Part shown: positions 1 to 64,000 of the stretch, piece by piece | Position numbering within the stretch: the stretch's first letter is position 1 | How the letters are laid out: every line of letters begins with the position of its first letter | Origin: Escherichia coli | GTDB taxonomy: Bacteria; Pseudomonadota; Gammaproteobacteria; Enterobacterales; Enterobacteriaceae | Assembly: GCF_003334305.1 (NCBI RefSeq) | Contig: NZ_QOWS01000014.1 | DNA: 64,000 bases | Direction: 5' to 3' (one strand) | Position numbers and translations under genes: made by a program | Notes under the pieces: model-generated | Seen by the model: only the letters and a program-made list of their open reading frames with translations | Database searches by the model: none | What the model was told of the DNA's origin: nothing

Positions 1-4
1 TGTC

Positions 5-565
5 TCAAAACTGAAAGCGCATCCAGGCAAAGTACACATTGCCATTGTTGTAGGTACCCGGAATGTAGGTCATCTGAAAAGTCACTGGGCCATAACCCAC
101 GGAGGCCAATGGCAGTAGAACCGGGAGAGGGATGTAATTCCAGTTATCGCGTGCCGTTACGCCAGCGGTGAATCCCAGACCTAAATGAAAATTTTCATCC
201 GCCAGCGGTCGCCAGGTACTTTCCCATCCGTATCCGGCAATCGGTTCCCATTTGTTCCACGAGTCCTTAAATGCCATGGCATACAGGCCATGCCAGTTTC
301 CTTTTTCATCCCAACGCGACAGGCCAAAACCGCCACCCCACGGTCGCTCGTTATAGCGATCGGTTTTTTCTTTGTCGTAAGCGAAACGTGCATGCCAGGT
401 GATGGCAGGAATATATAAATCATAATGTTCAGGCTGTTGCCAGGTTTGTGCAATATTTTCTCTAAACGTTGTCATCCACTCATCTGCGTTAGCAAAAACT
501 TTACCAACGCTGATTAACTGAATAAAAACAAAGGAAAAGATAGCGACATATTTACTCACGTTCAT
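5..565 (-). CDS. pagP: lipid A palmitoyltransferase PagP
   Basis: ORF 5..589 (-); protein [12 protein letters not shown]...FAWMRFQF recognised as PagP; start trimmed to the ATG giving MNVSKY (the ORF-track start is an upstream TTG). Confidence 0.9.
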
Positions 566-1153
566 TTGTGACCATAAAACATTTATCAAAAATCTACTAC
601 TAGCATAGCAAAGCTACAATTAACATAACCTTAATAGACCCAACATAAAGAATAATCTGAATAGCTGCTCTATTTATTTCCGCTTGTTCAAGTTAAATAT
701 TTCCGCGCATCGATTAAAGATGATGCGTCGTTTTCTGCGATGGGAATAGTCAAAAAAGAAAAACCAAGTCTTTTTTGATGACAAAATGCAATCAAGGAAA
801 AATTATTTTATTTTTTAACTAGATACAACAATCATCTTAACGAAGTATATAATATAAATCGTCAACCTATGCTCATGTTAGATTATTTTTTGAGCGCACA
901 GCCGCAGCTAACACCATTGCAATTAACAAATTTGCATCAATCCACCATCAATTTACACACATTATTATGTGATAATTGCCAACCGCTAAATATGCGTTTT
1001 GTTATCTATGTATAAAAACAGCAACTTCAATGTCTTAATGGCAGTTTTTCTTGATTTTAATCAGCATTCATCGCCAATTTATTGGGCATATTTTTTCCTT
1101 AAGCTTTAGGAATTTTTTATTATTTACTTTGGGGCCTGGAGACAGGAAAAATT

Positions 1154-2539
1154 ATGCTGACATTCATTGAACTCCTTATTGGGGTTGTGGTTATTGTGGG
1201 TGTAGCTCGCTACATCATTAAAGGGTATTCCGCCACTGGTGTGTTATTTGTCGGTGGCCTGTTATTGCTGATTATCAGTGCCATTATGGGGCACAAAGTG
1301 TTACCGTCCAGCCAGGCTTCAACAGGCTACAGCGCCACGGATATCGTTGAATACGTTAAAATATTACTAATGAGCCGCGGCGGCGACCTCGGCATGATGA
1401 TTATGATGCTGTGTGGATTTGCCGCTTACATGACCCATATCGGCGCGAATGATATGGTGGTCAAGCTGGCGTCAAAACCATTGCAGTATATTAACTCCCC
1501 TTACCTGCTGATGATTGCCGCCTATTTTGTCGCCTGTCTGATGTCTCTGGCCGTCTCTTCCGCAACCGGTCTGGGTGTTTTGCTGATGGCAACCCTATTT
1601 CCGGTGATGGTAAACGTTGGTATCAGTCGTGGCGCAGCTGCTGCCATTTGTGCCTCCCCGGCGGCGATTATTCTCGCACCGACTTCAGGGGATGTGGTGC
1701 TGGCGGCGCAAGCTTCCGAAATGTCGCTGATTGACTTCGCCTTCAAAACGACGCTGCCTATCTCAATTGCTGCAATTATCGGCATGGCGATCGCCCACTT
1801 CTTCTGGCAACGTTATCTGGATAAAAAAGAGCACATCTCTCATGAAATGTTAGATGTCAGTGAAATCACCACCACTGCTCCTGCGTTTTATGCCATTTTG
1901 CCGTTCACGCCGATCATCGGTGTACTGATTTTTGACGGTAAATGGGGTCCGCAATTACACATCATCACTATTCTGGTGATTTGTATGCTGATTGCCTCCA
2001 TTCTGGAGTTCCTCCGCAGCTTTAATACCCAGAAAGTTTTCTCTGGTCTGGAAGTGGCTTATCGCGGAATGGCAGATGCGTTTGCTAACGTGGTGATGCT
2101 GCTGGTTGCCGCTGGGGTATTCGCTCAGGGGCTTAGCACCATCGGCTTTATTCAAAGTCTGATTTCTATCGCTACCTCGTTTGGTTCGGCGAGTATCATC
2201 CTGATGCTGGTATTGGTGATTCTGACCATGCTGGCGGCAGTCACGACCGGTTCAGGCAATGCGCCGTTTTATGCGTTTGTTGAGATGATCCCGAAACTGG
2301 CGCACTCTTCCGGCATTAACCCGGCGTATTTGACTATCCCGATGCTGCAGGCGTCAAACCTGGGCCGTACCCTTTCGCCCGTTTCTGGCGTAGTCGTTGC
2401 GGTTGCCGGGATGGCGAAGATCTCGCCGTTTGAAGTCGTAAAACGCACCTCGGTACCGGTGCTTGTTGGTTTGGTGATTGTTATCGTTGCTACAGAGCTG
2501 ATGGTGCCAGGAACGGCAGCAGCGGTCACAGGCAAGTAA
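1154..2539 (+). CDS. dcuC: anaerobic C4-dicarboxylate transporter DcuC
   Basis: 461-aa polytopic membrane ORF, N-terminus MLTFIELLIGVVVIVG; length matches DcuC. Confidence 0.9.
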   Translation: MLTFIELLIGVVVIVGVARYIIKGYSATGVLFVGGLLLLIISAIMGHKVLPSSQASTGYSATDIVEYVKILLMSRGGDLGMMIMMLCGFAAYMTHIGANDMVVKLASKPLQYINSPYLLMIAAYFVACLMSLAVSSATGLGVLLMATLFPVMVNVGISRGAAAAICASPAAIILAPTSGDVVLAAQASEMSLIDFAFKTTLPISIAAIIGMAIAHFFWQRYLDKKEHISHEMLDVSEITTTAPAFYAILPFTPIIGVLIFDGKWGPQLHIITILVICMLIASILEFLRSFNTQKVFSGLEVAYRGMADAFANVVMLLVAAGVFAQGLSTIGFIQSLISIATSFGSASIILMLVLVILTMLAAVTTGSGNAPFYAFVEMIPKLAHSSGINPAYLTIPMLQASNLGRTLSPVSGVVVAVAGMAKISPFEVVKRTSVPVLVGLVIVIVATELMVPGTAAAVTGK

Positions 2540-2579
2540 ATAGTAATGCCGGAGGCAAGTTTCCTCCGGCTTTATCATG

Positions 2580-3260
2580 TCACCCACTGTGGTATATGCG
2601 TTGCGGTCTGCCAACTTTGCCGTGAACAATTTCAGCAATAATCAGATGGCGGCTGGCGCAATATTCAAGATAACGCCTGGCAGTGGTGCGACTGATGGTC
2701 AGTGCCTGCGCCACCGTTTCTGCCGTATGTTGCACACCAGGCTCTTTAAACAGTTTTCGCACCGCGTTTAGCGTCAAGGGATCAATGCCAGTCGGCAGTT
2801 CGTCTTTAGGTTCACCGCGAGCATAGGCATTAAACATCTCATCAATTTGCTTCTGGCTGGCGCTATCAATACTTTCCAGCATATGTTTACGCTGGCGGAA
2901 ACGGGTTAGCGTTTGCCCCAGCCGTTCATAGGCAATGGGCTTAATGAGATAATCAAATACACCACAACGTACGGCTTCAGACACCGTTTCCATATCGCTG
3001 GCTGCAGTGGTAAACACCACGTCGCCGGGATAATGCGCCTGCACCAGTTCATGCAATAAATTAATCCCTCTGCCGTCAGGAAGATAGTTATCGAGCAAGA
3101 TTAGCCCCGGCTTAAAACGCTCGATCATCATTCGGGCCTGCGCCAGGTTTCCCGCCAGTAATATCTGACTGAATCCGGGAATGTGACGAATATATTCCGC
3201 ATGCATCTCTGCCAGCGGCGTTTCGTCCTCAACGATCAATAGGGTTAATGGAGCTGTCAT
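2580..3260 (-). CDS. dpiA: two-component response regulator DpiA (CitB)
   Basis: 226-aa ORF, receiver domain (LIVEDE) plus C-terminal HTH; overlaps dpiB 3' end by 32 bp. Confidence 0.9.
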   Translation of the reverse strand: MTAPLTLLIVEDETPLAEMHAEYIRHIPGFSQILLAGNLAQARMMIERFKPGLILLDNYLPDGRGINLLHELVQAHYPGDVVFTTAASDMETVSEAVRCGVFDYLIKPIAYERLGQTLTRFRQRKHMLESIDSASQKQIDEMFNAYARGEPKDELPTGIDPLTLNAVRKLFKEPGVQHTAETVAQALTISRTTARRYLEYCASRHLIIAEIVHGKVGRPQRIYHSG

Positions 3261-4887
3261 TAGGTTTCACTTTCGGAATATAGATTGAAAACAAGGTACC
3301 GCAGGGATCATTATCTTCGAGAGTGATAACACCACCGCAGCGCGTTACGTAGCTGGCAATCAAGTACAACCCAATGCCATGTTCACCGGGCTCGTCAGCA
3401 CGCGTACTGACCCCCTGCTCAAATATTTTGTCTCGTAGAGACTCTGGAACGCCGCAGCCCTGATCGGCGACTTCAATCACCACATCATCGCCTTCATCGC
3501 TGAGGAATAATTCAACGATCTTGTTTCCTTCATCGCTACGCAGGCTGGCTTCGAAGGCGTTATCAAGTAAATTGCCCACAATGGCTGCAAACTCGGTGCT
3601 ATCCAGTCCTGGCGGCAGTTGCGAAAGCTGGCTACCGGGGACAATGATCATTTTTAGCCCCAGTTCCCGGGCGCGCTGCACTTTACCAAAAAGCAGCCCC
3701 GCCACCTGGCGATCGGCAAACGCCTCACGCAGGCTGTCAATAAGCTGTTGCTGGGCCTGAGACTCCCCCTGCACCATCGCCAGCACGCGATCATACTCTT
3801 TCATCTGCAACAGACCATTGAGCGTCGACATCCAATTGAGATGCTCGTGTCGCAATGTACGAAGGCTCTCGACGTATTGTTTTATTTGCGTCAGTTGCGC
3901 ATTGAGGGTGGAAATTTCGTCTTTACTACGAAAGCTGATAATGGCCCCCAGCAAATCATCACCTGAACGAATAGCTTCCCGATTGGCAATAACGCTCAGA
4001 CCGTTAAAGTTAGCCACCACATCCTGACGTTTTTCATCAATCTGTTCGGTAAAGAAATCGGCGGGCCTGACCACTTCAGCAATGGGTTTACCCAACCATT
4101 GCCGTCCGGGAGAGCTCAGCCCCAGCATCTTTCTTGCGTTACGATTGATGGCGGTAATGTAACCATGCGGATCCACCGCAATCAGCCCTTCATAAACCGA
4201 ACTAAACAGCGCCTCTTGCTGACGGACCACGCGTGCGATTTGCTTTGGCTCCATGCCCATCATTTGCCGACGGATATGCGCTGCCAGGAACCACGACAGC
4301 AACATCAGAATCCCTAACAGCACGACAAACACGCCTGCCATCGGTAATAAAAACTCAGCCCGCCAGCTATCGATTTTACTCACCAGGTAGCCAATCGACA
4401 CCACGCCGATGACTTTTCCATCGTCATCAAAGATTGGCGTTTTGGCGCGCATCGCCATCCCCATTGACCCTTTCCCGGTAATGAAGTAGCTCTCCCCTTT
4501 CTCCAGCGCGCCCTGTTTGGTGAACTGCATAGGATAACCAATTTTCTCCGGATTAGGATGGTAAAGGCGGATCGAGTGCCGGTCCCCAATCACCACATAA
4601 TCAAAATCGGTATCTCTTTGTAATTTGTTAGCGATGGTCGCCAGCCGTTTGTAGTCACGCGTTTTCACCGCAGAGATGACACTGTCATTGGAGGCAATAA
4701 TTTTCGCCTGATTCATTGCCATGTCGCGTACATGAAGCGTTAAATAGTCCTCAAAACTGGCCGTAAAATATTGCGCCAGGGCTGCAATGACAAATATTGA
4801 GAACACCAGAATCAGCAAAAAGATACGCAGCGGAAATGCCAGTCTTTGGAAAAATGCAAACTGTTTATTCTCGTTAAGCTGCAACAT
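3229..4887 (-). CDS. dpiB: sensor histidine kinase DpiB (CitA), citrate sensing
   Basis: ORF 3229..4947 (-); start trimmed to the ATG giving MLQLNENKQFAFF (552 aa); two TM segments, PAS-like periplasmic domain, HATPase C-terminus. Confidence 0.88.
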   Translation of the reverse strand: MLQLNENKQFAFFQRLAFPLRIFLLILVFSIFVIAALAQYFTASFEDYLTLHVRDMAMNQAKIIASNDSVISAVKTRDYKRLATIANKLQRDTDFDYVVIGDRHSIRLYHPNPEKIGYPMQFTKQGALEKGESYFITGKGSMGMAMRAKTPIFDDDGKVIGVVSIGYLVSKIDSWRAEFLLPMAGVFVVLLGILMLLSWFLAAHIRRQMMGMEPKQIARVVRQQEALFSSVYEGLIAVDPHGYITAINRNARKMLGLSSPGRQWLGKPIAEVVRPADFFTEQIDEKRQDVVANFNGLSVIANREAIRSGDDLLGAIISFRSKDEISTLNAQLTQIKQYVESLRTLRHEHLNWMSTLNGLLQMKEYDRVLAMVQGESQAQQQLIDSLREAFADRQVAGLLFGKVQRARELGLKMIIVPGSQLSQLPPGLDSTEFAAIVGNLLDNAFEASLRSDEGNKIVELFLSDEGDDVVIEVADQGCGVPESLRDKIFEQGVSTRADEPGEHGIGLYLIASYVTRCGGVITLEDNDPCGTLFSIYIPKVKPNDSSINPIDR

Positions 4888-5266
4888 TGTTTTCCTTGCG
4901 GGTTGTCCCGAGCCTCTTTGACGGATGTAATTAAAATGTTGAATCAAAATACATAGATATTAATTATGATCGTGGCAAATTTTATTCATTAAATCAATTA
5001 AATCACTTAAACCTGCTGGTCATTTCGTAATTACATTAATTAAAAAACTTAAAACCATTAAATAAATAAAAAACCACTAACTCTATGTGAAATAAATCAA
5101 AATTTCACGCCGAAATACTCCTTAGGATGTATAGCGAAAGGAGAAAAAGATATACCTCGATCACCCCCCTTTCTCCCAAGTGAAAATAAAAGGTTATCAG
5201 TTTGCAACATTGAACAACATTCGTTGCAAATCGATAACAACATGCACCTTCAGGATACTATTTATT

Positions 5267-6325
5267 ATGTTCGGCAATGATATTTTCACCCGCGTAAAAC
5301 GTTCAGAAAATAAAAAAATGGCGGAAATCGCCCAATTCCTGCATGAAAATGATTTGAGCGTTGACACCACAGTCGAAGTATTTATTACCGTAACCCGCGA
5401 TGAAAAGCTTATCGCGTGCGGTGGAATTGCCGGAAATATTATTAAATGCGTTGCTATCAGTGAATCCGTTCGCGGTGAAGGACTGGCGCTGACATTAGCC
5501 ACTGAACTGATAAACCTCGCCTATGAGCGGCACAGCACGCATCTGTTTATTTATACCAAAACCGAATACGAGGCGCTGTTCCGCCAGTGCGGTTTTTCCA
5601 CGCTGACCAGCGTACCCGGCGTGATGGTGCTGATGGAAAACAGCGCCACGCGGCTGAAACGCTATGCCGAATCGCTGAAAAAATTTCGTCATCCAGGGAA
5701 CAAGATTGGCTGCATTGTGATGAACGCCAATCCCTTCACGAATGGTCACCGTTATCTGATTCAACAAGCTGCGGCACAGTGCAACTGGTTGCATCTGTTT
5801 TTAGTCAAAGAAGATTCTTCACGCTTCCCCTATGAAGACCGGTTGGATCTGGTGTTAAAAGGCACCGCCGATATTCCACGCCTGACTGTGCATCGCGGCT
5901 CCGAATACATCATCTCCCGCGCTACGTTCCCTTGCTACTTCATTAAAGAACAGAGCGTCATTAACCATTGTTACACCGAAATTGATCTGAAGATTTTCCG
6001 TCAGTACCTCGCTCCCGCGCTGGGTGTAACTCACCGCTTTGTCGGTACTGAACCCTTTTGTCGCGTTACCGCCCAGTACAACCAGGATATGCGCTACTGG
6101 CTGGAAACGCCGACTATCTCCGCACCGCCCATCGAACTGGTTGAAATTGAGCGGCTGCGTTACCAGGAGATGCCGATATCCGCTTCCCGGGTACGTCAAC
6201 TGCTGGCGAAAAACGATCTCACGGCTATCGCGCCGCTGGTCCCTGCAGTCACGCTGCATTATTTGCAGAACCTGCTTGAGCACTCCCGCCAGGACGCGGC
6301 AGCTCGTCAAAAGACCCCCGCATGA
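5267..6325 (+). CDS. citC: [citrate (pro-3S)-lyase] ligase CitC
   Basis: ORF 5180..6325; start trimmed to ATG at 5267 (MFGNDIFTRVK..., 352 aa); first gene of the citCDEFXG operon. Confidence 0.9.
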   Translation: MFGNDIFTRVKRSENKKMAEIAQFLHENDLSVDTTVEVFITVTRDEKLIACGGIAGNIIKCVAISESVRGEGLALTLATELINLAYERHSTHLFIYTKTEYEALFRQCGFSTLTSVPGVMVLMENSATRLKRYAESLKKFRHPGNKIGCIVMNANPFTNGHRYLIQQAAAQCNWLHLFLVKEDSSRFPYEDRLDLVLKGTADIPRLTVHRGSEYIISRATFPCYFIKEQSVINHCYTEIDLKIFRQYLAPALGVTHRFVGTEPFCRVTAQYNQDMRYWLETPTISAPPIELVEIERLRYQEMPISASRVRQLLAKNDLTAIAPLVPAVTLHYLQNLLEHSRQDAAARQKTPA

Positions 6326-6339
6326 GAAACAGGTGAAAA

Positions 6340-6636
6340 ATGAAAATAAACCAGCCCGCCGTTGCAGGCACCCTTGAGTCTGGGGATGTGATGATACGCA
6401 TCGCCCCACTCGATACGCAGGATATCGACCTGCAAATCAATAGCAGCGTTGAGAAACAGTTTGGCGATGCAATTCGCACCACCATTCTGGACGTTCTCGC
6501 CCGCTACAACGTGCGCGGCGTACAGCTGAATGTCGATGACAAAGGCGCACTGGACTGCATTTTACGTGCACGACTGGAAGCCCTGCTGGCACGCGCCAGC
6601 GGTATCCCGGCTCTGCCATGGGAGGATTGCCAATGA
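6340..6636 (+). CDS. citD: citrate lyase acyl carrier protein (gamma subunit) CitD
   Basis: 98-aa [27 protein letters not shown]; operon context. Confidence 0.92.
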
Positions 6637-7541
6637 TTTCCGCTTCGCTGCAACAACGTAAAACTCGCACCCGCCGCAGCATGTTGTTTGTGCCTGGTGC
6701 CAATGCCGCGATGGTCAGCAACTCCTTCATCTACCCGGCTGATGCCCTGATGTTTGACCTCGAAGACTCCGTAGCATTGCGTGAAAAAGACACCGCCCGC
6801 CGCATGGTTTACCACGCGCTGCAACATCCGCTGTATCGCGATATTGAAACCATTGTGCGTGTCAACGCGCTGGATTCCGAATGGGGTGTCAACGACCTGG
6901 AAGCCGTCGTTCGCGGTGGTGCGGACGTTGTGCGTCTGCCGAAAACCGATACCGCTCAGGATGTTCTGGATATCGAAAAAGAGATCCTGCGTATCGAAAA
7001 AGCCTGTGGTCGTGAACCCGGCAGCACCGGCCTGCTGGCGGCGATTGAATCTCCGCTGGGCATTACCCGCGCAGTGGAAATCGCTCACGCTTCCGAGCGT
7101 TTGATCGGTATCGCCCTCGGTGCAGAAGACTATGTGCGCAACCTGCGTACAGAACGCTCCCCGGAAGGAACTGAACTGCTGTTCGCACGCTGTTCCATTT
7201 TGCAGGCCGCGCGCTCTGCGGGTATTCAGGCGTTCGATACCGTCTATTCCGACGCTAACAACGAAGCCGGATTCCTGCAAGAAGCCGCCCACATCAAACA
7301 GCTGGGCTTTGACGGCAAATCGCTGATCAACCCGCGTCAGATTGATCTGTTGCACAACCTCTACGCACCAACCCAGAAAGAAGTGGATCACGCCCGCCGC
7401 GTCGTAGAAGCCGCTGAAGCCGCCGCTCGCGAAGGCCTCGGCGTGGTTTCCCTGAACGGCAAGATGGTGGACGGTCCGGTTATCGATCGCGCCCGTCTGG
7501 TGCTCTCTCGTGCAGAACTTTCCGGCATCCGCGAAGAATAA
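6633..7541 (+). CDS. citE: citrate lyase beta subunit (citryl-ACP lyase) CitE
   Basis: ORF 6618..7541; ATG at 6633 overlaps the citD stop (ATGA); GGAGG RBS upstream; [22 protein letters not shown]. Confidence 0.9.
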
Positions 7542-7551
7542 GGCAATCAAA

Positions 7552-9084
7552 ATGACGCAGAAAATTGAACAATCTCAACGACAAGAACGGGTAGCGGCCT
7601 GGAATCGTCGCGCTGAATGCGATCTTGCCGCTTTCCAGAACTCGCCAAAGCAAACCTACCAGGCTGAAAAAGCGCGCGATCGCAAACTGTGCGCCAACCT
7701 GGAAGAAGCGATTCGTCGCTCTGGTTTACAGGACGGCATGACGGTTTCCTTCCATCACGCTTTCCGTGGCGGTGACCTGACCGTCAATATGGTGATGGAC
7801 GTCATCGCGAAGATGGGCTTTAAAAACCTGACCCTGGCGTCCAGCTCCCTGAGTGATTGCCATGCGCCGTTGGTAGAACACATTCGCCAGGGCGTGGTTA
7901 CCCGCATTTATACCTCCGGCCTGCGCGGTCCACTGGCGGAAGAGATCTCCCGTGGTCTGCTGGCAGAACCGGTGCAAATCCACTCTCACGGCGGTCGCGT
8001 GCATCTGGTACAGAGCGGCGAACTGAATATCGACGTGGCTTTCCTCGGCGTCCCGTCCTGCGATGAATTCGGTAATGCCAACGGCTACACCGGTAAAGCC
8101 TGCTGCGGCTCCCTCGGCTATGCAATGGTTGATGCCGACAACGCAAAGCAGGTCGTGATGCTTACCGAAGAACTGCTGCCTTATCCGCATAATCCGGCAA
8201 GCATTGAGCAAGATCAGGTTGATTTGATCGTCAAAGTTGACCGCGTTGGCGATGCTGCAAAAATCGGCGCTGGCGCGACCCGTATGACCACTAACCCGCG
8301 CGAACTGCTTATTGCCCGTAGCGCTGCGGATGTGATTGTCAACTCAGGCTACTTCAAAGAAGGTTTCTCCATGCAAACCGGCACCGGCGGCGCATCGCTG
8401 GCGGTAACCCGTTTCCTGGAAGACAAAATGCGTAGCCGCGATATTCGCGCCGACTTCGCCCTTGGCGGTATTACCGCGACGATGGTTGACCTGCACGAAA
8501 AAGGTCTGATCCGCAAACTGCTGGATGTGCAGAGCTTTGACAGCCATGCTGCGCAATCGCTGGCCCGTAACCCCAATCACATCGAAATCAGCGCCAACCA
8601 GTACGCTAACTGGGGTTCGAAAGGCGCATCGGTTGATCGTCTCGACGTGGTGGTACTGAGCGCGCTGGAAATTGACACCCAGTTCAACGTTAACGTGCTG
8701 ACCGGCTCTGACGGCGTACTGCGTGGTGCTTCCGGTGGTCACTGCGATACCGCGATTGCCTCTGCGCTTTCCATCATCGTCGCGCCGCTGGTACGCGGTC
8801 GTATTCCGACTCTGGTGGATAACGTGCTGACCTGCATCACCCCGGGCTCCAGTGTCGATATTCTGGTCACAGACCACGGTATCGCAGTTAACCCGGCACG
8901 TCCGGAACTGGCAGAACGTCTGCAGGAAGCGGGCATTAAAGTGGTTTCCATTGAGTGGCTGCGCGAACGTGCGCGTCTGCTGACCGGTGAACCACAGCCG
9001 ATTGAATTCACCGACCGCGTCGTTGCCGTTGTGCGTTACCGCGATGGCTCGGTGATCGATGTTGTGCATCAGGTGAAGGAATAA
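7552..9084 (+). CDS. citF: citrate lyase alpha subunit (citrate CoA-transferase) CitF
   Basis: ORF 7510..9084; start trimmed to ATG at 7552 (MTQKIEQSQRQERVAAW, 510 aa). Confidence 0.9.
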   Translation: MTQKIEQSQRQERVAAWNRRAECDLAAFQNSPKQTYQAEKARDRKLCANLEEAIRRSGLQDGMTVSFHHAFRGGDLTVNMVMDVIAKMGFKNLTLASSSLSDCHAPLVEHIRQGVVTRIYTSGLRGPLAEEISRGLLAEPVQIHSHGGRVHLVQSGELNIDVAFLGVPSCDEFGNANGYTGKACCGSLGYAMVDADNAKQVVMLTEELLPYPHNPASIEQDQVDLIVKVDRVGDAAKIGAGATRMTTNPRELLIARSAADVIVNSGYFKEGFSMQTGTGGASLAVTRFLEDKMRSRDIRADFALGGITATMVDLHEKGLIRKLLDVQSFDSHAAQSLARNPNHIEISANQYANWGSKGASVDRLDVVVLSALEIDTQFNVNVLTGSDGVLRGASGGHCDTAIASALSIIVAPLVRGRIPTLVDNVLTCITPGSSVDILVTDHGIAVNPARPELAERLQEAGIKVVSIEWLRERARLLTGEPQPIEFTDRVVAVVRYRDGSVIDVVHQVKE

Positions 9085-9087
9085 GCC

Positions 9088-10492
<1,405 letters not shown>

Positions 10493-10542
10493 TTATTTAA
10501 GCACTTGATAAATTTGAAAATATTAATTTTCGGAGAACCCGT

Positions 10543-12006
10543 ATGTCTTTAGCAAAAGATAATATATGGAAACTATTGGCCCCACTGGTGGTGATGGGTG
10601 TCATGTTTCTTATCCCTGTCCCCGACGGTATGCCACCACAGGCATGGCATTACTTCGCTGTGTTTGTGGCAATGATTGTCGGCATGATCCTCGAGCCAAT
10701 TCCGGCAACAGCGATCAGTTTTATTGCGGTTACTATTTGCGTTATTGGCAGTAATTACCTGCTCTTTGATGCCAAAGAATTAGCTGACCCAGCGTTTAAT
10801 GCGCAAAAACAGGCGCTGAAATGGGGTCTGGCTGGTTTTTCCAGCACCACGGTATGGCTGGTATTTGGCGCATTTATTTTTGCATTAGGGTATGAAGTTT
10901 CCGGGTTAGGTCGTCGCATTGCCCTTTTCCTGGTGAAATTCATGGGCAAACGCACGCTGACGTTGGGTTATGCGATTGTCATTATCGACATTCTGCTGGC
11001 ACCGTTTACACCGTCCAACACCGCGCGTACCGGGGGTACGGTTTTTCCGGTCATTAAAAACCTGCCGCCGTTGTTTAAATCATTCCCCAACGATCCGTCC
11101 GCGCGTCGTATTGGCGGCTATTTGATGTGGATGATGGTCATTAGTACCAGTCTGAGTTCGTCCATGTTTGTCACCGGTGCGGCACCAAACGTGCTGGGTC
11201 TGGAGTTCGTCAGCAAAATTGCCGGTATCCAGATTAGCTGGTTGCAGTGGTTCCTCTGCTTCCTGCCGGTTGGGGTTATCTTGCTTATCATTGCGCCGTG
11301 GCTTTCCTACGTGCTGTACAAACCGGAAATCACACACAGTGAAGAAGTGGCAACCTGGGCGGGTGATGAACTGAAAACCATGGGTGCGCTGACACGCAGA
11401 GAGTGGACACTGATTGGCCTTGTATTGCTCAGCTTAGGTTTGTGGGTTTTTGGCAGTGAAGTCATTAATGCTACTGCAGTTGGTCTGCTGGCAGTTTCGC
11501 TAATGCTGGCCCTGCACGTTGTGCCTTGGAAAGATATTACCCGCTATAACAGCGCATGGAACACGCTGGTCAACCTGGCAACTCTGGTTGTGATGGCTAA
11601 CGGCCTGACTCGTTCTGGCTTTATTGACTGGTTCGCCGGTACCATGAGTACGCACCTGGAAGGATTCTCACCAAACGCAACGGTGATTGTACTGGTTCTG
11701 GTGTTCTACTTTGCACACTACCTGTTTGCCAGCCTGTCTGCGCACACCGCAACCATGCTGCCGGTTATTCTGGCCGTCGGTAAAGGTATTCCGGGCGTAC
11801 CAATGGAACAACTGTGTATCCTGCTGGTGCTGTCTATCGGTATCATGGGCTGTCTGACGCCGTATGCAACCGGTCCTGGGGTGATTATTTACGGCTGTGG
11901 CTATGTGAAATCAAAAGATTACTGGCGTCTTGGCGCAATCTTCGGGGTGATTTACATCTCTATGTTGCTGTTGGTTGGCTGGCCGATTCTCGCCATGTGG
12001 AACTAA
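10543..12006 (+). CDS. citT: citrate:succinate antiporter CitT
   Basis: 487-aa polytopic membrane ORF MSLAKDNIWKLLAPLVVMG; downstream of citG. Confidence 0.9.
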   Translation: MSLAKDNIWKLLAPLVVMGVMFLIPVPDGMPPQAWHYFAVFVAMIVGMILEPIPATAISFIAVTICVIGSNYLLFDAKELADPAFNAQKQALKWGLAGFSSTTVWLVFGAFIFALGYEVSGLGRRIALFLVKFMGKRTLTLGYAIVIIDILLAPFTPSNTARTGGTVFPVIKNLPPLFKSFPNDPSARRIGGYLMWMMVISTSLSSSMFVTGAAPNVLGLEFVSKIAGIQISWLQWFLCFLPVGVILLIIAPWLSYVLYKPEITHSEEVATWAGDELKTMGALTRREWTLIGLVLLSLGLWVFGSEVINATAVGLLAVSLMLALHVVPWKDITRYNSAWNTLVNLATLVVMANGLTRSGFIDWFAGTMSTHLEGFSPNATVIVLVLVFYFAHYLFASLSAHTATMLPVILAVGKGIPGVPMEQLCILLVLSIGIMGCLTPYATGPGVIIYGCGYVKSKDYWRLGAIFGVIYISMLLLVGWPILAMWN

Positions 12007-12037
12007 TACGTTCGCCAAACGCTGAATAAATCATCAC

Positions 12038-12072
12038 GCCCGCCAGGTTAGCCCACCTGGCGGGCTTTTTTA
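12038..12072 (+). terminator. rho-independent terminator after citT
   Basis: GC-rich inverted repeat gcccgccaggt...acctggcgggc followed by a T-run, ~30 bp after the citT stop. Confidence 0.7.
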
Positions 12073-12119
12073 TGATTTAATAGATAGTATTCAGTGTATG
12101 TATGAGTTCCACACCCATT

Positions 12120-12926
12120 ATGAAAGCATTCTGGCGTAACGCCGCGTTGCTCGCGGTTTCTCTGCTTCCCTTCTCTTCTGCCAACGCCGTAGCGTTGCAG
12201 GCAAAACAGTATGGCGATTTTGATCGCTATGTCCTGGCCCTCTCCTGGCAAACCGGATTTTGCCAGAGTCAACACGATCGAAATCGTAACGAACGAGATG
12301 AATGTCGCCTGCAAACCGAAACGACCAACAAAGCTGATTTTCTGACCGTACATGGTCTGTGGCCAGGATTGCCTAAATCGGTTGCTGCCCGTGGTGTTGA
12401 TGAACGCCGCTGGATGCGCTTCGGTTGCGCTACTCGCCCAATCCCGAATCTACCAGAAGCACGCGCCAGCCGAATGTGTTCATCGCCGGAAACCGGGTTA
12501 TCACTGGAAACGGCCGCTAAACTAAGTGAAGTCATGCCAGGAGCTGGCGGACGTTCCTGCCTGCAACGCTACGAATATGCCAAACACGGTGCCTGCTTTG
12601 GTTTTGATCCGGACGCATACTTCGGTACGATGGTACGCCTGAATCAAGAAATTAAAGAGAGCGAAGCCGGAAAATTCCTTGCGGATAATTACGGTAAAAC
12701 AGTGAGCCGCCGTGACTTTGACGCCGCCTTTGCCAAAAGCTGGGGAAAAGAGAACGTGAAAGCAGTTAAGCTAACGTGCCAGGGTAACCCTGCGTATTTG
12801 ACTGAAATTCAGATCTCGATCAAAGCTGACGCCATCAACGCTCCGCTTTCTGCAAACTCATTCTTGCCACAACCACACCCAGGCAACTGTGGCAAAACCT
12901 TTGTGATTGATAAAGTGGGTTATTAA
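12120..12926 (+). CDS. rna: periplasmic ribonuclease I (RNase T2 family)
   Basis: ORF 12102..12926; start trimmed to ATG at 12120 (MKAFWRNAALLAVSLLPFSSANA signal peptide, 268 aa). Confidence 0.9.
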   Translation: MKAFWRNAALLAVSLLPFSSANAVALQAKQYGDFDRYVLALSWQTGFCQSQHDRNRNERDECRLQTETTNKADFLTVHGLWPGLPKSVAARGVDERRWMRFGCATRPIPNLPEARASRMCSSPETGLSLETAAKLSEVMPGAGGRSCLQRYEYAKHGACFGFDPDAYFGTMVRLNQEIKESEAGKFLADNYGKTVSRRDFDAAFAKSWGKENVKAVKLTCQGNPAYLTEIQISIKADAINAPLSANSFLPQPHPGNCGKTFVIDKVGY

Positions 12927-13072
12927 TCATCTGATTTACAAAACACGCTAATTCGTCTTCCATAAACCGTGACGATTAAGAATTATACATAATGCGCTGC
13001 ATTGAGGAATTCCCTGAATGTGACGCAAATCACTTCAAAGAGTGAGCAACAGTCAGTATCATCATGTGAGTT

Positions 13073-13107
13073 AAACCCTCGCCGCCTGACGGTGAGGGTT
13101 TTCTTTT
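13073..13107 (+). terminator. hairpin plus T-tract in the rna-rnk intergenic region
   Basis: aaccctcgccg...cggtgagggtt inverted repeat followed by ttcttttggg; coordinates approximate. Confidence 0.5.
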
Positions 13108-13155
13108 GGGTATGTTTATCTGCGACACTCGCAGTACCGACGACATGGAGTAAAA

Positions 13156-13566
13156 ATGTCCAGACCAACTATCATCATTAACGACCTGGATGCCGAACGC
13201 ATCGATATTCTGCTGGAGCAACCCGCCTATGCTGGTTTGCCAATCGCCGACGCGTTAAACGCAGAGTTGGATCGCGCCCAAATGTGTTCGCCAGAAGAGA
13301 TGCCACACGACGTGGTGACAATGAACAGCCGGGTTAAATTCCGCAATCTTAGCGATGGCGAAGTGCGTGTGCGCACGCTGGTGTATCCGGCAAAAATGAC
13401 CGATAGCAATACTCAGCTTTCCGTTATGGCTCCGGTAGGTGCCGCACTGCTGGGGCTGCGCGTTGGCGATTCCATTCACTGGGAACTTCCGGGCGGCGTT
13501 GCAACCCACCTTGAAGTGCTGGAACTCGAATACCAGCCAGAAGCTGCTGGCGACTACCTGCTTTAA
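13156..13566 (+). CDS. rnk: regulator of nucleoside diphosphate kinase Rnk (GreA/GreB-like)
   Basis: 136-aa [23 protein letters not shown]. Confidence 0.9.
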
Positions 13567-13703
13567 TCCCATCTGCACAAGCGATAACTCGCTTTGCCCA
13601 GAGGATGCACTCGCATCCTCTTTACGCAAAATCAGCAATTTTTCCTGGTTCTCACTGTTCACTTTTGCTGCAAAATTATTCCGTTTCGTTTGTGGGAATA
13701 ACC

Positions 13704-13793
13704 ATGGCAGAAGCATTTTACATCCTGATAGGATTTCTGATTATGGCGGCGATTATCGTCATGGCTGTCCTTTACCTCGAAAACCACTCCTGA
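13704..13793 (+). CDS. candidate small membrane protein (29 aa, single predicted TM helix); hypothetical
   Basis: ATG at 13704 in frame with track ORF 13605..13793; MAEAFYILIGFLIMAAIIVMAVLYLENHS; weak GGGAA RBS-like motif upstream; ends 3 bp from the convergent ybdR stop. Confidence 0.3.
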   Translation: MAEAFYILIGFLIMAAIIVMAVLYLENHS

Positions 13794-13796
13794 CGA

Positions 13797-15035
13797 TCAT
13801 ATTGTTCCCCCCGGCATCGCATTCACCAGACCTGAAACCGCCTTCTGCGCCGCCTCTGCGCTTTGTGCACCGGGTACCAGAATCACCTTACGGCACTCCT
13901 CTTCACGTTTTTCGAAAATCTCATATCCCCGGGCGGCCTCTTCAAACGGCATATAGTGGGTAACAATTTCTTCTGGTTTCAGTAATCCTTTCTCAATTAA
14001 CGGTAATAATTCTCCCAGCCATGCGTGAACGTGGGTCTGTCCCATTTTAAACGTCAACCCTTTATCAAAGGCGTCGCCAAACAGGAAACCGTGAATAAAT
14101 CCAGCGTAGACGCCCGGTACGCTAACAATGCCGCCACGCCTGACCGCCGCAATACACTGGCGCAACGCTTTACCGCTGCTGCCCTCCAGTTTCAGGTTAG
14201 TCAGCACCGTTTCCGTGGTGCTGCCTTTCGCTTCAAAACCGACGGCGTCTATTACTGCATCCACGCCCCGGTGACCTGCCGTTTGTTCAATAATTGACTG
14301 TGCCGGATCGCTATCTTCATCGAAATTAATCGGGATCGCGCCGTAGCGGTCAGCGGCGAAACGCAAGCGGTAGGGATGATGATCAACAACAAAAATCTGT
14401 TCCGCACCGAGCAACCGTGCACAGGCGATTGTCAACAATCCCACTGGACCGGCACCATAGACTGCAACGCTTGAACCTTGTTGGATCTGCGCATTTTTTG
14501 CTGCCTGCCATGCCGTTGGCAGAATATCAGAAAGGAAAAGGGCTTTATCATCTGAAAGCAAAGGCGGTACTTTAAACGGCCCCACATTCTCTTTAGGGAC
14601 GCGGACATATTCCGCCTGTCCACCAGGAACGCCACCATACAGGTGACTATAACCAAACAATGCCGCGGGAGCTGGTATCTGTTTTTTATTGAGCGCAGCG
14701 CCTTTACCCGCATTGGTATTTTCGCAGGCGGCATATTGCTGCATTCGACAGAAAAAACAGTCGCCACAAGCAATGACAAACGGAATTACCACCCGGTCGC
14801 CTTTTTGCAAATTTTTTACGTCCTTTCCGGTTTCAACGACTTCCCCCATAAATTCATGACCAAAAATATCGCCATGTTTAACCTGGGGTATTTTGCCTCG
14901 ATAAAGATGGAGGTCAGAGCCACAGATCGCCGTTGCCGTAATACGCAGAATAATATCATCTGCCTGTTCAATGCCCGGATCGGGAACATTTTCTACCTGA
15001 ACGTGATGTGGGCCGTGATAAGTCAATGCTTTCAT
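13797..15035 (-). CDS. ybdR: Zn-dependent alcohol/threonine dehydrogenase-family oxidoreductase YbdR
   Basis: 412-aa [24 protein letters not shown]; GHEFMGEVV Zn-ADH motif. Confidence 0.88.
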
Positions 15036-15255
15036 GCAACCTCCAGAGACAGTTCAAAAAAGAGTCAGTCTTTAAGGGTAGCTATCACAGCGGGAAAACG
15101 GGCGGTACCGCAGGTTTTGGGAGAATTCCTGGTGTTCAGTGAGAATATATTAATCACAGAAACCGTTCGTAAGGAAAAAGAACCAGACAAATATCAGGGA
15201 TAAATATTATAATCATGGCGAATGATTTGTTCATGATTAACAGGGAGAAAGGGTT

Positions 15256-15684
15256 ATGTATAAGACAATCATTATGCCAGTTGATGTATTTGAAATGGAA
15301 TTGAGCGACAAAGCTGTTCGCCACGCTGAATTCCTCGCCCAGGATGACGGAGTTATTCATCTACTTCACGTACTACCCGGGTCAGCCAGCCTGAGCCTGC
15401 ACCGTTTTGCCGCTGATGTGCGTCGTTTTGAAGAGCATCTGCAACATGAAGCAGAAGAACGTCTGCAAACGATGGTCAGCCACTTCACCATCGATCCTTC
15501 CCGCATTAAACAACATGTCCGTTTTGGTAGCGTGCGGGATGAAGTCAATGAGTTGGCAGAAGAACTGGGGGCTGATGTTGTAGTTATTGGTTCTCGCAAC
15601 CCATCGATTTCGACCCATCTGTTAGGTTCTAACGCCTCGAGCGTGATCCGCCATGCCAATCTGCCGGTGCTGGTTGTGCGTTAA
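15256..15684 (+). CDS. uspG: universal stress protein G (UspG/YbdQ)
   Basis: 142-aa [31 protein letters not shown]. Confidence 0.9.
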
Positions 15685-15703
15685 TTGCCAGAATAAATAT
15701 CCC

Positions 15704-15737
15704 GCCCTGCCCGGAGCCATCCCGGCAGGGCTTTTTA
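15704..15737 (+). terminator. rho-independent terminator after uspG
   Basis: gccctgcccgg/cccggcagggc stem followed by TTTTT. Confidence 0.7.
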
Positions 15738-15744
15738 ATGCCAT

Positions 15745-15776
15745 AAAAAAGCCGCCAGGTTTGACCCCGGCGGCTA
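15745..15776 (-). terminator. rho-independent terminator after ahpF
   Basis: minus strand reads agccgccgggg...cctggcggc followed by a T-run, just past the ahpF stop. Confidence 0.6.
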
Positions 15777-15804
15777 AGCAATTGCAGGTGAATCTTACTT
15801 CTTC

Positions 15805-17370
15805 TTATGCAGTTTTGGTGCGAATCAGGTAGTCAAAAGCACTCAGAGAGGCTTTGGCACCTTCGCCAGTGGCGATGATGATCTGCTTGTACGGAACCGT
15901 CGTACAGTCACCCGCTGCGAATACGCCTTTGACGTTGGTTTCGCATTTCGCATCAATGATAATCTCACCCATGCGGTTACGTTCGACTGCGCCTTCCAGC
16001 CAGTTGGTGTTCGGCAGCAGACCAATCTGGACGAAAATACCGGCCAGTTCGATGTTGTGAATATCGCCGCTGACACGATCTCGATATTCCAGACCAACGA
16101 CTTTGCTGCCGTCGCCTTTCACTTCCGTGGTTTGCGCATTCAGAATAATGTCGACGTTTTTCAGGCTGCGCAGTTTGTCCTGCAGAACCTGGTCGGCTTT
16201 CATTTCTGGCGCAAATTCGAGCAGCGTTACGTGCTCAACGATACCCGCCAGGTCAATTGCCGCTTCCACGCCGGAGTTACCGCCGCCGATAACCGCTACG
16301 CGTTTGCCTTTAAACAGCGGGCCGTCGCAGTGCGGGCAGTAGGTCACGCCTTTGGTGCGATACTGATCTTCGCCAGGAACGTTCATGTTGCGCCATTTTG
16401 CACCGGTCGCCACGATAATGCTGCGTGCTTTCAGTACCGCGCCAGAAGCTGTTTCAATCTGATGCAGACCACCTTCAACTGCTGCTGGGATCAGTTTGCT
16501 GGCGCTCTGGCTGTCGATCACATCAACGTCGTATTCATCAACGTGAACTTTCAGTGCGCCTGCCAGCTTCTGCCCTTCAGTCTTCGGTACAGAAATGTAG
16601 TTTTCGATATCAACGGTATCGAGGATCTGACCACCAAAACGTTCGCCCATCAGACCGGTACGGATGCCTTTACGTGCGGAGTAAATTGCTGCAGCTGCAC
16701 CCGCCGGGCCGGAACCAACGATTAATACGTCATAAGCATCACGCTTGTTCAGCTCTTCTGCCGCACGTTTTTCCGCGCCCGTATCAATTTTGGCAACGAT
16801 TTCAGTCAACGTCATGCGGCCCTGACCAAACTCTTTCCCGTTTACGAACACTGCCGGAACGCCCATCACGTTGCGATCGGTGATTTCGTTCTGGAAGGTG
16901 CCGCCGTCAATTGCAGTGTGCTTGATGCGCGGGTTCAGTACGCTCATCAGGTTCAGCGCCTGCACCACGTCCGGGCAGTTATGGCAAGAGAGCGAGTAAT
17001 AGGTTTCGAATTCAAAATCACCGTCAATATGGCGAATCTGCTCCAGCAGAGACTGCGCTTCTTTCGACGGATGACCACCGGTCCATAGCAACGCCAGTAC
17101 CAGCGAGGTGAACTCGTGGCCCAGCGGGGAGCCTGCAAAACGTGGCCCCTGGTTGGAACCTGGGTTGGTGATCAGGAAAGACGGCTTACGCACCGGCAAG
17201 CTGTTATCTTCTTTAAAGGTGACTTTGTCTGACAGTTCTGCGATTTCAGCCAACAGTTCCTTGATTTCTGCCGATTTAGCGCTGTCATCCAGCGTGGCAA
17301 TTAACTCAACAGGCTTGGTCAATTTCTCAAGGTAAGCCTTGAGTTGAGTTTTCATATTTGTGTCGAGCAT
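15805..17370 (-). CDS. ahpF: alkyl hydroperoxide reductase subunit F
   Basis: ORF 15805..17400; start trimmed to the ATG giving [17 protein letters not shown] (521 aa); AGGAGA RBS. Confidence 0.93.
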
Positions 17371-17540
17371 GTTTATCTCCTGGGCTTTAAACATCATCAT
17401 GCAAGCGGCCTCTGCGGCTACCTGGATGCAGCTTGCATCATGGTGCGGGGAAGAAAATCGGGTGCCGCAGCACCCGAAGAATTAGGTGAATTTCCGAAGT
17501 ATTTCGCGCCGGAGTTGGTAGCGCGAAAGACGAAGGAAAT

Positions 17541-18104
17541 TTAGATTTTACCAACCAGGTCCAGAGACGGAGCCAGAGTTGCTTCACCTTCTTTCCATTT
17601 AGCCGGGCAAACTTCACCTGGGTGAGAAGCTACGTACTGTGCTGCTTTGATTTTACGCAGCAGGTCAGACGCGTCACGGCCAATGCCTTCAGCGGTAACT
17701 TCGATTGCCTGGATGATACCCTGCGGGTCAACAACGAAGGTCGCACGGTCAGCCAGACCTTCATCTTCACGCATGTTGTCGAAGTTACGGGTCAGGGCGC
17801 CAGTCGGGTCGCCGATCATCGCATATTTGATTTTAGCGATGGTTTCAGAGCTGCTGTGCCATGCTTTGTGGGTGAAGTGAGTATCGGTAGATACTGCGTA
17901 TACGTCTACGCCCAGTTTCTGCAGTTCTTCGTAGTGGTCAGCAACGTCACCCAGTTCGGTCGGGCATACGAAAGTAAAGTCAGCCGGGTAGAAGAAGAAG
18001 ACGCTCCAGCGGCCTTCGGTATCTTTTTCGGTGATTTCGATGAATTCGCCGTTTTTGAATGCCTGGTTTTTAAAAGGTTTAATTTTGGTGTTAATCAAGG
18101 ACAT
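17541..18104 (-). CDS. ahpC: alkyl hydroperoxide reductase subunit C (peroxiredoxin)
   Basis: 187-aa [26 protein letters not shown]. Confidence 0.95.
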
Positions 18105-18475
18105 CTATACTTCCTCCGTGTTTTCGATGAGATGTAAGGTAACCAATTTTTGCCGATTCGGCTAATGCGTTTCCATTATCAAATCGATAAGTTTTACCTT
18201 ACAACCTTCGTAAGACAACTTTGTGAACTTTGCACCGCCAGCGGCGATAAAAAGTAAAATGGCCCCCTTTCCAGGTGACCGTGTAATCTGAACTACCCTT
18301 TGGTATCTTCAGCGCCTGCCTGCAGGCTGAGGTGTTGCCCTTACAAATGCAACAACGACATGGATTACAACACCCTCATAAACAAAGGGCAATCACCTGA
18401 TCTAAGCTCTTACCTATGACAGTGATAGGTTATGCCTTTTACTCGACTTTTGCACTGACTGAAAAGGACAAATTA
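18105..18475. promoter_or_regulatory. ahpC / dsbG divergent control region (expected OxyR-regulated ahpC promoter)
   Basis: 370-bp intergenic region between divergently transcribed ahpC and dsbG; the OxyR site is placed from knowledge of the K-12 locus, not from a motif found here. Confidence 0.4.
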
Positions 18476-19222
18476 ATGTTAAAAAAGATACTTTTACTGG
18501 CTCTGCTTCCTGCAATCGCCTTCGCAGAGGAACTTCCTTCCCCAGTAAAAGCGATTGAAAAACAGGGCATTACAATCATCAAAACGTTCGATGCCCCCGG
18601 AGGAATGAAAGGTTATCTCGGAAAGTATCAGGATATGGGCGTCACCATCTACCTGACTCCCGATGGTAAGCACGCTATCTCTGGTTACATGTACAACGAG
18701 AAAGGTGAAAACCTGAGTAACACACTTATCGAAAAAGAAATTTACGCACCAGCCGGACGCGAAATGTGGCAACGGATGGAACAATCCCACTGGCTCCTCG
18801 ACGGTAAAAAAGATGCGCCGGTCATTGTCTACGTGTTCACCGATCCGTTCTGCCCATATTGTAAACAGTTCTGGCAGCAGGCGCGCCCGTGGGTAGATTC
18901 TGGCAAAGTGCAATTAAGAACATTGTTGGTTGGGGTTATCAAGCCAGAAAGCCCGGCGACAGCAGCGGCAATTCTTGCCTCCAAAGATCCCGCAAAAACC
19001 TGGCAAGAATATGAATCCTCTGGTGGCAAGCTTAAGCTAAACGTGCCTGCAAACGTAAGTACAGAACAAATGAAAGTGTTAAGCGCCAACGAGAAACTCA
19101 TGGACGATCTGGGGGCAAATGTCACACCAGCTATCTATTACATGAGTAAGGAAAATACGCTGCAACAGGCCGTGGGGTTGCCCGATCAGAAAACGCTTAA
19201 TATCATTATGGGGAATAAATAA
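18476..19222 (+). CDS. dsbG: periplasmic disulfide isomerase/chaperone DsbG
   Basis: ORF 18416..19222; start trimmed to ATG at 18476 ([17 protein letters not shown] signal peptide, 248 aa); CPYC active site. Confidence 0.9.
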
Positions 19223-19234
19223 AAGATAATTCAT

Positions 19235-19270
19235 GGATGGTTGAAATACATCCCTGCTTTTCAACCATCC
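19235..19270 (+). terminator. perfect 12-bp-stem hairpin after dsbG (putative terminator, no clear U-tract)
   Basis: ggatggttgaaa...tttcaaccatcc inverted repeat ~13 bp after the dsbG stop. Confidence 0.4.
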
Positions 19271-19430
19271 TAAAAAAGCATGAATTGCTCGCTCTGCCCT
19301 AAGTGGCTATGCTATTTTAGAAAAACTTAATCCTGAGTTAAGCAAAAAAATATAATCAATAAAAATATATACGCAAAAAACATTGATTAAGTGAATATAC
19401 CATGGAAGAAAAATATAACCGGAGTAGTGT

Positions 19431-20333
19431 ATGGCCAATCTCTACGACTTGAAAAAGTTCGACTTAAACCTTCTTGTCATATTTGAGTGTATTTACCAGC
19501 ATTTAAGCATTAGCAAAGCTGCTGAATCACTATATATCACCCCATCAGCCGTGAGCCAGTCGTTACAACGCTTACGTGCGCAATTTAATGACCCTTTATT
19601 CATTCGCTCAGGAAAAGGTATCGCGCCGACGACAACAGGGTTGAATCTGCATCACCATCTTGAGAAAAACCTCAAAGGCCTTGAACAAACAATTAATATA
19701 GTCAATAAGTCCGAACTAAAGAAAAACTTTATTATCTACGGCCCTCAGCTCATTTCTTGCTCTAATAATAGTATGCTGATCCGCTGCCTACGGCAAGATG
19801 CCTCTGTCGAGATTGAGTGCCATGATATCCTCATGTCAGCAGAGAATGCTGAAGAACTGTTGGTTCACCGCAAAGCCGATCTGGTGATCACCCAAATGCC
19901 AGTGATCAGCCGTTCCGTCATTTGCATGCCATTGCATACAATTCGCAATACTCTAATTTGTAGTAATAAGCATCCGCGAATTACTGACAATAGCACTTAT
20001 GAACAAATTATGGCAGAAGAGTTCACCCAATTAATATCCAAATCAGCAGGAGTTGATGATATTCAAATGGAAATAGACGAGAAGTTTATGAATCGCAAAA
20101 TTTCATTTCGTGGTTCCTCTTTGCTGACAATCATTAATAGCATTGCAGTTACAGATTTACTGGGAATAGTCCCCTATGAACTTTATAATTCCTACCGTGA
20201 CTTTCTTAATTTAAAAGAGATAAAACTAGAACATCCGTTACCTTCAATAAAGCTTTACATTTCCTATAATAAATCTTCTTTAAATAATTTGGTGTTCTCC
20301 CGATTTATTGACCGTCTAAATGAGAGTTTTTGA
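19431..20333 (+). CDS. ybdO: LysR-family transcriptional regulator YbdO
   Basis: 300-aa ORF with N-terminal HTH (LSISKAAESLYITPSAVSQSLQRLR); markedly AT-rich coding region. Confidence 0.85.
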   Translation: MANLYDLKKFDLNLLVIFECIYQHLSISKAAESLYITPSAVSQSLQRLRAQFNDPLFIRSGKGIAPTTTGLNLHHHLEKNLKGLEQTINIVNKSELKKNFIIYGPQLISCSNNSMLIRCLRQDASVEIECHDILMSAENAEELLVHRKADLVITQMPVISRSVICMPLHTIRNTLICSNKHPRITDNSTYEQIMAEEFTQLISKSAGVDDIQMEIDEKFMNRKISFRGSSLLTIINSIAVTDLLGIVPYELYNSYRDFLNLKEIKLEHPLPSIKLYISYNKSSLNNLVFSRFIDRLNESF

Positions 20334-20479
20334 TATATAACTACAGACAGCTACTATAACTTTCATCTATTTATTCACAGCGCGAATGAAAAATAAAACA
20401 CTCTGCTTTGCAGTGTTTACTTTATAATTAACAGACTTATCTCACTGATCACCCTGTAACGTTCAGAGAGCGTCTTCAG

Positions 20480-21700
20480 ATGTCTATTTATAAAATTCCT
20501 CTTCCGCTCAATATTCTGGAAGCTGCACGAGAGCGTATTACCTGGACACTCAACACCCTACCCCGCGTTTGTGTCTCATTTTCTGGCGGCAAAGACTCTG
20601 GTTTAATGCTGCATCTGACAGCCGAACTTGCCCGACAAATGGGCAAAAAAATCTGCGTTTTGTTTATCGACTGGGAGGCGCAATTCTCTTGCACCATTAA
20701 CTATGTTCAGTCCCTGCGCGAGTTGTACACCGATGTCATCGAAGAGTTTTACTGGGTTGCGCTCCCGCTTACGACGCAAAATTCCCTTTCACAATACCAA
20801 CCCGAATGGCAGTGCTGGGAACCTGATGTCGAATGGGTGCGTCAGCCCCCGCAAGATGCGATAACCGATCCTGACTTTTTCTGCTTTTACCAGCCAGGCA
20901 TGACCTTCGAACAATTTGTACGTGAGTTTGCCGAATGGTTTTCACAAAAACGTCCGGCGGCGATGATGATCGGCATCCGTGCGGATGAGTCCTACAACCG
21001 TTTTGTCGCCATCGCCAGTTTAAATAAACAACGTTTTGCCGACGATAAACCATGGACTACGGCCGCACCAGGCGGTCATAGCTGGTACATTTACCCCATT
21101 TACGACTGGAAAGTGGCTGATATCTGGACCTGGTATGCAAATCATCAAAGTCTCTGCAACCCACTGTATAACCTAATGTATCAGGCAGGCGTTCCTCTGC
21201 GTCATATGCGAATTTGCGAACCTTTTGGCCCGGAGCAACGACAAGGATTATGGCTCTATCACGTTATCGAACCGGATCGCTGGGCTGCTATGTGCGCACG
21301 AGTCAGCGGGGTAAAAAGTGGCGGCATTTACGCCGGACATGATAATCATTTCTATGGGCATCGGAAAATCCTCAAGCCAGAACATTTAGACTGGCAAGAA
21401 TATGCATTATTGCTGCTCAATAGCATGCCGGAAAAAACAGCTGAGCATTACCGCAATAAAATCGCCATTTATTTGCACTGGTATCAGAAAAAAGGCATCG
21501 AGGTTCCACAAACCCAGCAAGGGGACATTGGCGCGAAAGATATCCCCTCCTGGCGGCGGATATGCAAAGTTTTACTCAATAACGATTACTGGTGTCGGGC
21601 ATTATCATTTAGTCCTACGAAAGCGAAGAACTATCAGCGTTATAACGAACGGATAAAAGGAAAACGTCAGGAATGGGGGATACTATGCAACAACGATTAA
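20480..21700 (+). CDS. ybdN: PAPS-reductase-like (DUF3440) protein YbdN, IbrA homolog
   Basis: 406-aa ORF; N-terminal SGGKDS PP-loop motif (VCVSFSGGKDSGLMLHL). Confidence 0.85.
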   Translation: MSIYKIPLPLNILEAARERITWTLNTLPRVCVSFSGGKDSGLMLHLTAELARQMGKKICVLFIDWEAQFSCTINYVQSLRELYTDVIEEFYWVALPLTTQNSLSQYQPEWQCWEPDVEWVRQPPQDAITDPDFFCFYQPGMTFEQFVREFAEWFSQKRPAAMMIGIRADESYNRFVAIASLNKQRFADDKPWTTAAPGGHSWYIYPIYDWKVADIWTWYANHQSLCNPLYNLMYQAGVPLRHMRICEPFGPEQRQGLWLYHVIEPDRWAAMCARVSGVKSGGIYAGHDNHFYGHRKILKPEHLDWQEYALLLLNSMPEKTAEHYRNKIAIYLHWYQKKGIEVPQTQQGDIGAKDIPSWRRICKVLLNNDYWCRALSFSPTKAKNYQRYNERIKGKRQEWGILCNND

Positions 21701-22302
21701 CGCAGGATTTAACGCAATTTCTCGCCAGCTTGCCGGAAGATGATCGCATCAAAGCGATTAATGAAATCCGCATGGCGATCCATCAGGTTAGCCCCTTTCG
21801 TGAAGAGCCAGTGGATTGCGTTCTGTGGGTTAAAAACAGCCAACTTATGCCTAATGATTACAACCCAAACAACGTGGCACCACCCGAAAAAAAACTGCTG
21901 AAAAAATCCATTGAAATAGATGGTTTTACCCAACCCATTGTGGTCACGCATACGGATAAAAATGCCCTGGAAATCGTGGATGGTTTTCACCGCCATGAAA
22001 TTGGTAAAGGCTCATCATCATTAAAATTACGCTTAAAAGGTTATTTGCCGGTGACCTGTCTGGAAGGTACGCGTAATCAACGCATCGCCGCGACTATTCG
22101 TCATAATCGCGCTCGTGGACGCCATCAAATCACCGCCATGTCGGAAATCGTCCGTGAACTTAGCCAGTTGGGATGGGACGATAATAAAATTGGCAAAGAG
22201 CTAGGAATGGACAGCGACGAAGTGCTGCGCCTGAAGCAAATTAACGGCCTGCAAGAGCTGTTTGCCGACCGTCAATATTCCCGCGCCTGGACGGTTAAAT
22301 AA
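21673..22302 (+). CDS. ybdM: ParB/Srx-like nuclease-domain protein YbdM, IbrB homolog
   Basis: 209-aa ORF overlapping the ybdN 3' end by 28 bp. Confidence 0.85.
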   Translation: MGDTMQQRLTQDLTQFLASLPEDDRIKAINEIRMAIHQVSPFREEPVDCVLWVKNSQLMPNDYNPNNVAPPEKKLLKKSIEIDGFTQPIVVTHTDKNALEIVDGFHRHEIGKGSSSLKLRLKGYLPVTCLEGTRNQRIAATIRHNRARGRHQITAMSEIVRELSQLGWDDNKIGKELGMDSDEVLRLKQINGLQELFADRQYSRAWTVK

Positions 22303-23463
22303 CTAAAGCTGGCGCAGGCGTTCAGCTGCTGCCAGCAACGTCGATTCCTTCTTGGCAAAACAGAGACGAATCAGTTTATGTGGGAAGGGATCGGCGCAAA
22401 ACACCGACAGCGGAATCGCCGCTACGCCGTGCTCCTGCGTCAGCCACTGGCAAAACTCAACATCATCCAGGGTAGAAACCTCGCTGTAATCCACCAGCAA
22501 AAAGTATGTACCTTCACACGGTAAAATCTCCAGCCGGCTTTCATTTAAAGCATTCACCAGAATATCGCGCTTCTGGCGATAAAAGTCCGGTAACGCAAGA
22601 TAATGCTCAGGTTCTGCACGTAGCATATCAGCAAGCGCCAGCTGTGCCGGGGTATTCACCGAAAAGGTCAGATACTGATGTACCTTGCGAATTTCGGCGC
22701 TGATGGGCGCTGGCGCAACACAATAACCCACTTTCCAGCCGGTCATATGATAGGTCTTGCCAAATGAAGAAACCGCCACTGCCCGCTCACGCAGCTGCGG
22801 ATGCGCCAGCACACTGGCATGGCCCTGTTGTGAAAAGTTGATGTGCTCGTAGACTTCATCGCTAATGACAAAAATCTCGTGCCCGGCGATCGCCTGCCAC
22901 AAAGCGGCGAAATCAGCCTGCTGCCAGACAGTTGCACTGGGGTTATGCGGAGTGTTGAGGATCACCAGTCTGGTGCGCTCGCTTAATAATGCGGCAAATT
23001 CCTGCCAGTCAACGCGAAAATGCGGTGGTTGCAGTGCCATACGCTTCACTATTCCCCCAGAAAGCGCGATGGCGGGGGAGTAACTGTCATAGCTGGGATC
23101 AAAACAAATCACTTCATCGCCATTGCGCACCAGTGCGGTAATCGCCGCGTATAACGCTTCCGTCGCCCCTGCCGTTACGGTGATATCGCTATCGGCATCT
23201 GGTTGATAGCCATACAAACGTTCCGTTTTCTGAGCAATCGCCTCGCGCAAGGCCTGCACGCCGGTCATGGGCGCGTATTGGTTTGCCCCCTGGGCAACGT
23301 GGTACGCCAGCCGCTCCTGTAAATAGCGCGGACCATCAAAATCAGGAAAGCCTTGCGACAGGTTAATCGCCTGGTGTTGCTGCGCCAGCGCGCTCATCTG
23401 GGTGAAAATAGTGGTGCCAAGTTGTGGAAGTTTGCTTTGTGGAATCAGAGGGTTATTTGTCAT
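22303..23463 (-). CDS. ybdL: PLP-dependent methionine aminotransferase YbdL
   Basis: 386-aa class-I aminotransferase ORF MTNNPLIPQSKLPQLGTTIF. Confidence 0.88.
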   Translation of the reverse strand: MTNNPLIPQSKLPQLGTTIFTQMSALAQQHQAINLSQGFPDFDGPRYLQERLAYHVAQGANQYAPMTGVQALREAIAQKTERLYGYQPDADSDITVTAGATEALYAAITALVRNGDEVICFDPSYDSYSPAIALSGGIVKRMALQPPHFRVDWQEFAALLSERTRLVILNTPHNPSATVWQQADFAALWQAIAGHEIFVISDEVYEHINFSQQGHASVLAHPQLRERAVAVSSFGKTYHMTGWKVGYCVAPAPISAEIRKVHQYLTFSVNTPAQLALADMLRAEPEHYLALPDFYRQKRDILVNALNESRLEILPCEGTYFLLVDYSEVSTLDDVEFCQWLTQEHGVAAIPLSVFCADPFPHKLIRLCFAKKESTLLAAAERLRQL

Positions 23464-23571
23464 TTTTATTGTACCTGACGAAGTTGCGTGTTGAAGGCAC
23501 TATAACACGATGCTAGTATTTGGCAATCAAGACGTTTAGATGTCTAAATAAAACAATAAGGACAACACAAC

Positions 23572-24660
23572 ATGCCTCACAATCCTATCCGCGTGGTCGT
23601 CGGCCCGGCTAACTACTTTTCACATCCAGGAAGTTTCAATCACCTGCACGATTTTTTCACTGATGAACAACTTTCTCGCGCGGTGTGGATCTACGGCAAA
23701 CGCGCCATTGCTGCGGCGCAAACCAAACTTCCGCCAGCGTTTGGACTTCCAGGGGCAAAGCATATTTTGTTTCGTGGTCATTGCAGCGAAAGCGATGTAC
23801 AGCAACTGGCGGCTGAGTCCGGTGACGATCGCAGCGTGGTGATTGGCGTCGGCGGCGGCGCACTGCTCGACACCGCGAAAGCCCTCGCCCGCCGTCTCGG
23901 TCTGCCATTTGTTGCCGCTCCGACGATCGCCGCCACCTGCGCAGCCTGGACACCGCTCTCCGTCTGGTATAACGATGCCGGACAGGCGCTGCATTATGAG
24001 ATTTTCGACGACGCCAATTTTATGGTGCTGGTGGAACCGGAGATTATCCTCAATGCACCGCAACAATATCTGCTGGCGGGGATCGGTGACACGCTGGCGA
24101 AATGGTATGAAGCGGTGGTGCTGGCTCCGCAACCAGAAACGTTGCCGCTAACCGTGCGACTGGGGATCAATAATGCGCAGGCCATTCGCGACGTATTGTT
24201 AAACAGTAGCGAACAGGCGCTGAGCGATCAGCAAAATCAACAGTTAACGCAATCATTTTGCGATGTGGTGGATGCTATTATTGCTGGTGGTGGGATGGTC
24301 GGTGGTCTGGGCGATCGTTTTACGCGTGTGGCGGCGGCTCATGCCGTGCATAACGGTCTGACTGTCCTGCCGCAAACCGAGAAATTTCTCCACGGCACCA
24401 AAGTCGCTTATGGCATTCTGGTACAAAGCGCCTTGCTGGGTCAGGATGATGTGCTGGCGCAATTAACCGGGGCGTATCAGCGTTTTCATCTGCCGACCAC
24501 GCTGGCGGAGCTGGAAGTGGATATCAATAATCATGCGGAGATCGACAAAGTGATTACCCACACCCTGCGTCCGGTGGAATCCATTCATTACCTGCCAGTC
24601 ACGCTGACACCAGATACGTTGCGTGCAGCGTTCGAAAAAGTGGAATCGTTTAAAGCCTGA
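23572..24660 (+). CDS. ybdH: iron-containing alcohol/glycerol-dehydrogenase-family oxidoreductase YbdH (HcxA)
   Basis: 362-aa ORF MPHNPIRVVVGPANYFSHPGS. Confidence 0.85.
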   Translation: MPHNPIRVVVGPANYFSHPGSFNHLHDFFTDEQLSRAVWIYGKRAIAAAQTKLPPAFGLPGAKHILFRGHCSESDVQQLAAESGDDRSVVIGVGGGALLDTAKALARRLGLPFVAAPTIAATCAAWTPLSVWYNDAGQALHYEIFDDANFMVLVEPEIILNAPQQYLLAGIGDTLAKWYEAVVLAPQPETLPLTVRLGINNAQAIRDVLLNSSEQALSDQQNQQLTQSFCDVVDAIIAGGGMVGGLGDRFTRVAAAHAVHNGLTVLPQTEKFLHGTKVAYGILVQSALLGQDDVLAQLTGAYQRFHLPTTLAELEVDINNHAEIDKVITHTLRPVESIHYLPVTLTPDTLRAAFEKVESFKA

Positions 24661-24669
24661 CGTGCAAAT

Positions 24670-24867
24670 TTAGCAGCAGCGCGCGCCGCCTTTTCCACCG
24701 TAGCGCGCGTCCTGCCGCTCACGGAAAAACTCTTCGTAGGTCATCGGCGTTTGATCGGGATGGTTAACCCGCATATGTTCGACATAGTTGTCGTAATCAG
24801 GCATACCAATCATCAGCTTCGCCGCCTGACCTAAATATTTTCCGGCTTTTGCCAGTGAATCAAACAT
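24670..24867 (-). CDS. ybdD: DUF466 small protein YbdD (cstA-associated)
   Basis: 65-aa [35 protein letters not shown] downstream of cstA on the same strand. Confidence 0.85.
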
Positions 24868-24900
24868 CTTGGCCTCCGCTAACCATGTTGCTGAAAGAGT

Positions 24901-24934
24901 GCCGGATGCGGCGTGAACGCCTTATCCGGCCTAC
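24901..24934. repeat. REP (repetitive extragenic palindromic) element
   Basis: gccggatgcggcgtgaacgccttatccggcctac; near-identical copy at 46834..46867. Confidence 0.8.
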
Positions 24935-24954
24935 AAATGCTATCAACGCGCTCG

Positions 24955-25046
24955 GTCAGTCCCCTCGCCCCATCGGGGAGAGGGTTAGGGTGAGGAGGAA
25001 CCCTCGGCACTATGCCAACATTCGCCAACATCCCCCCTCACTCTGA
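24955..25046. repeat. GC-rich imperfect-palindrome intergenic repeat (second copy at 32370..32472)
   Basis: gtcccctcgccccatcggggagagggttagggtgagg matches the reverse complement of cccctcaccctaaccctctccccaaaggggcgaggggac at 32433..32472. Confidence 0.6.
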
Positions 25047-25048
25047 CT

Positions 25049-27154
25049 TTAGTGTGCGCCTTTTGCCTGCGCCACGATCTCCTCGACATTTTCCGGCATT
25101 GGCTCATACGGCGTTTCTTTCGCCGTTGGCTTCGGATCTTTCAATGCCGCCAGTGCCGTCTTAATCGAGAACAGCGCCAGAACCACCACGACCACCATAA
25201 AGAAGATGGTTAACCCGGCATCCAGACGGTTGTTGAACACCAGTTGCGCCAGCTGTGACTCAGTATACTGCGACGGAATATTGCCGCTGTCGATCATTGC
25301 CTGGAACTTATTAGCAATGGCCAGGAAGCCGACTTTCGCATCCGGGCTAAACGCTTTCTGCCAGCCTGCGGTCAGGGTACAAATCAGCAGCCAGGCCGTT
25401 GGTACCAGCGCCACCCAGGCGTAACGTTGACGTTTCATCTTGAACAACACCACGGCACAGAGCATCAGCGCCATCCCTGCCAGCATCTGGTTGGCAATAC
25501 CAAACAGCGGCCACAGAGTGTTAATGCCGCCCAGCGGATCGACCACGCCCTGATGGAGGAAGTAGCCCCACGCCAGTACGCACAGCGCTGTTGCCAGCAG
25601 GTTAGCAGGCAGTGAATCGGTCCGCTTCAGGCCCGGAGAAACCACGCCCAGCAGATCCTGCAACATAAAGCGCGCAGCACGCGTACCCGCATCTACCGCC
25701 GTCAGAATAAACAGAGCTTCAAACAGAATGGCGAAGTGATACCAGAACGCCACATCCATCATACCACCCAGCGCACCGTGCAGGATGTAAGCCATCCCCA
25801 CCGCCAGCGTCGGCGCACCGCCCGCACGGGAAATGATCGACTGTTCACCCACTTCGCTGGCAATCTGGTTGAGCGTATCTGGTGTAATGCTAAAGCCCCA
25901 GCTACTCACCACCTGCGCGGCAGAAGCGACTACATCCGCCGTCCCTGCCGGAGCCAGCACCGCCATTGGGCTGTTCATGGCAAAATACACGCCCGGATCG
26001 ATGATACAGGCAGAAACCAGCGCCATAATCGCCACGAAGGATTCCATCAACATCCCACCGTAGCCGATAAAGCACGCCTGCCCTTCGTTCGCCAGCATCT
26101 TCGGCGTGGTGCCGGAAGAGATCAGCGCATGGAAGCCAGACACCGCACCACAGGCGATGGTGATAAACAGGAACGGGAACAGGTTACCGGTCCATACCGG
26201 GCCAGTGCCATCGACAAATTTGGTCAGCGCAGGCATGGTCAGCGTCGGGCGCATAATCAAAATGCCTACCGCCAGACCGACGATAGTCCCGATTTTCAGG
26301 AAGGTCGAGAGATAGTCACGCGGGGCCAGCAGTAACCACACCGGCAGCACCGCCGCCACAAAACCGTAACCCACCAGCATCCAGGTCAACTGCACGCCGG
26401 TAAAGTCAAAGTACGGTGCCCAGGTCGGACTTTCTGCCACCCAGCCGCCAGAGATAATGGCGAAAATCAGGAATACCAGACCGATGACCGACACTTCGCC
26501 AATACGCCCCGGACGCAGATAGCGCAGGTAGATCCCCATAAACAGCGCCAGCGGAATGGTGAACGCAACGGTATATGTTCCCCACGGGCTATGAGTCAGG
26601 GCTTTCACCACGATCATCGCCAGCACTGCAAGGATAATGACCATGATCATAAAGCAGGCCACCAGCGCTATCACCCCGGCGGTTGGCCCCATCTCTTCTT
26701 TGACCAGCTCACCCAGCGATCGACCGTCACGGCGCGTAGAAACAAACAGCACCATGAAATCCTGCACCGCACCGGCGAGAACCACCCCGGCGAGCAGCCA
26801 GATCATCCCTGGCAGGTAACCCATTTGCGCCGCCAGTACCGGCCCAACCAACGGACCTGCTCCGGCAATGGCCGCAAAATGGTGACCGAACAGCACTTTC
26901 TTGTCCGTCGGCACATAGTCCAGCCCGTCGTTATGGCGCACCGCTGGCGTCATACGCGTCGGGTCAACCGCCAGCACATTTTTGGCGATATACAGCCCAT
27001 AAAAACGGTAAGCGATCAGATAGATACAGACCGACGCCACCACAATCCACAGCGCGTTGATCTGTTCCCCACGATTTAAAGCAATGTATCCCAGAGCAAA
27101 TGCTCCCATTACAGAGAGCACTGTCCAGACGAGGTATTTCCCTGATTTGTTCAT
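25049..27154 (-). CDS. cstA: carbon starvation protein A (peptide/pyruvate transporter family)
   Basis: 701-aa polytopic membrane ORF MNKSGKYLVWTVLSVMGAFALGYIAL. Confidence 0.93.
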   Translation of the reverse strand: MNKSGKYLVWTVLSVMGAFALGYIALNRGEQINALWIVVASVCIYLIAYRFYGLYIAKNVLAVDPTRMTPAVRHNDGLDYVPTDKKVLFGHHFAAIAGAGPLVGPVLAAQMGYLPGMIWLLAGVVLAGAVQDFMVLFVSTRRDGRSLGELVKEEMGPTAGVIALVACFMIMVIILAVLAMIVVKALTHSPWGTYTVAFTIPLALFMGIYLRYLRPGRIGEVSVIGLVFLIFAIISGGWVAESPTWAPYFDFTGVQLTWMLVGYGFVAAVLPVWLLLAPRDYLSTFLKIGTIVGLAVGILIMRPTLTMPALTKFVDGTGPVWTGNLFPFLFITIACGAVSGFHALISSGTTPKMLANEGQACFIGYGGMLMESFVAIMALVSACIIDPGVYFAMNSPMAVLAPAGTADVVASAAQVVSSWGFSITPDTLNQIASEVGEQSIISRAGGAPTLAVGMAYILHGALGGMMDVAFWYHFAILFEALFILTAVDAGTRAARFMLQDLLGVVSPGLKRTDSLPANLLATALCVLAWGYFLHQGVVDPLGGINTLWPLFGIANQMLAGMALMLCAVVLFKMKRQRYAWVALVPTAWLLICTLTAGWQKAFSPDAKVGFLAIANKFQAMIDSGNIPSQYTESQLAQLVFNNRLDAGLTIFFMVVVVVLALFSIKTALAALKDPKPTAKETPYEPMPENVEEIVAQAKGAH

Positions 27155-27334
27155 AGTTGTTATCCGTGTGCGTGTCCATAGATATGTTACATTTTGTTTC
27201 TATAACATCTTTGTACGATTTAACAACACGGTAACCATGTAAATCGGAGTTGAAACCAATATTTAACTTAACAATGTTAACTCGATCACTCCGTTAACCG
27301 AGTTTTCCTGCAATCTCATTTAATTCTGTCGGGC

Positions 27335-28496
<1,162 letters not shown>

Positions 28497-28497
<1 letters not shown>

Positions 28498-29354
28498 TAT
28501 TTCACCTCGCGGGAGAGTAGCTTCCACCAGGCGTCGATGGTCGGGTTTTTCGCCAGCATGACAAAGTCGATATCACCATGCACTTTGCGCCAGCGCGCCG
28601 CCAGCGCCATCATGCGCACCGAATCCAGACCGTAGTCGATCAGGTTGTCGTCATCGAACGGTTCATCGGACTCGTCCAGCAACGGCAGGATAACCTCACG
28701 CAGCGCCGCTTTGCTGGCGGGGACAGGTGCTGGCAGTAATTCTTCAGTCATCACCACCCGGCCAGACCGCCCGGCCACATATTTCAGCGACATCAAATGC
28801 TCGTCACGGCTGAAATCGGCCAGCGCATCCGCCACCATAAACGGTTTAATATCGCGCATAAATGCGTCGGTTGCGGTGGTCATACAGCCAATGTGGGCAT
28901 ATACCCCGGTAATAATCAGCTGGTTACGTCCACTCTCTTTGAGCATTTGCTCCAGCGGAGAACGATGAAACGCGCTGTAGCGCCACTTCACCAGCACCGT
29001 GTCGTCGGCATCTGGCGTCAGGCGATCCACCACCTTTTGCTGTTCCGGCGAACGGGTCAGGCCCGGCCCCCACATATCATTCAACAGCGCCCGATCTTCA
29101 TCGCTCTGCTCTTTCGGCTGGGCGGTGTAATAAACCGGGATATTGTGCTGTTTGCAGTAGTCGCGCAGCGCAGCAATATTCGCGATCACCTGCTCCATCA
29201 TCGGGCAGTTCTCGCCCCAGAAGCTGACAAAATAGTCCTGCATATCATGGATTAACAACGCGGCACGTTGCGGTTCAAAGGCCCAGTCAACTTTATTCTT
29301 AGGGATATCGTGAGACTCCGGCAGTGCGTAAGCCTGTAATTTTGGAATAGCCAT
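28497..29354 (-). CDS. entB: isochorismatase / aryl carrier protein EntB
   Basis: 285-aa ORF MAIPKLQAYALPESHDIPKNKVDW. Confidence 0.93.
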
Positions 29355-29367
29355 CGTGTTCTCTCCT

Positions 29368-30978
29368 TCAGGCTGATGCGCGTGACGCCAGCCACTGACG
29401 TAATTGTTTTTTATCGACTTTCCCGACCGCCGTCAGCGGAAGTGAATCTACACACTCCACGCGATCCGGTAATTTAAATTCGGCAATACCCTGTTCACGC
29501 AGGAAACGACGCACCTGCACCGCGCGCAGCGGCTCTTTTACCACCAGATAAGCGCAGCTTTTTTCGCCCATCAGCTCATCTTCCATGCTCACCAGTGCGG
29601 CGTAGATCACCGCCGGGTGGCGCAGCAGCAGGTTTTCGATCTCTTCGGCAGCGATCTTCTCACCGCCACGGTTGATCTGATCTTTCTCGCGCCCCTGCAC
29701 GGTGATGTACCCCTCTGGATCAATAGAGATCAGATCGCCGGAACAGTAAAAACCGTTGGCATCAAAGGCACTGGCATTGTGCTGCGGACTTTTGTAATAA
29801 CCGCGGAAGGTGTACGGCCCGCGCGTCATCAGGCGTCCAACTTCCCCTTGCGGCAGTGGATTTCCTTCAGCATCAGCAACCCATACTTCATCGTCCGGAC
29901 ACATTGGGTAACCCTGGGTATGGATAATTTTCTCCGCGCTATCATCAAGTCGGGTGTAGTTCACCAGCCCTTCCGCCATGCCAAACACCTGCTGCAACAG
30001 GCAGCCAATCTCAGCGGGAATACGCGCCGCAAGGGTGGCTGAAAGACGTGCGCCGCCGACCTGTAACAGTTTCAGCGAGGCAAGCTGCGCCCGGCTTTCA
30101 CCTTCGGTCAGCGCCTGCAACCACAGGCTGACTGCCGGTGGCACCAGCGCGGTGACGTTCACCTGATGTTTTTCAATCAATGGGAAGCAAAGCGTGGCGC
30201 TGGGATCGGCCGCCAGAACAACCGTTCCTCCGGCAAGAAAGACGCCCAGCGATCCCGGCGAACTCATGGCGTAGTTATGAGCCGCCGGGATCGCGCACAG
30301 GTAGCGTGTCTGTTGTGTGAACTGACAAATCTCGACGCTACGACGCACGCTGTAGTAGTAGTCGTTATGAGTGCGCGGGATCAGTTTCGGTGTGCCGGTG
30401 GTGCCGCCGGAAAGCTGGAAATAGGCCACTTCATCAGCAGGTGATGGCGTGGCAGTAAAATCCTCAGCCGGATGGTTAATCGCATCCTGCAAGTTATGCT
30501 CACCGCTGTCGTTGTGCAGTTGCACCACGCGAATGGAGGAATGTTCTGTGACGAAAGTATTGAGGAAATCATCCCCGCTAAACAGCGCATGTTGGCGATC
30601 GGCAATCAGCAATGCGGGTTCAATCTGGCTGGCATAGGCGTTCAGTTCACTACGCTGATGGCTGAACAGCGCCAGCACCGGCGCAACGCCCAGTTTCAGC
30701 AGCGCGAAAAAGGTAATATACAATTCAGCGACGTTACCCAGTTGTACCAGCGCGGTTTCACCAGGTTTAATGCCCTGACGGCGTAAACTACACGCGAGGT
30801 TATCCGCCGCCTGATTCAGCTCCCGGTAACTCAACTGTCGCTCGCCGTCGATAACCGCGATGCTGTCACTCGCAGCGTGGCGAGTCAGAATGTCGGTCAG
30901 CGGCAAATCCTGCCAGTAGCCTTTTTCCCGATAGCGACGGGCAAACTCTTCCGGCCAGCGGGTGAATGGAATGCTCAT
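29368..30978 (-). CDS. entE: 2,3-dihydroxybenzoate-AMP ligase EntE
   Basis: 536-aa adenylate-forming enzyme [25 protein letters not shown]. Confidence 0.93.
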
Positions 30979-30987
30979 CCTCGCTCC

Positions 30988-32163
30988 TTAATGCAATCCA
31001 AAAACGTTCAACATGGTAGAAAGTTTGACGCCTGTTTCGCGCCACTCACCCAACGGTGACGACGCAGGCACAATCCCCGCTCCGGCAAACAGACGCACCT
31101 GATTTTCCCGCAGCTTCGCGCAGCGGATGGTCACCACCCATTCGCCGTTACCTTCGCTGTCACACCAACCCACAATGCCGCCAAACAGTTCGCGGTCGAA
31201 TGGCTCCAGTTCAGCAATAACCTGGGTCGCGGCCTGATGCGGGAAACCGCTCAGCGCGGGGGTTGGATGCAGCAGACAGGCCAGAGTCAGTGCGTTTTCT
31301 TGCGAATTCGCTTTACCTTCAAAGGGAGTTGCGAGATGCCACAGCGTCGGCGTGGTAATCAATTGTGGAGAGGAGGGAACGTGTAACTCACTACTGCGTT
31401 CGCGCAGTACCTCTTTCATCGCCTGAGTCACCAGTTCATGTTCATGGCGATCTTTTTCTGACGCCAGCAGACGATTACCCGCTTCGCGATCGAGCACTTC
31501 ATCCGGCTGACGACGCGCGGAACCGGCTAACGGAATGGAGCTAAAACGCTCGCCGTCTTTACGTAGCAGCAGTTCCGGGCTGGCCCCCAGCAGGACGCCA
31601 CCATCAGCCAGCGGGACATGGAAGTTGTAACTAACCGGGTTTTGCGCAATCAACCGTTCCAGCAATACGCCACTATCAATGGCGGCGTCAGTGGTGATAT
31701 CAATCAATCGTGACAACACCACTTTGTCGACCTGCGGCGTGGCGGTAAGTGCGGCGGCGCGGGCAACCATCTGTTCAAACGTGGTTTGTTCAGGAATTGC
31801 CTGGCGTTCCACCACGTTCAGCGACTGGCTGCGGGTAAAACGGCGGGCTGAGGTCTGTTTTTCCTGGCGGGAGAACGACTGCCAGGATTCGGGAATATAC
31901 AGCGACGAAGGCTGACGTGGATCGAAGGGAATCGCCCCGACCATCACCGGATTTTTGATGCCCTGCGCTTTGGCATCGGCAAACAGCGCGGCGAGTTTTT
32001 GCTGGAAGGGACTGTCGGGCGAATCCCCGTTCACAGCCGGTTCATCGAAGCGGGCGAAACATCCTGACGTCGTAAAACTGCGGTACGGCGACATAAAGAA
32101 AAAGCGATTGGGCGCAAGTGTTGCCATGGTCTGCTGTACTTCCTCAGCCAGTGACGTATCCAT
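30988..32163 (-). CDS. entC: isochorismate synthase EntC
   Basis: ORF 30988..32175; start trimmed to the ATG giving [24 protein letters not shown] (391 aa). Confidence 0.92.
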
Positions 32164-32176
32164 ATCATCCTCCACA

Positions 32177-32214
32177 AAATGATAAAGGCTTTAATAATGA
32201 TTATCATTTATATT
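32177..32214. promoter_or_regulatory. Fur box(es) in the entC promoter (entC-fepB divergent region)
   Basis: aaatgataaaggctttaataatgattatcatttatatt contains the Fur consensus-like core ataatgattatcatt 14-50 bp upstream of entC. Confidence 0.75.
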
Positions 32215-32369
32215 TTCGGTCGCTAACCTAAAAGCAAACGCGCACTATGTCAACTCTTGAGGTAACGCAATCTGCAACTCGGGGTTGCATCTGGTTGTGG
32301 TTACAATAAAAATGAGAAGCATTATTGATGGATTCGCATAAGCGCAATGTGATGTCCTGCGCCGTTCTG

Positions 32370-32472
32370 CCCCCTCTCCCTTCCAGGGTGAGGGCTGGGG
32401 TGAGGGTTAATGTTCGCACCAGTGCTGGCTGTTCCCCTCACCCTAACCCTCTCCCCAAAGGGGCGAGGGGAC
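32370..32472. repeat. GC-rich palindromic intergenic repeat in the fepB leader (same family as 24955..25046)
   Basis: ccccctctcccttccagggtgagggctggggtgagggtta ... cccctcaccctaaccctctccccaaaggggcgaggggac; internal inverted repeats. Confidence 0.6.
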
Positions 32473-32537
32473 GGATTGTGCGCTTTGTCGAATTTGTCAT
32501 TACGCCCTTAACCTTATTAATAACAGGAAGCTGATTT

Positions 32538-33494
32538 GTGAGACTCGCCCCGCTCTACCGCAACGCCCTTCTATTAACAGGACTTTTACTTTCAGGAATA
32601 GCCGCAGTTCAGGCCGCTGACTGGCCGCGTCAGATTACTGACAGCCGTGGCACACATACACTGGAAAGCCAGCCGCAGCGTATTGTTTCCACCAGCGTCA
32701 CCCTGACCGGCTCACTGCTGGCGATTGATGCTCCGGTGATCGCCAGCGGCGCGACCACGCCGAATAACCGCGTCGCGGATGACCAGGGCTTTTTACGCCA
32801 GTGGAGCAAGGTGGCGAAAGAACGCAAACTGCAACGGCTCTATATCGGCGAACCGAGCGCCGAAGCCGTTGCCGCGCAAATGCCGGATCTGATTTTAATT
32901 AGCGCAACCGGCGGGGATTCGGCGCTGGCACTGTATGATCAGCTTTCCACCATCGCCCCGACATTAATCATCAATTACGACGACAAAAGCTGGCAGTCGC
33001 TGTTAACGCAGCTTGGCGAAATTACCGGGCATGAGAAACAAGCGGCAGAGCGGATTGCACAGTTTGATAAGCAACTGGCAGCGGCGAAAGAGCAAATCAA
33101 ATTACCGCCGCAGCCGGTCACTGCCATTGTCTATACCGCCGCTGCACACAGTGCCAATCTCTGGACGCCGGAATCAGCACAAGGGCAGATGCTGGAACAA
33201 CTCGGCTTTACGCTGGCGAAGTTGCCCGCAGGGTTAAACGCCAGCCAAAGCCAGGGCAAACGCCATGACATCATTCAGCTTGGTGGGGAAAATCTGGCTG
33301 CTGGGTTAAATGGCGAGTCACTATTCCTGTTCGCCGGTGATCAGAAAGATGCCGATGCGATTTATGCCAATCCACTGCTCGCGCACCTGCCCGCAGTACA
33401 AAACAAGCAGGTTTATGCGCTGGGAACCGAGACGTTCCGCCTGGATTACTACAGCGCCATGCAAGTGCTGGAACGACTTAAGGCGCTGTTTTAA
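32538..33494 (+). CDS. fepB: ferric enterobactin periplasmic binding protein FepB
   Basis: 318-aa ORF with GTG start, [26 protein letters not shown] signal peptide. Confidence 0.92.
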
Positions 33495-33497
33495 GCA

Positions 33498-34748
33498 TTA
33501 ACTGTCAGACGCTGTCACCTGCGGCGGCGTCTGGCGAAAACGTCGCAACTCCACCAGCACCAGCAATAACAACACGCCGATAATCAACAAACCAAAACCG
33601 CTCGCGCTTGCGGAAGCAACCGGTGTCATCATCGCGCCCAAACCACCCAGCAGCGCCGCGCCTATGGCATCGCCCGTCACGTTCTGCGCCGTCCACAAAC
33701 CGTTAATCCGCCCTAACATCGCTTCCGGGGTTTGCGTTTGCAGCATTGTATATTGCAGCAACGAACTAACCGCGCTCAGCCAGCCGAACAGCGCCAGACA
33801 AACCACGCCTAAAATCCACATCGGCATCAGGCCAAACAGACCAATGGCGAGGAACGATCCCAGCGTGGAGAGCAGCATCAATAACCCTGGTCGCGCACTA
33901 TGTGCCAGCTTCCCGCTGGTTAACGCACCAATAGCCGCGCCGAGCGGGATCGCCGCGTAGAGAAAACCAATCTGTGCCGCTGACATCTGCCAGTTGTCAG
34001 CCAGCGCCGGATACAGTACCCGCACCGCGCTCGCCATCGTCAATAAACCACCCAGCAGCGCAATCCCGCCCACCAGCGGGCTGGCAAGCAGAAAACGAAA
34101 TCCTGCCAGTAATGATTTCAACGGATGCTCACGCGGCTGCGGTGGCGGTGGCAACGCCGGAAGGCTTAACAACGGTAGCAAGGTAATAAACGTGCCCGCC
34201 GCCGCCAGCCCGTAGTTCCAGGCTACGCCACCGGTCGCCAGCAATAAACCGCCAATCATGGGCGAAATCACCGACCCCAGACGCACGGTCAACATGGTGA
34301 TCGCCCCGGCCTGCATTAAGTTTTCACGCCCTACCAGTGCTGGTGTCGCCGCCAATAGCGCCGTAACGCCAAGCGATGCGAAAAAACCATCCCATAAACC
34401 AAGTAAATAGATTGCCAGCAATGACGGCTCCGGCAGCAGTGCATTAAGGCACAGTCCAATGAAGCCAATGCCACAGGTGCCGCGCGCCAGCAAAATCACT
34501 TTTTTGCGCTCATAGCGATCCGCCAGCACACCGCCAACCATCAGGCCAACAAACATCGCGCCGCCGGTCAGCGTCACCGAAAGCCCCACCTGCCAGGTAG
34601 AATGCGTCATCATCTGGATCTGCACCGGCACCGCGACGCCGAGCAAACCCAGAGACACAATTGAGATAAAACGAGCGAGGAATACTGCGCGAAACGCCGG
34701 GTGCGTTTTCAACAGGCTGAGGTTAAGCAGCCAGGATTGTTTATTCAT
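33498..34748 (-). CDS. entS: enterobactin exporter EntS (MFS)
   Basis: 416-aa 12-[32 protein letters not shown]. Confidence 0.92.
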
Positions 34749-34821
34749 TACAATGCCTTGCCATCAAATATTTTAAATACCTATTCTTAGGCTGCACATG
34801 CTAACATATCCAAATAAGATC

Positions 34822-34846
34822 GATAACGATAATTAATTTCATTATC
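34822..34846. promoter_or_regulatory. Fur box in the entS / fepD divergent promoter region
   Basis: gataacgataattaatttcattatc immediately upstream of fepD. Confidence 0.75.
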
Positions 34847-34858
34847 ATGGAAGTTCGT

Positions 34859-35863
34859 ATGTCTGGTTCTGTTGCCGTGACACGCGCCATTGCCGTGCCC
34901 GGATTGCTGTTATTACTGATTATCGCGACGGCATTAAGCCTGCTCATTGGGGCAAAATCACTCCCCGCTTCCGTAGTGCTGGAGGCCTTCTCCGGCACCT
35001 GCCAGAGCGCCGACTGCACCATCGTGCTCGACGCGCGTCTGCCGCGTACCCTTGCCGGTTTACTGGCAGGCGGCGCGCTTGGCCTTGCCGGGGCGTTAAT
35101 GCAAACCCTCACCCGTAACCCACTTGCCGACCCCGGCTTGCTTGGCGTGAACGCCGGAGCCAGCTTTGCCATTGTGCTGGGTGCGGCGCTGTTTGGTTAC
35201 TCTTCCGCACAGGAACAACTGGCGATGGCCTTCGCCGGGGCGCTGGTGGCCTCGTTGATTGTTGCCTTTACCGGCAGCCAGGGCGGCGGGCAGTTAAGTC
35301 CGGTGCGTTTAACCCTGGCGGGCGTGGCGCTGGCGGCGGTGCTGGAAGGACTGACCAGCGGCATCGCCCTGCTTAATCCTGACGTCTACGATCAACTGCG
35401 TTTCTGGCAAGCCGGTTCGCTGGATATTCGCAATCTACATACCTTAAAAGTGGTGCTGATCCCGGTTCTGATCGCCGGAGCAACTGCGCTATTACTGAGT
35501 CGCGCGCTGAACAGTTTGAGCCTCGGCAGTGACACCGCGACGGCGCTGGGCAGTCGCGTGGCGCGCACACAGTTAATTGGTCTGCTGGCGATTACCGTGC
35601 TTTGTGGTAGTGCGACAGCGGTAGTTGGCCCGATTGCCTTTATTGGCCTGATGATGCCGCATATGGCGCGTTGGCTGGTGGGTGCCGATCATCGCTGGTC
35701 GCTGCCCGTCACGCTACTCGCCACCCCTGCCCTGCTGCTGTTTGCCGATATCATCGGGCGGGTGATTGTGCCCGGCGAGTTGCGCGTTTCTGTGGTCAGT
35801 GCGTTTATTGGTGCACCGGTGCTGATCTTCCTCGTGCGACGTAAAACGCGAGGTGGTGCATGA
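34859..35863 (+). CDS. fepD: ferric enterobactin ABC transporter permease FepD
   Basis: ORF 34847..35863; start trimmed to ATG at 34859 (MSGSVAVTRAIAVPGLLLLL, 334 aa). Confidence 0.9.
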   Translation: MSGSVAVTRAIAVPGLLLLLIIATALSLLIGAKSLPASVVLEAFSGTCQSADCTIVLDARLPRTLAGLLAGGALGLAGALMQTLTRNPLADPGLLGVNAGASFAIVLGAALFGYSSAQEQLAMAFAGALVASLIVAFTGSQGGGQLSPVRLTLAGVALAAVLEGLTSGIALLNPDVYDQLRFWQAGSLDIRNLHTLKVVLIPVLIAGATALLLSRALNSLSLGSDTATALGSRVARTQLIGLLAITVLCGSATAVVGPIAFIGLMMPHMARWLVGADHRWSLPVTLLATPALLLFADIIGRVIVPGELRVSVVSAFIGAPVLIFLVRRKTRGGA

Positions 35864-36852
35864 TTTACGTCTCTCGCCGATTACTCATCACCTGTTTGCT
35901 GCTTATTTCCGCCTGTGTGGTTGCAGGTATCTGGGGATTACGCAGCGGTGCCGTCACGCTGGAAACCTCGCAGGTATTCGCCGCGCTGATGGGCGATGCG
36001 CCGCGCAGTATGACGATGGTGGTCACCGAATGGCGTTTACCACGCGTGCTGATGGCGCTGTTGATTGGCGCGGCACTGGGCGTCAGCGGTGCGATTTTTC
36101 AGTCGCTGATGCGTAACCCGCTCGGCAGCCCTGACGTAATGGGCTTTAACACCGGGGCGTGGAGCGGCGTGCTGGTGGCGATGGTGCTGTTTGGTCAGGA
36201 CCTGACGGCTATCGCGCTGGCAGCAATGGTGGGCGGCATTGTCACTTCTCTGTTGGTCTGGCTGCTCGCCTGGCGTAACGGTATCGACACCTTTCGGTTG
36301 ATTATTATCGGCATCGGCGTTCGCGCCATGCTGGTGGCCTTTAATACCTGGCTGTTGCTGAAAGCGTCTTTAGAAACGGCGCTAACAGCGGGTTTGTGGA
36401 ATGCCGGATCGCTCAATGGCCTGACGTGGGCAAAAACTTCGCCTTCCGCACCCATCATTATATTGATGCTCATTGCCGCCGCCTTGCTGGTGCGGCGAAT
36501 GCGCTTGCTGGAGATGGGCGATGATACCGCCTGCGCGCTGGGCGTCAGCGTCGAGCGTTCGCGTCTGTTAATGATGCTGGTTGCAGTGGTGCTTACCGCT
36601 GCGGCAACGGCGCTTGCCGGGCCGATTTCCTTTATTGCTTTAGTCGCGCCGCACATTGCCCGACGCATTAGCGGCACCGCTCGCTGGGGGCTGACCCAGG
36701 CGGCGCTGTGCGGAGCGCTGTTACTGCTGGCGGCCGATCTCTGCGCCCAACAACTGTTTATGCCGTATCAACTTCCGGTTGGCGTCGTTACCGTCAGCCT
36801 CGGCGGTATTTACCTTATCGTCTTGTTAATTCAGGAGTCTCGCAAAAAATGA
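35860..36852 (+). CDS. fepG: ferric enterobactin ABC transporter permease FepG
   Basis: 330-aa ORF overlapping the fepD stop. Confidence 0.92.
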   Translation: MIYVSRRLLITCLLLISACVVAGIWGLRSGAVTLETSQVFAALMGDAPRSMTMVVTEWRLPRVLMALLIGAALGVSGAIFQSLMRNPLGSPDVMGFNTGAWSGVLVAMVLFGQDLTAIALAAMVGGIVTSLLVWLLAWRNGIDTFRLIIIGIGVRAMLVAFNTWLLLKASLETALTAGLWNAGSLNGLTWAKTSPSAPIIILMLIAAALLVRRMRLLEMGDDTACALGVSVERSRLLMMLVAVVLTAAATALAGPISFIALVAPHIARRISGTARWGLTQAALCGALLLLAADLCAQQLFMPYQLPVGVVTVSLGGIYLIVLLIQESRKK

Positions 36853-37664
36853 CCGAATCAGTAGCCCGTTTGCGCGGCGAACAGTTAACCCTGGGATATG
36901 GCAAATATACCGTTGCGGAAAATCTGACTGTAGAAATTCCTGATGGTCACTTCACGGCAATTATCGGACCAAATGGCTGTGGTAAATCCACGTTACTGCG
37001 TACCTTAAGCCGCCTGATGACGCCTGCTCACGGGCATGTCTGGCTGGATGGCGAGCACATTCAACATTACGCCAGTAAAGAAGTTGCACGCCGGATTGGT
37101 CTGTTGGCGCAAAATGCTACCACGCCGGGCGATATCACCGTGCAGGAGCTGGTGGCGCGTGGACGTTATCCGCATCAACCGCTGTTTACCCGCTGGCGCA
37201 AAGAGGATGAAGAAGCGGTAACGAAAGCGATGCAGGCCACGGGAATAACTCATCTGGCAGATCAAAGCGTGGATACCCTTTCTGGCGGACAACGCCAGCG
37301 AGCGTGGATCGCGATGGTGCTGGCCCAGGAAACGGCAATTATGCTGCTCGACGAACCCACGACCTGGCTGGATATCAGTCATCAGATTGATCTACTGGAA
37401 CTGTTAAGCGAACTGAACCGCGAGAAAGGCTATACCCTGGCGGCGGTGCTGCACGATCTTAATCAGGCCTGTCGTTACGCCAGCCATTTGATTGCATTGC
37501 GGGAAGGGAAAATTGTTGCTCAGGGAGCGCCGAAGGAGATTGTCACTGCTGAACTGATTGAGCGCATTTATGGTCTGCGATGCATGATCATTGACGATCC
37601 GGTAGCCGGAACGCCGCTTGTGGTGCCGCTCGGACGAACGGCACCTTCAACCGCAAATAGTTAA
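36849..37664 (+). CDS. fepC: ferric enterobactin ABC transporter ATPase FepC
   Basis: ORF 36708..37664; start trimmed to ATG at 36849 overlapping the fepG stop (MTESVARLRGEQLTLGYG, 271 aa); Walker A GPNGCGKST. Confidence 0.92.
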   Translation: MTESVARLRGEQLTLGYGKYTVAENLTVEIPDGHFTAIIGPNGCGKSTLLRTLSRLMTPAHGHVWLDGEHIQHYASKEVARRIGLLAQNATTPGDITVQELVARGRYPHQPLFTRWRKEDEEAVTKAMQATGITHLADQSVDTLSGGQRQRAWIAMVLAQETAIMLLDEPTTWLDISHQIDLLELLSELNREKGYTLAAVLHDLNQACRYASHLIALREGKIVAQGAPKEIVTAELIERIYGLRCMIIDDPVAGTPLVVPLGRTAPSTANS

Positions 37665-38794
37665 ACTAAGTGGTCTGCCATCATGGCATCCTGTTTTCTG
37701 GATGCCATCGCATAGCGCAATAACACGCTACCACAAGCCACCATCCCGCCGATCAGCGCGGAAAGGATCACAATAATCGCCTTACCCGGACCGTCTTTTT
37801 TCACTGGCAATGACGGGCTTAACTGATATTTAAACGGCGTAAAATTCACATCGTTGATATTTGCTTTTGTTAACTGCTCAACAAGATACTGACGATTACG
37901 TAATTCACCGTTCAGTTCCGCAACGTCAGTGACCGCTTTTTCAATTTCCAGTTTGCGTTCAATACCGTCTGCGCCGAGAGAAATAGAGAAATCGGGGTCA
38001 TCTTTAACGGCCTGACCATTACTGTATACGGGCTTTTTAATTCCCGCCGCGTTGGCAATGTCGAGTGAATAATTGAGGCGCTGAATGTTTGCATCAAGTT
38101 GATTTTTCGTTTTAATGCGATCCTGAGCCAGTTTTTCTTTTTCAAACTGGGTTTTGATCTCCAGTTTATTACGGACGTTTTCTATCGACTCTTTCACCAC
38201 CAACGCAGAGATATAATCGATATACCCGCTCAAAACGGTCTGCGCCTCTTTACTGGTTGGCGCGGTAAAACTTAGCGTCCAGGAGGTATACAGTGACGGT
38301 TCATCTTTTTTCTTACTGGCATTGTCATCAACCGCTTTCATTTTTTCGCTCAATGCAACAATAGCGCGATGCAAATCCAGTTCATCGATTTTCGCCTCTT
38401 TTAATTGGTCCATCACATAAGGTGATGAACGCAGGTACTCTTCCAGCAAGCTAACAGACTGAAACTTCTTGATAAACAGGTTAAATGCACCGCCACGGTC
38501 GATATTAACATCGAGATCAAGAACGCGGAGTTTGGTAAAGGTTTTCTCCAGGTCCTGCCACTGAATGGCTTCGGCGGGAGTAATAACGGCTGAGCTGGTC
38601 CATTTTTGCGGCAGGATGAAAGAGATCAGTAAACCTGCGCAGGCAAATGCAAAAACGACCGCCATGACCGTTTTTTTGGCCCGCCATAAAACTTCGATTA
38701 GATTAAGTAAATCAATTTCATTATTACTGGGCGACGCCAGAGGATACTCAGAAAAATGAGCGTCACTTCCCTGTTTAATATTCAATGATGACAT
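37661..38794 (-). CDS. fepE: polysaccharide co-polymerase (Wzz-like) FepE
   Basis: 377-aa ORF MSSLNIKQGSDAHFSEYPLASPSNNEIDLL; 3' end overlaps the convergent fepC by 4 bp. Confidence 0.9.
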   Translation of the reverse strand: MSSLNIKQGSDAHFSEYPLASPSNNEIDLLNLIEVLWRAKKTVMAVVFAFACAGLLISFILPQKWTSSAVITPAEAIQWQDLEKTFTKLRVLDLDVNIDRGGAFNLFIKKFQSVSLLEEYLRSSPYVMDQLKEAKIDELDLHRAIVALSEKMKAVDDNASKKKDEPSLYTSWTLSFTAPTSKEAQTVLSGYIDYISALVVKESIENVRNKLEIKTQFEKEKLAQDRIKTKNQLDANIQRLNYSLDIANAAGIKKPVYSNGQAVKDDPDFSISLGADGIERKLEIEKAVTDVAELNGELRNRQYLVEQLTKANINDVNFTPFKYQLSPSLPVKKDGPGKAIIVILSALIGGMVACGSVLLRYAMASRKQDAMMADHLV

Positions 38795-38960
38795 GGGGTA
38801 TAACCTGAAAATGAGTCCAATAGGGGAAAATCTCCACGGCGCTCACTTTACCAGTTGGTGAGAATTATCCGAAGCTGAAGTTTGTAAATTCCTTCCACTG
38901 AATGCAACATTCACTCTATTTAAGAGAAATAACTAGCAAACTTATAAACTAAATAAATGA

Positions 38961-38994
38961 TTAACCCATAATTATTTCCTATAATTATGGGTTA
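38961..38994. promoter_or_regulatory. perfect 14-bp-arm AT-rich palindrome between entF and fepE (entF terminator hairpin and/or fepE operator)
   Basis: ttaacccataatta-tttcc-taattatgggttaa located 16-50 bp downstream of the entF stop. Confidence 0.45.
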
Positions 38995-39009
38995 ATAGAT
39001 AATGTTAAT

Positions 39010-42000
39010 TTACCTGTTTAGCGTTGCGCGAATAATCGGCCCAATTTTTTCAAACGCCCCTGGAGAGATAATATCCACATGCGCACAATCCTGACGATAG
39101 ATATCCAGCTCCGCAATCCACGGCGACCAGGCGCGTTCGGGGCTCATACCTTCCTGAAGCGTGCGTTCAGCAACAAACAGCGTCGCTTTACCATCAAACG
39201 GTACGCTATGAGCAGTCGTCAGCAGGCGCACAGCATCAGCGTAGTTGCCTTCAATGGTGGTAAACAACTCCGTTGAAGTACTTCCCTGCTGTGCAGCCAG
39301 GAAGGCCTCGCGCTCGCGGTTAATCTCCGCCAGCACTTCCGGGTCCAGACCATTAGCTTCTTTTTCCTGCCAGTTTTGCGTTTCTGGCGGCCAGGTATCC
39401 AGCAAGCCAAGAAATGCCACCTGTTCGCCACGGGCACGCAGTCGCGCCGCAATACCCTGCACCAGCGTACCGCCAAGGGAATACCCCAGCAGGTAATAAG
39501 GGCCGTGCGGTTGTTGCTCAAGTAACGTTGCCAGATGCGCTTCGCAGACTTCATCCAGGTTTGTCGCTGTCTGCATGGGTCCATGAGGGCGCGGCGACTG
39601 AATGCCAATAATCGACCATTGTGGATCGAGATAACGCGAGAGCACGCTAAACTGCCAGGCAAAACCGGATGCCGGATGGAAACAAAACAGCGTCGGGCCA
39701 TTACCTTCACGCAACGGCAGAATGGTTTCGAATCCCATGCGCCGGGAGCTGTCCTCTTCACCATCAATAATCGTTGCCAGTTTGGCGACGGTTGACGCGA
39801 CCATCACCTGCCCCGGCGTCACCTGACGAGCAAACTGTCGACTTAACTGCGCTGCCAGTTTCATTGCCAGTAGCGAATGACCGCCCAGCGCAAAGAAATC
39901 AGCATCGGCATCCTGCACGTCACAACCCAGCAACGACGCGAATGCCGCGGCGATAATCTTTTCACTGCCCGCTTTCGGTGCACGTCCCGACGCTTGTGTC
40001 TTCAGTTCAGGCAACGGTAAGGCTTTGCGATCCAGCTTGCCGTTGGCGCTAAGAGGTAACTGTGGAAGTTGCAGCAGAACCACCGGCACCATATGCGGCG
40101 GCAATGTTTCGCGAAGCTGTGCCTGTAATGCGCTGGTATCCAACGGCAGACCTGATTGCGACACCAGATAGCCCACCAACTGACGCGCATCACCACCGGT
40201 GGCTGCCGCCAGGTTAATCACACAGGCGTGGGTAACGGCTTGTTTGACATCCGGCAGCGCCTGCATCACGCGATCGATTTCGCCCAGTTCGATACGCTGC
40301 CCGCGAATTTTTAGCTGATCGTCACTGCGCCCGAGGTACTCCACCGCGCCGTTATCCAGCCAGCGGGCGACGTCTCCGGTACGATACATCCGTTCACCTG
40401 GGGCAAAAGGATCGGCAATAAAACGGCTGGCGGTCAGATCGGGTCGTCCAAGATACCCCTGCGCCAGTTGGATGCCGGTGAGATAGAGATCACCCGCCAC
40501 ACCCGGCGGCACCGGATGCATCATCGCATCAAGAATACGCAGACCCGTATTCCATACCGGATAACCAATCGGCACACTGCTGCCGCGCACCTGTGCCAGT
40601 TCCTCGCCAAAAGCCGGATACCAGCTGACATCTACCGCCGCTTCCGTCGGGCCATACAGGTTATGCAACGGCGCGCCGGTTAACTGTTGCCATTCGCGGC
40701 ATAAATCAGCCGGTAAGGCCTCACCACTACAGAAAACCTGTTTCAACGTCGCGCAATTCTGGCGAGCGGTTTGCGGCGTCAGCGATGCAACAAATGCCGC
40801 CAGCATCGACGGCACAAAGTGCGTGGTCGTTACGCCATATTCGGCAAAGAATTGCTGCATAGCGAGCGGGTCACGGTGCGCTTCCGGTTCAGCCATCACC
40901 AGTTTTGCCCCTGCGATAAACGGCCAGAAAAACTCCCACACCGAGACATCAAAACTGCACGGCGTTTTTTGGGCAACGACATCTTCGCCTGTAAGCGGGT
41001 AGTGATTTTGCATCCATAACAGGCGGTTAACGATAGCCGTCTGCCCGACCATTACACCTTTCGGCCTGCCGGTGGAGCCAGAGGTAAAGATGATATAAGC
41101 CGTGTGGTGCGGTTGTGAAAGTTGCAGCGGCGCACTGCCCTGGGGGGTAAGCGGGGCGTTATAGCAAAGGCTTGTTAAATTGGGAACATCGCTAAAGCGC
41201 GGCAGTTGATCGTCGGTGGTAATTAACAGCGACGGACGCGCATCTTCCAGCATCATTTTCAGGCGATCGTCCGGATAGCCGGTATCCAGCGGTAGCCAGG
41301 CCGCGCCAGCTTCAACTATTGCATGGAGTGCCAGGGTCAAAAAGACCGAGCGCGGTAGTGCCACCGCCACGCTGTCCCCTGGTTTAACGCCGCGCTCACG
41401 CAGCAGATTCGCCAGCGCCACCACCTGCTCGCGCATTTCCCGATAGCTGAACAGGTAACGCGCATCTGCCAGCGCCGGAGCATCCGGTGTTTTTGCCGCT
41501 TGTTCTGCCACCAGCGCGCTCAGCGTGGTTTCTGGAATCTCAACCTGAGTGGCGTTGATCTGCGCCAGCTGCGCATACTCACCTGGCAGCATAATATCGA
41601 CATCGCCGCACAACAGCGCCGGATCCGCGGCGAACTGGGCAATCAGCATTTTCAGGCGTTCAGCATGCTGGATTAACGTTGGCTCATCGTAACGCTGTTT
41701 ATTGGCGAGGATCTCAATACTCAAATCACCGTGTTCATCCGGGAACAGGGCCAGTTCAAGGTCATTAACCGGACCGGTTGCCAGGGTATGGGTTTGCGTC
41801 TGAACACCAGGAATATCCAGTTGGTAATCAAATACCTTGATATTGAGTACCGGACCGAACAGCGGTTCCTCTCCTGCCGCTCGCCCGCTGTCACGGACAA
41901 TTTGTTCGGCATCGTAACGTTGATGACGACGCATTTTTTTCAGTTGTGCTGCCAGTCGGGTTGCCAGTTCCGGCAGCGTTTCTTGCGCCGCAATGTGAAT

Positions 42001-42891
42001 ACCCAACGGTAAAACGTTGAGCACGGGTCCGCTAGCCGTCAGCGCCGCCGAGCCCAGTCGACGCATAAAGATAAATCCGGCGGCATAGTCCATGCGATTG
42101 CACAATCGCCCCAGCCACAAGGCTGCCAGCGCAAGGGCTAAATCGGTACGCTGCACACCTGAAAGTTGCGTAGCCAGCTGGCGGAATTCCCCGTCGGTAA
42201 ATTCCAGTTTCAGGCGCAGAATATCTGCCGAAGCGCTGCGCCTCGCTAAAGGTGCCGGAGAAAGTGACGCGGGCGGCGGCAGTTGACGACGCTGTTCTGC
42301 CCAGAATGCCGCATCACGCTGCCAGGCTTCGCTTTCGCGGTATTGCTGGTACTCTTCCACTACATCAGCGAAAGGCGTAAACGGCGAAGCAGGCGTTGGT
42401 TCGCCACGCAGCCATGTGCAGTAAATATTGGCGATCTGGCGAGTAATGGCCGGGAAACTGAAGCCATCGACCAGCAAATGGTGATAACGCTGATACCAGT
42501 ACCAGCGGTTATCCGCAACATGTATCAGCTGATGAAAGACCAGTGGTTTACCGCTATCGACGCGCAAATCTTGTTGCAAATCCGCCAGCATTAATGCCTG
42601 CGCAGTACCGTGCGGATCAATATTGGTTCGCAGGTCGATAATTTCTGGCAGTTCGAATATCAGCGCATCATCGACCCACTGCCAGACTTCGCCGTTATCT
42701 TCCGTAAAACGCATCCGCAACGTATCTGCTTGCGCTAGTCCGACAACCACCGCGCGGGCCAGTAATGGCGCATCAACATCTCCAGTTAACTCAACGTAAT
42801 GCGCCACGCTCCAGGCGGAGGGTAAATCCGACAGTTTTTCTGCCATCCAGATGCCGGGCTGTGCGGCGACCAAAGGTAAATGCTGGCTCAT
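39010..42891 (-). CDS. entF: enterobactin NRPS EntF (C-A-PCP-TE, serine-activating)
   Basis: ORF 39010..43029; start trimmed to the ATG giving MSQHLPLVAAQPGIWMAEKL (1293 aa); start overlaps the ybdZ stop (ATGA). Confidence 0.93.
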   Translation of the reverse strand: MSQHLPLVAAQPGIWMAEKLSDLPSAWSVAHYVELTGDVDAPLLARAVVVGLAQADTLRMRFTEDNGEVWQWVDDALIFELPEIIDLRTNIDPHGTAQALMLADLQQDLRVDSGKPLVFHQLIHVADNRWYWYQRYHHLLVDGFSFPAITRQIANIYCTWLRGEPTPASPFTPFADVVEEYQQYRESEAWQRDAAFWAEQRRQLPPPASLSPAPLARRSASADILRLKLEFTDGEFRQLATQLSGVQRTDLALALAALWLGRLCNRMDYAAGFIFMRRLGSAALTASGPVLNVLPLGIHIAAQETLPELATRLAAQLKKMRRHQRYDAEQIVRDSGRAAGEEPLFGPVLNIKVFDYQLDIPGVQTQTHTLATGPVNDLELALFPDEHGDLSIEILANKQRYDEPTLIQHAERLKMLIAQFAADPALLCGDVDIMLPGEYAQLAQINATQVEIPETTLSALVAEQAAKTPDAPALADARYLFSYREMREQVVALANLLRERGVKPGDSVAVALPRSVFLTLALHAIVEAGAAWLPLDTGYPDDRLKMMLEDARPSLLITTDDQLPRFSDVPNLTSLCYNAPLTPQGSAPLQLSQPHHTAYIIFTSGSTGRPKGVMVGQTAIVNRLLWMQNHYPLTGEDVVAQKTPCSFDVSVWEFFWPFIAGAKLVMAEPEAHRDPLAMQQFFAEYGVTTTHFVPSMLAAFVASLTPQTARQNCATLKQVFCSGEALPADLCREWQQLTGAPLHNLYGPTEAAVDVSWYPAFGEELAQVRGSSVPIGYPVWNTGLRILDAMMHPVPPGVAGDLYLTGIQLAQGYLGRPDLTASRFIADPFAPGERMYRTGDVARWLDNGAVEYLGRSDDQLKIRGQRIELGEIDRVMQALPDVKQAVTHACVINLAAATGGDARQLVGYLVSQSGLPLDTSALQAQLRETLPPHMVPVVLLQLPQLPLSANGKLDRKALPLPELKTQASGRAPKAGSEKIIAAAFASLLGCDVQDADADFFALGGHSLLAMKLAAQLSRQFARQVTPGQVMVASTVAKLATIIDGEEDSSRRMGFETILPLREGNGPTLFCFHPASGFAWQFSVLSRYLDPQWSIIGIQSPRPHGPMQTATNLDEVCEAHLATLLEQQPHGPYYLLGYSLGGTLVQGIAARLRARGEQVAFLGLLDTWPPETQNWQEKEANGLDPEVLAEINREREAFLAAQQGSTSTELFTTIEGNYADAVRLLTTAHSVPFDGKATLFVAERTLQEGMSPERAWSPWIAELDIYRQDCAHVDIISPGAFEKIGPIIRATLNR

Positions 42892-43106
42892 TGTGCCTCC
42901 TGCAACTGGGTGAAATTGGCCGGTGTCAGAGTACGCCAGTGGACTTCCAGCCACTGCTGGCAGGACGCCTGTGACTGCGGCTGACACACAATGTCCCAGC
43001 CTGCCGGTAAGGCGCATTGTTGCGGCCACAGACTGAATTGCCCCTGCGCATTGCGCAAAATGTAAAACGCTCCCTGTGGATCATCGAAGGGATTACTGAA
43101 TGCCAT
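42888..43106 (-). CDS. ybdZ: MbtH-like protein YbdZ
   Basis: ORF 42888..43112; ATG at 43104-43106 gives MAFSNPFDDPQGAFYILRNAQGQFSLWP (72 aa). Confidence 0.9.
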   Translation of the reverse strand: MAFSNPFDDPQGAFYILRNAQGQFSLWPQQCALPAGWDIVCQPQSQASCQQWLEVHWRTLTPANFTQLQEAQ

Positions 43107-43108
43107 AT

Positions 43109-44233
43109 TCAACTCCTGTCATGGAAAAGTGGTTGCCAGAGGTCGATTAGCCCCTGCATCAAGCCACCGCGCCAACAAAGCGCATCATGTCCGCCGTCAA
43201 CCTGACGCCAGAAAATGGATTCTTTTATGGGGTGTAATTGCGCATACAGCGCCTGATTGGCCCGCATAATCATCGGCTCGCGAATACCCGCTTCCAGCAC
43301 AATGCGCAGACCTTCGGCGCTAACTTCACCAGCTTTAAGCTTTTCAAGTAACACGCCCTCTTGCTGCCCGCCCCGATGCGGCCACCAGTACGATCCTGAC
43401 TGGCTTAATACACAGCCAAAGCGTTCAGGCCAGTGCAGTCCGGCATACAGCGCGGAAAGTCCACCAAAACTCTGCCCGGCGACCACGGTGCGATCGGCGC
43501 GATCGCTAAAAGGGGCAATAGCTTTCACCAGGGGTAATAACTCTTGCTGTACTGCCAGCCAGAAATCCGCATTACACGGCAGTTCGTGAGCGCGGTGCGT
43601 AGTGTCGATAGCGTCGATCAACACATACACGGCGGGAGGAAGTTGCTGACGATGGGTCAACGAAGTCAGCACAGGCCAGACAGGCATACTCTGCGCCCAA
43701 AATTCGCCATCGAGCAAAACTGCCAGCGGGCGTTCTCCTGCTGTTGCATCGCCAGTGGTAAAAATCCATACACGGCGTGAATTTTTCAACCGTTCACTTT
43801 TCCAGATAATTTCTTTGGCAGGCGTTTCTGGCGCTTGCGGACAATCCCATCCCGGTTGCAGAGGCGCTTGCGGCATTTCGAGTGCAGAAACAGCGTGCCC
43901 TCGCCCGCCTTTCCAGCTTTGTGGATTCAGCGGATCGGCTATTGCCTGGGGTAATAGTTTTCGCCAGCCTTCACGTAATTCGAGGCGATCGGGGGATGGT
44001 GCAGAAAAAATGTCATCGCGTTCGGTGGGAATAAAACAGTAGCTGCCGCGCCAGTTGGCATTGAGTTGTGTCGTCCACTGCCAGACGTTGGTGCCTGCAA
44101 TTCGCTGCATCGACTGGGGCTGGCTGTTCTGATGGTGATCGGTCACACCAGTGATGTAGACCCATACGCGCTTTATCGTCGAGTATTCTTCAGAACCTTG
44201 GGGATCACGCCACCAGAAAGTGACCTCAAACAT
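43109..44233 (-). CDS. fes: enterobactin esterase Fes
   Basis: ORF 43109..44311; start placed at the ATG giving MFEVTFWWRDPQG (374 aa); the frame stays open 26 codons further up to a GTG at 44311. Confidence 0.8.
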   Translation of the reverse strand: MFEVTFWWRDPQGSEEYSTIKRVWVYITGVTDHHQNSQPQSMQRIAGTNVWQWTTQLNANWRGSYCFIPTERDDIFSAPSPDRLELREGWRKLLPQAIADPLNPQSWKGGRGHAVSALEMPQAPLQPGWDCPQAPETPAKEIIWKSERLKNSRRVWIFTTGDATAGERPLAVLLDGEFWAQSMPVWPVLTSLTHRQQLPPAVYVLIDAIDTTHRAHELPCNADFWLAVQQELLPLVKAIAPFSDRADRTVVAGQSFGGLSALYAGLHWPERFGCVLSQSGSYWWPHRGGQQEGVLLEKLKAGEVSAEGLRIVLEAGIREPMIMRANQALYAQLHPIKESIFWRQVDGGHDALCWRGGLMQGLIDLWQPLFHDRS

Positions 44234-44360
44234 TTCGTCATTCAGACGCTGCCATTCCGGGCCATGTTTCGACTGCCACCAGCTCTCACTTCCTACTTTT
44301 AACGCCGTCACACCATAACCCCATGTTTACTGTGCAATTTTTCATTGATTGCAGAAATAT

Positions 44361-44400
44361 ATTGATAATATTATTGATAACTATTTGCATTTGCAATAGC
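44361..44400. promoter_or_regulatory. overlapping Fur boxes of the bidirectional fes / fepA promoter
   Basis: attgataatattattgataactatttgcatttgcaatagc; tandem GATAAT-type repeats. Confidence 0.75.
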
Positions 44401-44553
44401 GTAATGGCGCGCCGTGGGAAGCGCGGACATTAATTAACCAACTGCACTGCGTGTCTTTCAGGATCAAAGGTTTTCGCGGTAGCGGGATGCGTCGTGTTGA
44501 TGACGACCATGCCCGACAGTTGCAATTCGTGGCAAAAATGCAGGAATAAAACA

Positions 44554-46794
44554 ATGAACAAGAAGATTCATTCCCTGGCCTTGTTGGTCAATCTGGGGAT
44601 TTATGGGGTAGCGCAGGCACAAGAGCCGACCGATACTCCTGTTTCACATGACGATACTATTGTCGTTACCGCCGCCGAGCAGAACTTGCAGGCACCTGGC
44701 GTTTCGACCATCACCGCAGATGAAATCCGCAAAAACCCAGTTGCCCGCGATGTGTCGGAGATCATCCGTACCATGCCAGGCGTTAACCTGACCGGTAACT
44801 CCACCAGTGGTCAGCGTGGTAATAACCGCCAGATTGATATTCGCGGCATGGGTCCGGAAAACACGCTGATTTTGATTGACGGCAAGCCAGTAAGCAGCCG
44901 TAATTCGGTGCGTCAGGGCTGGCGTGGTGAGCGCGATACCCGTGGTGATACCTCCTGGGTGCCACCTGAAATGATTGAACGTATTGAAGTTCTGCGTGGT
45001 CCGGCAGCTGCGCGTTATGGCAACGGCGCGGCGGGCGGCGTGGTTAACATCATTACCAAAAAAGGCAGTGGTGAGTGGCACGGCTCCTGGGATGCTTATT
45101 TCAATGCGCCAGAACATAAAGAGGAAGGTGCCACCAAACGTACCAACTTCAGCCTGACCGGTCCGCTGGGCGACGAATTCAGCTTCCGCTTGTATGGCAA
45201 CCTCGACAAAACCCAGGCTGACGCGTGGGATATCAACCAGGGCCATCAGTCCGCGCGTGCCGGAACGTATGCCACGACGTTACCAGCCGGGCGCGAAGGG
45301 GTGATCAACAAAGATATTAATGGCGTGGTGCGCTGGGACTTCGCGCCTCTGCAATCACTCGAACTGGAAGCGGGTTACAGCCGCCAGGGTAACCTGTATG
45401 CGGGCGATACCCAGAACACCAACTCTGACGCTTACACTCGCTCGAAATATGGCGATGAAACCAACCGCCTGTATCGCCAGAACTACTCGCTGACCTGGAA
45501 CGGTGGCTGGGATAACGGCGTGACCACCAGCAACTGGGTGCAGTACGAACACACCCGTAACTCGCGTATTCCGGAAGGTCTGGCGGGCGGTACCGAAGGG
45601 AAATTTAACGAAAAAGCGACACAGGATTTCGTCGATATCGATCTTGATGACGTGATGCTGCACAGCGAAGTTAACCTGCCGATTGATTTCCTCGTTAACC
45701 AGACGCTGACGCTGGGTACGGAGTGGAATCAGCAACGGATGAAGGACTTGAGTTCCAATACCCAGGCGCTGACCGGGGCGAACACCGGCGGCGCTATTGA
45801 TGGTGTGAGTGCCACCGACCGTAGCCCGTATTCAAAAGCAGAAATTTTCTCGCTGTTTGCCGAAAACAACATGGAGCTGACTGACAGCACCATCGTAACG
45901 CCGGGGCTGCGTTTCGATCATCACAGTATTGTCGGCAATAACTGGAGCCCGGCGCTGAACATATCGCAAGGTTTAGGCGATGACTTCACGCTCAAAATGG
46001 GCATTGCCCGTGCTTATAAAGCACCGAGCCTGTACCAGACTAACCCGAACTACATTCTCTACAGTAAAGGTCAGGGTTGCTATGCCAGCGCGGGCGGCTG
46101 CTATCTGCAAGGTAACGATGACCTGAAAGCAGAAACCAGCATCAACAAAGAGATTGGTCTGGAGTTCAAACGCGACGGCTGGCTGGCGGGCGTCACCTGG
46201 TTCCGTAACGATTATCGCAATAAGATTGAAGCGGGCTATGTGGCTGTAGGGCAAAACGCAGTCGGCACCGATCTCTATCAGTGGGATAACGTGCCGAAAG
46301 CAGTGGTTGAAGGTCTGGAAGGATCGTTAAACGTACCAGTTAGCGAAACGGTGATGTGGACCAATAACATCACTTATATGCTGAAGAGTGAAAACAAAAC
46401 CACGGGCGACCGTTTGTCGATCATCCCGGAGTACACGTTGAACTCAACGCTGAGCTGGCAGGCGCGGGAAGATTTGTCGATGCAAACGACCTTCACCTGG
46501 TACGGTAAGCAGCAGCCGAAAAAATACAACTACAAAGGTCAGCCAGCGGTTGGCCCGGAAACCAAAGAAATCAGTCCTTACAGCATTGTGGGTCTGAGCG
46601 CGACCTGGGATGTGACGAAGAATGTCAGTCTGACCGGCGGCGTGGACAACCTGTTCGACAAACGTTTGTGGCGTGCGGGTAATGCCCAGACCACGGGCGA
46701 TCTGGCAGGGGCCAACTATATCGCGGGTGCCGGGGCGTATACCTATAACGAGCCGGGACGTACGTGGTACATGAGCGTAAACACTCACTTCTGA
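44554..46794 (+). CDS. fepA: TonB-dependent ferric enterobactin outer-membrane receptor FepA
   Basis: ORF 44494..46794; start trimmed to ATG at 44554 (MNKKIHSLALLVNLGIYGVAQA signal peptide, 746 aa); TonB box DTIVVTA; C-terminal F. Confidence 0.93.
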   Translation: MNKKIHSLALLVNLGIYGVAQAQEPTDTPVSHDDTIVVTAAEQNLQAPGVSTITADEIRKNPVARDVSEIIRTMPGVNLTGNSTSGQRGNNRQIDIRGMGPENTLILIDGKPVSSRNSVRQGWRGERDTRGDTSWVPPEMIERIEVLRGPAAARYGNGAAGGVVNIITKKGSGEWHGSWDAYFNAPEHKEEGATKRTNFSLTGPLGDEFSFRLYGNLDKTQADAWDINQGHQSARAGTYATTLPAGREGVINKDINGVVRWDFAPLQSLELEAGYSRQGNLYAGDTQNTNSDAYTRSKYGDETNRLYRQNYSLTWNGGWDNGVTTSNWVQYEHTRNSRIPEGLAGGTEGKFNEKATQDFVDIDLDDVMLHSEVNLPIDFLVNQTLTLGTEWNQQRMKDLSSNTQALTGANTGGAIDGVSATDRSPYSKAEIFSLFAENNMELTDSTIVTPGLRFDHHSIVGNNWSPALNISQGLGDDFTLKMGIARAYKAPSLYQTNPNYILYSKGQGCYASAGGCYLQGNDDLKAETSINKEIGLEFKRDGWLAGVTWFRNDYRNKIEAGYVAVGQNAVGTDLYQWDNVPKAVVEGLEGSLNVPVSETVMWTNNITYMLKSENKTTGDRLSIIPEYTLNSTLSWQAREDLSMQTTFTWYGKQQPKKYNYKGQPAVGPETKEISPYSIVGLSATWDVTKNVSLTGGVDNLFDKRLWRAGNAQTTGDLAGANYIAGAGAYTYNEPGRTWYMSVNTHF

Positions 46795-46833
46795 TGCTAA
46801 CGTCAGATTGTTGACAAAGTGCGCGTCGTTCAT

Positions 46834-46931
46834 GCCGGATGCGGCGTGAACGCCTTATCCGGCCTACAAAAATCTTGCCAATTCAATATATTGCAGGACC
46901 ATGTAGGCCTGATAAGCGTAGCGCATCAGGC
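46834..46931. repeat. BIME-like pair of inverted REP elements downstream of fepA
   Basis: gccggatgcggcgtgaacgccttatccggcctac (46834..46867) and inverted gtaggcctgataagcgtagcgcatcaggc (46893..46931). Confidence 0.8.
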
Positions 46932-46968
46932 AGTTTAGCGTTTGTCATCAGTCTCTAATATGGTCGAC

Positions 46969-47589
46969 ATGAAAACTACGCATACCTCCCTCCCCTTTGC
47001 CGGACATACGCTGCATTTTGTTGAGTTCGATCCGGCGAATTTTTGTGAGCAGGATTTACTCTGGCTGCCGCATTACGCGCAACTGCAACACGCTGGACGG
47101 AAGCGCAAAGCCGAACATTTAGCCGGGCGGATCGCTGCAATTTATGCGCTGCGGGAATATGGCTATAAATGTGTGCCCGCAATCGGCGAGCTACGCCAAC
47201 CGGTGTGGCCTGCGGAGGTATACGGCAGTATTAGCCACTGCGGGGCTACGGCATTGGCCGTGGTTTCCCGTCAACCGATTGGCGTTGATATCGAAGAAAT
47301 TTTTTCTGCGCAAACAGCGACCGAATTGACAGACAACATTATTACACCAGCAGAACACGAGCGACTCGCAGACTGCGGTTTAGCCTTTTCTCTGGCGCTG
47401 ACACTGGCATTTTCCGCCAAAGAGAGCGCATTTAAGGCAAGTGAGATCCAAACTGATGCAGGTTTTCTGGACTATCAGATAATTAGCTGGAATAAACAGC
47501 AGGTCATCATTCATCGTGAGAATGAGATGTTTGCTGTGCACTGGCAGATAAAAGAAAAAATAGTCATAACTCTGTGCCAACACGATTAA
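46969..47589 (+). CDS. entD: 4'-phosphopantetheinyl transferase EntD
   Basis: ORF 46942..47589 (track start is TTG); start placed at the ATG giving MKTTHTSLPFAGHTLHFVEF; an in-frame ATG 9 bp upstream (MVDMKTT) is an alternative. Confidence 0.85.
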   Translation: MKTTHTSLPFAGHTLHFVEFDPANFCEQDLLWLPHYAQLQHAGRKRKAEHLAGRIAAIYALREYGYKCVPAIGELRQPVWPAEVYGSISHCGATALAVVSRQPIGVDIEEIFSAQTATELTDNIITPAEHERLADCGLAFSLALTLAFSAKESAFKASEIQTDAGFLDYQIISWNKQQVIIHRENEMFAVHWQIKEKIVITLCQHD

Positions 47590-47710
47590 TTGACAACATC
47601 TGGTACGATTCGCCCGCAGCCATCACTGACCGCGGGCGAAAGTGTAAAGCAGGTGCCTTACCACTCTGACCTGACAACCGGATATGCGGGGATTGCTCCC
47701 CGCACAACGG

Positions 47711-47863
47711 CTACTTCTTCGGTTCGTAAGCGAGAACAGCCTTAAACTCAATATTACGTTCCTTTACGGTGAACTCACACAGCGAGTCTCCGACCAGAAG
47801 CGTAAATCCCAGTACCGTCAAACACAGCACTATGACTGCCACAAGGGCATATTTCGTCAGCAT
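47711..47863 (-). CDS. hokE: Hok-family type I toxin (copy 1)
   Basis: 50-aa [50 protein letters not shown]; the frame is open a further 33 codons upstream to an ATG at 47962 (MKPQEIF...). Confidence 0.85.
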
Positions 47864-47939
47864 GTTTATATTGCCTCCATGCGAAGAAGGGACTACCATC
47901 CGAGTTGTTGAGGCTCGGAGTGGCAGCCCCAGGATTGAT

Positions 47940-48010
47940 AGAAATATCTCCTGGGGCTTCATCTTTCCAGACCTCAGAGTTAACCTGAAACCGGAAAGCT
48001 TCAGGCACCC
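47940..48010 (+). ncRNA. candidate Sok-like antisense RNA, copy 1 (position inferred)
   Basis: placed antisense to the mok-like start/RBS region by analogy with hok/sok architecture; stem-loop cctgaaaccggaaagcttcagg on this strand; no promoter verified. Confidence 0.25.
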
Positions 48011-48213
48011 GCCGTTATCTTACCCTTCCTCAACAAAATAGCTGTTTATTTATACAGTGAATCCTGTTTCGGACTTCTGTCGGCAAAACTCATCATTGCT
48101 CTTAAAACGAAATCGCCCGCAGCCATCACTGACCGCGGGCGAAAGTGTAAAGCAGGTGCCTTACCATCCTGACCTGACAACCGGATATGCGGGGATTGCT
48201 CCCCGCACAACGG

Positions 48214-48366
48214 CTACTTCTTCGGTTCGTAAGCGAGAACAACCTTAAACTCAATATTACGTTCCTTTACGGTGAACTCACACAGCGAATCCCCGACCAG
48301 AAGCGTAAATCCCAGCACCGTTAAACACAGCACTATGACTGCCGCAAGGGCATATTTCGTCAGCAT
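48214..48366 (-). CDS. Hok-family type I toxin (copy 2)
   Basis: 50-aa [50 protein letters not shown]; 2 aa substitutions relative to copy 1 (V8A, A42V). Confidence 0.85.
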
Positions 48367-48466
48367 GTTTATATTGCCTCCATGCGAAGAAGGGACTACC
48401 ATCCAAATTGTTCAGGTTTGGGTAGGTAGCCCCAGGGTTGATAGAAATATCGTCCTGGGGCTTCAT
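48278..48466 (-). CDS. mok-like overlapping leader ORF (copy 2), out of frame with hok
   Basis: 62-codon ORF starting MKPQDD at the position homologous to the copy-1 MKPQ start, ending inside hok in another frame, as in the canonical mok/hok arrangement. Confidence 0.3.
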
Positions 48467-48514
48467 CTTTCCAGACCTCAGAGTAAACCTGAAACCGGAA
48501 AGCTTCAGGCACCC
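48444..48514 (+). ncRNA. candidate Sok-like antisense RNA, copy 2 (position inferred)
   Basis: homologous position to the copy-1 candidate. Confidence 0.2.
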
Positions 48515-48798
48515 GCAGTTATCTTACCCTTGCTTAGCAAAATAGCTGTTTATTTATACAGTAAGTCCTGTTTCGGACTTCTCACTCCCCATTTGATCAA
48601 CTGAAGCTGAACCCGTTTTTTTCTGCATGCCTCAATCGTCAAAATTCTTCGCCACCAGCCAGCCGTGCCATAACTTGTCACATTGCAAAAGTAGCCAAAT
48701 TGCTTCAGTCACCATCACCAAAAAAAGAAACATTCCAGAACTTCCGCATCTCGCCCAGCCGCTCCGACTTCTATACTGAATAGAAAACGCCAACTTAA

Positions 48799-49926
<1,128 letters not shown>

Positions 49927-49991
49927 GTAGGGAATTGCCTTACAGAAGAATATCCCTGACAATGGTGTTTTAACTTACATTTAACAATGTT

Positions 49992-50240
49992 ATGAAACAC
50001 CCTTTAGAAACCTTGACTACCGCAGCAGGCATTTTGCTGATGGCTTTCCTCTCTTGCCTGCTGCTGCCCGCCCCCGCACTGGGGCTGACGCTGGCACAAA
50101 AACTGGTGACCATGTTCCATCTGATGGATCTTAGCCAGCTTTACACTTTATTGTTTTGTCTGTGGTTTTTAGTGCTGGGCGCTATTGAGTATTTTGTTCT
50201 GCGCTTTATCTGGCGACGCTGGTTCTCGCTGGCGGATTAA
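49992..50240 (+). CDS. ybdJ: small inner-membrane protein YbdJ
   Basis: 82-aa ORF with two hydrophobic segments, [25 protein letters not shown]. Confidence 0.8.
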
Positions 50241-50304
50241 ACGTCGATTATCGCCGTACTTCGCGGCATACTTTGCTTATTCTCCTTCGCCTAAAGGAAC
50301 GTTT

Positions 50305-50673
50305 ATGGATAAGCAATCACTGCACGAAACGGCGAAACGCCTGGCCCTTGAGTTACACTTTGTCGAGCTTTGCTGGCCTTTTGGCCCGGAGTTCGATGTT
50401 TTTAAAATTGGCGGCAAAATTTTTATGCTGTCGTCGAAGCTGCGCGGCGTCCCCTTTATCAATCTGAAGTCCGATCCACAAAAATCCCTGTTAAATCAGC
50501 AGATATACCCGAGCATTAAGCCAGGGTATCACATGAATAAAAAGCACTGGATTTCGGTGTATCCCGGCGAGGAAATCTCCGAAGCGTTACTTCGCGATCT
50601 GATCAACGATTCGTGGAATCTGGTGGTTGATGGTCTGGCTAAACGCGATCAAAAAAGAGTGCGTCCAGGCTAA
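50305..50673 (+). CDS. ybdF: uncharacterised protein YbdF (DUF419 family)
   Basis: ORF 50185..50673; start trimmed to ATG at 50305 with AAAGGAA RBS ([21 protein letters not shown], 122 aa). Confidence 0.85.
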
Positions 50674-50766
50674 AGCGGAAATCTATAGCGCATTTTTCTC
50701 GCTTACCATTTCTCGTTGAACCTTGTAATCTGCTGGCACGCAAAATTACTTTCACATGGAGTCTTT

Positions 50767-51420
50767 ATGGATATCATTTCTGTCGCCTTAAAGCGTCATT
50801 CCACTAAGGCATTTGATGCCAGTAAAAAACTTACCCCGGAACAGGCCGAGCAGATCAAAACTCTCCTGCAATACAGCCCATCCAGCACCAACTCCTAGCC
50901 GTGGCATTTTATTGTTGCCAGCACGGAAGAAGGTAAAGCGCGTGTTGCCAAATCCGCTGCCGGTAATTATGTGTTCAACGAACGTAAAATACTTGATGCC
51001 TCGCACGTCGTGGTGTTCTGTGCAAAAACCGCGATGGACGATGCCTGGCTGAAGCTGGTTGTTGACCAGGAAGATGCTGATGGCCGCTTTGCCACGCCGG
51101 AAGCGAAAGCCGCGAACGATAAAGGTCGCAAGTTCTTCGCTGATATGCACCGTAAAGATCTGCATGATGATGCAGAGTGGATGGCAAAACAGGTTTATCT
51201 CAACGTCGGTAACTTCCTGCTCGGCGTGGCGGCGCTGGGTCTGGACGCGGTACCCATCGAAGGTTTTGACGCCGCCATCCTCGATGCAGAATTTGGTCTG
51301 AAAGAGAAAGGCTACACCAGTCTGGTGGTTGTTCCGGTAGGTCATCACAGCGTTGAAGATTTTAACGCTACGCTGCCGAAATCACGTCTGCCGCAAAACA
51401 TCACCTTAACCGAAGTGTAA
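50767..51420 (+). pseudogene. nfsB: oxygen-insensitive NAD(P)H nitroreductase NfsB with in-frame amber codon at codon 44
   Basis: a 218-codon frame otherwise colinear with NfsB ([43 protein letters not shown] - TAG - [16 protein letters not shown]...NITLTEV); TAG at 50896..50898 where Gln (CAG) is expected. Confidence 0.85.
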
Positions 51421-51479
51421 TGCTCTCTTGCCGGGCATCTGCCCGGCTATTTCCCCTCAGATTCTCCTGATTTGCATAA

Positions 51480-52775
<1,296 letters not shown>

Positions 52776-52811
52776 TTAAAAAAACCGCTCTCATCGAATG
52801 GATGAGAGCGG
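52776..52811. terminator. bidirectional rho-independent terminator between ybdG and pheP
   Basis: perfect stem ccgctctcatc/gatgagagcgg flanked by an A-run (a T-run on the minus strand, so strongest for pheP) and a weaker T-tract on the plus side. Confidence 0.7.
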
Positions 52812-52842
52812 ACATCGTTTTGTCGGATGTAGCGTGAATGCC

Positions 52843-54219
52843 TTATTTCCGACGCAGCGTTTTAAATGCCACAAACAGGAATACAATCCACACCGGCAGC
52901 AGGATCGCTGACAAGCGCATATCATCCATCGTGCACATCAGCAGCAAAATCATGCCGAGGAAGGCAATGCAAAGATAGTTGCCGAACGGATAGAGCAGCG
53001 CCTTAAACTGTGTTTCACGCCCCTGACGTCGCATCGCTGCACGAAAACGCAGATGCGCCAGGCAGATCATAATCCAGTTCAACAGCAGCGTTGCTACCAC
53101 CAGCGCCATCAGCAGACCAAACGCTTTTTGCGGCAGCAGATAGTTGATTAATACCACCAGCGAAGTGATCGCTCCGGAAAGCATCAGCGAATTAATCGGC
53201 ACACCGCGACGGCTGACGCGAGTCAAAAACTTCGGCGCATTACCCTGCACAGAAAGGCCAAACAGCATGCGGCTGTTAGAGTAAACCCCGCTGTTATACA
53301 CTGACAGCGATGCTACCAGAATGACGAAGTTCAGCGCAGAAGCTACCACGTTGCTGTCGAGATTATGGAAAATCATCACAAACGGGCTACTGTTGGATTT
53401 CACTTCCACCCACGGATAGAGCGCCAGTAAAACCACCAGTGAGCCGATGTAAAACAGCAGGATGCGATACACCACCTGATTTACCGCTTTTGGAATGCTT
53501 TTTTCCGGATCGCGCGCTTCAGCGGCAGTAATCCCAATCAGCTCCAGACCGCCGAAGGAGAACATAATTACCGCCAGCGACAAAATCAGCCCATTCCAGC
53601 CGGTGGCAAAGAAACCACCGTAGCGCCAGAGGTTGTCGATACTGGCTTTCTCGCCGCCGTGACCAGAAAACAGCAGCCACAGGCCAAAGCCGATCATACC
53701 GATGATCGCCAGCACTTTAATCAGCGCAAACCAGAACTCGGTTTCACCATATAAGCGCACGTTCACCAGGTTAACGGCGTTGATGATAATAAAGAAGGCG
53801 GCAGCCCAAATCCACGTTGGAACATCCGGGAACCAGTACTGCATATAGATGCCCGCAGCGGTCAGCTCTGCCATTCCCACCAGCACGAACATTACCCAGT
53901 AGTTCCAGCCAGAGAGGAAGCCCGCAAACGGTCCCCAGTATTTATAGGCAAAGTGGGCAAATGAACCGGATACCGGCTCTTCGACCACCATCTCGCCAAG
54001 CTGGCGCATAATCAGGAAAGCGATGATCCCGGCGACGCCGTAGCCCAGCAATACAGCCGGACCCGCCATCTGAATCGCCGGGCCAATGCCAAGAAACAGA
54101 CCAGTACCAATTGCGCCACCCAGCGCAATCAGTTGAATATGACGGTTATGTAATCCGCGATGAAGCGTCGGCTCTTGATTCGACGCAGTATCTTCCGATA
54201 CGGTTGACGCGTTTTTCAC
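52843..54219 (-). CDS. pheP: phenylalanine-specific permease PheP (APC family)
   Basis: ORF 52843..54255; start placed at the GTG giving (M)KNASTVSEDTASNQEPTLHRGL (458 aa) with AGGGGAAAGG RBS. Confidence 0.9.
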   Translation of the reverse strand: MKNASTVSEDTASNQEPTLHRGLHNRHIQLIALGGAIGTGLFLGIGPAIQMAGPAVLLGYGVAGIIAFLIMRQLGEMVVEEPVSGSFAHFAYKYWGPFAGFLSGWNYWVMFVLVGMAELTAAGIYMQYWFPDVPTWIWAAAFFIIINAVNLVNVRLYGETEFWFALIKVLAIIGMIGFGLWLLFSGHGGEKASIDNLWRYGGFFATGWNGLILSLAVIMFSFGGLELIGITAAEARDPEKSIPKAVNQVVYRILLFYIGSLVVLLALYPWVEVKSNSSPFVMIFHNLDSNVVASALNFVILVASLSVYNSGVYSNSRMLFGLSVQGNAPKFLTRVSRRGVPINSLMLSGAITSLVVLINYLLPQKAFGLLMALVVATLLLNWIMICLAHLRFRAAMRRQGRETQFKALLYPFGNYLCIAFLGMILLLMCTMDDMRLSAILLPVWIVFLFVAFKTLRRK

Positions 54220-54320
54220 GCCTTTCCCCTGTGTGTCTTTTTTGTTGAGGGGCACCTTTTAACATTTAGTGCCCATCGTCGCAAGACACAATCCACACGG
54301 TTAAACGGGGTATCCTGCTT

Positions 54321-57300
54321 TTATTTCCGTACCCGATGTCGGTGCAGCCACATCAGCTTATACGCCGCCGGGATAATAAACAGCGACAGCAAAGGTGCGG
54401 TGATCATGCCGCCAATCATCGGCGCGGCAATCCGGCTCATCACCTCTGAACCAGCCCCCGTTCCCCACAGAATCGGCAGCAGACCGGCGATAATCACCGC
54501 CACCGTCATCGCTTTCGGGCGCACGCGCAGTACCGCGCCGTGATACAACGCCTCATCCAGCTTCTGCTCACTGAATGTTTGCGGATTATTCAACGACGGC
54601 TCGGCCTCTATGGCGTGACGTAAATACATCAGCATCACCACGCCAAATTCGGCGGCGACCCCGGCAAGGGCAATAAAGCCAGTACCCGTCGCCACAGAAA
54701 GATGAAAGCCCATCCACCACAGCAACCAGATGCCGCCCACCAGCGCAAACGGTACGCTGCTGATAATCAGCAACGCTTCGCCCACCCGACGGAATGCCAG
54801 ATACAACAGCACGAAGATGATCATCAGTGTCATCGGCACCATGAGTTTCAGCTTATGGTTGGCGCGCTCCAGTAGCTCGAACTGCCCGGAGAATGCCACG
54901 CTGGTGCCCGGTTTTAACTGCACTTTTTCAGCTATCGCTTTTTGCAAATCGTGAACCACCGACACCATGTCACGATCGCGGGCATCGATATAAATCCAGC
55001 TCGTCGGGCGCGCATTCTCGGTTTTCAGCATCGACGGTCCGGTAGAGACTTTAACGTCGGCCACGTCTGCCAGGGTGATTTGCTGCTTCATCGGCGTCAG
55101 GATCGGCAACTGGCGCAGTGCCTGCGGACTATCGCGCCAGCTTTGCGGATAACGCAGATTAATGGGATAACGGGCAATCCCTTCCACCGTTTCGCCAACC
55201 ATCGCCCCGCCCACCGTAGAAGTCACAAACAACTGCACATCCGCCACCGTCATACCGTAACGCGCGGCTTTTTCACGGTTAATCTCAACGTTGATATAGC
55301 GCCCACCTTCCAGACGCTCGGCAAGCGCAGAAGCCACACCTGGTACCGTTCGTGCCACCTCTTCAATTTGCTCCGCCATCGCGTCGATATCCGCCAGCAC
55401 AGTGCCGGAAACTTTAATTCCGATGGGGCTTTTAATGCCAGTCGAGAGCATATCGATACGGTTACGAATTGGCGGCACCCACAGATTCGCCAGCCCCGGC
55501 AGACGCACGGTGTTATCCAGTTCCTCAATGATTTTGTCCATCGTCATGCCTGGCCGCCACTGCTCCTGCGGCTTAAGCTGGATGGTCGTTTCTACCATCT
55601 CCAGCGGAGCAGAATCGGTGGCGGTTTCCGCTTTCCCGGTTTTCCCAAATACCCGCGCCACTTCAGGTACGCTCATAATTAGCTTGTCGGTTTTTTGCAG
55701 CATACTCGCCGCCTCTGCTGCGGAAATCCCCGGCAGCGTCGATGGCATATACAACAAGTCGCCTTCATTGATCTGCGGTAAAAATTCCCCGCCAACTTTA
55801 TTGAGCGGCCAGAGAACCGTCAGCACCGAAAGCGCCGCCACCAGCAGCGTGGTTTTCGGCCAGTGCAGTACTTTCAGCAACAGCGGATGATAAACACGAA
55901 TCAAAAAGCGATTGAGCGGGTTACTGCTTTCCGGCGGAATTTTGCCACGGATCCAGTAGCCCATCAGGATCGGGATCACTACGATCGCCAGCAGCGCCGC
56001 ACCCGCCATCGCATACGTTTTGGTGAACGCCAACGGGCCAAACAGACGCCCTTCCTGCCCTTCCAGGGTGAAGATCGGGATAAACGACAACGTGATAATC
56101 AGCAGACTGATAAATAGCGCCGGCCCCACTTCAACAGACGCATCGGTGATCACCTGCCAGCGCGTTTTATTATCCAGCGTGGCGTCAGGATGCTGGTGCT
56201 GCCACTCTTCCAGCCGTTTATGTGCATTTTCGATCATGACGATAGCGGCATCGACCATCGCCCCGACGGCAATCGCAATGCCGCCCAACGACATAATATT
56301 GGCATTCAGTCCCTGGAAGTGCATGACAATAAAAGCAATACACAACCCCAGCGGCAACGAAATAATCGCCACCAGCGCCGAGCGCACATGCCAGAGAAAC
56401 AGCGCACAGACTACCGCCACCACAATAAACTCTTCCAGCAACTTGCCGCTGAGGTTGTCGATGGCGCGGTCAATGAGCTGGCTGCGATCGTATGTTGTAA
56501 CTATCTCCACGCCTTCCGGCAGACTACTTTTCAGCGTTTCCAGTTTGTCCTTCACGGCGGCGATCACTTCTCGGGCGTTTTTGCCGGATCGCAGGATCAC
56601 CACCCCGCCCGCCACTTCACCTTCGCCATTCAGTTCGGCAATGCCCCGGCGCATCTCCGGGCCAATCTGGACCTTCGCAACATCACGCAGATAAACGGGC
56701 ACGCCATTTTCACTGGCTTTTAAAACGATGTGATTAAAGTCGTCGAGCGTTTGCAGATAGCCGCTGGCGCGCACCATATATTCCGCTTCCGCCAGTTCGA
56801 TCGACGAACCGCCCGCTTCCTGGTTTGAAGCATCCAGCGCGCTTTTTACTTCGGCTAGACTGATGCCATATTGCGCCAGGCGCTGGGGATCGATAACCAC
56901 CTGATACTCTTTCACCACGCCGCCCACCGACGCCACTTCCGCAACGTCAGGGATGGTTTTTAGCTCATATTTGAGAAACCAGTCCTGCAATGAGCGTAAA
57001 TCGGCCAGATCGTGCTTACCGCTGCGATCCACCAGTGCATATTCATAGATCCAGCCAACACCCGTGGCATCTGGTCCCAGCTCGGCGCTGACTCCCGCAG
57101 GCAGCTTACCCTGTACCTGGTTGAGGTACTCCAGCACCCGCGAACGCGCCCAGTACGGATCGGTACCATCTTCGAAAATGACATACACATAAGAGTCGCC
57201 AAACTGTGAGAAACCGCGCACAGTCTTCGCGCCAGGCACCGACAACATGGTGGTGGTTAGCGGATAAGTCACCTGATTTTCAACGATTTGCGGTGCCTGA

Positions 57301-57464
57301 CCGGGATAGCTGGTTTTAATAATCACCTGCACATCGGAGAGATCCGGCAGCGCATCCACTGGCGTGTTAATGATGGTCCAGGTGCCCCAGATGCTCAGAA
57401 ACAACGCGCCCATCAGCACCAAAAAACGGTTCGCCACCGAGCGACGAATAATCCATTCAATCAT
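54321..57464 (-). CDS. cusA: Cu(I)/Ag(I) RND efflux pump CusA
   Basis: 1047-aa [30 protein letters not shown]. Confidence 0.95.
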
Positions 57465-57475
57465 TGGTTATTCCC

Positions 57476-58699
57476 TCAATGCGCATTGGTAGCACTTTCA
57501 GAGCGCATCCGCTCCAGTGCGCCAGAAATATTGGCTTCGGAATCAATCAGGAACAGGCCGCTGGAAACCACCTTTTCACCTTCCTCCAGACCAGAGTGTA
57601 ACGCGGTGACGCCTTGCGATGCCTGGAAAACGGCAACGCGTTTCGGTACAAAGCGTCCGTCGGCATCAACGGTAATCACCCGCTGTTCGTTGCCGGTATC
57701 AATCAGCGCCTGTGACGGAATGAGCAGCATCGGTTCGCTGGCGGTATTGAGTTGCAACCAGGCGTTCATTCCCGGTTTTAGCGCCTCGTCGGCGTTGTCG
57801 ACTTCCAGACGCAGCTGCAGCGTGCGGGTCGCGGCATCCACGCCAGGTAGCAGCGTCCATTTGCGGATGGTGAGTGTTTTATCCGGTCGCGCCGGAACGG
57901 TGAGGGTAAACTGCGAGGCATCTTTCACCAGCCAGGCGATGGACTCCGGGATCGCAGCAGTGACCCACACCGGGTCCATACCCTGAATTTTCGCGACCAC
58001 GTTATCTTTGGCGATATTCATTCCCGCGCGCAGATCAAACGCGGTGATCACGCCATCAATGGGCGCTTTGAGCGTAAAGCGAGTCTGGATTTTTTGCGTG
58101 GCTATCAGGCGGCGAATATCCGCCTCCGGCATTCCCGCCAGTCGCAGCCGCTCAAGAATGCCTTCAGTCTGGGTCGCCGTACCGCCGGTTTCGCGCAGCA
58201 GTAAATACTCACTCTGCGCTTCCACCCAGTCAGGAATGGTCAGGTCGAGAAGCGGTGTGCCCTTTTGTACTTTATCGCCCACGGTAAGCGGATACACCTT
58301 GTCGATAAACCCGGCAGCGCGAGCCTGCACAATGGCATACTGATACTCGTTGTAACTGACATTCGCCGGGAAACTCTGGGCAAAAGTCAGCGGCCCGCGC
58401 GTGACGGTAGCCGTTTTCACCCCCAGATTCTGCGTCTGAGTCGGGTCAATGCGCACACCAGACGCAGAACTCTCTTCATCGGCATATTTCGGCACCAGAT
58501 CCATATCCATAAACGGCGATTTACCTGGTTTATCGAACCGCGTATTGGGGTACATCGGGTCGTACCAGAATAAGATTTTACGTTCTGCGGTCGACGTTTT
58601 TTCTGCGGGTGGTTCAGCCTTTGCAAACCAGGTAAAACCTGCCGCAGAAATAATACCGCCCGCGATCATGCTGCCGATAATAAGCGCGATTTTTTTCAT
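57476..58699 (-). CDS. cusB: Cu(I)/Ag(I) efflux membrane fusion protein CusB
   Basis: 407-aa ORF MKKIALIIGSMIAGGIISAAGFTWF. Confidence 0.93.
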   Translation of the reverse strand: MKKIALIIGSMIAGGIISAAGFTWFAKAEPPAEKTSTAERKILFWYDPMYPNTRFDKPGKSPFMDMDLVPKYADEESSASGVRIDPTQTQNLGVKTATVTRGPLTFAQSFPANVSYNEYQYAIVQARAAGFIDKVYPLTVGDKVQKGTPLLDLTIPDWVEAQSEYLLLRETGGTATQTEGILERLRLAGMPEADIRRLIATQKIQTRFTLKAPIDGVITAFDLRAGMNIAKDNVVAKIQGMDPVWVTAAIPESIAWLVKDASQFTLTVPARPDKTLTIRKWTLLPGVDAATRTLQLRLEVDNADEALKPGMNAWLQLNTASEPMLLIPSQALIDTGNEQRVITVDADGRFVPKRVAVFQASQGVTALHSGLEEGEKVVSSGLFLIDSEANISGALERMRSESATNAH

Positions 58700-58714
58700 C
58701 TCATTAAACCTGGG

Positions 58715-59047
58715 TTACTGGCTGACTTTAATATCCTGTAATAAAGAAAGGTTGCCCTGCTGGACAAAATTAAACGCCACTTTGTCGCCGGTTTTAATTT
58801 CACTCATTTTCGTCTGCGGGGTGATGGTAAAGCGCATGGTCATCTCCGGCCAGTTCACAGCAGCAATCGGATCGTGATGGATGGTGATTTTTTTGCTTTC
58901 CAGATCAATACCCTTTACCTCGCCAGTGGCACTAATAACCTGTGGTTGTGCTTCGCTCATGGTTTCATGATGATGTTCGTTAGCCTGGGCATTAAAGCCA
59001 ATAACGGTAAACAGACTGAACATTGCGACTTGCAGTGCTTTTTTCAT
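58715..59047 (-). CDS. cusF: periplasmic Cu(I)/Ag(I) metallochaperone CusF
   Basis: 110-aa ORF MKKALQVAMFSLFTVIGFNAQA... Confidence 0.93.
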   Translation of the reverse strand: MKKALQVAMFSLFTVIGFNAQANEHHHETMSEAQPQVISATGEVKGIDLESKKITIHHDPIAAVNWPEMTMRFTITPQTKMSEIKTGDKVAFNFVQQGNLSLLQDIKVSQ

Positions 59048-59070
59048 TTATTCTCTCCTGGAGTTAAAAG

Positions 59071-60453
59071 TTATTGCTGCCAACCGCCACCAAGTGCGGT
59101 ATATAAAGAAATTTCGTTAACCTGACGGGCATAATTCAGGTCAAGTAAAGTTTGTCGGGTTGCAAATAACGAACGTTCGGCATCCAGCACTTCCAGATAA
59201 CTTACTGCGCCGTGCTGATATAATGCCCGCGCCCGTTGCAAAGTAATTTGCAGCGATGCCAGATAACGCTGCTGGGCGCTAATTTGATCGTTCAGGCTTT
59301 GACGTAATGCCAGCGCATCTGCCACTTCTTTAAAGGCGTTCTGGATTTTCTGTTCATAATTCACTACCGACTGCTGCTGGCGAATTTCGGCGATATCCAG
59401 ATTGGCCTGGTTGCGTCCGGCATTAAAAATGGGGATCTCAATTTTAGGAATAAAATTCCACATCCCGCTGCTGGCGTTAAATAATGACGACAGATCGCTG
59501 CTGACGGTTGATATTCCGCTGGTCAGGCTTATAGATGGGAAAAATGCCGCGCGTGCGGCCCCAATATTGGCATTAGCCGCCATTAACGCGTGTTCAGCTT
59601 CCATAATATCCGGGCGCTGCAATAAGATTTGCGACGACAAGCCCGCCGGTAATTTAACGCTTTGCAGGCTGTCGCTGTTTACTGTCTGCGCTTGCGGCAG
59701 CTTGCCGTAGCTTCCCAGCAACAGTTGCAATGCATTATTCGCCTGCGCCAGTTCCCCCTGACGTTTAGCGATGTCGCTGCGGGTACTTTCTATCACCCCG
59801 CGAGCCTGTTCCAGCGCCAGAACATTACTGCTACCTGTCAACAGTTGTTTTTCGACAAACGCATATGACTGCTGATAATTACGCAGCGTTTCTTCAGCTA
59901 TTTGCAATTGCGCATACGCCAGTTGCTGATTGAAATAGCTTTGCGCGACATTAGAAACCAGCAGAATATGCACCGCGCGCTGAGCTTCCTCAGTGGCTAA
60001 ATAATTTTGGCGCTCGGCTTCGCTCATGTTCTTTAAGCGACCGAAAAAATCGAGGTCAAAGCTGGCGTTAAGGCCGGTCGAAAACTCCCGTGTCGTGGCG
60101 GTATTCCCTTTAAGATTACCGCTCCAACTGCCGCTGCCCTCGCCATTGAGCTGTGGGTAGCGGTCGGCATCGGTCAGACGATATTGCGCCCGCGCTTCCT
60201 GCACTTTCAGCGTCGCCATGCGCAAATCCCGGTTATTCACCAGCGCCTCGCTAATCAGCGTCTTTACCTGATTATCAACAAAAAAGGTGCGCCAGCCCGC
60301 GTTCTGGTAGTTATCTGCTGCGTTAACCAAGCCGTTCTGGCTGAGTGAGAACTGCTGCGGCACGGGCATTGCCGGACGCTGATAATCCGGTGCCAGTGAA
60401 CAACCGGTTAGCGCAAGGGCCACACAAAATGGCAGAAGTTTACAAGGAGACAT
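59071..60453 (-). CDS. cusC: Cu(I)/Ag(I) efflux outer-membrane factor CusC
   Basis: 460-aa ORF, lipoprotein signal MSPCKLLPFCVALALTGCSLAPD. Confidence 0.92.
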   Translation of the reverse strand: MSPCKLLPFCVALALTGCSLAPDYQRPAMPVPQQFSLSQNGLVNAADNYQNAGWRTFFVDNQVKTLISEALVNNRDLRMATLKVQEARAQYRLTDADRYPQLNGEGSGSWSGNLKGNTATTREFSTGLNASFDLDFFGRLKNMSEAERQNYLATEEAQRAVHILLVSNVAQSYFNQQLAYAQLQIAEETLRNYQQSYAFVEKQLLTGSSNVLALEQARGVIESTRSDIAKRQGELAQANNALQLLLGSYGKLPQAQTVNSDSLQSVKLPAGLSSQILLQRPDIMEAEHALMAANANIGAARAAFFPSISLTSGISTVSSDLSSLFNASSGMWNFIPKIEIPIFNAGRNQANLDIAEIRQQQSVVNYEQKIQNAFKEVADALALRQSLNDQISAQQRYLASLQITLQRARALYQHGAVSYLEVLDAERSLFATRQTLLDLNYARQVNEISLYTALGGGWQQ

Positions 60454-60522
60454 AGGCTCATAATTTCTGGTGATTTTATACCGCCAACTTTACTCGCCAG
60501 GCTCTGATTTTCCGGTGACAGG

Positions 60523-60544
60523 AAAATGACAAAATTGTCATTTT
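60523..60544. promoter_or_regulatory. CusR box in the cusC / cusR divergent promoter region
   Basis: perfect palindrome AAAATGACAAAATTGTCATTTT, matching the CusR binding consensus as I recall it. Confidence 0.8.
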
Positions 60545-60609
60545 GCCAATAAGCGATTGCCATCTGATCCCGCTACTCTAGAATTGCCCGGGCAACATGC
60601 GGAGGAAAA

Positions 60610-61293
60610 ATGAAACTGTTGATTGTCGAAGATGAAAAGAAAACCGGAGAATACTTGACCAAAGGGTTAACCGAAGCCGGTTTTGTGGTCGATTTGGCCG
60701 ACAACGGGCTGAATGGCTACCATCTGGCGATGACCGGTGATTATGATCTGATAATCCTCGATATTATGCTGCCGGACGTGAACGGCTGGGATATCGTGCG
60801 CATGTTACGCTCCGCCAATAAAGGGATGCCGATTCTGTTGCTTACCGCGCTTGGCACCATTGAACATCGCGTCAAGGGGCTGGAGTTGGGGGCAGATGAC
60901 TACCTGATGAAACCATTCGCTTTTGCTGAACTGCTGGCGCGGGTGCGCACTCTCCTGCGGCGCGGGGCGGCGGTAATTATCGAAAGTCAGTTTCAGGTTG
61001 CCGACCTGATGGTCGATCTCGTCAGCCGCAAAGTCACCCGCAGCGGCACGCGCATCACTCTGACCAGTAAAGAGTTTACTCTGCTGGAGTTTTTTCTCCG
61101 CCATCAGGGCGAAGTGCTGCCCCGCTCGCTTATCGCCTCGCAGGTGTGGGACATGAATTTCGACAGCGACACTAACGCCATTGATGTGGCGGTGAAGCGG
61201 CTACGCGGCAAAATCGACAACGACTTTGAGCCGAAGCTGATTCAGACCGTGCGCGGCGTGGGCTATATGCTTGAGGTGCCGGATGGTCAGTAA
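60610..61293 (+). CDS. cusR: copper-responsive OmpR-family response regulator CusR
   Basis: 227-aa [28 protein letters not shown]; GGAGGA RBS. Confidence 0.93.
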
Positions 61294-62731
61294 GCCATTT
61301 CAGCGCCCGTTTTCGCTGGCAACCCGTCTGACCTTTTTTATCAGCCTGGCCACCATCGCGGCGTTTTTCGCCTTTGCATGGATCATGATCCACTCAGTGA
61401 AAGTGCATTTTGCCGAGCAGGATATTAATGATTTAAAAGAAATTAGCGCCACCCTTGAACGGGTACTTAATCATCCTGACGAGACGCAAGCCCGACGCTT
61501 AATGACGCTGGAAGATATCGTCAGTGGTTATTCCAACGTGTTGATTTCCCTGGCAGATAGCCACGGCAAAACGGTGTATCACTCCCCCGGTGCGCCGGAT
61601 ATCCGCGAGTTTACGCGTGACGCCATACCCGATAAAGACGCGCGGGGCGGTGAGGTGTATCTCCTTTCCGGCCCGACGATGATGATGCCAGGCCACGGTC
61701 ACGGGCATATGGAACACAGCAACTGGCGGATGATTAACTTGCCGGTTGGCCCGTTGGTGGACGGCAAACCGATTTATACGCTCTACATCGCGCTTTCGAT
61801 CGATTTTCATCTTCATTACATAAATGATTTGATGAATAAACTTATTATGACCGCATCTGTCATCAGCATCCTGATCGTCTTTATCGTGCTATTGGCGGTA
61901 CATAAAGGTCACGCGCCGATCCGCAGCGTCAGCCGTCAAATCCAGAATATCACCTCGAAAGATCTCGACGTTCGCCTTGACCCGCAGACCGTGCCCATTG
62001 AGCTGGAACAGCTGGTACTGTCGTTCAACCATATGATCGAGCGTATTGAGGATGTCTTTACCCGCCAGTCCAATTTCTCAGCGGATATCGCTCACGAAAT
62101 TCGCACGCCGATTACCAATCTCATCACGCAAACGGAAATCGCCCTCAGCCAGTCTCGCAGCCAGAAGGAGCTGGAAGATGTGCTCTACTCTAATCTCGAA
62201 GAGCTGACGCGAATGGCGAAAATGGTCAGCGATATGCTGTTTCTCGCTCAGGCCGATAACAACCAGCTAATCCCCGAAAAGAAAATGCTCAACCTGGCGG
62301 ATGAAGTCGGCAAAGTGTTCGATTTTTTCGAGGCGTTAGCGGAAGATCGCGGCGTGGAGTTGCGGTTTGTTGGCGACAAATGTCAGGTTGCGGGCGATCC
62401 GCTGATGCTGCGTCGGGCGTTAAGCAACCTGCTTTCTAATGCCCTGCGTTATACGCCACCCAGTGAGGCTATTGTAGTGCGCTGCCAGACGGTCAATCAT
62501 CAGGTGCAAGTTTCCGTCGAAAACCCCGGTACGCCCATTGCGCCCGAGCACTTACCGCGATTGTTTGACCGTTTCTATCGCGTTGACCCTTCCCGCCAGC
62601 GAAAAGGTGAAGGTAGCGGTATTGGGCTGGCGATAGTGAAATCGATTGTTGTCGCGCATAAAGGCACGGTTGCGGTAACGTCAGATGCGCGGGGGACAAG
62701 GTTTGTGATTATGCTGCCGGAGAGAGAGTGA
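61283..62731 (+). CDS. cusS: copper/silver sensor histidine kinase CusS
   Basis: ORF 61271..62731 (track start is TTG); ATG at 61283 gives [22 protein letters not shown]; overlaps the cusR 3' end by 11 bp. Confidence 0.9.
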
Positions 62732-63467
62732 TTATTAAGTTCAAATTCAGGGCGTGGTGCATCACCTCCTGGTATTGTTGATCAACAAATTAGAGAAAAA
62801 CTTATTAAACATATGAAATATCGAAGGCTTTTATTTTTCAAAGTTTCACGAGATGTTTGTATATGAAACTTAGTTAAATCTGTGTTTCTTCCAATTGTAG
62901 ATCACAATGCCCTTTCTAAATTTTCATCGTTATAAACAAGCCATCTATCATATAAAGCAATGAATAATTTAATCGCGATTAATCATCATTAATTGTTATA
63001 TTATTCACTCAATCTATTTATCAAGTGAATTTGATAAATTCCTAATTTAAAATATCCACTATTGAGCCAGTATTTAACAACGTTAAGATGTGCAATGTGC
63101 AGATCATGTTATCAGGGTGGAGCGGTAGCATATATTTCTTATGCAATCATTCATTTTAATAATGTTAATTGGATTATTTATTGCTGTGAATAAAAATATA
63201 TTATGAATATTGGTTTAACTTTGCGTTTTTGTTACTCGTTGTGATATGCGTACCTGTCCTGAATAACGCCAAGAAACAAGAGGTTGAGCTTGTGATTATT
63301 TTTTTGACTGAACAGACACCCGTTTCTGTAAAGTAATATTTAAACAAAATTCTCACATAACCATAGCATTTTCTGTTCCTTCCCTAATAACGTCTGAAGT
63401 CGTCCCGCTTATCACATTATCCGCAGTTGTACGGTACGGATCATTATTCATTTTACCGGAGGTTGCT
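62732..63467. other. AT-rich ORF-free spacer between cusS and the vgrG-like gene
   Basis: ~735 bp of strongly AT-rich sequence with no ORF of 60 codons or more on either strand; sharp compositional contrast with flanking genes. Confidence 0.6.
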
Positions 63468-64000
63468 ATGTCAACCGGATTACGTTTCACACTGGAAGTG
63501 GACGGCCTGCCGCCGGATGCTTTTGCGGTGGTTTCCTTTCATCTGAACCAGTCACTCTCTTCGCTCTTTTCCCTCGATCTCTCCCTGGTCAGCCAGCAGT
63601 TTCTCTCCCTTGAATTTGCGCAGGTGCTGGACAAAATGGCCTACCTGACGATATGGCAGGGCGATGAAGTACAGCGCCGGGTGAAAGGCGTGGTGACCTG
63701 GTTTGAACTCGGGGAGAACGACAAAAACCAGATGCTGTACAGCATGAAGGTGCACCCGCCGCTGTGGCGTGCCGGTCTGCGCCAGAACTTCCGTATCTTC
63801 CAGAACGAGGACATCAAAAGCATCCTCGGCACGATGTTGCAGGAAAACGGGGTGACCGAATGGAGTCCGCTGTTCAGCGAGCCGCATCCTTCCCGTGAGT
63901 TTTGTGTCCAGTACGGTGAGACTGATTACGATTTCCTGTGCCGGATGGCGGCGGAGGAAGGCATCTTCTTTTATGAGGAGCACGCGCAAAAAAGTACCGA
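63468..64000 (+). CDS. vgrG: VgrG-like type VI secretion spike protein, N-terminal part only (runs off the window)
   Basis: ATG at 63468 preceded by GGAGG RBS; translation MSTGLRFTLEVDGLPPDAFAVVSFHLNQSLSSLFSLDLSLVSQQFLSLEFAQVLDK... is a typical VgrG N-terminus; not on the ORF track because there is no stop within the window. Confidence 0.75.
   Translation, partial: MSTGLRFTLEVDGLPPDAFAVVSFHLNQSLSSLFSLDLSLVSQQFLSLEFAQVLDKMAYLTIWQGDEVQRRVKGVVTWFELGENDKNQMLYSMKVHPPLWRAGLRQNFRIFQNEDIKSILGTMLQENGVTEWSPLFSEPHPSREFCVQYGETDYDFLCRMAAEEGIFFYEEHAQKST

Follow-up and report, generated by a model that had tools for sequence, protein, structure and literature searches.

The only characterized homolog of the small protein described here is YoaI of E. 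coli (b1788, 34 aa), an inner-membrane peptide under PhoB control that both binds EnvZ and activates it (PMC11429745). A C-terminal GFP fusion of YoaI fluoresces at the cell periphery/membrane. In a two-hybrid assay the peptide interacts with EnvZ, and it increases EnvZ-OmpR output; the E31A and E31Q variants have lost both activities (PMC11429745). Glu31 is one of three residues described as invariant in YoaI, the others being Ser26 and Val27, and overexpression of the peptide delays growth in a manner independent of EnvZ (PMC11429745). For YldA, the second small protein relevant here, the available work concerns detection and expression. VanOrsdel et al. (2018) tagged 80 short ORFs with SPA at their chromosomal 3' ends, and immunoblots of LB cultures revealed 36 of the products; in Table 1 of that study, yldA appears at 643330-643419, between ybdR and rnk, with a 29-aa product that is exactly MAEAFYILIGFLIMAAIIVMAVLYLENHS (PMC6001520). 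Thirteen proteins of the same study, YldA not among them, were also positive in a tetracycline ribosome-profiling screen (PMC6001520). Further, yldA is among the genes induced by NaF under anaerobiosis, along with envelope-stress, osmotic-stress, and phoPQ/rstAB genes, an association that is correlative only (PMC10100675), and ybdR-yldA has been given as a convergent transcriptional overlap (PMC12288877). We found no functional study of YldA in the searchable literature.

The window analyzed here, i.e., the whole stretch of 64,000 nucleotides, contains at 13704-13793 (+) an ORF that begins with ATG at 13704, comprises 29 codons, and ends with TGA at 13791-13793; its translation is MAEAFYILIGFLIMAAIIVMAVLYLENHS. 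Its conserved upstream neighbor is rnk (13156-13566, +), and its downstream neighbor, found in the K-12-type haplotype, is the convergent ybdR (13797-15035, -). As rnk ends at 13566 and ybdR extends from 13797, the gap between them is 230 bp, and 3 bp separate the stop of the ORF from the stop codon of ybdR. An earlier note on this DNA had proposed a gene for a small protein with a single transmembrane (TM) segment in this gap. Its start codon, ORF length, and translation were reproduced exactly, its gap length and distance to the ybdR stop agree with our coordinates, and its reading as a single-TM small protein gene is borne out by the identity of the product to YldA, by a hydrophobic core (residues 4-25) with a GRAVY of 2.7, and by the selection on the reading frame described below. 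The note was mistaken in one respect, that it did not regard the ORF as an annotated gene: since the 2018 paper the K-12 reference has carried it as b4734, with NCBIfam and Pfam families of its own.

The ORF at 13704-13793 is yldA (b4734), a gene already known and annotated in E. coli. In a megablast search with positions 13500-13900 against 5,426 complete E. coli genomes, the RefSeq label of the ORF across the species was “yldA: small membrane protein YldA,” the annotated yldA coding sequence of a K-12-lineage genome yields the identical protein, and an exact-sequence look-up of the window protein returned UniProt YLDA_ECOLI. The corresponding entry in NC_000913.3 is b4734/YP_009518757.1, at 643330-643419. 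Positions 1-29 of 29 match the NCBIfam equivalog NF041476 (“membrane_YldA”) with 57.9 bits against a cutoff of 45, and Pfam PF23689 (“YldA-like”) matched 22 of 22 orthologs, with a best E-value of 8.4e-21. By position, too, the ORF belongs to the YldA family, as it lies downstream of rnk. Compared with K-12 YldA, the window feature has the same sequence, length, and location between rnk and ybdR, and no difference was found. We therefore hold with high confidence that the ORF is yldA, that it is coding, and that its product is a membrane peptide; finding it from the letters was a correct rediscovery of a gene that has been named, detected, and annotated since 2018. Two longer in-frame alternatives for the start, ATG at 13605 (62 aa) and GTG at 13692 (33 aa), were rejected because neither is conserved; in orthologs either this GTG or GCG is found, and the triplet seems to belong to a Shine-Dalgarno (SD)-like element. 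The longer database entries are fusions or old annotation calls.

To follow the ORF across species, 80 syntenic loci from species-representative genomes were fetched via Rnk, and all their short ORFs were searched with a YldA profile. An ORF approximately 145 nt downstream of rnk, always of 29 codons, was present as 36 distinct sequences in eight or more enterobacterial genera, with positive loci in Escherichia, several Citrobacter, Enterobacter, Lelliottia, Leclercia, Pseudenterobacter, Phytobacter, and some Kosakonia. Across these 36 sequences the third codon positions are the most variable (entropy 0.68, 0.50, and 1.23 at positions 1, 2, and 3 respectively), the mean pN/pS is 0.385, and the median dN/dS is about 0.23. 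The yldA reading frame is under purifying selection across genera. Cross-species conservation and the pattern of synonymous and non-synonymous substitutions had been proposed as a check in the earlier note, and both speak for a coding gene; SPA tagging with western blotting, which it had also proposed, is already in the literature (PMC6001520). This comparative evidence of fixed length, purifying selection, and conserved synteny confirms that the ORF is a genuine gene. A chance intergenic ORF could be imagined here given that ORFs of this size are frequent (dozens of at least 20 aa lie within 3 kb, so that length by itself is unremarkable) and that the SD is weak, but the immunoblot detection of YldA (PMC6001520), the conservation, codon-position pattern, and fixed length across genera, and the existence of curated families refute this reading, which we consider next to impossible.

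In an alignment of 31 sequences of the YldA family (consensus MxExLxITLxFLIxxAIIVxAVLYLERHW), M1, A21, L25, and E26 are invariant, and E3, I7, A16, V19, V22, and L23 are at least 90% conserved. Two acidic residues have counterparts in YoaI: Glu26 (codon at 13779-13781, +), present in 31 of 31 sequences and aligned with YoaI Glu31, and Glu3 at the acidic N-terminal end (codon at 13710-13712, +), which is Glu in 30 of the 31 sequences and Asp in the remaining one, and is aligned with the invariant Glu8 of YoaI.

The gene is not found downstream of rnk in every lineage of the syntenic survey: those that lack it there include Salmonella, the C. freundii group, Kluyvera, and Trabulsiella, and this absence indicates that yldA is dispensable. 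Four arrangements are present, namely rnk-yldA-uspG, rnk-yldA-ybdR-uspG, rnk-ybdR-uspG, and rnk-uspG. Because all four combinations of presence and absence occur, yldA is independent of ybdR, and a functional link between the two genes was rejected.

E. coli itself is dimorphic at approximately 13628-15250 of the window (compare 4128-4420 of locus L002). The K-12 haplotype, with the yldA allele of the window and with ybdR, is found in 3,601 complete E. coli genomes, and a haplotype without ybdR, carrying the second yldA allele MSEALGITAFYIFIAAIIVAAVLYLEQRW, in 1,818; the latter allele is also present in E. albertii and other Escherichia. Of the breakpoints between the haplotypes, one immediately follows the rnk terminator hairpin and the other falls at the RBS/ATG of uspG. 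Their YldA alleles are only 52% identical, and each is closer to a Citrobacter allele (76%) than to the other E. coli allele. That yldA is retained in both haplotypes despite this divergence is a further point in favor of a genuine gene. In a predicted 67-aa protein (P0047), the N-terminal half of the second allele is joined in frame to the upstream region and complete allele of K-12, which suggests a recombinant junction of the two haplotypes in some assembly.

In loci without ybdR, yldA is followed after approximately 125 nt by uspG in the same orientation, an arrangement in keeping with an ORF that acts in cis only, as a uspG leader ORF or by transcriptional interference with ybdR, and whose peptide has no function. 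Such a role appears highly improbable to us in view of the constraint on the amino acids (the dN/dS given above and four invariant residues), the fixed length, the retention of yldA whether the downstream gene is the co-directional uspG or the convergent ybdR, and the existence of a trans-acting paralog, YoaI.

The relationship with YoaI, on which we found no statement in the searchable literature, is what is new here beyond the annotation. For both E. coli YldA alleles and nine orthologs, the NCBIfam YoaI model (NF041475) is the second-best match, with 19-33 bits, always in the register in which YldA 3-29 corresponds to YoaI 8-34; reciprocally, YoaI matches the YldA model. Ten composition-preserving shuffles searched against both models gave no match at E ≤ 10. 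Smith-Waterman alignment of YldA and YoaI scored z 4-7 over full shuffles and p 0.001-0.007 against shuffles of the core only, and hhalign, run on a YldA alignment of 31 sequences against a YoaI alignment of 15, gave a probability of 97.8% with an E-value of 1.2e-12. An exhaustive search with a joint YldA and YoaI profile over 1.84 billion representatives (clustered at 50% identity) recovered 63 proteins at E ≤ 0.001, all of the YldA or YoaI type. Two of the 63, P0080 (...SVLYLERRW) and P0094 (...AVRYLERRW), combine a YoaI-style N-terminus with a YldA-style tail, and both genes are located between a DUF441 gene and a tRNA_edit gene. This position is that of the yoaI locus, since K-12 yoaI (NC_000913.3 1874078-1874182; 579-683 of locus L087) sits between yeaK and yeaL. 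Outside E. coli, some Enterobacterales thus have a peptide with the YldA-type tail (VLYLERRW) encoded at the yoaI locus itself.

YldA and YoaI have in common a single TM helix, an E-x-L-x-I-T start, and a V-L-x-h-E-R end, and their C-termini coincide in the alignment. Val27 of YoaI corresponds in the joint alignment to Val22 of YldA (30 of 31 sequences) and YoaI Glu31 to Glu26 (31 of 31), and the invariant Ser26 of YoaI is replaced by the invariant Ala21. From these sequence comparisons we conclude that YldA is a paralog of YoaI without its first five residues (MNDQM). The two have diverged, as the window protein scores 22.5 bits against the YoaI equivalog cutoff of 45 bits, which makes it a homolog and not an equivalog, and as Pfam PF23689 does not match E. 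coli YoaI. They also occupy different loci, yldA lying between rnk and ybdR rather than between yeaK and yeaL. Both K-12 paralogs stand nearly stop-to-stop with a convergent gene (a 0-nt gap for yoaI-yeaK and a 3-nt gap for yldA-ybdR), which may be a coincidence.

Upstream of the gene, a terminator-like hairpin, AGAGGATGC-ACTC-GCATCCTCT followed by TTT, lies between rnk and yldA at 13600-13624 (+) and is part of the minimum free energy (MFE) fold. Essentially every yldA-positive locus has it, with a stem that is nearly invariant in at least eight genera and a loop that varies freely. As just three T residues follow the stem, the U-tract is short and read-through into yldA may occur. Located beyond this hairpin, yldA probably has its own promoter; a sigma-70 promoter scan found none convincing upstream of it, the sole match being inside the ORF. 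A weak SD-like GGGAA (13694-13698, +) lies 5 nt 5' of the ATG, and its duplex with the anti-SD has an energy of -4.2 kcal/mol, no better than 19% of shuffles. Orthologs carry G(T/C)GGGGA or GCGGAA at this position. The predicted MFE fold of the K-12 5' UTR includes a hairpin that could sequester the SD; as a conserved feature, such SD masking was rejected because RNAalifold gave no common structure in 36 orthologous 5' regions. The rnk leader RNA (Rfam RF01771), upstream of rnk at 13002-13110 (+) with 124.9 bits, was the sole Rfam match at E ≤ 1, a search that returned no toxin or antitoxin RNA.

A weak SD that a hairpin could occlude, together with a short and very hydrophobic product, resembles what would be expected if YldA were a type I toxin-like peptide whose translation is held down by antisense transcription from ybdR, and the convergent position of ybdR at a 3-nt gap, the published transcriptional overlap (PMC12288877), and the growth delay upon YoaI overexpression (PMC11429745) fit the same picture. 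We nonetheless regard it as improbable. Tagged YldA accumulates in normally growing cells (PMC6001520), no toxin family is among the NCBIfam matches and no toxin/antitoxin RNA among those of Rfam, the 5'-UTR structure is not conserved, and yldA occurs without ybdR in one third of E. coli genomes and in many genera. The peptide, in particular its C-terminal motif, is moreover under purifying selection.

A further feature of the upstream region concerns PmrA/BasR. A PmrA box consists of two xTTAAK hexamers 5 bp apart, which replace the -35 element at about -37 to -21 (PMC10570014). Ten Enterobacter or Lelliottia loci (L026, L030, L035, L040, L041, L044, L045, L049, L056, and L057) have a perfect direct repeat of this kind, CTTAAT-N5-CTTAAT, at -42 from the yldA ATG (-47 in L040), and there is one other match in the 515 kb of fetched loci. 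Only 25-28 nt separate the end of the Enterobacter/Lelliottia box from the ATG, at odds with the placement just given, and the would-be -10 is GC-rich, so that activation by PmrA in Enterobacter is geometrically doubtful; the box may instead serve repression, be used by another regulator, or have been inherited by chance. In the window allele the repeat is degenerate (approximately 13662-13685), and PmrA-box activation of this yldA was rejected, as the box is both degenerate and badly placed. The sole strict match to the PmrA-box pattern in the 64-kb window is CTTAATCCTGAGTTAAG at 19326-19342 (+), where about 0.1 would be expected by chance.

As to mechanism, YldA, which is nearly all one hydrophobic helix, would be a single-pass inner-membrane peptide, most likely inserted N-out/C-in like YoaI. 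This orientation agrees with the N-terminus, which is acidic, and with the tail, which is basic in most orthologs (E-R/K-H/R-W). The K-12 allele, with its ENHS tail, has no Lys or Arg, and its topology is hence not fixed by the positive-inside rule. The helix and the juxtamembrane motif A-V-L-Y/F-L-E26 may bind a larger inner-membrane protein and tune the activity of that partner. By analogy with YoaI, which activates EnvZ via Glu31, the residue aligned with YldA Glu26, the partner would most likely come from the sensor histidine kinases and could be EnvZ or another of them; that YldA is a kinase modulator is a proposal that we make tentatively.

The same architecture, a single TM helix with short polar ends, would serve equally well if YldA, as an accessory subunit or modulator, acted on a membrane protein other than a kinase, such as a transporter, a respiratory complex, or a lipid or LPS enzyme, for which AcrZ-AcrB, MgtS-MgtA, CydX, and PmrR-LpxT provide models. 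Small membrane proteins target many classes of partner (review PMC12648545), the EnvZ-independent growth effect of YoaI overexpression indicates that even the paralog has other targets (PMC11429745), and the perfect PmrA box of the Enterobacter-type orthologs hints at a connection with the envelope or LPS. Against this stand the lack of a conserved co-directional operon partner (the next gene varies between uspG and ybdR, and the terminator of rnk separates yldA from it) and the fact that the sole characterized homolog, YoaI, acts on a kinase. A non-kinase partner is possible though doubtful, and we consider it about equally likely as a sensor-kinase partner.

Extending the sensor-kinase proposal, YldA and YoaI may form one small Enterobacterales-specific family of kinase-tuning peptides. 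YldA would then act through Glu26 on EnvZ or on a second sensor kinase, and the alleles of E. coli, which share 52% identity and of which one is without the basic tail, would have different partners or different strengths; the Enterobacter gene might in addition be controlled by PmrA. We offer this as a speculative scheme that could well prove wrong. If true, it would imply strain-specific wiring of envelope-stress signaling through the two YldA alleles. The natural two-allele polymorphism of E. coli yldA provides a built-in comparison, and the homology with YoaI together with the hypothesis on Glu26 could lead to a function for this orphan small protein.

Among other known small membrane proteins, PmrR (29 aa, PmrA-activated, a modulator of LpxT; NF033224) resembles YldA in length and general class, and in the PmrA-box-like repeat upstream of Enterobacter yldA, which in the window allele is degenerate and badly placed. 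The PmrR model matched no real YldA sequence and, weakly, one shuffled control. With the pairs MgrB-PhoQ, SafA-PhoQ, and MzrA-EnvZ, the likeness lies in the proposed mode only, in which a small bitopic peptide acts by binding to a sensor kinase (PMC12648545). MgrB, SafA, and MzrA are unrelated to YldA in sequence and have 47-127 aa with functional periplasmic segments, whereas YldA has about three extramembrane residues on each side.

Follow-up and report, generated by a model that had tools for sequence, protein, structure and literature searches.

Three hairpin modules in the ahpC–ahpF spacer of Escherichia coli: an ERIC remnant, a predicted intrinsic terminator and an RNase III hairpin

Introduction

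In E. coli, hydrogen peroxide at low levels is removed chiefly by Ahp, and few proteins of this organism are as abundant as AhpC. A precedent for unequal output from neighbouring genes of one operon is the rplL–rpoB region of rplKAJL–rpoBC, in which a partial terminator and an RNase III site lie between an abundant upstream and a scarcer downstream product. Repeats placed between cistrons are also known to act on messenger stability: intercistronic REP/BIME elements stabilize mRNA, for example between malE and malF, and a Yersinia ERIC has been reported to destabilize the upstream mRNA by way of an RNase E site.

The ahpC–ahpF spacer of E. coli K-12 has been mapped in two studies. An RNase III site was located at K-12 position 639695, within the ahpC–ahpF intergenic region, and confirmed with the purified enzyme (Gordon, Cameron and Pfleger, 2017, mBio, PMC5371410). 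Loss of rnc shortened the half-life of ahpC mRNA from about 14 min to 6 min and left that of ahpF unchanged (Gordon et al., 2017, PMC5371410). Term-seq of K-12 MG1655 placed RNA 3′ ends at 639668 in two data sets and at 639670 in a third (Adams et al., 2021, eLife, PMC7815308). The 3′ end at the terminator and the RNase III site have therefore already been mapped experimentally in K-12, and in this respect the finding is already known. What is added here is the conservation of the terminator and of the RNase III hairpin in all 81 Enterobacteriaceae sequences compared, a quantified three-allele ERIC polymorphism within E. coli, and an unusually strong sequence constraint on the RNase III hairpin.

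Organization of the ahpC–ahpF spacer

The 64,000-nt stretch of E. coli DNA analysed here (the window) carries ahpC and ahpF on the minus strand, flanked by dsbG and uspG according to its list of open reading frames. From ahpC to ahpF the features are:

17541..18104, minus strand: ahpC coding sequence, 187 aa, stop codon TAA at 17541-17543 (ORF list and RefSeq records of identical sequence)
17490..17540, minus strand: HP1, a mini-ERIC with the ERIC/IRU end arms ATTTCC...GGAAAT, about 77 central positions missing, and a 9-bp core stem at 17502-17528
17458..17477, minus strand: HP2 stem-loop, UCGGGUGC-UGCG-GCACCCGA, 8 bp of which 6 are G-C, with a 4-nt loop (terminator scan)
17451..17457, minus strand: HP2 U-tract, UUUUCUU, directly 3′ of the stem and interrupted by a C
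17391..17446, minus strand: HP3, a single imperfect hairpin without branches, about 20 bp long, that ends shortly before the ahpF ribosome-binding site
17377..17380, minus strand: Shine-Dalgarno sequence of ahpF, GGAG; 6 nt separate it from the ATG and 10 nt from the base of HP3 on its 5′ side (from the sequence)
15805..17370, minus strand: ahpF coding sequence, 521 aa from MLDTNMK (RefSeq start in identical genomes)

Because RefSeq records with identical sequence begin ahpF at MLDTNMK, the spacer that separates this start from the ahpC TAA is exactly 17371-17540 on the minus strand, the 170 nt proposed in the initial annotation. The ORF list gives ahpF a length of 531 aa by starting it at in-frame ATGs within HP3. 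Of the cross-genus set described below, only the 4 Escherichia sequences have this extension of 10 codons (17371-17400, minus strand) in frame with ahpF. The GGAG/GGGA block at the ahpF Shine-Dalgarno sequence is conserved in the cross-genus alignment.

The spacer had been described initially as structured and as holding short GC-rich inverted repeats, a description that holds. Both of the repeats quoted are present, ggtgccgcagcacc at 17461-17474 within HP2 and cgcgccggagttggtagcgcg at 17505-17525 within HP1, and a third, longer inverted repeat (17392-17412 / 17425-17445) makes up HP3. The spacer mRNA has a minimum free energy (MFE) of -59.2 kcal/mol, compared with -44.0 +/- 4.0 kcal/mol for shuffled sequences (z = -3.8), and none of 200 dinucleotide shuffles folds as well; the structure is therefore real and beyond chance. 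HP1, HP2 and HP3 appear as three separate hairpins both in the MFE and in the centroid structure, and when folded singly they reach -19.1 kcal/mol (z -5.2), -16.6 kcal/mol (z -5.0) and -23.0 kcal/mol (z -2.3), respectively. A pairing of the first 7 nt of the spacer with the ahpF Shine-Dalgarno sequence was rejected, as it occurs in the MFE structure only and not in the centroid, and its partner sequence is absent from the other alleles. A coding role for the spacer was likewise rejected, because the ORFs that cross it, 17344-17544 (66 aa) and 17360-17485 on the plus strand and 17438-17617 on the minus strand, span a region that varies among E. coli strains, with a 74-nt insertion and a 42-nt shorter variant.

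For comparison across genera, 80 ahpCF loci were fetched from Enterobacteriaceae genomes, which together with the window give a set of 81 sequences (individual loci carry L numbers). The spacer measures 118-377 nt in the other 80 and follows the same modular plan, so that the ‘unusually long’ spacer of the initial annotation is long when set against operons in general but not for an ahpCF operon. The HP2 and HP3 modules are found in every sequence and the first module is interchangeable. It consists of a full ERIC in 36 of the 81 sequences (two in tandem in L027), a short ERIC remnant in 9, REP/PU-like palindromes in 30, and neither an ERIC nor a clear REP motif in the remaining 6. The sequence 5′ of HP2 is unconserved, with an identity of 0.36.

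A terminator placed upstream of a gene within a structured leader is also the layout of a regulated attenuator or riboswitch, in which read-through would respond to a signal such as peroxide. The spacer shares this general layout only, and such a function is extremely improbable. The three hairpins fold independently with no competing antiterminator, an Rfam scan of 15000-19000 at E <= 10 gave no match within the spacer, no leader peptide is conserved, and the variable sequence 5′ of HP2 holds ERIC, REP-like elements or nothing interchangeably.

Two records deserve separate mention. L063 (CACSKA010000002.1), labelled Chryseobacterium sp. 18061, has an ahpCF of the Enterobacteriaceae type with 94% AhpF identity and classical ERIC copies downstream, and is probably a mislabelled or contaminated assembly. 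In L003 (NZ_CP045741.1, E. coli DH5alpha) deletions at 430-465 remove the 3′ half of HP2, the whole of HP3, the ribosome-binding site and the ahpF start codon, and ahpF is annotated from an internal start; a real lesion and an assembly error are both possible.

Other RNA elements lie on either side of the two genes. Between dsbG and ahpC, at 18249-18342 on the minus strand, there is an Rfam match to the enterobacterial sRNA STnc70 (44.1 bits, gathering score 40), the 3′ end of which coincides with one listed as ‘orphan’ in K-12 Term-seq, 638796, at a distance of 149 nt from ahpC on its upstream side (Adams et al., 2021, PMC7815308). This suggests that the ahpC start is preceded, on the same strand, by a small transcript or a leader terminator. 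Beyond ahpF a strong terminator-like hairpin of 10 bp with a T-run is found at 15775-15750 (minus strand), followed by a second GC hairpin, within 15699-15776, that is a weak look-alike of Rfam ncr1175. An sRNA from the 3′UTR of E. coli ahpF has been proposed from Hfq-CLASH (Iosub et al., 2020).

HP2 and its U-tract

As read from its sequence, HP2 with the adjoining U-tract is a classical intrinsic (Rho-independent) terminator, and independence from protein factors in vitro is predicted. The hairpin is present in 81/81 of the Enterobacteriaceae sequences compared, and its pairing is maintained by compensatory change: 98.5% of the alignment cells are paired, and 6 of the 8 pairs show double changes, in 73 cells. 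None of 500 shuffles pairs as well, and shifted registers give only 28-56% pairing. A T-rich tail is also kept: in 77 of the 81 orthologues, 5 or more of the 8 nt counted from the last stem position onward are T.

The published K-12 3′ ends can be placed on this structure. Positions 639668 and 639670 correspond to 17455 and 17453 of the window (coordinates mapped through L006), and their context, ...GGGTGCTGCGGCACCCGATTT, puts them on the third to fifth nucleotide of the HP2 U-tract (Adams et al., 2021, PMC7815308, Supplementary file 1). The end at HP2 was labelled ‘orphan’ by the authors’ pipeline (Adams et al., 2021, PMC7815308).

Term-seq does not distinguish true termination from exonucleolytic trimming back to a hairpin, and is therefore blind to which of these origins the 3′ end has. 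The end could arise mainly by processing, in which case transcription would read through, RNase III would cut at HP3 and exonucleases would trim the RNA back to HP2, the hairpin serving only as a stabilizer. RNase III cleavage downstream of the 3′ end is indeed real and stabilizes ahpC mRNA (Gordon et al., 2017, PMC5371410). However, HP2 has every feature of an intrinsic terminator, namely a GC stem, a tetraloop and an adjoining U-tract, and the 3′ end falls within that tract at the distance seen at true terminators. A pure exonuclease block would have no need of the T-rich tail; since the U-tract is conserved, an origin by processing alone is the less likely one and is regarded here as unlikely. 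Termination at HP2 is the preferred explanation of the 3′ end.

HP3 and RNase III cleavage

HP3 consists of 20 pairs broken by 1x1 mismatches and extends over about two helical turns, as required of an RNase III substrate. By coordinate mapping, the K-12 cleavage site 639695 falls high in the 5′ arm of HP3, on the C of GCUGCAUCC, at about 17428 of the window, and the cut is 27 nt downstream of the mapped 3′ end at HP2. The orthologous hairpins have 15-23 pairs and are unbranched in 77 of the 81 sequences.

The arms of HP3, CCAUGAUGCAAG and GCUUGCAUGAUGAUGUUUU, are nearly invariant across the genera of the Enterobacteriaceae. The 5′ arm has a mean pairwise identity of 0.88, and the 3′ arm together with the U run that follows it one of 0.96, far above the identity at 4-fold synonymous sites of the flanking genes (0.66 in ahpC and 0.58 in ahpF). 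Although 93.7% of the alignment cells are paired, the arms change so little that covariation is confined to 3 pairs and 12 cells. With covariation near nil, the structure of HP3 rests on conserved complementarity and on the published cleavage, not on compensatory evolution. The apex of the hairpin is variable in both sequence and length (16-28 nt); it is no more stable than its shuffled versions (mean z -0.8), and repeated double changes are seen in one apical pair only.

Small ORFs that start from the AUGAUG runs in either arm were considered and rejected, as their frame, length and stop position vary across the set. Those of the 5′ arm encode 57 distinct peptides. The 3′-arm ORF stops before the ahpF ATG in 48 of the 81 sequences, most commonly in the form ATGATGATGTTTTAA (MMMF*), enters ahpF in a different reading frame in 25 and shares its frame in 4. 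In this region E. coli has TTTAAAG where most genera have TTTTAAG.

The near-invariance of the arms exceeds the known needs of RNase III recognition, which suggests an additional constraint outside the main model. One reading, compatible with that model, is that HP3 has a second, sequence-specific role as the site of a protein or small RNA, or in tuning the translation of ahpF; for example, a trans-acting protein or small RNA may adjust ahpF translation or cleavage under oxidative stress. The identity of the arms relative to the synonymous sites points in this direction, as does the contrast with the terminator stem, which varies freely by way of compensatory changes, and HP3 ends only 10 nt from the Shine-Dalgarno sequence. 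On the other hand, that sequence is left free by HP3 in the predicted fold, HP3 belongs to no Rfam family and has no known partner, and the small ORFs of the arms are not conserved in frame or length. In addition, the stability of ahpF mRNA is the same in the rnc mutant (Gordon et al., 2017, PMC5371410). A second role of this kind is tentatively entertained, although we hold it to be somewhat unlikely.

A further alternative is that most ahpF expression starts at a separate promoter, within the spacer or a short way upstream of it, with the hairpins serving only to insulate two transcription units. A scan for sigma-70 promoters gave no match inside the spacer and one weak match (9/12) within ahpC, in its 3′ part (17677-17650, gene strand); matches over the region number 4, no more than in shuffled sequences (2.3 +/- 1.7). 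The variable apex of HP3 argues against a fixed -35/-10 spacing across it, and RNase III cleavage of ahpC–ahpF read-through RNA has been observed in vivo (Gordon et al., 2017, PMC5371410). A separate ahpF promoter as the main source of its mRNA is therefore very unlikely, and read-through from ahpC is preferred.

HP1 and the alleles of E. coli

HP1 is a GC-rich 9-bp core stem lengthened by the outer arms AUUUCC/GGAAAU. Nucleotides 1-23 and 27-52 of the spacer align to positions 1-23 and 101-126 of the ERIC profile, with profile positions of about 24-100 absent. As both ends of the element are kept and some 77 central positions are gone, HP1 is an internally deleted ERIC remnant. Its termini are identical to the ends of the K-12 ERIC at the orthologous site, but at 51 nt it falls well short of the palindrome of about 127 bp that defines a full ERIC. 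The central ERIC inverted repeat (the ERIC1R/ERIC2 primer region) has no match in the window at up to 3 mismatches, nor in the spacer at up to 4, and the ERIC profile finds no other ERIC copies in the 64-kb window. The insert of the K-12 allele, by comparison, has the ERIC core and matches both ERIC-PCR primer regions. The full K-12 element is present in all of 5,426 complete E. coli genomes, at a median of 8 places per genome, and the 38-nt centre of the remnant occurs once per E. coli genome.

The locus was found in 5,423 of these 5,426 genomes. Aligned representatives fall into three alleles, distinguished by the first module alone:

170-nt allele: mini-ERIC; 2,545 genomes, about 47% of the 5,426; includes the window, strains EC958 and 536, and ST131
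244-nt allele: full ERIC, with a palindrome of about 127 nt in the place of HP1; about 1,764 genomes, about 33%; K-12
128-nt allele: no ERIC; 1,111 genomes, about 20%; O157:H7

The allele-specific searches sum to 5,420 genomes. A few bases on each side of the remnant junction differ from K-12 and the rest of the spacer is identical, so the remnant is not a recent simple deletion of the K-12 copy. The short form is also found in three other Escherichia genomes of the cross-genus set (L007-L009), and in other Escherichia (L007) the HP1 stem has unpaired substitutions. Independent internal deletions of an ERIC have occurred in L019, L059, L072 and L085.

Since 1,111 E. coli genomes and several genera have no ERIC at this position, HP1 is dispensable. 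It is probably a decaying repeat with little or no function, and at most a minor structural feature of the ahpC 3′UTR.

The first module has taken up other repeats elsewhere. REP/PU-like palindromes (GCCGGGTAAACG...CCCGGC, GTAGGCC) replace the ERIC after the ahpC stop codon in L010, L030, L042-L047, L060 and others; such content, within the first 70 nt or so of the spacer, is seen in Enterobacter, Citrobacter, and Klebsiella pneumoniae and its relatives. In L027 (Phytobacter diazotrophicus) the 377-nt spacer, at 1124-1500, holds tandem ERICs of different subtypes, AATTC...GAATT and ATTTCC...GGAAAT, and these mark the unit boundaries of the element. Judged by its contents, the position next to the ahpC stop codon appears to receive intergenic repeats in general, and it is a hot spot for both ERIC and REP elements.

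Proposed mechanism

The window and K-12 share an identical sequence that begins with GCGAAATACTTCGG in the ERIC arm, 12 nt short of its end, takes in HP2 and HP3, and runs as far as the ahpF ATG. For this sequence three things have been shown in K-12: an RNA 3′ end at HP2, cleavage by RNase III both in vivo and in vitro, and the change in the half-life of ahpC mRNA. We infer from these data that termination produces the 3′ end and is only partial, that these events also take place in the present strain, and that the protein ratio follows.

It is likely that the spacer acts as a three-module 3′UTR and leader on the ahpCF mRNA, in which a leaky terminator and an RNase III cut favour ahpC over ahpF. 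The first module would be a slot directly 3′ of the ahpC stop codon that is filled by repeat elements, here the 51-nt deleted ERIC of HP1. HP2 and its U-tract would then act as a constitutive, leaky Rho-independent terminator, at which most transcripts from the OxyR-controlled ahpC promoter would end to give a monocistronic ahpC mRNA protected by the hairpin, with a fraction reading through into ahpF. On this read-through RNA, RNase III would cut HP3 and part the ahpC portion from the ahpF portion. The former would end at HP2, or be trimmed back to it, and be stable, and the latter would begin just upstream of its ribosome-binding site. Terminator and cut together would yield more, and longer-lived, ahpC mRNA relative to ahpF mRNA. 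Because the half-life of ahpC mRNA is lengthened and that of ahpF is unchanged, the cut by RNase III shifts the ahpC:ahpF mRNA ratio directly. An excess of ahpC mRNA fits with an abundant peroxidase, AhpC, that is served catalytically by its reductase, AhpF.

The initial annotation had proposed an attenuator or processing site that sets the AhpC:AhpF ratio. The mapping of 3′ ends agrees with this, as the published K-12 Term-seq ends fall in the U-tract after the ggtgccgcagcacc hairpin (Adams et al., 2021, PMC7815308), and both a terminator and an RNase III site are present in K-12; regulated attenuation is not borne out, and the effect on the protein ratio is deduced from the RNA. An RNase III substrate does exist in the spacer, but it lies in the third hairpin, HP3, and not in either of the repeats quoted. 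The second of these (cgcgcc...gcgcg), if taken as the processing site, must be discarded, being the stump of an ERIC that is absent from about 20% of E. coli and from many genera.

Two further readings go beyond this model. The polymorphism of no, mini- or full ERIC may alter the stability of ahpC mRNA, and hence the AhpC:AhpF ratio, between lineages of E. coli, and/or the arms of HP3 may carry an undescribed sequence-specific function; considered jointly these are rather doubtful. The three natural alleles of E. coli offer a means of testing for an effect of ERIC content on the expression of ahpC.

Comparison with known systems

None of the findings in the spacer would surprise a specialist. 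The spacer illustrates how one promoter can deliver unequal amounts of two partners by means of a leaky terminator and RNase III cleavage. In this it resembles the rplL–rpoB region, in which a leaky intrinsic terminator is followed by RNase III cleavage in a long spacer and expression is unequal within one operon, although the sequence is unrelated and the genes are others. At pflB–pflA, similarly, an RNase III cut downstream of a terminator stabilizes the abundant upstream mRNA (Gordon et al., 2017, PMC5371410). However, pflA has its own promoter beside the site and none is evident for ahpF.

With respect to repeat elements, the spacer of the window contains no REP element, and it is the loci of other genera (Enterobacter, Citrobacter, Klebsiella pneumoniae), with REP/PU-like palindromes after ahpC, that recall the REP/BIME systems. 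HP1 also resembles the ERIC/IRU family (reviewed by Delihas, PMC2229807, PMC3184786). It stands at the site of an ERIC of about 127 nt in K-12 and in 36/81 sequences, keeps both terminal arms, lies in a transcribed intergenic region by a highly expressed gene and folds as a hairpin. It differs in being 51 nt long, in lacking the central inverted repeat and in having a centre that is single-copy in E. coli, and it is thus a remnant and not a full member of the family.

The closest system is the spacer of K-12 MG1655 (PMC5371410, PMC7815308), which is orthologous and has the same terminator hairpin and the same RNase III hairpin as the window. The two differ in the first module: K-12 has a full ERIC, a 244-nt spacer and a 160-nt ahpC 3′UTR, whereas the window has the 51-nt remnant, a 170-nt spacer and a 3′UTR of about 86 nt.

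Follow-up and report, generated by a model that had tools for sequence, protein, structure and literature searches.

In this report, we find with high confidence that ybdN and ybdM, two adjacent genes of the Escherichia coli chromosome, are the core-genome copy of a two-gene module of the IbrA/IbrB type. With equal confidence, most other copies of the module are carried by phages, large plasmids or genomic islands. The two genes form an effectively obligate pair, and their products probably constitute a DNA-directed, ATP-using enzyme. The locus, its regulation and its kinship to IbrAB are already on record, and the identification itself is no discovery; what is added to the published record is the obligate pairing with its breadth among phages and plasmids, the finding that the pair belongs to no PADLOC system, the lack of a conserved cysteine in YbdN together with its fold neighbors, and the compact SNF2 ATPase that accompanies many copies.

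The window, i.e. the whole stretch of DNA analysed, comprises 64,000 nucleotides. Its citR(ybdO)-ybdN-ybdM segment is an already known E. coli chromosomal locus, 100% identical to the chromosome of E. coli 2013C-3181, in which RefSeq annotates citR, ybdN and, as an “IbrB-like domain-containing protein”, ybdM. The open reading frames and the 28-bp overlap of ybdN and ybdM lie exactly where an earlier note, made from the letters alone, had put them. The features discussed below are:

19223-19430, + strand: dsbG-ybdO spacer with the ybdO promoter (GC 0.312, z -3.1)
19431-20333, + strand: ybdO = citR, open reading frame of 300 aa
20334-20479, + strand: ybdO-ybdN spacer, presumed ybdN promoter/operator region (GC 0.349)
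20480-21700, + strand: ybdN, open reading frame of 406 aa
20567-21181, + strand: YbdN residues 30-234, ATP-pyrophosphatase-type PP-loop domain of the PAPS-reductase/FAD-synthase/CysD clade
20582-20599, + strand: YbdN PP-loop SGGKDS (S35-S40), motif binding the ATP alpha/beta-phosphates
21188-21628, + strand: YbdN residues 237-383, helical DUF3440 domain
21673-21700, + strand: overlap of the ybdN 3' end and the ybdM 5' end (28 bp)
21673-22302, + strand: ybdM, open reading frame of 209 aa
21808-22125, + strand: YbdM residues ~46-151, ParB-N/Srx-type nucleotide-binding domain
21979-21993, + strand: YbdM DGFHR motif, invariant
22099-22125, + strand: YbdM RHNRARGxH motif, invariant
22126-22251, + strand: YbdM residues ~152-193, HTH-like C-terminal segment

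The locus belongs to the core genome: 5423 of the 5426 complete E. coli genomes have it. Its neighbors here are dsbG, ahpCF, ybdL and hcxA. It is syntenic across Enterobacteriaceae (73-84% protein identity) at a fixed dsbG-ybdL position; any horizontal transfer must therefore be ancient. The overlap of 28 bp recurs in eight other enterobacterial genera, and short overlaps or gaps are usual in the family, the median gap in viral loci being 3 bp. From this overlap we infer that ybdN and ybdM are likely to be translationally coupled. The MG[DN] N-terminus of YbdM is retained even in a 58%-identical plasmid paralogue, which favors the annotated start over an internal ATG at 21685. Both proteins look functional: comparison of the two E. 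coli allele classes gives a dN/dS of 0.023 for ybdN and of 0 for ybdM, whose product is 100% identical in the two.

The earlier note headed the three genes as an AT-rich islet and, in its text, named ybdO and the flanking intergenic regions as the AT-rich part. The description holds for ybdO and the spacers, and not for the ybdN/ybdM pair. The block 19223-20479, which contains ybdO and both spacers, has a GC content of 0.370 where the window averages 0.521 (z = -3.3) and ranks among the lowest 0.12% of same-size windows; ybdO alone stands at 0.386 (z -2.7). Neither ybdN (0.476, z -0.97) nor ybdM (0.468, z -0.94) is unusual. The horizontal origin and H-NS silencing also proposed for ybdO are experimentally published: H-NS binds ybdO at its AT-rich promoter and in the 5' part of its coding region, and holds its expression low (PMC4720273; PMC9141747), as documented by H-NS ChIP and lacZ fusions (PMC4720273) and by EMSA and ChIP-qPCR (PMC9141747). 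The gene thus carries both marks of H-NS-silenced horizontal DNA, the AT-richness computed here and the published H-NS binding and repression. Transposed from K-12 numbering (K-12-type strains align here without indels), the ybdO transcription start, 107 nt 5' of the start codon, falls at about 19324, the upstream H-NS element (URE, -250 to -176) at about 19181-19255, and the downstream element (DRE, +27 to +164) at about 19457-19594, within ybdO (PMC4720273).

YbdO is CitR, matching the NCBIfam equivalog NF047710 over residues 1-294 with 467.9 bits (cut-off 400). CitR is a LysR-type repressor of ybdNM with a ChIP-exo peak upstream of citR-ybdNM, and RNA-seq of a citR deletion gave log2 fold changes of +5.5 for ybdN (about 45-fold) and +2.5 for ybdM (PMC9068703). 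The regulatory part of the locus is therefore already known and, because CitR represses ybdNM, the pair is essentially off under laboratory conditions. The ybdO-ybdN spacer has a -10-like TATAAT at 20423-20428 that is retained in both deeply diverged E. coli alleles; the spacer is only 71% identical between them, and GTTTAC..TATAATTAAC is nonetheless kept. Since a promoter scan of this spacer scored no higher than chance, its function as a promoter is presumed.

YbdN matches Pfam PAPS_reduct (PF01507, 1.2e-13) and DUF3440 (PF11922, 5e-23), and PHROGs phrog_2302 over its full length (1.4e-76). It has a PAPS-reductase-like alpha/beta fold, and its closest folds are adenylyl-transferring or sulfonucleotide enzymes, including FAD synthase, APS/PAPS reductases and CysD; no relative of known function was detectable for DUF3440. 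The SGGKDS PP-loop, which the earlier note had singled out, is invariant or nearly so among 51 diverse homologues (G37, K38 and S40 invariant; S35, G36 and D39 at least 90%), and GIRxDES is likewise invariant. Whereas the canonical PP-loop is in place, YbdN departs from CysH, CysD and eukaryotic FAD synthase in its additional DUF3440 domain, and it falls far below every curated family cut-off. For CysH the scores are 34.8 bits against 254.2 (TIGR02057), 24.9 against 165.1 (TIGR00434) and 34.0 against 154 (PRK02090), and for CysD 24.8 against 195 (NCBIfam). CysH enzymes carry a conserved catalytic cysteine of the ECGLH type in the C-terminal tail. That residue has no counterpart in the 51 YbdN homologues, among which no invariant cysteine was found at all: C246 is Cys in 28 of the 51 and Ala in 15, and the best Cys column of the alignment is occupied in YbdN itself by Ala94. 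Given this lack of a conserved cysteine, YbdN can be counted neither among the CysH-type reductases nor among the DndC-type enzymes; as judged from the alignment, it is no reductase and no persulfide- or Fe-S-dependent sulfur-transferase.

A ParB/Srx-like fold had been suggested for YbdM. It is borne out by the match to PHROG 2159, “ParB-like partition protein” (3.9e-69), and by the family profile, which finds the structures of Noc (4.5e-7), ParB (3.3e-6) and SbnI (E 0.004) in the PDB; the Pfam ParB_N match is weak (2.8e-4). When 47 homologues were aligned, with a mean column identity of 46%, NxYNPN proved invariant, as did the two motifs listed above, and a conserved FSxAW tail follows the HTH-like segment. 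ParB and Noc are CTP-dependent DNA clamps, and VirB of Shigella is a ParB-like anti-silencer. Like ParB and Noc, YbdM has a ParB-N fold followed by a helix-turn-helix; its NxYNPN resembles box I, and an arginine-rich motif resembles box III. In contrast to them, it has only 209 aa and no C-terminal dimerization domain, carries DGFHR in place of the box II motif GERRxRA, and has no ParA partner, there being no ParA-like ORF in the locus. Its scores against the partition models (15.8 versus 58.45 bits for TIGR00180; 20.4 versus 315 for TIGR04285) likewise fall far short of those of a partition ParB. We take its DGxHR-type motif to resemble the enzymatic branch of the ParB/Srx fold. Residues 52-175, approximately, match the N-terminal ParB-N modules of phage and plasmid DNA methyltransferases (phrog_498, 1e-10; PADLOC MTase_II, 6.6e-4). 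There, too, a ParB-N module is coupled to a DNA-modifying catalytic unit; for YbdM, however, that unit would be a PP-loop protein with a gene of its own, in place of a SAM-dependent methyltransferase in the same polypeptide.

The two genes go together almost without exception. A YbdM-like gene lies on the same strand in 78 of 79 genomic YbdN loci, which span at least seven phyla and include a Heimdallarchaeote; the sole unpaired locus stops at a contig edge. The reciprocal search, via YbdM, found an adjacent YbdN-like gene in 79 of 80 viral loci; in the eightieth, such a gene lies 729 bp away. Phage records number 224 and 226 for the two proteins, with an identical host breakdown, and virulent phages are among the carriers. 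The pair further occurs in 855 plasmid records with an adjacent ParB-N gene, Klebsiella and E. coli virulence plasmids included, and on at least ~600 viral metagenome contigs. Failure of the two genes to co-occur, which the earlier note had named as grounds for giving up its reading, is thus decisively contradicted. No genuine natural YbdN-YbdM fusion was found; the only chimera, P0244, was left by a deletion and occurs on just one contig of 3 kb. A compact ATPase with SNF2-rel_dom and Helicase_C domains abuts the pair in 16 genomic loci and also in Streptococcus and Flavobacterium phages. The E. coli locus has no such partner, nor do most of the enteric and plasmid copies or 76 of the 79 close viral relatives. 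Other copies are accompanied by a small, possibly GNAT-like, protein.

Membership in the IbrA/IbrB group rests on domain content and arrangement. YbdN is an IbrA-like protein with PAPS_reduct and DUF3440 domains, and directly beside it on the same strand YbdM supplies the IbrB-like ParB-N protein with its HTH-like tail; gene order and the overlap of the reading frames are also shared. A protein named “IbrA family prophage gene co-activator” by NCBI (P0049) is 74% identical to YbdN, and the accessory chromosomal and plasmid paralogues of the IbrA/IbrB type are ~58% identical to YbdN and YbdM over their full lengths. The RefSeq names, the domains and these paralogues all agree with the reading of the locus as a LysR gene plus an IbrA/IbrB-type pair. 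The copies differ in their setting: ybdNM is core, sits at a fixed site and is preceded by its own LysR repressor, whereas the ibrAB-type copies are accessory, being found on plasmids or in tens of genomes, and have no LysR gene. Enhanced expression of Eib, the product of the immunoglobulin-binding eib genes of prophages, is reported for IbrAB (Sandt 2002, as cited in PMC7649339). A literature search returned no mechanistic account of the YbdN-YbdM pair.

We tentatively favor, at somewhat less than even odds, a two-subunit DNA-directed enzyme that transfers adenylyl groups or otherwise modifies its substrate, that came from a mobile element, and that is silenced by CitR and H-NS. YbdM would bind DNA in an NTP-dependent manner through its HTH-like tail and intact ParB-N pocket (DGFHR, RHNRARGxH), and would recruit or gate YbdN. 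The PP-loop of YbdN would convert ATP to AMP and PPi and move AMP onto an acceptor oxygen of DNA or of a substrate bound to it, for instance that of a base carbonyl or a phosphate. The AMP could then be displaced by a nucleophile. The compact SNF2 dsDNA translocase that goes with many phage and bacterial copies would lend processivity. The outcome would be a covalent mark on DNA or its remodeling, and hence altered gene expression, as in the effect of IbrAB on prophage eib; in phages and plasmids, it would also affect what becomes of the element's own DNA. The HTH-like tail, the SNF2 partner, the methyltransferase ParB-N kinship and the DndB/DndC precedent speak for DNA as the target. Physical contact between YbdN and YbdM is possible: when the two are modeled by AlphaFold as a locus-paired chain fused through a linker, YbdN residues 5-11 turn into a strand, as does the conserved YbdM C-tail, and confidence for YbdN 1-10 rises from 67 to 85, in a model that is as a whole not confident (pTM 0.62).

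That precedent is the PAPS-reductase/ParB pairing that the earlier note had mentioned for DNA modification, and it exists as DndC/DndB (PMC12839542). In Dnd (compare also SspD, and BrxP of type-4 BREX), the gene for a ParB-superfamily protein accompanies that for a PAPS-reductase-like PP-loop ATP pyrophosphatase acting on DNA (PMC12839542), and DndC shares its PP-loop motif with YbdN. YbdN is nonetheless not DndC: it scores 22.2 bits against a cut-off of 290.4 for TIGR03183, matches PADLOC DndC with 21.8 bits over residues 155-254 only, and lacks the conserved cysteines (Fe-S / DndC-specific Cys dyad, PMC12839542). Neither dndA (cysteine desulfurase) nor dndD or dndE lies near the E. coli locus or recurs near the pair, and YbdM gave no DndB match in PADLOC. 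Further, the Dnd system can do without its regulator DndB, whereas the YbdM-type genes are obligate members of the pair.

The strongest competitor, which we nevertheless judge unlikely, is a transcriptional co-activator or anti-silencer that works without covalent DNA chemistry. Presumably by analogy with VirB of Shigella, YbdM might load onto DNA and displace H-NS from AT-rich, horizontally acquired genes, with YbdN as a nucleotide-handling accessory subunit. The reported effect of IbrAB on Eib would fit (Sandt 2002, as cited in PMC7649339), as would the ParB-N and HTH-like architecture of YbdM, the profile matches to the CTP-dependent Noc and ParB structures, and the position of the locus itself within H-NS-bound DNA. 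Deletion of citR, which derepresses ybdNM, changes 86 genes, although very few sites of CitR binding were detected (PMC9068703). However, the flagellar changes in that mutant also appear in a ybeF deletion (PMC9068703) and so may be strain effects. The altered box II, the missing dimerization domain and the sub-threshold NCBIfam ParB score argue against a clamp of this kind, and the proposal leaves two things unexplained: the obligate partnership with an invariant PP-loop enzyme that is evidently catalytic, and the carriage of the pair by virulent phages together with an SNF2 ATPase.

Somewhat less likely still is a role in sulfur or nucleotide-cofactor metabolism. YbdM would be a kinase like SbnI/SerK, or sulfiredoxin-like, YbdN an adenylyltransferase like FAD synthase or CysD, and the two would jointly make or consume an activated phospho- or sulfo-adenylate, phage copies being auxiliary metabolic genes. 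The best structural and sequence neighbors of YbdN are of this type, SbnI is among the YbdM profile matches, and the PHROGs category of the family is “moron, auxiliary metabolic gene”. In the citR mutant, cysDNC, cysJIH, cysUWA and tcyP rise by 1.8-3.2 (log2) with no CitR binding reported (PMC9068703). In another study, YbdM protein and the S-methylmethionine transporter MmuP went up together, YbdM by 29-fold (PMC8764527). The rise of the CysB regulon, the co-induction with MmuP, and the convergent neighbor ybdL, which encodes a methionine transaminase, count circumstantially against a DNA enzyme, as does the fact that PP-loop enzymes also act on tRNA and on small molecules; each of the cys and MmuP links is a correlation seen in one study. 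SbnI and SerK, which are small-molecule kinases, and sulfiredoxin do belong to the same ParB/Srx superfamily, but their similarity to YbdM is marginal, YbdM lacks the Srx catalytic Cys, and its genomic context is non-biosynthetic. The low CysH and CysD scores and the want of a conserved Cys for reductase or Srx chemistry weigh against this role as well; the HTH-like tail, the SNF2 partner and the methyltransferase-fused ParB-N relatives all point to DNA; and neighborhood analysis found no conserved metabolic genes around the pair outside enterics.

The defense context that had also been raised fares poorly, and we consider it improbable that the pair is an anti-phage or anti-plasmid system, whether a modification module like Dnd or type-4 BREX or an abortive-infection module in the host chromosome. 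In its favor are weak, partial similarities of YbdN to PADLOC DndC (2e-5) and BrxP (1.2e-4), defense genes beside the copies in Dyella L035 (DpdJ, 2137 bits) and Heimdallarchaeote L050 (PDC-S37, 1061 bits), and candidate operons in a preprint that combine a YejK-like nucleoid protein, a “PAPS reductase”, and Arc and ParBc proteins. However, all PADLOC-DB v2 matches are partial and sub-threshold (E 2e-5 to 7e-4), none is meaningful in score or coverage, and CitR has none. No restriction-type effector lies beside the pair in E. coli or recurs elsewhere; defense proteins account for only two of eight large neighbors tested, and the Dyella copy has no nucleoid-protein partner. The locus is core and silenced in E. 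coli, not variable, and the abundance of the module in its main habitat, phages (virulent ones included) and plasmids, suits a function that benefits the element better than defense. Modification of tRNA or rRNA bases, with a TilS/TtcA/TtuA-like YbdN adenylating the base and YbdM as specificity or regulatory subunit, is very improbable, as YbdN matches the PAPS-reductase clade more strongly than it does these enzymes, it lacks the conserved Cys/Fe-S ligands of the thiolases, and the ParB-N + HTH and SNF2 partners are oriented to DNA.

If the DNA-directed enzyme is taken one step further, YbdN-YbdM/IbrA-IbrB might represent an unrecognized class of DNA modification, neither methylation nor phosphorothioation. 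A ParB-N/HTH targeting subunit, a cysteine-independent PP-loop adenylyl-transferase and an optional SNF2 translocase would mark the DNA of thousands of phages and plasmids, and one copy, under the control of CitR and H-NS, would serve E. coli and related bacteria as a domesticated, conditional epigenetic switch for sulfur, motility or virulence genes. We regard this extension as speculative and rather doubtful. Besides the E. coli core genome, hundreds of sequenced phages and about 850 large plasmids carry the inseparable pair. Its function, once shown, would account for a widespread activity of mobile elements and for the long-known activation of prophage genes for surface proteins by IbrAB. 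The indirect regulatory effects of CitR, which has been linked to K1 capsule expression and meningitis, might be explained as well. The copy in E. coli is a tractable entry point, as deletion of citR derepresses the operon.

Architecture and homology place the citR-ybdNM locus among the IbrA/IbrB-type modules. The earlier note had proposed as much; its overall finding is real and was correctly read, and it is already on record. The genes of this region run in the order ahpF(-), ahpC(-), dsbG(+), ybdO/citR(+), ybdN(+), ybdM(+), ybdL(-) and hcxA/ybdH(+), and the three under study lie as follows.

19431-20333, + strand: ybdO/citR, LysR-type regulator
20480-21700, + strand: ybdN, PP-loop, PAPS-reductase-like protein
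21673-22302, + strand: ybdM, ParB-like protein, annotated start

Bases 19200-22400 of the window are 100% identical to the chromosome of E. coli 2013C-3181, and of 5426 complete E. coli genomes, 5423 have matches to the locus. ybdN and ybdM overlap by 28 bp if the annotated ybdM start is used, an overlap also present in 8 other enterobacterial genera. We prefer this start to an internal ATG at 21685 because the YbdM N-terminus MG[DN] is retained in a 58%-identical plasmid paralogue.

YbdN and YbdM are obligately paired, and the main habitat of the pair is mobile elements. A genomic survey with YbdN as the query, at one genome per species, returned 79 loci from Pseudomonadota, Bacteroidota, Bacillota, Lentisphaerota, Verrucomicrobiota, Campylobacterota, Tenericutes and one Heimdallarchaeote. 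A YbdM-like gene is present on the same strand in 78 of the 79, at a distance of no more than 300 bp in 75; the lone exception stops at a contig edge. Viral contigs queried with YbdM gave at least 593 stretches, and a same-strand YbdN-like gene adjoins YbdM in 79 of the 80 viral loci examined (in the 80th it is 729 bp off), with both gene orders represented. Co-occurrence of the pair across genomes, on which the earlier note had staked its reading, is thus firmly established. In phage and plasmid collections, where counts are slightly inflated because some records are mislabelled, YbdN-like genes occur in 224 phage records and YbdM-like genes in 226, with identical host breakdowns (for example, Flavobacterium 90/90, Mycobacterium 60/60, Streptococcus 21/21 and Arthrobacter 12/12), and a ~58%-identical paralogue sits next to a ParB-N gene in 855 plasmid records (Klebsiella 323, Escherichia 204, Ralstonia 129, Shigella 123). 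The two genes are adjacent in every phage inspected, and in Mycobacterium phage Gadjet the pair immediately precedes the large terminase gene. The plasmid copy is a bare two-gene unit amid virulence cargo (e.g. ehx, iro), and 59 E. coli genomes hold diverged accessory copies.

As to the mislabelled records, unannotated “phage” entries of 2-3 kb (OR851112.1, OR845499.1; Salmonella phage S.Kent 1-2-1, Escherichia phage ECO95 1-6-1) are host-type ybdN/ybdM-like DNA at 78-82% identity, and the 4.8-Mb “plasmid” NZ_OL790696.1 is evidently a chromosome. Cluster-B-type mycobacteriophages have a second, distinct ParB-like gene (phrog_723; Gadjet gp1, 1-693 of the retrieved locus L002) three genes upstream of the pair. 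A check of 269 retrieved proteins gave no genuine natural fusion of YbdN and YbdM, the over-long ones being extensions or frameshifted calls. The only double match, P0244 (281 aa; L167 1246-2091, beside a NinB gene on one 3-kb metagenomic contig), joins an IbrB-like N-half, through DGFHR, to an IbrA-like C-half (DUF3440). It probably arose by deletion or by misassembly, and we rejected this apparent deletion chimera, present on a single contig, as Rosetta-stone evidence.

YbdN matches the Pfam families PAPS_reduct over residues 30-234 (1.2e-13) and DUF3440 over residues 237-383 (5e-23). In an alignment of 51 full-length homologues, taken from 50%-identity cluster representatives, the invariant or nearly invariant features are the PP-loop S35-G-G-K-D-S40, D64/E66, W113/W119, GIRxDES and D214/Y230, and the protein is classed as a predicted enzyme of the PP-loop ATP-pyrophosphatase/adenylyl-transfer type. 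“PAPS reductase” here names the family and makes no statement of function. A conserved cysteine was sought in these 51 homologues and none was found: at C246, 28 have Cys and 15 have Ala, and in the column richest in Cys (44/51) YbdN itself has Ala94. Curated models for CysH, CysD and DndC all scored far below cut-off, and the DUF3440 domain alone had no match among PDB sequences at E up to 10.

The YbdM family (47 sequences; mean column identity, 46%) has the invariant motifs NxYNPN, DGFHR and TIRHNRARGxH, counterparts of ParB boxes I-III, although its box II differs from the GERRxRA of partition ParB. The C-terminus carries an HTH-like LGMxxDExLRLKQ and then a terminal FSxAW tail. Among structures, the YbdM profile finds Noc (4.5e-7), ParB (3.3e-6) and, marginally, the ParB-fold kinase SbnI; YbdM also matches the ParB N-terminal module of phage/plasmid DNA methyltransferases (phrog_498, 1e-10; PADLOC MTase_II, 6.6e-4). 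As a curated ParB it was rejected, the model score being far under the cut-off. Membership tests of the locus as CysH, CysD, partition ParB or any PADLOC system were likewise negative. DndB/DndC is closest in working mode, but ybdNM is not a member of that system. A linker-fused, locus-paired AlphaFold model of YbdN-YbdM had limited overall confidence (pTM 0.62). In it, both the conserved C-tail of YbdM and residues 5-11 of YbdN turn into strands, and confidence for YbdN 1-10 rises from 67 to 85; these modelled strands hint at a possible YbdN-YbdM interface.

The LysR gene is found beside the chromosomal pair of enterobacteria and not beside the other versions. At 16 genomic loci from several phyla, a compact SNF2-family ATPase (SNF2-rel_dom + Helicase_C; ~410-500 aa) directly adjoins or overlaps the start of the pair, and the same holds in Streptococcus phage CHPC1148 and Flavobacterium phage FCOV-F46. 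E. coli lacks this three-gene form of the module. Examples from the retrieved loci are given here.

L001, 3758-4996: SNF2 ATPase gene
L003, 3240-4451: SNF2 ATPase gene
L027, 5739-6983: SNF2 ATPase gene, one of the 16 genomic loci

A small protein (~136-155 aa) directly adjoins the pair at ~23 loci (e.g. L031 1760-2170, L035 ~8200-8630), just upstream of it in Bacteroidota and between both genes in Dyella and Sphingomonas. Pfam gave it no significant match, with GNAT families only at E ~0.03, a hint that it may be GNAT-like. The flanks of the genomic copies are otherwise variable, and we do not claim these copies as prophages because PHROGs match in only 4 of 20 flanking ORFs.

We tentatively favor the view that YbdN-YbdM is a DNA-directed enzyme, which to us is a possibility somewhat short of even. 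YbdM would bind DNA and an NTP and would recruit or gate YbdN; YbdN would adenylate an acceptor on DNA, and the product would change gene expression or the fate of the DNA. The PP-loop and the ParB-N pocket are intact, no Cys is conserved, and the SNF2 partner is present in a subset. Our literature search for a mechanism of YbdN/YbdM or IbrA/IbrB returned annotation-level mentions and no mechanistic study; the pairing, motif and partner results now make possible sharper tests of the biochemical activity of YbdNM.

A different proposal is that YbdNM is a non-covalent anti-silencing co-activator, which we regard as unlikely.

Silencing of the locus by H-NS and CitR has been shown by others, and this regulatory part of the finding is already known because it is published (PMC9068703, PMC4720273, PMC9141747). 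YbdO scores 468 bits against the curated CitR equivalog, above the cut-off of 400. Rodionova et al. 2022 (PMC9068703) reported a CitR ChIP-exo peak upstream of citR-ybdNM and, in delta-citR, increases of log2 5.5 for ybdN and log2 2.5 for ybdM. Higashi et al. 2016 (PMC4720273) counted ybdO among the horizontally transferred genes bound by H-NS, placed the TSS of ybdO 107 nt 5' of the start codon, and defined H-NS elements up- and downstream. Further, H-NS represses ybdO directly, acid pH relieves this repression, and YbdO activates K1 capsule genes (Fan et al. 2022, PMC9141747).

A role in small-molecule or sulfur metabolism seems to us quite unlikely. Circumstantial evidence in its favor comes from delta-citR, in which the CysB regulon (cysDNC, cysJIH, cysUWA, tcyP) is up by log2 1.8-3.2 with CitR binding unreported there (PMC9068703 Table 1), and, equally circumstantially, from MG1655 carrying a blaCTX-M-15 plasmid, in which YbdM protein rises 29-fold along with MmuP, a transporter of S-methylmethionine (Rajer and Sandegren 2022, PMC8764527). 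In the latter study, YbdM overexpression had a 10% growth cost and ybdM deletion was approximately neutral. ybdL, the convergent neighbor of ybdM, encodes methionine transaminase. Together, the CysB-regulon rise, the YbdM/MmuP co-induction and ybdL make up a recurrent sulfur/methionine association around ybdNM.

That YbdNM serves in defence, a link the earlier note had raised, appears improbable. A PADLOC scan of all three proteins gave only sub-threshold partial matches, and membership in a known defence system was rejected. Strong defence proteins account for 2 of 8 large neighbors tested, an anecdotal co-location.

L035, 9721-14277, - strand: DpdJ helicase, Dyella sedimenti (PADLOC, 2137 bits)
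L050, 9641-14530, - strand: PDC-S37/Hhe-like protein, Heimdallarchaeote (1061 bits)

The PANGU cluster-9 architecture was rejected for the Dyella locus, the upstream YejK-like gene being absent. RNA modification as the function of YbdNM is highly improbable.

The AT-richness ascribed to ybdO and its flanking spacers held as worded: GC content averages 0.521 over the window and is 0.370 in block 19223-20479 (z -3.3), which puts this block in the lowest 0.12% of windows of its size. ybdN (0.476) and ybdM (0.468) are both less than 1 standard deviation from the window mean. AT-rich stretches at ~200-1300 and ~62500-63700 of the window (900-bp GC, 0.34-0.37) equal or exceed ybdO in AT content. In a scan of 19150-22450, sigma-70 promoters and terminators numbered no more than shuffle expectation. 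A footprint of the ybdO-ybdN spacer in 9 enteric sequences (column identity, 43%) yielded no conserved operator; TATAAT is the only element there common to both E. coli alleles.

Those alleles are distributed over 3634 E. coli genomes with at least 95% identity to the window and 1768 at 80-90% (the ~89% class). We compared window 19223-20479 with 3023-4279 of L004, a locus of the latter class. ahpC, 1.3 kb from ybdO, is identical between the classes. ybdO has 78.7% nucleotide identity, saturated dS (3.5) and a dN/dS of 0.019, and identity is 71% in the ybdO-ybdN spacer. On sequence grounds, ybdO/citR is present in E. coli as two functional, deeply diverged alleles, and the divergence suggests an old allelic dimorphism or the import of an allele, with purifying selection rather than decay. 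A high ybdO substitution rate was also seen by Higashi 2016, who put it down to H-NS (PMC4720273). ybdN and ybdM are under strong purifying selection: protein identity between alleles is 98.5% for YbdN (dN/dS 0.023) and 100% for YbdM (dN/dS 0).

In E. coli ET120 (L005 6232-7601), an IS5/ISKpn26 element cuts ybdO off after ~36 codons, and a deletion from the truncated ybdO to entF has removed ybdN, ybdM, ybdL and the intervening ent/fep genes. The locus is therefore dispensable, since this strain is without ybdN, ybdM and most of ybdO. In Escherichia albertii NBRC 107761 (L008 1421-1783), the YbdM-like ORF is only 120 aa long and begins 239 bp past the ybdN stop, with no overlap; this strain may have a disrupted ybdM.

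Follow-up and report, generated by a model that had tools for sequence, protein, structure and literature searches.

A BoxC repeat fused to an older hairpin between cstA and ybdD of Escherichia coli

What is the GC-rich palindromic sequence that lies between cstA and ybdD in Escherichia coli, how did it come to be there and does it influence the expression of the two genes? The question is raised by a stretch of 64,000 nt from contig NZ_QOWS01000014.1 (assembly GCF_003334305.1), referred to here as the window, where an earlier note made from the sequence had drawn attention to such an element at 24955..25046. We consider it quite probable that the element is a slightly decayed copy of the BoxC repeat, that it became fused to an older hairpin after arriving or being regenerated within E. 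coli and that it is nearly neutral. As a discovery this carries little weight: the repeat has four published descriptions under different names, and its K-12 copy between the two genes has been catalogued. The locus is of use for a different reason, as it forms a natural allele series, with and without BoxC, with and without a REP and with and without a terminator-like hairpin, beside an identical ybdD. This series can serve as an experimental handle on whether BoxC affects a transcript.

The element and its repeat family

Both genes are on the minus strand and the gap between the stop codon of cstA (25049..25051) and the start of ybdD was found to be exactly 181 nt (24868..25048). The co-orientation, the gap length, the adjoining REP and the sequence quoted by the earlier note were all confirmed. 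When the gap was used as a query, it matched many E. coli chromosomes with 100% identity, in each case between annotated cstA and ybdD. The GC-rich element spans about 24941..25047 of the gap (Table 1) and only 6 nt separate the BoxC element from the REP. Its limits had been drawn slightly too narrow, as the family-conserved sequence starts about 14 nt further to the left, where the flank GCGCTCGGTCAGT is included, and the distal arm ends at 25047 and not at 25046. The REP is a member of a separate family, and its consensus stem (of the GCCGGATG...CATCCGGC type) was found only at the REP itself and not within the BoxC element. Covariance models of Rfam 15 gave no match at gathering score to the gap element, and the match of the REP-derived naRNA4 family to the REP is sub-threshold (38.2 bits, with a gathering score of 59.5). 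Two small genes that can be read through the REP and BoxC, at 24849..25046 (plus strand, 65 aa, TTG start) and 24879..25031 (minus strand, 50 aa), were rejected as probably spurious since no RefSeq genome annotates them and indels vary between strains in this region.

Table 1. Positions in the window of the features in and around the cstA-ybdD gap and of the entC-fepB pair
Feature	Position	Strand	Description and basis
ybdD (65 aa)	24670..24867	-	downstream gene; open reading frame
REP gtgccggatgcggcgtgaacgccttatccggcctac	24899..24934	+	separate family, outside BoxC; sequence and REP-like regex matches
BoxC unit, type A	24941..25001	+	conserved flank through third G-block to the following AAC; alignment to K-12 copies
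5' flank GCGCTCGGTCAGT	24948..24960	+	family consensus GTGCTCGGTCAGT; conserved in five other BoxC copies
C-block CCCCTCGCCCC	24961..24971	+	opening strand of the hairpin/triplex motif; agrees with CCCTCNCCC in the TMECO consensus
Loop 1, ATC	24972..24974	+	between C-block and G-block 1
G-block 1 GGGGAGAGGG	24975..24984	+	pairs with the C-block with one conserved mismatch ('A mm' type); RNA and DNA folds
Loop 2, TTA	24985..24987	+	defines type A by the definition of Holder 2015
G-block 2 (third block), mutated	24988..24998	+	GGGTGAGGAGG in place of GGGTGAGGGGG; regex scans
Spacer	24999..25031	+	shares homology with the spacer found in complete convergent BoxC pairs
10-nt tandem duplication GCCAACATTC GCCAACATCC	25014..25033	+	in the spacer; overlaps the start of the distal arm
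Distal arm CCCCCCTCACTCTGAC	25032..25047	+	complementary to G-block 2; abuts the cstA stop codon
cstA (701 aa)	25049..27154	-	upstream gene; open reading frame
Type-B BoxC/TMECO arm, entC-fepB intergenic region	32372..32406	+	exact regex match; TMECO no. 8
Type-A BoxC/TMECO arm, same convergent pair	32435..32469	-	exact regex match; TMECO no. 7

The element had been regarded as the reverse complement of part of a second one at 32370..32472 and, for that reason, as a member of a dispersed repeat family, and both statements hold. A formal alignment of the plus strand at 24940..25060 with the reverse complement of 32355..32485 gave a mean column identity of 78%, where the first ~40 nt (GTCCCCTCGCCCC..GGGGAGAGGGTTAGGGTGAGG) are near-identical in both window copies and the likeness also covers the spacer and the distal CCCTCAC block. 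Two occurrences of the 21-mer GGGGAGAGGGTTAGGGTGAGG were found in the window when up to 3 mismatches were allowed, whereas none of 100 dinucleotide-preserving shuffles contained it. Furthermore, of 5,426 complete E. coli genomes 4,981 had matches to the 94-nt element, at 41,482 places in all, and the family is therefore a dispersed one, with a median of 9 places per genome and a range of 1-17 among the genomes with any match. Only 12 of these places are on plasmids, and no annotated feature was observed beneath the element among the matches listed for complete E. coli genomes. Such a multi-copy, chromosomal and strictly intergenic distribution in E. coli is the one that characterizes BoxC/PIT/TMECO.

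The second copy in the window consists of two convergent arms which sit between an entC-sized and a fepB-sized open reading frame, and the minus-strand arm is the partner of the cstA-ybdD element in the alignment. Table 1 of Holder et al. 2015 (PMC4666352) places TMECO nos 7 and 8 in the fepB-entC intergenic region at MG1655 624,579-624,676. Matches of Rfam miRNA families on 32373..32468 were also seen but were rejected, as they are sub-threshold and of the kind that generic hairpins give by chance.

Five K-12 copies from the same table were fetched (hrpB-mrcB, ygfF-gcvP, alx-sstT, lldD-trmL and fabI-ycjD) and four of them (lldD-trmL being left out) were aligned with the entC-fepB pair of the window and the cstA-ybdD element. 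The homology was observed to exceed the 36-nt motif, as the 5' flank (consensus GTGCTCGGTCAGT) and the spacer of convergent pairs also align, and we therefore take the unit to be roughly 56-60 nt. The established copies agree with the element in the flank, in each of the three blocks and in the TTA loop, in keeping with homology to BoxC. As judged by this homology, the element is a copy of the repeat known as BoxC, PIT, TMECO and HPG1.

The names reflect a repeated discovery. According to Holder et al. 2015 (PMC4666352), the motif was first described as BoxC by Bergler et al. 1992 and was rediscovered as the 'potential intrastrand triplex' (PIT) by Hoyne et al. 2000 and Hoyne and Maher 2002; Holder et al. 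themselves renamed BoxC/PIT as TMECO, with the consensus CCCTCNCCC-N3-6-GGGNGAGGG-N3-GGGNGAGGG, where TTA in the second loop defines type A and CCG type B. An inverted pairing of type A with type B occurs at 5 of 18 K-12 sites and is hence not obligatory. A search for G-quadruplex motifs in K-12 by Kaplan et al. 2016 (PMC5100583) recovered the same repeat, which was named HPG1/HPG2. In Table 1 of that study, HPGQ no. 19 (class HPG1, midpoint 632058, minus strand) follows cstA by 51 nt and precedes ybdD by 108 nt, and its strand is opposite to that of the genes. The K-12 copy at cstA-ybdD has thus already been published, and the family has been known since 1992.

The cstA-ybdD copy is a type-A BoxC unit (~56-60 nt) fused to an older hairpin. 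The unit is arranged as conserved flank, CCCCTCGCCCC, loop, GGGGAGAGGG, TTA and GGGTGAGGNGG, and its G-rich strand, the plus strand of the window, serves as the template for cstA and ybdD. Opposing the type-A unit is only the 16-nt CCCCCCTCACTCTGAC, which resembles one block of a type-B arm and is also present in Escherichia lineages without the BoxC core. Since this distal arm is common to all the Escherichia lineages examined, it is older than the core. The older hairpin directly follows the cstA stop codon, and the third G-block of BoxC now supplies one of its arms. Within the spacer, one copy of the 10-nt duplication is absent in STE15, KOr021 and EC556, apparently a polymorphism of the slippage type.

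The window copy reads CCCTCGCCC-CATCG-GGGAGAGGG-TTA-GGGTGAGGA with one mismatch in the last block, and neither the strict TMECO regex nor the pattern of four G-tracts (at least 3 G, loops of 1-7 nt) matches it. It is a one-substitution derivative and thus a mildly decayed BoxC member, where the G-to-A change in the third block removes one G.G:C triplet. We noticed that the identity of the third block decides which definition a copy passes. With GGGTGAGGAGG, as in the window strain, neither the triplex nor the G-quadruplex definition is passed; with GGGTGAGAGGG, as in K-12, the G-quadruplex rule is passed (GGGGAGAGGGTTAGGGTGAGAGGG) but not the triplex consensus; and with GGGTGAGGGGG, as in NRZ14408, EC556 and STE15, both are passed and the TMECO match is exact. 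Holder's list of 23 K-12 TMECOs has nothing at 632 kb (PMC4666352), and its disagreement with Kaplan's list at this position is explained by our regex scans, since K-12 passes the G-quadruplex rule only. Four literatures have therefore dealt with one element, and the cstA-ybdD copy shows how motif-based catalogues of it come to disagree.

In comparison with known systems, the element has the same architecture as BoxC/PIT/TMECO (CCCTCNCCC, loop, GGGNGAGGG, TTA, GGGNGAGG) and shares with it the 5' flank, the intergenic location and the multi-copy chromosomal distribution, but it deviates from the consensus by the third-block substitution and by having no full type-B partner. With respect to HPG1, the K-12 copy has four tracts of G3+ whereas the fourth tract of the window strain is interrupted (GGAGG). 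REP/BIME elements are like BoxC in being short GC-rich palindromic intergenic repeats, often located 3' of genes or between co-oriented genes, but the sequences are unrelated and each is present or absent independently at cstA-ybdD. REPs are associated with RAYT-type transposases; for BoxC we know of no such association and of no cognate enzyme. Intrinsic terminators and attenuators likewise place a GC-rich stem-loop in the spacer of a co-oriented pair, but the window element is without a T/U tract. RU-3 (Delihas 2007, PMC2759123), a 103-nt E. coli intergenic repeat, was rejected as a candidate because its published sequence is a REP pair (tatgccggatgcggcgtaaacgccttatccggcctac...) and not BoxC; it matches the 32370..32472 element in length only.

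Alleles of the gap and arrival of the copy

At least seven length alleles of the cstA-ybdD gap were observed in E. coli, with slippage-type indels inside and beside the element. The REP and BoxC are found together in the window type (181 nt) and the K-12 type (182 nt), as well as in 0H15 (175 nt) and STE15 (172 nt) where small slippage indels occur. In NRZ14408 (152 nt) and EC556 (142 nt) BoxC is intact and the REP is precisely missing, while KOr021 (127 nt) has the REP and no BoxC core. E118 and AR_0017 (112 nt) are without both and carry a different, terminator-like hairpin, GCCCTCTTAATTCAGGAGGGC followed by ATTTGTATTA, which lies just upstream of the ybdD ribosome-binding site (321..341 of the E118-type locus L003). 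The REP is absent independently of BoxC in NRZ14408, EC556 and E118. The E118-type (B2-type) gap was found in 1189 of 5426 E. coli genomes, Nissle 1917 included, so that at least 22% of the genomes do not have the core. The 181-nt gap is covered to 80% or more in 3,696 genomes, and the 681-nt query with flanks to the same extent in 4,231. The YbdD protein (WP_000460431.1) is identical in all the alleles fetched, including those without the core, and the BoxC core is therefore dispensable for an intact cstA-ybdD pair.

The E118-type hairpin was also noticed to be homologous to the hairpin of Citrobacter and Salmonella, and all other Escherichia alleles, those of the sister species too, have a REP in its place. 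This pattern does not follow the species tree and suggests recurrent REP insertion or recombination between lineages.

Outside E. coli, the gaps of E. albertii, E. whittamii, Escherichia sp. MOD1-EC7003 and the divergent 'E. coli' SCPM-O-B-8794 contain a hairpin (GAGTGAGGGG..CCCCTCACTC) straight after the cstA stop and then a REP, with no BoxC core. In the 600 flank positions compared, these four show 21-39 differences to the E. coli alleles and all of them fall outside E. coli. The core is thus absent from the sister Escherichia lineages, which bears out the earlier impression of an insertion. What the 'empty' alleles miss or have replaced is the whole of the type-A unit, its third block included. 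Relative to KOr021 and the outgroups, the filled E. coli alleles have an additional ~44 nt in the sense orientation (AACCCTCTCCCCGATGGGGCGAGGGGACTGACCGAGCGCGTTGAT) and the hairpin arm differs, with CCCCCTCACCCT in place of CCCCTTACTCT. Neither a target-site duplication nor terminal inverted repeats were found at the filled/empty junctions (STE15 and the window against KOr021 and the outgroups).

A tree of the 600-nt flanks separates E. coli from the other Escherichia and leaves the events within E. coli unordered. KOr021, without BoxC, is only 4 substitutions in 600 nt away from STE15, which has it, and the B2-type allele keeps 14-17 nt of apparent BoxC flank (CCGAGCGTGTTGATAGC) without the core. 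This leftover flank suggests a deletion or a recombinant. On the basis of the remnant and of the closeness of KOr021 to STE15, we conclude that secondary loss and recombination have also occurred.

We infer from these comparisons that the copy was gained or regenerated within E. coli. The likely route would be not transposition but recombination between another BoxC copy and a hairpin of partial homology, or gene conversion of that hairpin by the copy, whereby the third block of BoxC would have replaced the partly homologous arm of the older hairpin. The comparison of filled and empty alleles with the sister species hints at the same mode of spread. Since the core is dispensable, the copy may persist as a nearly neutral structured repeat.

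The gap in other species

A scan for YbdD in a collection of species-representative genomes gave 80 loci, where 77 contain the 3' end of cstA. Among the 74 species whose gap measures 40 nt or more, the sense strand of the gap was observed to be significantly structured in 67 (median z -3.6; 91% below -2, mononucleotide shuffles). The structures are of several kinds. Citrobacter and Salmonella have a GCCCTCTCC..GGAGAGGGC hairpin, several Enterobacter species have REP-like hairpins and Atlantibacter and Buttiauxella have a hairpin followed by a T-run. Full BoxC pairs, which unlike E. coli are divergent, were found in Enterobacter asburiae, E. hormaechei, Leclercia, Lelliottia, Pluralibacter, Phytobacter and Pseudocitrobacter, and the gap of Cedecea davisae contains a single full BoxC unit with decayed blocks. 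BoxC is present in the gap of about nine genera, in differing arrangements. In addition, the 49-nt gap of the paralogous K-12 pair btsT-yjiX has a GC hairpin and then a T-rich tail, so that terminator-like versions with a hairpin and a T-run are found at the equivalent position in other genera, in the B2-type allele and in btsT-yjiX.

In the BoxC-bearing loci (L025, L028, L054, L067, L071, L074, L075, L080, L081 and L048) the gap is located at about 1380..1500 each. Congeners of BoxC-bearing species can have a REP-like hairpin only (L092 compared with L080, and L044 with L045), which amounts to recurrent occupancy of one gap. Two loci of the scan are likely to reflect contamination or mis-binning. 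One (L019) is a contig of 465 nt and 0.73x coverage which is labelled Streptomyces sp. DH24 and encodes a 98%-identical YbdD; the other (L045) is a contig of a 'Bacillota bacterium' MAG with an Enterobacter-like cstA-ybdD locus. Among phages, the Campylobacter records MG065686.1 and MG065691.1 each have two 44-nt stretches that are 95.5% identical to the E. coli type-A arm, which is unexpected for this host and may have arisen by contamination or as an artefact of assembly. Large replicons of Azospirillum, Methylobacterium and Variovorax contain sequences like the BoxC pair, which align with more than 90% of the 111-nt query at an identity of ~74-75%, and 46 further plasmid records of Azospirillum and Rhizobium match the pair, which fits the wide proteobacterial spread reported for TMECO.

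Folding, possible roles and other RNA features

Folding of the element as RNA in the cstA sense, which the earlier note had proposed as a check, gave a stable structure of -48.9 kcal/mol (z -3.4). Two hairpins, GAGUGAGGGGGG..CCUCCUCAC and CCCUCUCCCC-GAU-GGGGCGAGGG, are closed by a 5-bp GUCAG/CUGAC stem, and the REP adds a third hairpin when the whole gap is folded. The G-rich strand folded as single-stranded DNA (-19.2 kcal/mol, z -1.9) is marginally better than its shuffles. Because the G-rich strand is the template, the cstA-sense RNA carries its C-rich complement; this RNA cannot form a purine-motif triplex or a G-quadruplex and is restricted to ordinary hairpins. Its Y-shaped fold would keep the ancestral stem and add one stem-loop of 9-10 bp. 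In consensus scans, neither strand of 24500..25400 showed a U-tract or a terminator-like site, and no sigma-70-like promoter was seen in the gap or within the final 350 nt of cstA.

A role of the element in mRNA processing, stability or differential expression had been proposed on the grounds of its position. The general part of this proposal is supported by the stable sense-strand hairpins and by the structured gap in 67 of 74 species, and a generic RNA-hairpin role, such as that of a leaky terminator or a 3'-end stabiliser, is plausible for the position. A role specific to BoxC has against it that the core is dispensable, that there is no terminator site and that the negative results of Hoyne and Maher apply to the family. 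We find it unlikely that BoxC itself is a selected cis-acting RNA element which protects against 3' exonucleases, acts as a leaky terminator or pause site or sets the CstA:YbdD ratio. It does lie on the sense transcript between two genes that act together, CstA and YbdD being both required for constitutive pyruvate uptake (PMC5847655), its RNA fold is stable and the lack of a promoter-like site in the gap or the last 350 nt of cstA is compatible with read-through; the structure of the gap across the enterobacterial species, the btsT-yjiX hairpin and the terminator-like hairpin of the B2-type allele also speak for selection on RNA. What is conserved, however, is 'some hairpin', since REP-like hairpins, simple hairpins and BoxC interchange across species, and the ancestral hairpin and REP already serve in the Escherichia lineages without BoxC. 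The missing U-tract argues in the same direction, as does the fact that 22% or more of the E. coli genomes do without the core, and so do the data of Hoyne and Maher 2002, who by the account of Holder et al. (PMC4666352) saw no promoter or terminator activity and no in-vivo effect for the family. The co-transcription of cstA and ybdD, which had been thought probable, is not supported by the RegulonDB data tabulated in Kaplan 2016 (PMC5100583), where each gene is listed as a separate one-gene operon.

Two further explanations place the activity of the element in the DNA. A non-B structure of the template strand, either a purine-motif triplex or a G-quadruplex/hairpin switch, might stall the polymerase, regulate the genes or make the locus unstable, and this we hold to be very unlikely here. 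Consensus TMECO oligonucleotides form stable triplexes in vitro as seen by CD and NMR, and sequence variability is raised around TMECO loci (PMC4666352). Kaplan 2016 (PMC5100583) propose a G-quadruplex/hairpin/duplex switch with a terminator-like role for copies inside operons, and the cstA-ybdD locus is itself hypervariable, as its length alleles and slippage-type indels indicate. The third block of the window copy, GGGTGAGGA, nevertheless conforms neither to TMECO nor to the four-tract G3+ pattern, and the DNA hairpin exceeds its shuffles only marginally. Furthermore, a duplex forms with the complementary strand and in-vivo DMS footprints argue against stable triplexes (PMC4666352), where the absence of an in-vivo effect in the hands of Hoyne and Maher is also related. 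The idea that the element is a MITE-like non-autonomous transposon, moved in trans by a transposase or a RAYT-type enzyme, appears highly improbable to us even though it is short, palindromic, multi-copy and intergenic, is polymorphic for presence between strains and species and reaches 1-17 matching places per genome among genomes with any match. The junctions are without a target-site duplication or a defined terminal inverted repeat, and the 'insertion' replaces a partly homologous block, which is more like conversion. BoxC is also essentially absent from phages (three matching records, each covering 40% of the query at most) and from mobilizable plasmids, as 75 of the 82 plasmid records with a match are classed as non-mobilizable and several reach Mb size. 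No link to mobile elements was seen by Holder 2015 (PMC4666352). That no cognate enzyme is known is a further point against this explanation.

We therefore prefer to view the element as a nearly neutral, slightly decayed BoxC copy on an older hairpin. REP hairpins stabilise upstream mRNA and are the model for an RNA-level hypothesis. Any effect of the copy on expression would be that of a generic extra stable hairpin beside the REP, which might act as a barrier to 3'-to-5' decay or as a pause site, and would not be specific to BoxC. The structured gap in 67 of 74 species, the btsT-yjiX hairpin and the presence of BoxC in about nine genera leave room for selection on structure. A distinctly unlikely extension of this is that the cstA-ybdD spacer, and perhaps that of btsT-yjiX too, is a conserved 'hairpin slot' that, as a leaky terminator or 3'-end stabiliser, tunes the ratio of transporter to partner and is repeatedly refilled by simple hairpins, REP-like hairpins or BoxC, with BoxC spreading without a transposase by conversion of CCCTC/GAGGG hairpins. 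Pre-existing CCCTCTCC..GGAGAGGG hairpins would then be the targets of conversion. If true, such a slot would explain both the recurrence of BoxC in about nine genera and the replacement of the older arm in E. coli.

Elsewhere in the window, Rfam matches at gathering level were observed for the rnk leader at 13002..13110 (plus strand) and the sRNA STnc70 at 18249..18342 (minus strand), and for ES036 (CssrF) at 46869..46910 (plus strand), within a cluster of REPs that spans 46834..46931. The sok antitoxin RNA is matched twice in tandem, at 47855..48010 and 48358..48514 (minus strand), with 86 bits each and a gathering score of 59, which indicates a putative duplicated toxin-antitoxin locus of the hok/sok type at 47855..48514.

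Follow-up and report, generated by a model that had tools for sequence, protein, structure and literature searches.

The enterobactin (ent) operators count among the cases on which the idea of Fur regulation was founded, and their footprints date back decades. DNase I footprints at the fepA-fes, fepD-entS, entC, and fepB loci of Escherichia coli K-12 have been compiled by Chen et al. (2007, PMC2189734, Table 3) from Brickman et al. 1990, Hunt et al. 1994, and Lavrrar et al. 2002; these published footprints were obtained with purified Fur. Chen et al. describe the architecture of these operators as arrays of overlapping sites, and in K-12 the genes next to them are reported to be repressed in vivo in a manner that depends on iron and fur (PMC4911079). 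Generic forms of the Fur box include the 19-bp GATAATGATAATCATTATC consensus, the 7-1-7 TGATAATnATTATCA motif, and arrays of GATAAT hexamers. Here we compare the ent/fep cluster of another E. coli strain with these described systems.

The enterobactin cluster and its Fur operators

The window, meaning the whole 64-kb stretch of DNA that was analyzed, comes from an E. coli chromosome and contains the ent/fep cluster, which runs in the opposite direction to that of K-12. The 12.7-kb cluster is 100% identical to that of strains H15 and A28. Gene calls were taken from the PGAP annotation of the identical strain A28 together with the open frames in the window, and the operon structure of fes-ybdZ-entF(-fepE) was taken from PMC4911079. 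Gene order is canonical, the annotation has no pseudogenes in ent/fep, and every ent/fep reading frame is open and of the same length as in K-12. The operators and their target genes are collected in Table 1.

TABLE 1 Regulatory features and target genes of the ent/fep cluster, in window coordinates
Feature	Position	Strand	Description	Basis
entC (entCEBAH) Fur operator	32178..32214		4 overlapping sites: 10.2, 24.3, 4.5, and 17.0 bits	Matrix scan
fepB Fur operator	32305..32329		Two overlapping sites centered at 32314 and 32320, 6 bp apart; 12.2 and 16.2 bits
Single-base variant in fepB operator	32308..32308		A here, G in K-12	61-mer with A in 10/5426 genomes
Palindromic insertion, fepB 5' leader	32325..32510		186 bp; two inverted BoxC/TMECO motifs: 32372-32406 (+) and 32435-32469 (-)
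entS/fepDGC Fur operator, common to both	34819..34849		12.7, 20.7, and 6.2 bits; 6-bp spacing	Matrix scan
fes/fepA Fur operator, common to both	44361..44391		8.9, 4.6, and 19.5 bits; 6-bp spacing	Matrix scan
entCEBAH operon, regulated target	27335..32163	-	entC ATG 32163	PGAP (A28) and open frames
fepB, regulated target	32538..33494	+		PGAP (A28) and open frames
entS, regulated target	33498..34748	-	entS ATG 34748	PGAP (A28) and open frames
fepDGC operon, regulated target	34859..37664	+	fepD ATG 34859	PGAP (A28) and open frames
fes-ybdZ-entF(-fepE) transcription unit, regulated target	37661..44311	-	fes GTG 44311	PGAP and open frames
fepA-entD operon, regulated target	44554..47589	+	fepA ATG 44554	PGAP and open frames

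The window was scanned with a 19-bp Fur matrix built from 17 K-12 Fur sites, none from the ent cluster (fhuA, gpmA, fur, oppA, tonB, nohA, yoeA, cir, exbB, ryhB, sodA, fecA, fecI, fhuF, fadD, yahA, and bfd), whose leave-one-out scores ranged from 5.1 to 29.1 bits. Among 63,982 positions, ranks 1, 2, and 3 were taken by sites centered at 32199 (24.3 bits), 34834 (20.7 bits), and 44382 (19.5 bits), and the top seven matches in the 64 kb all lie within the entC-fepB, entS-fepD, and fes-fepA intergenic regions. The original prediction had listed Fur-like AT-rich repeats at 32177..32214, 34822..34846, and 44361..44400, and the matrix clusters fall on all three, which head the ranking rather than scoring below background. 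The count of three divergent Fur regions proved right about these stretches and incomplete about the operators, which number four; that of fepB had been missed. Similarly, the box that had been assigned to entC/fepB as one region is a Fur operator, but it belongs to entC. fepB has its own footprinted array, for which the K-12 footprint maps to 32302-32332, and the two arrays are separate, about 115 to 121 bp apart.

Each operator consists of two to four positive-scoring sites, with centers 6 bp apart in three operators and neighboring centers 12, 3, and 3 bp apart in that of entC, where a 6-bp offset between sites also occurs. All four are intergenic and lie 25 to 218 bp upstream of the start codons of iron-acquisition genes. 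The strongest entC site precedes the entC ATG by 36 bp. In the entS/fepD operator the strongest site is 25 bp from the fepD ATG and 86 bp from the entS ATG, and in the fes/fepA operator the corresponding distances are 71 bp to the fes GTG and 172 bp to the fepA ATG, each site lying upstream of both genes. We identify these stretches, with a probability of about 97% and no contrary observation, as the Fur operators that serve the enterobactin (ent/fep/fes) cluster of E. coli.

Correspondence with K-12 and conservation

The operators occupy the same loci and gene-relative positions as those of K-12 and have the same sequence, with the exception of base 32308. After coordinate mapping, the K-12 centers 624072, 621437, and 611889 (Chen et al., PMC2189734) become 32199, 34834, and 44382. 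The best sites of the entC, entS/fepD, fes/fepA, and fepB operators score 24.3, 20.7, 19.5, and 16.2 bits here versus 23.1, 19.4 to 20.1, 18.7, and 16.7 bits for K-12 in Chen et al. The entC operator lies inside its K-12 footprint, which maps to 32169-32217, and the footprints of entS/fepD and fes/fepA map to 34809-34877 and 44356-44403, respectively. Across all four operators the site clusters cover 45 to 81% of the footprints, similar to the published coverage of 54 to 81% (PMC2189734). The three listed operators had been presented as expected rather than novel, and that description was borne out, as all three map onto published K-12 footprints with identical sequence. These three operators are already known and ordinary, being the same as the footprinted K-12 sites.

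These sequences are also stable beyond K-12. The three listed operators are identical in 91 to 98% of 5426 complete E. coli genomes (5294 for entC, 4981 for entS/fepD, and 4952 for fes/fepA). The entC, fepB, and fepD-entS sites are kept in other Escherichia, Citrobacter, and Pluralibacter, while the nearby leader sequence diverges. The 20-nt core of the entC site is identical in E. albertii, E. whittamii, Citrobacter spp., Pluralibacter, and Yokenella, and the entS/fepD site is kept at the orthologous position in E. albertii, E. whittamii, Citrobacter, and Pluralibacter. Pluralibacter also has the orthologous fes/fepA site, with one substitution. Of the Escherichia and Citrobacter genomes, the 14 whose sequence extends to the fepB site centered at 32314 read AATGAAAATGAGAAGCATT there.

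On the strength of this identical DNA, Fur binding at the operators of the window would be expected to carry over from K-12, for the fepB array with one base excepted. By analogy with the published work, Fur would occupy these sites in this strain, occlude the promoters, and repress the genes according to iron supply. When iron is plentiful, Fe2+-Fur dimers would bind arrays of overlapping 19-bp sites (aATGATAATnATTATCAtt), offset mostly by 6 bp and probably situated over or just downstream of the promoters, a placement drawn in part from the summary of Chen et al. Bound Fur would block RNA polymerase and keep six transcription units off, with one array serving fes-entF and fepA-entD, another serving entS and fepDGC, and one each for entCEBAH and fepB. 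When iron is scarce, Fur would leave the DNA, and the genes for siderophore synthesis, export, uptake, and hydrolysis would be turned on together.

The fepB operator and its leader

The A at 32308 is the sole difference from K-12 across the three intergenic regions (32140-32560, 34730-34880, and 44290-44580). Fur control of part of the cluster might be altered in this lineage even with the sites present, either through this change, as a weakened fepB site beside the -10 element with partial derepression or changed promoter strength, or through a change elsewhere in the genome, in fur or another factor. The base adjoins the 3' end of a putative -10 hexamer, TACAAT (32302-32307). G is the norm at this base in E. 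coli and is invariant in other Escherichia species, Citrobacter, and Pluralibacter; the rarity of the A (Table 1) also fits such a change, as does the position of the fur gene outside the window. With G the 32314 site scores 14.9 bits and with A 12.2 bits, a loss of 2.7 bits, but the lower value remains above the 11.1 bits of the weakest model site of Chen et al. (PMC2189734), and A occurs at that matrix position in 4 of the 34 training half-sites. Moreover, the change does not reach the stronger of the two overlapping sites (32311-32329, 16.2 bits), and the remaining three operators are unchanged. We regard altered control as unlikely and retain the reading of these stretches as ordinary Fur operators. 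The earlier statement that iron regulation is intact applies to the DNA sites of the three listed operators, which are as in K-12. Because the fepB operator has the rare A, "intact" does not hold in the strict sense for all four operators, and because fur is outside the window, the statement extends to DNA sites only.

The fepB leader also carries a palindromic insertion, for which the closest described relatives, relevant to this leader only, are the BoxC/PIT/TMECO intrastrand-triplex repeats (Holder et al. 2015, PMC4666352). The leader resembles them in consensus, containing two exact matches to the pattern CCCTCNCCCN3-6GGGNGAGGGN3GGGNGAGGG where none are expected, which places the pair in the BoxC/TMECO family. 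The two motifs have the same sequences as the inverted pair TMECO nos. 7 and 8 of MG1655 (PMC4666352, Table 1). The insertion is predicted to form a hairpin of -91 kcal/mol. TMECO loci vary between strains according to PMC4666352, and the fepB-leader locus is likewise variable: 2755 of 5426 E. coli genomes, about half, have the insertion, which is absent from O157 Z869, UPEC U013, E. albertii, and Citrobacter. Where present, it lengthens the leader by 186 nt and the intergenic region from 188 to 374 bp.

The left junction of the insertion falls inside the fepB Fur site at 32311-32329, where the inserted TTGAT stands in place of the ancestral ACTTC and raises the score of the site from 12.2 to 16.2 bits. 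The main text of PMC4666352 names neither fepB nor entC, so that the place of the pair in the fepB leader and its junction in a footprinted Fur operator are unrecorded there. A literature search on the fepB leader found nothing specific. In the small lineage that has it (10 of 5426 complete genomes), the A at 32308 could ease the repression of fepB by Fur or change the strength of its promoter, setting fepB apart from the rest of the regulon; the BoxC/TMECO palindrome may have rebuilt the 3' half of the operator, and strains with and without it may regulate fepB differently. Taken jointly, these propositions are unlikely.

Specificity of the matrix matches

Ten of the 17 training sites had been picked by Chen et al. 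with a model that included ent sites. As a control, a footprint-only matrix was built from the seven non-ent footprinted sites, and its top nine matches fell in the same operators. Dinucleotide-preserving shuffles of the window yielded 0.2 sites of at least 15 bits, compared with 5 observed, and the maximum score in 300 such shuffles averaged 12.6 bits (standard deviation, 2.6). One further pair of sites, at 38704-38728 in the 5' coding region of fepE (11.4 and 7.1 bits), was taken as chance, since a shuffled window is expected to contain about 2.1 sites scoring 10 bits or more. An Rfam scan of the window returned no match within the three regulatory regions.

The classical 19-bp consensus performed poorly. 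The entS/fepD operator is the best match to GATAATGATAATCATTATC in the window, and with three mismatches its box is the only one among the operators found at a threshold of three or fewer. The entC site has one mismatch to the 7-1-7 motif. Unlike the generic box, the fes/fepA and fepB sites are recognized only by weight matrix or overlapping-array models: the fepB site has five mismatches to the classical 19-mer and the fes/fepA box six, as do 25 positions in the window. Because the fes/fepA box could not be separated from background, the consensus was dropped as a test in favor of the weight matrix. Two of the four operators are thus poorly tested by consensus matching, while the weight matrix works cleanly.

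The AT-rich DNA might instead be mainly a target of nucleoid proteins (H-NS, Fis, or IHF) or of other regulators, with Fur secondary. Such proteins commonly bind AT-rich intergenic DNA, and their co-binding would be compatible with Fur operators. The sequence-specific Fur matrix nevertheless picks these sites from all other AT-rich DNA in the 64 kb, and the K-12 footprints came from Fur in purified form, which together make a primary role for other proteins very improbable. The idea that AT-rich promoter DNA (-10-like or UP-element-like) produces these matches without any specific Fur site draws on the 53 to 71% AT content of the regions, on a simple sigma-70 consensus scan that gave only weak 9/12 matches in the three regions, mostly over and inside the Fur boxes, without locating the real promoters, and on the poor standing of the fes/fepA box by the classical consensus, but its probability is close to nil, as only 0 to 4 of 2000 dinucleotide-preserving shuffles of these AT-rich segments score as high as the real sequence, Fur footprints in K-12 cover DNA of identical sequence, and the 19-mers are kept across genera while neighboring intergenic bases vary. 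Chance and AT-richness as explanations are ruled out by the global and local shuffles together.

The assignment of these stretches as Fur operators of the enterobactin cluster is therefore the reading that we carry forward. The unchanged operators show only the standard iron-responsive control DNA for enterobactin in this E. coli. Only in the fepB operator and leader does this control system vary within the species, through presence or absence of the palindrome and, in this lineage, a rare substitution.

Fur sites of the enterobactin cluster

The window carries the canonical enterobactin cluster in reversed orientation relative to K-12 (MG1655). Gene coordinates follow PGAP gene calls for A28, an identical strain, after a shift of +22,999; each of these reading frames is uninterrupted in the window and as long as in K-12. 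Several complete E. coli chromosomes (H15, A28, and others) match the 12.7 kb from 32000 to 44700 at 100% identity, and this span is found in essentially all of 5426 complete E. coli genomes. Outside the cluster, A28 is annotated with frameshifted ybdL and hcxA pseudogenes (A28 1-1661); the window has a full 362-aa open reading frame at hcxA (23572-24660), so A28 itself is probably not its source. Downstream of entD, A28 has two annotated hokE genes where K-12 has IS186 instead.

Coordinates of genes, K-12 footprints, Fur site clusters, best matrix matches, and RNA elements in the window
Feature	Window position	Strand	Details	Source
entH-entA-entB-entE-entC	27335-32163	minus		A28 PGAP annotation
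fepB	32538-33494	plus		A28 PGAP annotation
entS	33498-34748	minus		A28 PGAP annotation
fepD-fepG-fepC	34859-37664	plus		A28 PGAP annotation
fepE, entF, ybdZ, fes	37661-44311	minus		A28 PGAP annotation
fepA-entD	44554-47589	plus		A28 PGAP annotation
entC footprint	32169-32217		NC_000913.2 624054-624102	PMC2189734
fepB footprint	32302-32332		NC_000913.2 623939-623969	PMC2189734
fepD-entS footprint	34809-34877		NC_000913.2 621394-621462	PMC2189734
fepA-fes footprint	44356-44403		NC_000913.2 611868-611915	PMC2189734
entC cluster	32178-32214		four sites; 76% of mapped footprint covered	matrix
fepB cluster	32305-32329		two sites; 81% covered	matrix
entS/fepD cluster	34819-34849		three sites; 45% covered	matrix
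fes/fepA cluster	44361-44391		three sites; 65% covered	matrix
Rank 1, entC operator	centre 32199		24.3 bits	matrix
Rank 2, fepD-entS operator	centre 34834		20.7 bits	matrix
Rank 3, fes-fepA operator	centre 44382		19.5 bits	matrix
Rank 4, entC operator	centre 32205		17.0 bits	matrix
Rank 5, fepB operator	centre 32320		16.2 bits	matrix
Rank 6, fepD-entS operator	centre 34828		12.7 bits	matrix
Rank 7, fepB operator	centre 32314		12.2 bits	matrix
sok antitoxin RNA	47855-48010, 48358-48514		two tandem matches	Rfam
ES036 (CssrF) sRNA	46869-46910		between fepA and entD	Rfam
rnk leader	13002-13110			Rfam
STnc70	18249-18342			Rfam

A Fur matrix was built from seventeen K-12 sites, none from the ent cluster, using coordinates from Tables 3 and 4 of Chen et al. 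(2007; PMC2189734) that were corrected for genome version, verified against gene starts, and then centre-aligned. The symmetrised 19-bp matrix (AATGATAATnATTATCATT; ~22.8 bits) was scored at each of the 63,982 window positions. The seven best matches in the 64 kb all fell within three ent/fep intergenic regions, and the sites that the original prediction had read at 32177-32214, 34822-34846, and 44361-44400 ranked 1 to 3 rather than below background. The centres of these three coincide exactly with K-12 Fur sites (624072, 621437, and 611889), whose published scores of 23.1, 19.4-20.1, and 18.7 bits are close to those found here (Chen et al., PMC2189734).

An alternative explanation would be that AT-richness produces such matches. 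When each AT-rich stretch was shuffled separately, the observed score was reached in 0-4 of 2000 trials, which rules out this cause. In dinucleotide shuffles of the whole window the top score averaged 12.6 bits (sd 2.6), and 0.2 sites scored 15 bits or more, where the real sequence has 5. Because ten of the seventeen training sites had originally been chosen by a model that itself contained ent sites, we rescanned with a matrix of the seven footprinted non-ent sites; the nine best matches again all lay inside the ent/fep operators. A weak Fur-like pair in the fepE 5' coding region (38704-38728; 11.4 and 7.1 bits, 6 bp apart) is probably due to chance, since each shuffled window is expected to hold about 2 sites that reach 10 bits.

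Footprints and operator architecture

Aligned pairwise to MG1655, the three intergenic regions gave a constant coordinate relation (window position = 657,048 - NC_000913.3 coordinate, or 656,271 - NC_000913.2 coordinate). Throughout 32140-32560, 34730-34880, and 44290-44580 the window is K-12 sequence, the sole mismatch being at 32308 (A here, G in K-12). Four DNase I footprints are tabulated for the K-12 enterobactin cluster (Chen et al. 2007, PMC2189734, Table 3), and the entC, fepD-entS, and fepA-fes footprints respectively contain the three predicted intervals. The Fur-box-like character of these intervals is confirmed. All three operators are real, but the total is four: the box at 32177-32214, which had been assigned to entC and fepB together, is a Fur operator of entC, and fepB has a separate one at 32305-32329.

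By the matrix, every operator consists of several sites that overlap and score positively. The spacing of neighbouring centres is 6 bp in three of the clusters (fepB, entS/fepD, and fes/fepA); in the entC cluster the steps are 12, 3, and 3 bp. The Fur arrays of Chen et al. (PMC2189734) have the same overlapping architecture and similar footprint coverage. The entC centre precedes entC by 36 bp; the centre shared by fepD and entS is 25 bp and 86 bp away from them, respectively; and the fes-fepA centre is 172 bp from fepA and, with the fes GTG as now annotated, 71 bp from fes. These distances agree with those of Chen et al. (PMC2189734) except at fes, for which 149 bp was given because an older, shorter fes annotation was used. 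A consensus promoter scan of the three regulatory regions was uninformative on promoters.

The fepB operator and leader

The fepB operator comprises two overlapping sites (12.2 and 16.2 bits) ~115-121 bp from the entC box, and it holds the single K-12 difference. A at 32308 is rare, occurring in 10 of the 5426 complete E. coli genomes, and G is the general state; all 14 Escherichia and Citrobacter genomes reaching the fepB site carry the 19-mer AATGAAAATGAGAAGCATT unchanged, and the equivalent G is also kept in Pluralibacter. The change lowers the affected site from 14.9 to 12.2 bits (-2.7), leaves the overlapping 16.2-bit site unaltered, and is the first base 3' of a putative -10 hexamer, TACAAT. 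Any effect of the change is probably small. The O157:H7 genome Z869 has TATAAT at this putative hexamer, versus TACAAT in K-12 and the window, which makes the hexamer a second naturally variable point of the fepB control region.

A 186-bp palindromic insertion in the fepB 5' leader (32325-32510), present in the window and in K-12, is predicted to fold into a near-perfect hairpin (-91 kcal/mol) and contains two inverted BoxC/TMECO motifs, exactly the pair listed as MG1655 TMECO nos. 7 and 8 (Holder et al. 2015, PMC4666352, Table 1). TMECO loci vary between strains (Holder et al. 2015, PMC4666352). The full 374-bp stretch between entC and fepB is found in 2755 of 5426 genomes, the others matching only as far as 32324; the intergenic region measures 188 bp in O157:H7 Z869 and the uropathogenic genome U013. 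Among the genomes compared, the insertion is lacking in O157:H7, UPEC, E. albertii, Escherichia sp. MOD1, and Citrobacter, and the short leader is ancestral because the last three all carry it. The left junction falls within the K-12-footprinted fepB operator, where inserted TTGAT in place of ancestral ACTTC, the site's last five bases, raises the score from 12.2 to 16.2 bits. The insertion is a curiosity that leaves the main conclusion unaffected. E. whittamii carries, at this insertion site, a version of the palindromic element that has collapsed to 101 bp and holds no intact TMECO motif but still forms a hairpin (-48 kcal/mol). Elsewhere in the window, at 24959-24995 immediately downstream of cstA, 37 bp of the TMECO element recur on the opposite strand at 95% identity.

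Conservation and iron regulation

Of the 5426 complete E. coli genomes, 5294 have the entC footprint sequence unchanged over its full length, 4981 that of fepD-entS, and 4952 that of fepA-fes. A search across species with the 20-nt entC box core, one genome per species, found it in 18 genomes of Enterobacteriaceae, each time in the orthologous position beside the entC start: those of E. coli, E. albertii, E. whittamii, and one more Escherichia species, twelve of Citrobacter, and those of Pluralibacter and Yokenella. In those loci the fepB site is kept ~104-122 bp from the entC box and the fepD-entS site ~2.4-2.6 kb from it, the latter identical in Escherichia and with two changes, both toward consensus, in Citrobacter and Pluralibacter. 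The Pluralibacter fes-fepA site is kept with one change. Exact copies of the entC box core also occur in unrelated bacteria (Acinetobacter, Photobacterium, Listeria, Brevibacillus, and others), presumably as Fur boxes of other genes.

The further claim that iron regulation is intact holds for the DNA sites, whose presence, specificity, arrangement, identity to footprinted DNA, and conservation are observed directly; it does not extend to regulation as a whole, since the fur gene was not found within the 64-kb window. The enterobactin Fur operators are real, were correctly interpreted, and were already known. In this strain we infer Fur occupancy and repression: Fe2+-Fur dimers would coat the operator arrays and occlude the promoters, and iron limitation would release the arrays.

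Follow-up and report, generated by a model that had tools for sequence, protein, structure and literature searches.

A BoxC inverted pair within a polymorphic 186-bp palindromic cassette in the fepB leader of Escherichia coli

Locus and coordinates

The window, meaning the whole stretch of 64,000 nucleotides that was analysed, is the E. coli enterobactin region and runs in the reverse direction relative to the K-12 orientation. The element under study is strictly intergenic, being located between entC and fepB. The gene entS is convergent with fepB, and cstA and ybdD are found about 6-8 kb to the left of the entC-fepB pair. Window positions were converted to K-12 coordinates by K12 (NC_000913.3) = 624510 + (32538 - window). 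The features of the two intergenic regions considered here are collected in Table 1.

Elsewhere in the window, Rfam matches at the gathering score were obtained for the rnk leader, STnc70, ES036 and two sok antitoxin RNAs (window 13002-13110; 18249-18342; 46869-46910; 47855-48010; 48358-48514). The two sok antitoxin RNAs are about 500 nt apart and represent tandem hok/sok-type loci.

Table 1. Features of the entC-fepB and cstA-ybdD regions in window coordinates
Feature	Position	Strand	Remarks
REP/PU element (GCCGGATGCGGCGTGAACGCCTTATCCGGCCTAC), canonical	24902-24935		Adjoins the degenerate BoxC copy in the cstA-ybdD spacer
Degenerate BoxC pair, cstA-ybdD spacer	24944..25045	+	Type A motif nearly intact (24962-24997), third block GGGTGAGGA; partner arm decayed
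entC	ends 32163	-	
fepB promoter/operator	32301..32331	.	Published Fur footprint NC_000913.2 623,939-623,969; holds Fur box 1 and the -10 region
Imperfect-palindrome cassette (BoxC inverted pair and outer arms)	32322..32507	.	186 bp, present or absent as one block
Left outer arm	32326..32346	+	Pairs with right arm, 71% complementary (inverted repeat I2); single-copy
BoxC/PIT/TMECO motif type B, CCCTCTCCCTTCCAGGGTGAGGGCTGGGGTGAGGGT	32372..32407	+	K-12 TMECO #8, 624,676-624,641; exact string match
Central spacer between the two motifs	32408..32433	.	Apical part of predicted hairpin
BoxC/PIT/TMECO motif type A, CCCTCGCCCCTTTGGGGAGAGGGTTAGGGTGAGGGG	32434..32469	-	K-12 TMECO #7, 624,579-624,614; exact string match
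Right outer arm	32479..32501	+	Homologous to the type A unit flank at alx-sstT, ygfF-gcvP and gldA-yijF
Short leader, ancestral	32508..32537	+	AU-rich stretch TTAACCTTATTAATAAC, SD AGGAAG (32525-32530), spacer to GTG 32538
fepB coding sequence	32538..33494	+	GTG start, 318 aa

Identity of the element

A GC-rich element with internal inverted repeats had been proposed upstream of fepB in a first-pass annotation of the window, and such an element is present at 32366-32475. Its distance to the fepB GTG, proposed as about 65-170 bp, was measured as 66-168 nt. The two arms of the core, each of 41 nt, are 76% complementary and are separated by 28 nt. As RNA (121 nt) the core has a predicted fold of -69.5 kcal/mol, compared with -48.8 ± 4.0 kcal/mol for dinucleotide shuffles (z = -5.2), and none of the 200 shuffles matched this stability. 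The motif CCTCTCCC-N5-GGGNGAGGG occurs six times in the window, where 0.01 occurrences are expected. These six are both strands of three palindromic sites, two of them at fepB and one in the cstA-ybdD spacer.

Motif identity was judged by exact string match to Table 1 of Holder et al. 2015 (NAR 43:10126, PMC4666352), and both motifs of the fepB element have an entry there. They follow the three-block architecture CCCTC(T/G)CCC - loop - GGG(A/T)GAGGG - TTA (type A) or CCG-like (type B) - GGGTGAGGG, in a motif of about 34-37 nt, and they form an inverted pair with type B on the plus strand and type A on the minus strand, 26 nt apart. In the published catalogue, motifs 7 and 8 are one of five inverted pairs, each made up of a type A and a type B motif, with fepB and entC as the flanking genes at distances of 67/130 and 270/208 nt (Table S2, PMC4666352).

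The same paper identifies the TMECO motifs with the BoxC repeats of the early 1990s (Bergler 1992; Leung 1991), and the PIT (potential intrastrand triplex) elements as BoxC rediscovered by Hoyne and Maher (2000). It counts 23 motifs in K-12, always in intergenic positions. A TMECO oligonucleotide formed an intrastrand purine-motif triplex in vitro (CD/NMR), which was not detected in vivo by DMS footprinting, and in earlier tests PIT elements had neither acted as promoter or terminator nor affected RNA polymerase (Holder 2015, PMC4666352). An independent survey likewise treats BoxC as a known E. coli family, of 56 bp and with 32 copies.

The element in the fepB leader is a catalogued BoxC/PIT/TMECO copy, whose location and strain polymorphism have been published; it is already known. 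Since it is a known BoxC copy inside a cassette that about half of E. coli strains possess, we regard the element as an ordinary one that has been described before. Further accounts of the family are reportedly those of Bachellier 1999 (for BoxC) and of Hoyne & Maher 2002 (for PIT).

An identity as a REP/BIME element was rejected, the sequence being unrelated to the REP consensus (GCCGGATGCGGCGTGAACGCCTTATCCGGCCTAC-like). When Rfam covariance models were applied at the gathering score, no family covered the fepB-leader element, and at E <= 1 only sub-threshold matches resembling miRNA-precursor hairpins were obtained for it.

The cassette

The extent first assigned to the element, 32370-32472, holds for the core, but the natural unit is larger and comprises the complete 186-bp cassette. 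This unit is palindromic from end to end and is predicted to fold as a single hairpin of -91 to -96 kcal/mol. Within a leader RNA covering 32321-32560 (240 nt; fold -96.2 kcal/mol, z = -4.6), the cassette makes up one hairpin and the SD region is left outside. The same size of 186 bp is given in Holder 2015 for the collinear block of TM loci 7/8 (Table S5, PMC4666352). That catalogue labels the site merely as "5' of entCEBAH", whereas it is placed here at about fepB +1.

The trinucleotide TTA is found on each side of the cassette (32322-32324 and 32508-32510), and the boundaries are therefore ambiguous by 3 nt. For the leftmost 37 nt or so, no repeat was detectable elsewhere. A probe consisting of the left 49 nt matched 2755 genomes, with a median of one place each and 2763 places in total, and these genomes were only those carrying the cassette. 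The left arm is at least 99% identical in 2689 of these 2755 carriers.

Position in the fepB leader

A Fur box near entC, already noted in the first-pass annotation, is present at 32194-32211 and is Fur box 2 of PMC5020551. A second, fepB-specific Fur box 1, which that annotation did not include, is located at 32310-32328 and directly abuts the cassette. Fur box 1, AAAATGAGAAGCATTATT, overlaps the -10/-35 region of fepB (PMC5020551). The published footprint was transferred using a 778-nt shift from NC_000913.2 to version 3, and this shift was validated by the fact that it also puts the entC footprint over Fur box 2. The last 10 nt or so of the fepB Fur footprint are the first nucleotides of the cassette. 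It follows from this mapping that the first bases of the cassette lie within the operator, at its 3' edge and roughly at the transcription start. The fepB Fur footprint and Fur box 1 both map upstream of the core, in agreement with the earlier proposal that the element is within the transcribed fepB leader.

We take the transcription start of fepB in K-12 to be at about 32321. The start was reportedly mapped by Brickman in 1990, with a K-12 leader of 217 nt. The later work of Hook-Barnard, from 2007, is said to have included deletions in this 217-nt leader and reportedly describes features of it that hint at post-transcriptional control.

The stretch between the element and fepB gave no sigma-70-like promoter, and no promoter-like or terminator-like site was found inside or after the cassette. 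The whole K-12 intergenic region, cassette included, drives an iron-regulated reporter in the fepB direction (PMC5020551), and therefore transcription reads through the cassette. This bears on the proposal that the cassette acts as a transcription attenuator or terminator in the leader and limits read-through into fepB, to which we give next to no chance. A strong GC-rich hairpin between promoter and gene is what such a device would offer, but the stem is not followed by a U-tract, a scan of 32100-32650 returned 0 terminator-like sites, PIT elements had no terminator activity (PMC4666352) and the full intergenic region supports iron-regulated expression toward fepB (PMC5020551).

Through the cassette the 5' UTR is extended from about 31 to about 217 nt. 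The Fur box, the promoter, the AU-rich region and the SD are intact in carriers, and the match to the Fur-box consensus is 15/19 in filled K-12 as well as in the empty alleles. The short leader next to the gene is conserved in species without the cassette. According to Hook-Barnard 2007, as cited by others, the GUG start is compensated for by a translational enhancer, which is AU-rich and located 5' of the SD. RyhB has been reported to pair around the fepB SD, at the sole energetically favourable site in the 5' UTR. Both of these fall outside the cassette, in the ancestral part beside the SD.

The base at window position 32310, with which both Fur box 1 and the presumed -10 begin, is A in the window strain and G in K-12, S2 and O157:H7. 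This turns GAAAAT into AAAAAT and reduces the Fur consensus match of the window strain from 15/19 to 14/19.

An open reading frame is present at 32325-32534 (+), with TTG at 32325 and ATG at 32328, giving 68-69 codons. It stops 3 nt before the fepB GTG and has no SD. As a gene it was set aside, being a likely artefact of a GC palindrome that is poor in stop codons.

Distribution among strains and species

The cassette is carried by 2755 of 5426 complete E. coli genomes (50.8%), and the remainder (49.2%) are without exactly 186 bp. This gap of the empty allele was defined as exactly 186 bp by alignment to strain S2 and O157:H7. The strain comparison suggested in the first-pass annotation thus gives absence in 49% of E. 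coli, which goes halfway towards the refuting outcome named there, absence from most strains without an effect on expression. Named carriers include K-12, ECOR29 and O103 strains (phylogroup A/B1-type), and named non-carriers include O157:H7 and B2 strains such as Nissle and ZH063; these phylogroup statements are based on the named strains in the match lists and not on all 5426 genomes. For the fepB site in 56 strains, Holder 2015 lists 26 as unchanged, 17 as missing and 13 as mutated (Table S3, PMC4666352). The checks suggested in the first-pass annotation are thus essentially in the literature, with start mapping reportedly by Brickman in 1990, leader deletions reportedly by Hook-Barnard in 2007 and a strain comparison in this table.

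The short, empty leader was found in 75 of 80 other Enterobacteriaceae species, including E. albertii, Citrobacter and Salmonella, in a scan that left out the main E. coli representative, E. fergusonii, E. marmotae and E. ruysiae under those names. The distance between the fepB Fur box and the start of fepB is 10-39 nt in 75 of the 80 species, and in most of these 26-27 nt. The empty junction GAGAAGCATTA/ACT (GCATTA/ACT) is common to E. coli S2, O157:H7, E. albertii, two further Escherichia lineages, Citrobacter and Salmonella arizonae.

A derivative of 101 nt occupies the same site in E. whittamii, with the outer arms kept and the central 86 nt or so missing. It is predicted to form a hairpin of -47.9 kcal/mol, and its outer stem has been retained through changes on both strands. 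With filled and empty alleles in E. coli and this short form in E. whittamii, the locus is hypervariable. The uniformity of the cassette among carriers and the outer stem in E. whittamii are compatible with constraint, and equally with recency or palindrome repair.

An unrelated hairpin-forming insert of about 83 nt is present in Citrobacter amalonaticus S646 (locus L024, about 9870-9950), at the same junction, just behind the GCATTA of the Fur box. In other C. amalonaticus-like genomes the fepB leader is short. Because S646 carries an insert at this junction while its kin have the short leader, insertions may recur where the fepB leader starts.

Other copies of the repeat

The first-pass annotation had related the element to a repeat near cstA in reverse orientation. 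This relation is borne out, as about 103 nt of the cstA-ybdD copy can be aligned with the fepB element in reverse complement, one arm being nearly identical and the other decayed. A mutated third block is probably the reason why the copy is missing from the published list of TMECO motifs in K-12.

Using blastn, a median of 16 BoxC-like places per E. coli genome was obtained (range 1-28). Full-length relatives of similar size are found at alx-sstT, ygfF-gcvP and gldA-yijF, and these match the fepB copy from about 32359 to about 32500. The core motif is also present in Leclercia, Enterobacter, Kluyvera, Lelliottia, Silvania and other genera, so that the family is multicopy in E. coli, is represented a second time in the window and has members in other genera.

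B2-type strains, for example Nissle and ZH063, have just 1-3 BoxC-like places genome-wide. The counts suggest a repeat load that differs strongly between E. coli lineages.

The convergent fepB-entS spacer of Leclercia, Enterobacter, Lelliottia, Pluralibacter and Silvania contains one BoxC unit of type B, about 30-70 nt past the fepB stop (loci L019, L027, L034, L054, L057, L062, L071, L072 and L085). Sister species have REP elements or a plain hairpin in this spacer instead of BoxC, and Leclercia adecarboxylata NCTC13032 has three tandem BoxC units there.

Gain, loss and mobility

Judged from the outgroups, the cassette is a derived insertion and the empty site is ancestral, since 75 of the 80 other species have a short leader with a conserved junction. 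Holder 2015 (PMC4666352) reads the absences as deletions resulting from non-B DNA instability, whereas the outgroups used here indicate gain at fepB. A gain at this locus qualifies the published view of absences as instability deletions.

In the opposite scenario the long leader is ancestral and has been deleted repeatedly through non-B DNA (triplex or cruciform) instability. In its favour, BoxC pairs are described in Holder 2015 (PMC4666352) as subject to deletions and to a "palindrome effect". Further support comes from alx-sstT of ABU 83972 and hrpB-mrcB of strain 12089, both with an internal deletion between CCCTCTCCC repeats, and from the short form of E. whittamii, which resembles such a product. 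The scenario needs, however, an identical and nucleotide-exact excision of 186 bp in Salmonella, Citrobacter, E. albertii, other Escherichia and half of E. coli, and it is also opposed by the short leader and conserved junction of the 75 species. We therefore consider repeated deletion very improbable as the origin of the empty allele.

The empty site has a single TTA, compared with TTA on both sides of the cassette in the filled site. This TTA/TTA may be a 3-bp target-site duplication or mere microhomology. A second clean pair of filled and empty alleles with target duplication was sought at hrpB-mrcB, ygfF-gcvP, alx-sstT and gldA-yijF, and none was found at these loci. At hrpB-mrcB the boundaries of the filled and empty alleles are substituted and show no target duplication; the internal deletion in strain 12089 is of the palindrome-effect type. 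Strains that are empty at ygfF-gcvP lack the whole ygfF gene. The variants at alx-sstT are either an internal deletion or a replacement by unrelated DNA, and in ABU 83972 the deletion lies between two CCCTCTCCC repeats, matching the published palindrome effect. The gldA-yijF slot is occupied by a BIME/REP cluster in K-12 (L006 1463-1648, compared with L096), and 641 of the 5426 E. coli genomes have an inverted BoxC pair there, about 180 bp long and between identical flanks.

In LR-64-1 and similar strains (L095 348-962), alx-sstT has a different sequence instead of the BoxC pair. The spacer is about 217 bp longer and has GC-rich repeats of its own.

The cassette could also be a mobile palindromic module, a MITE-like unit of about 180-186 bp that transposes or is copied into AT-rich targets and duplicates TTA, in which case BoxC polymorphisms would be gains. 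The ancestral state assigned to the empty fepB site, the TTA/TTA flanks, the inverted-repeat character of the entire unit and the replacement of REP/BIME by a similar unit of about 180 bp at gldA-yijF in 641 genomes all point in this direction. The left terminal 37 nt are single-copy, however, and therefore no conserved terminus is common to other BoxC copies. Furthermore, the hrpB-mrcB alleles show no target duplication, a repeat of 3 nt counts for little, there is no associated transposase, and Holder 2015 found no link to mobile elements, the motif not being associated with transposons, phages or plasmids (PMC4666352). On balance we hold a mobile module to be possible but doubtful.

A MITE with conserved termini was tried as a description of the cassette and failed: the arms pair together, but the left terminus is single-copy and the termini vary between loci.

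On the E. coli plasmid NZ_CP074792.1 (155 kb), a perfect match to 38 nt of the BoxC core is found at 1627-1664. Overall, BoxC-like matches were obtained at a few dozen plasmid places; in the published account the motif is not associated with plasmids.

Effect on fepB

The element is most likely a tolerated passenger, that is, a BoxC inverted pair in a palindromic cassette of about 186 bp, which was gained at about fepB +1 and is co-transcribed. This reading is favoured because the mapped determinants of the leader are outside the cassette, the tests of PIT elements were negative, and half of E. coli as well as nearly all relatives are without the cassette and still retain the promoter, operator and RBS. 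The data show the identity of the element, its boundaries and polymorphism, the ancestral state and the predicted fold, and from them we infer both its near-neutrality and its gain by a copying or insertion process.

The sequence of events would be as follows. An ancestor of part of E. coli would have acquired the cassette at the TTA that directly follows the fepB Fur box, and the cassette would be co-transcribed with fepB, giving a longer 5' UTR. In the transcript it is predicted to fold into one long hairpin that starts about 5 nt from the 5' end. The Fur operator, promoter, AU-rich enhancer, SD and RyhB site would be left as in cassette-free strains. The passenger repeat would then be tolerated, with a modest effect on fepB mRNA at most, and would not constitute a dedicated regulatory device. 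At the same site, E. whittamii has a shortened derivative.

A hairpin this close to the 5' end could stabilise fepB mRNA. In a stronger version, the cassette is a regulatory 5'-UTR hairpin that alters the stability or translation of fepB mRNA, and FepB dosage hence differs in carriers. It might, for example, be a protective stem-loop against RNase E/RppH-dependent decay, or an RNase III substrate. The predicted stem is very stable, starts about 5 nt from the presumed 5' end and beats the shuffles, and in the short form of E. whittamii both strands have changed without loss of the outer stem. The abstract of Hook-Barnard from 2007 reportedly also speaks of leader features that point to post-transcriptional control. 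Against these points, the experimentally mapped determinants (the AU-rich enhancer and RyhB pairing) are in the ancestral segment by the SD, half of E. coli and 75 of 80 related species manage without the cassette, and the element has no Rfam family. Moreover, PIT elements were without promoter or terminator activity and without effect on RNA polymerase (PMC4666352). A regulatory hairpin is rated as unlikely, and a large regulatory role for the leader hairpin seems unlikely.

Gain and regulation might also be combined. BoxC pairs would then be gained as well as lost, each being a palindromic, self-contained cassette of about 180 bp that is copied into intergenic sites rich in AT, and the copy at fepB +1 would form a 5'-terminal hairpin that measurably changes mRNA stability or translation in carriers (A/B1-type) compared with lineages that have the 31-nt leader (B2, E). 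We find this combination quite improbable. If true, it would amount to a natural cis-regulatory polymorphism in an iron-uptake gene.

With the passenger reading as the preferred one, the practical meaning concerns the use of K-12 data. The 217-nt fepB leader of K-12 is a lineage-specific allele; in roughly half of E. coli (O157:H7 and B2 strains among them) and in nearly every related genus the leader measures about 31 nt. Results obtained with the K-12 leader should be checked before they are transferred to cassette-free strains. Additionally, the fepB locus offers a clean natural allele pair for asking what a transcribed BoxC hairpin does to mRNA. What is newly added here are the 186-bp boundaries at fepB +1, the derived state of the filled allele and the allele frequencies over 5426 genomes. 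Beyond such bookkeeping the significance is small, as the element, its position and its variability have been published and the K-12 leader has already been mapped and mutated.

Comparison with known systems

From the BoxC/PIT/TMECO elements of Holder 2015, the fepB element itself shows no difference.

REP/PU/BIME elements are like BoxC in being short, GC-rich palindromic intergenic repeats that are co-transcribed and occupy the same kinds of slots. The two families alternate in one position at gldA-yijF and in the fepB-entS spacer of other genera. REP elements differ in their size of about 35-40 nt, in their unrelated sequence and in having a RAYT transposase as partner, whereas BoxC has the three-block C/G/G architecture. 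We know of no enzyme for BoxC.

ERIC/IRU, NEMIS/Correia and RUP MITEs resemble the cassette as imperfect palindromes of 100-200 nt, which are intergenic and often co-transcribed. In some cases, among them ERIC of Yersinia and Correia of Neisseria, such elements change the stability of the mRNA or undergo cleavage by RNase III. The cassette has no sequence similarity to the ERIC-type MITEs, and unlike in these its termini are not conserved among copies.

Stabilisers of the ompA 5' UTR type share with the fepB cassette a stable stem-loop close to the mRNA's 5' end. For an ompA-type effect the stem must be no more than a few nucleotides away from the 5' end, and for the fepB cassette about 5 unpaired nucleotides are predicted, counted from the presumed transcription start. 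The fepB hairpin differs from the ompA stem in being far larger and in being derived from a repeat.
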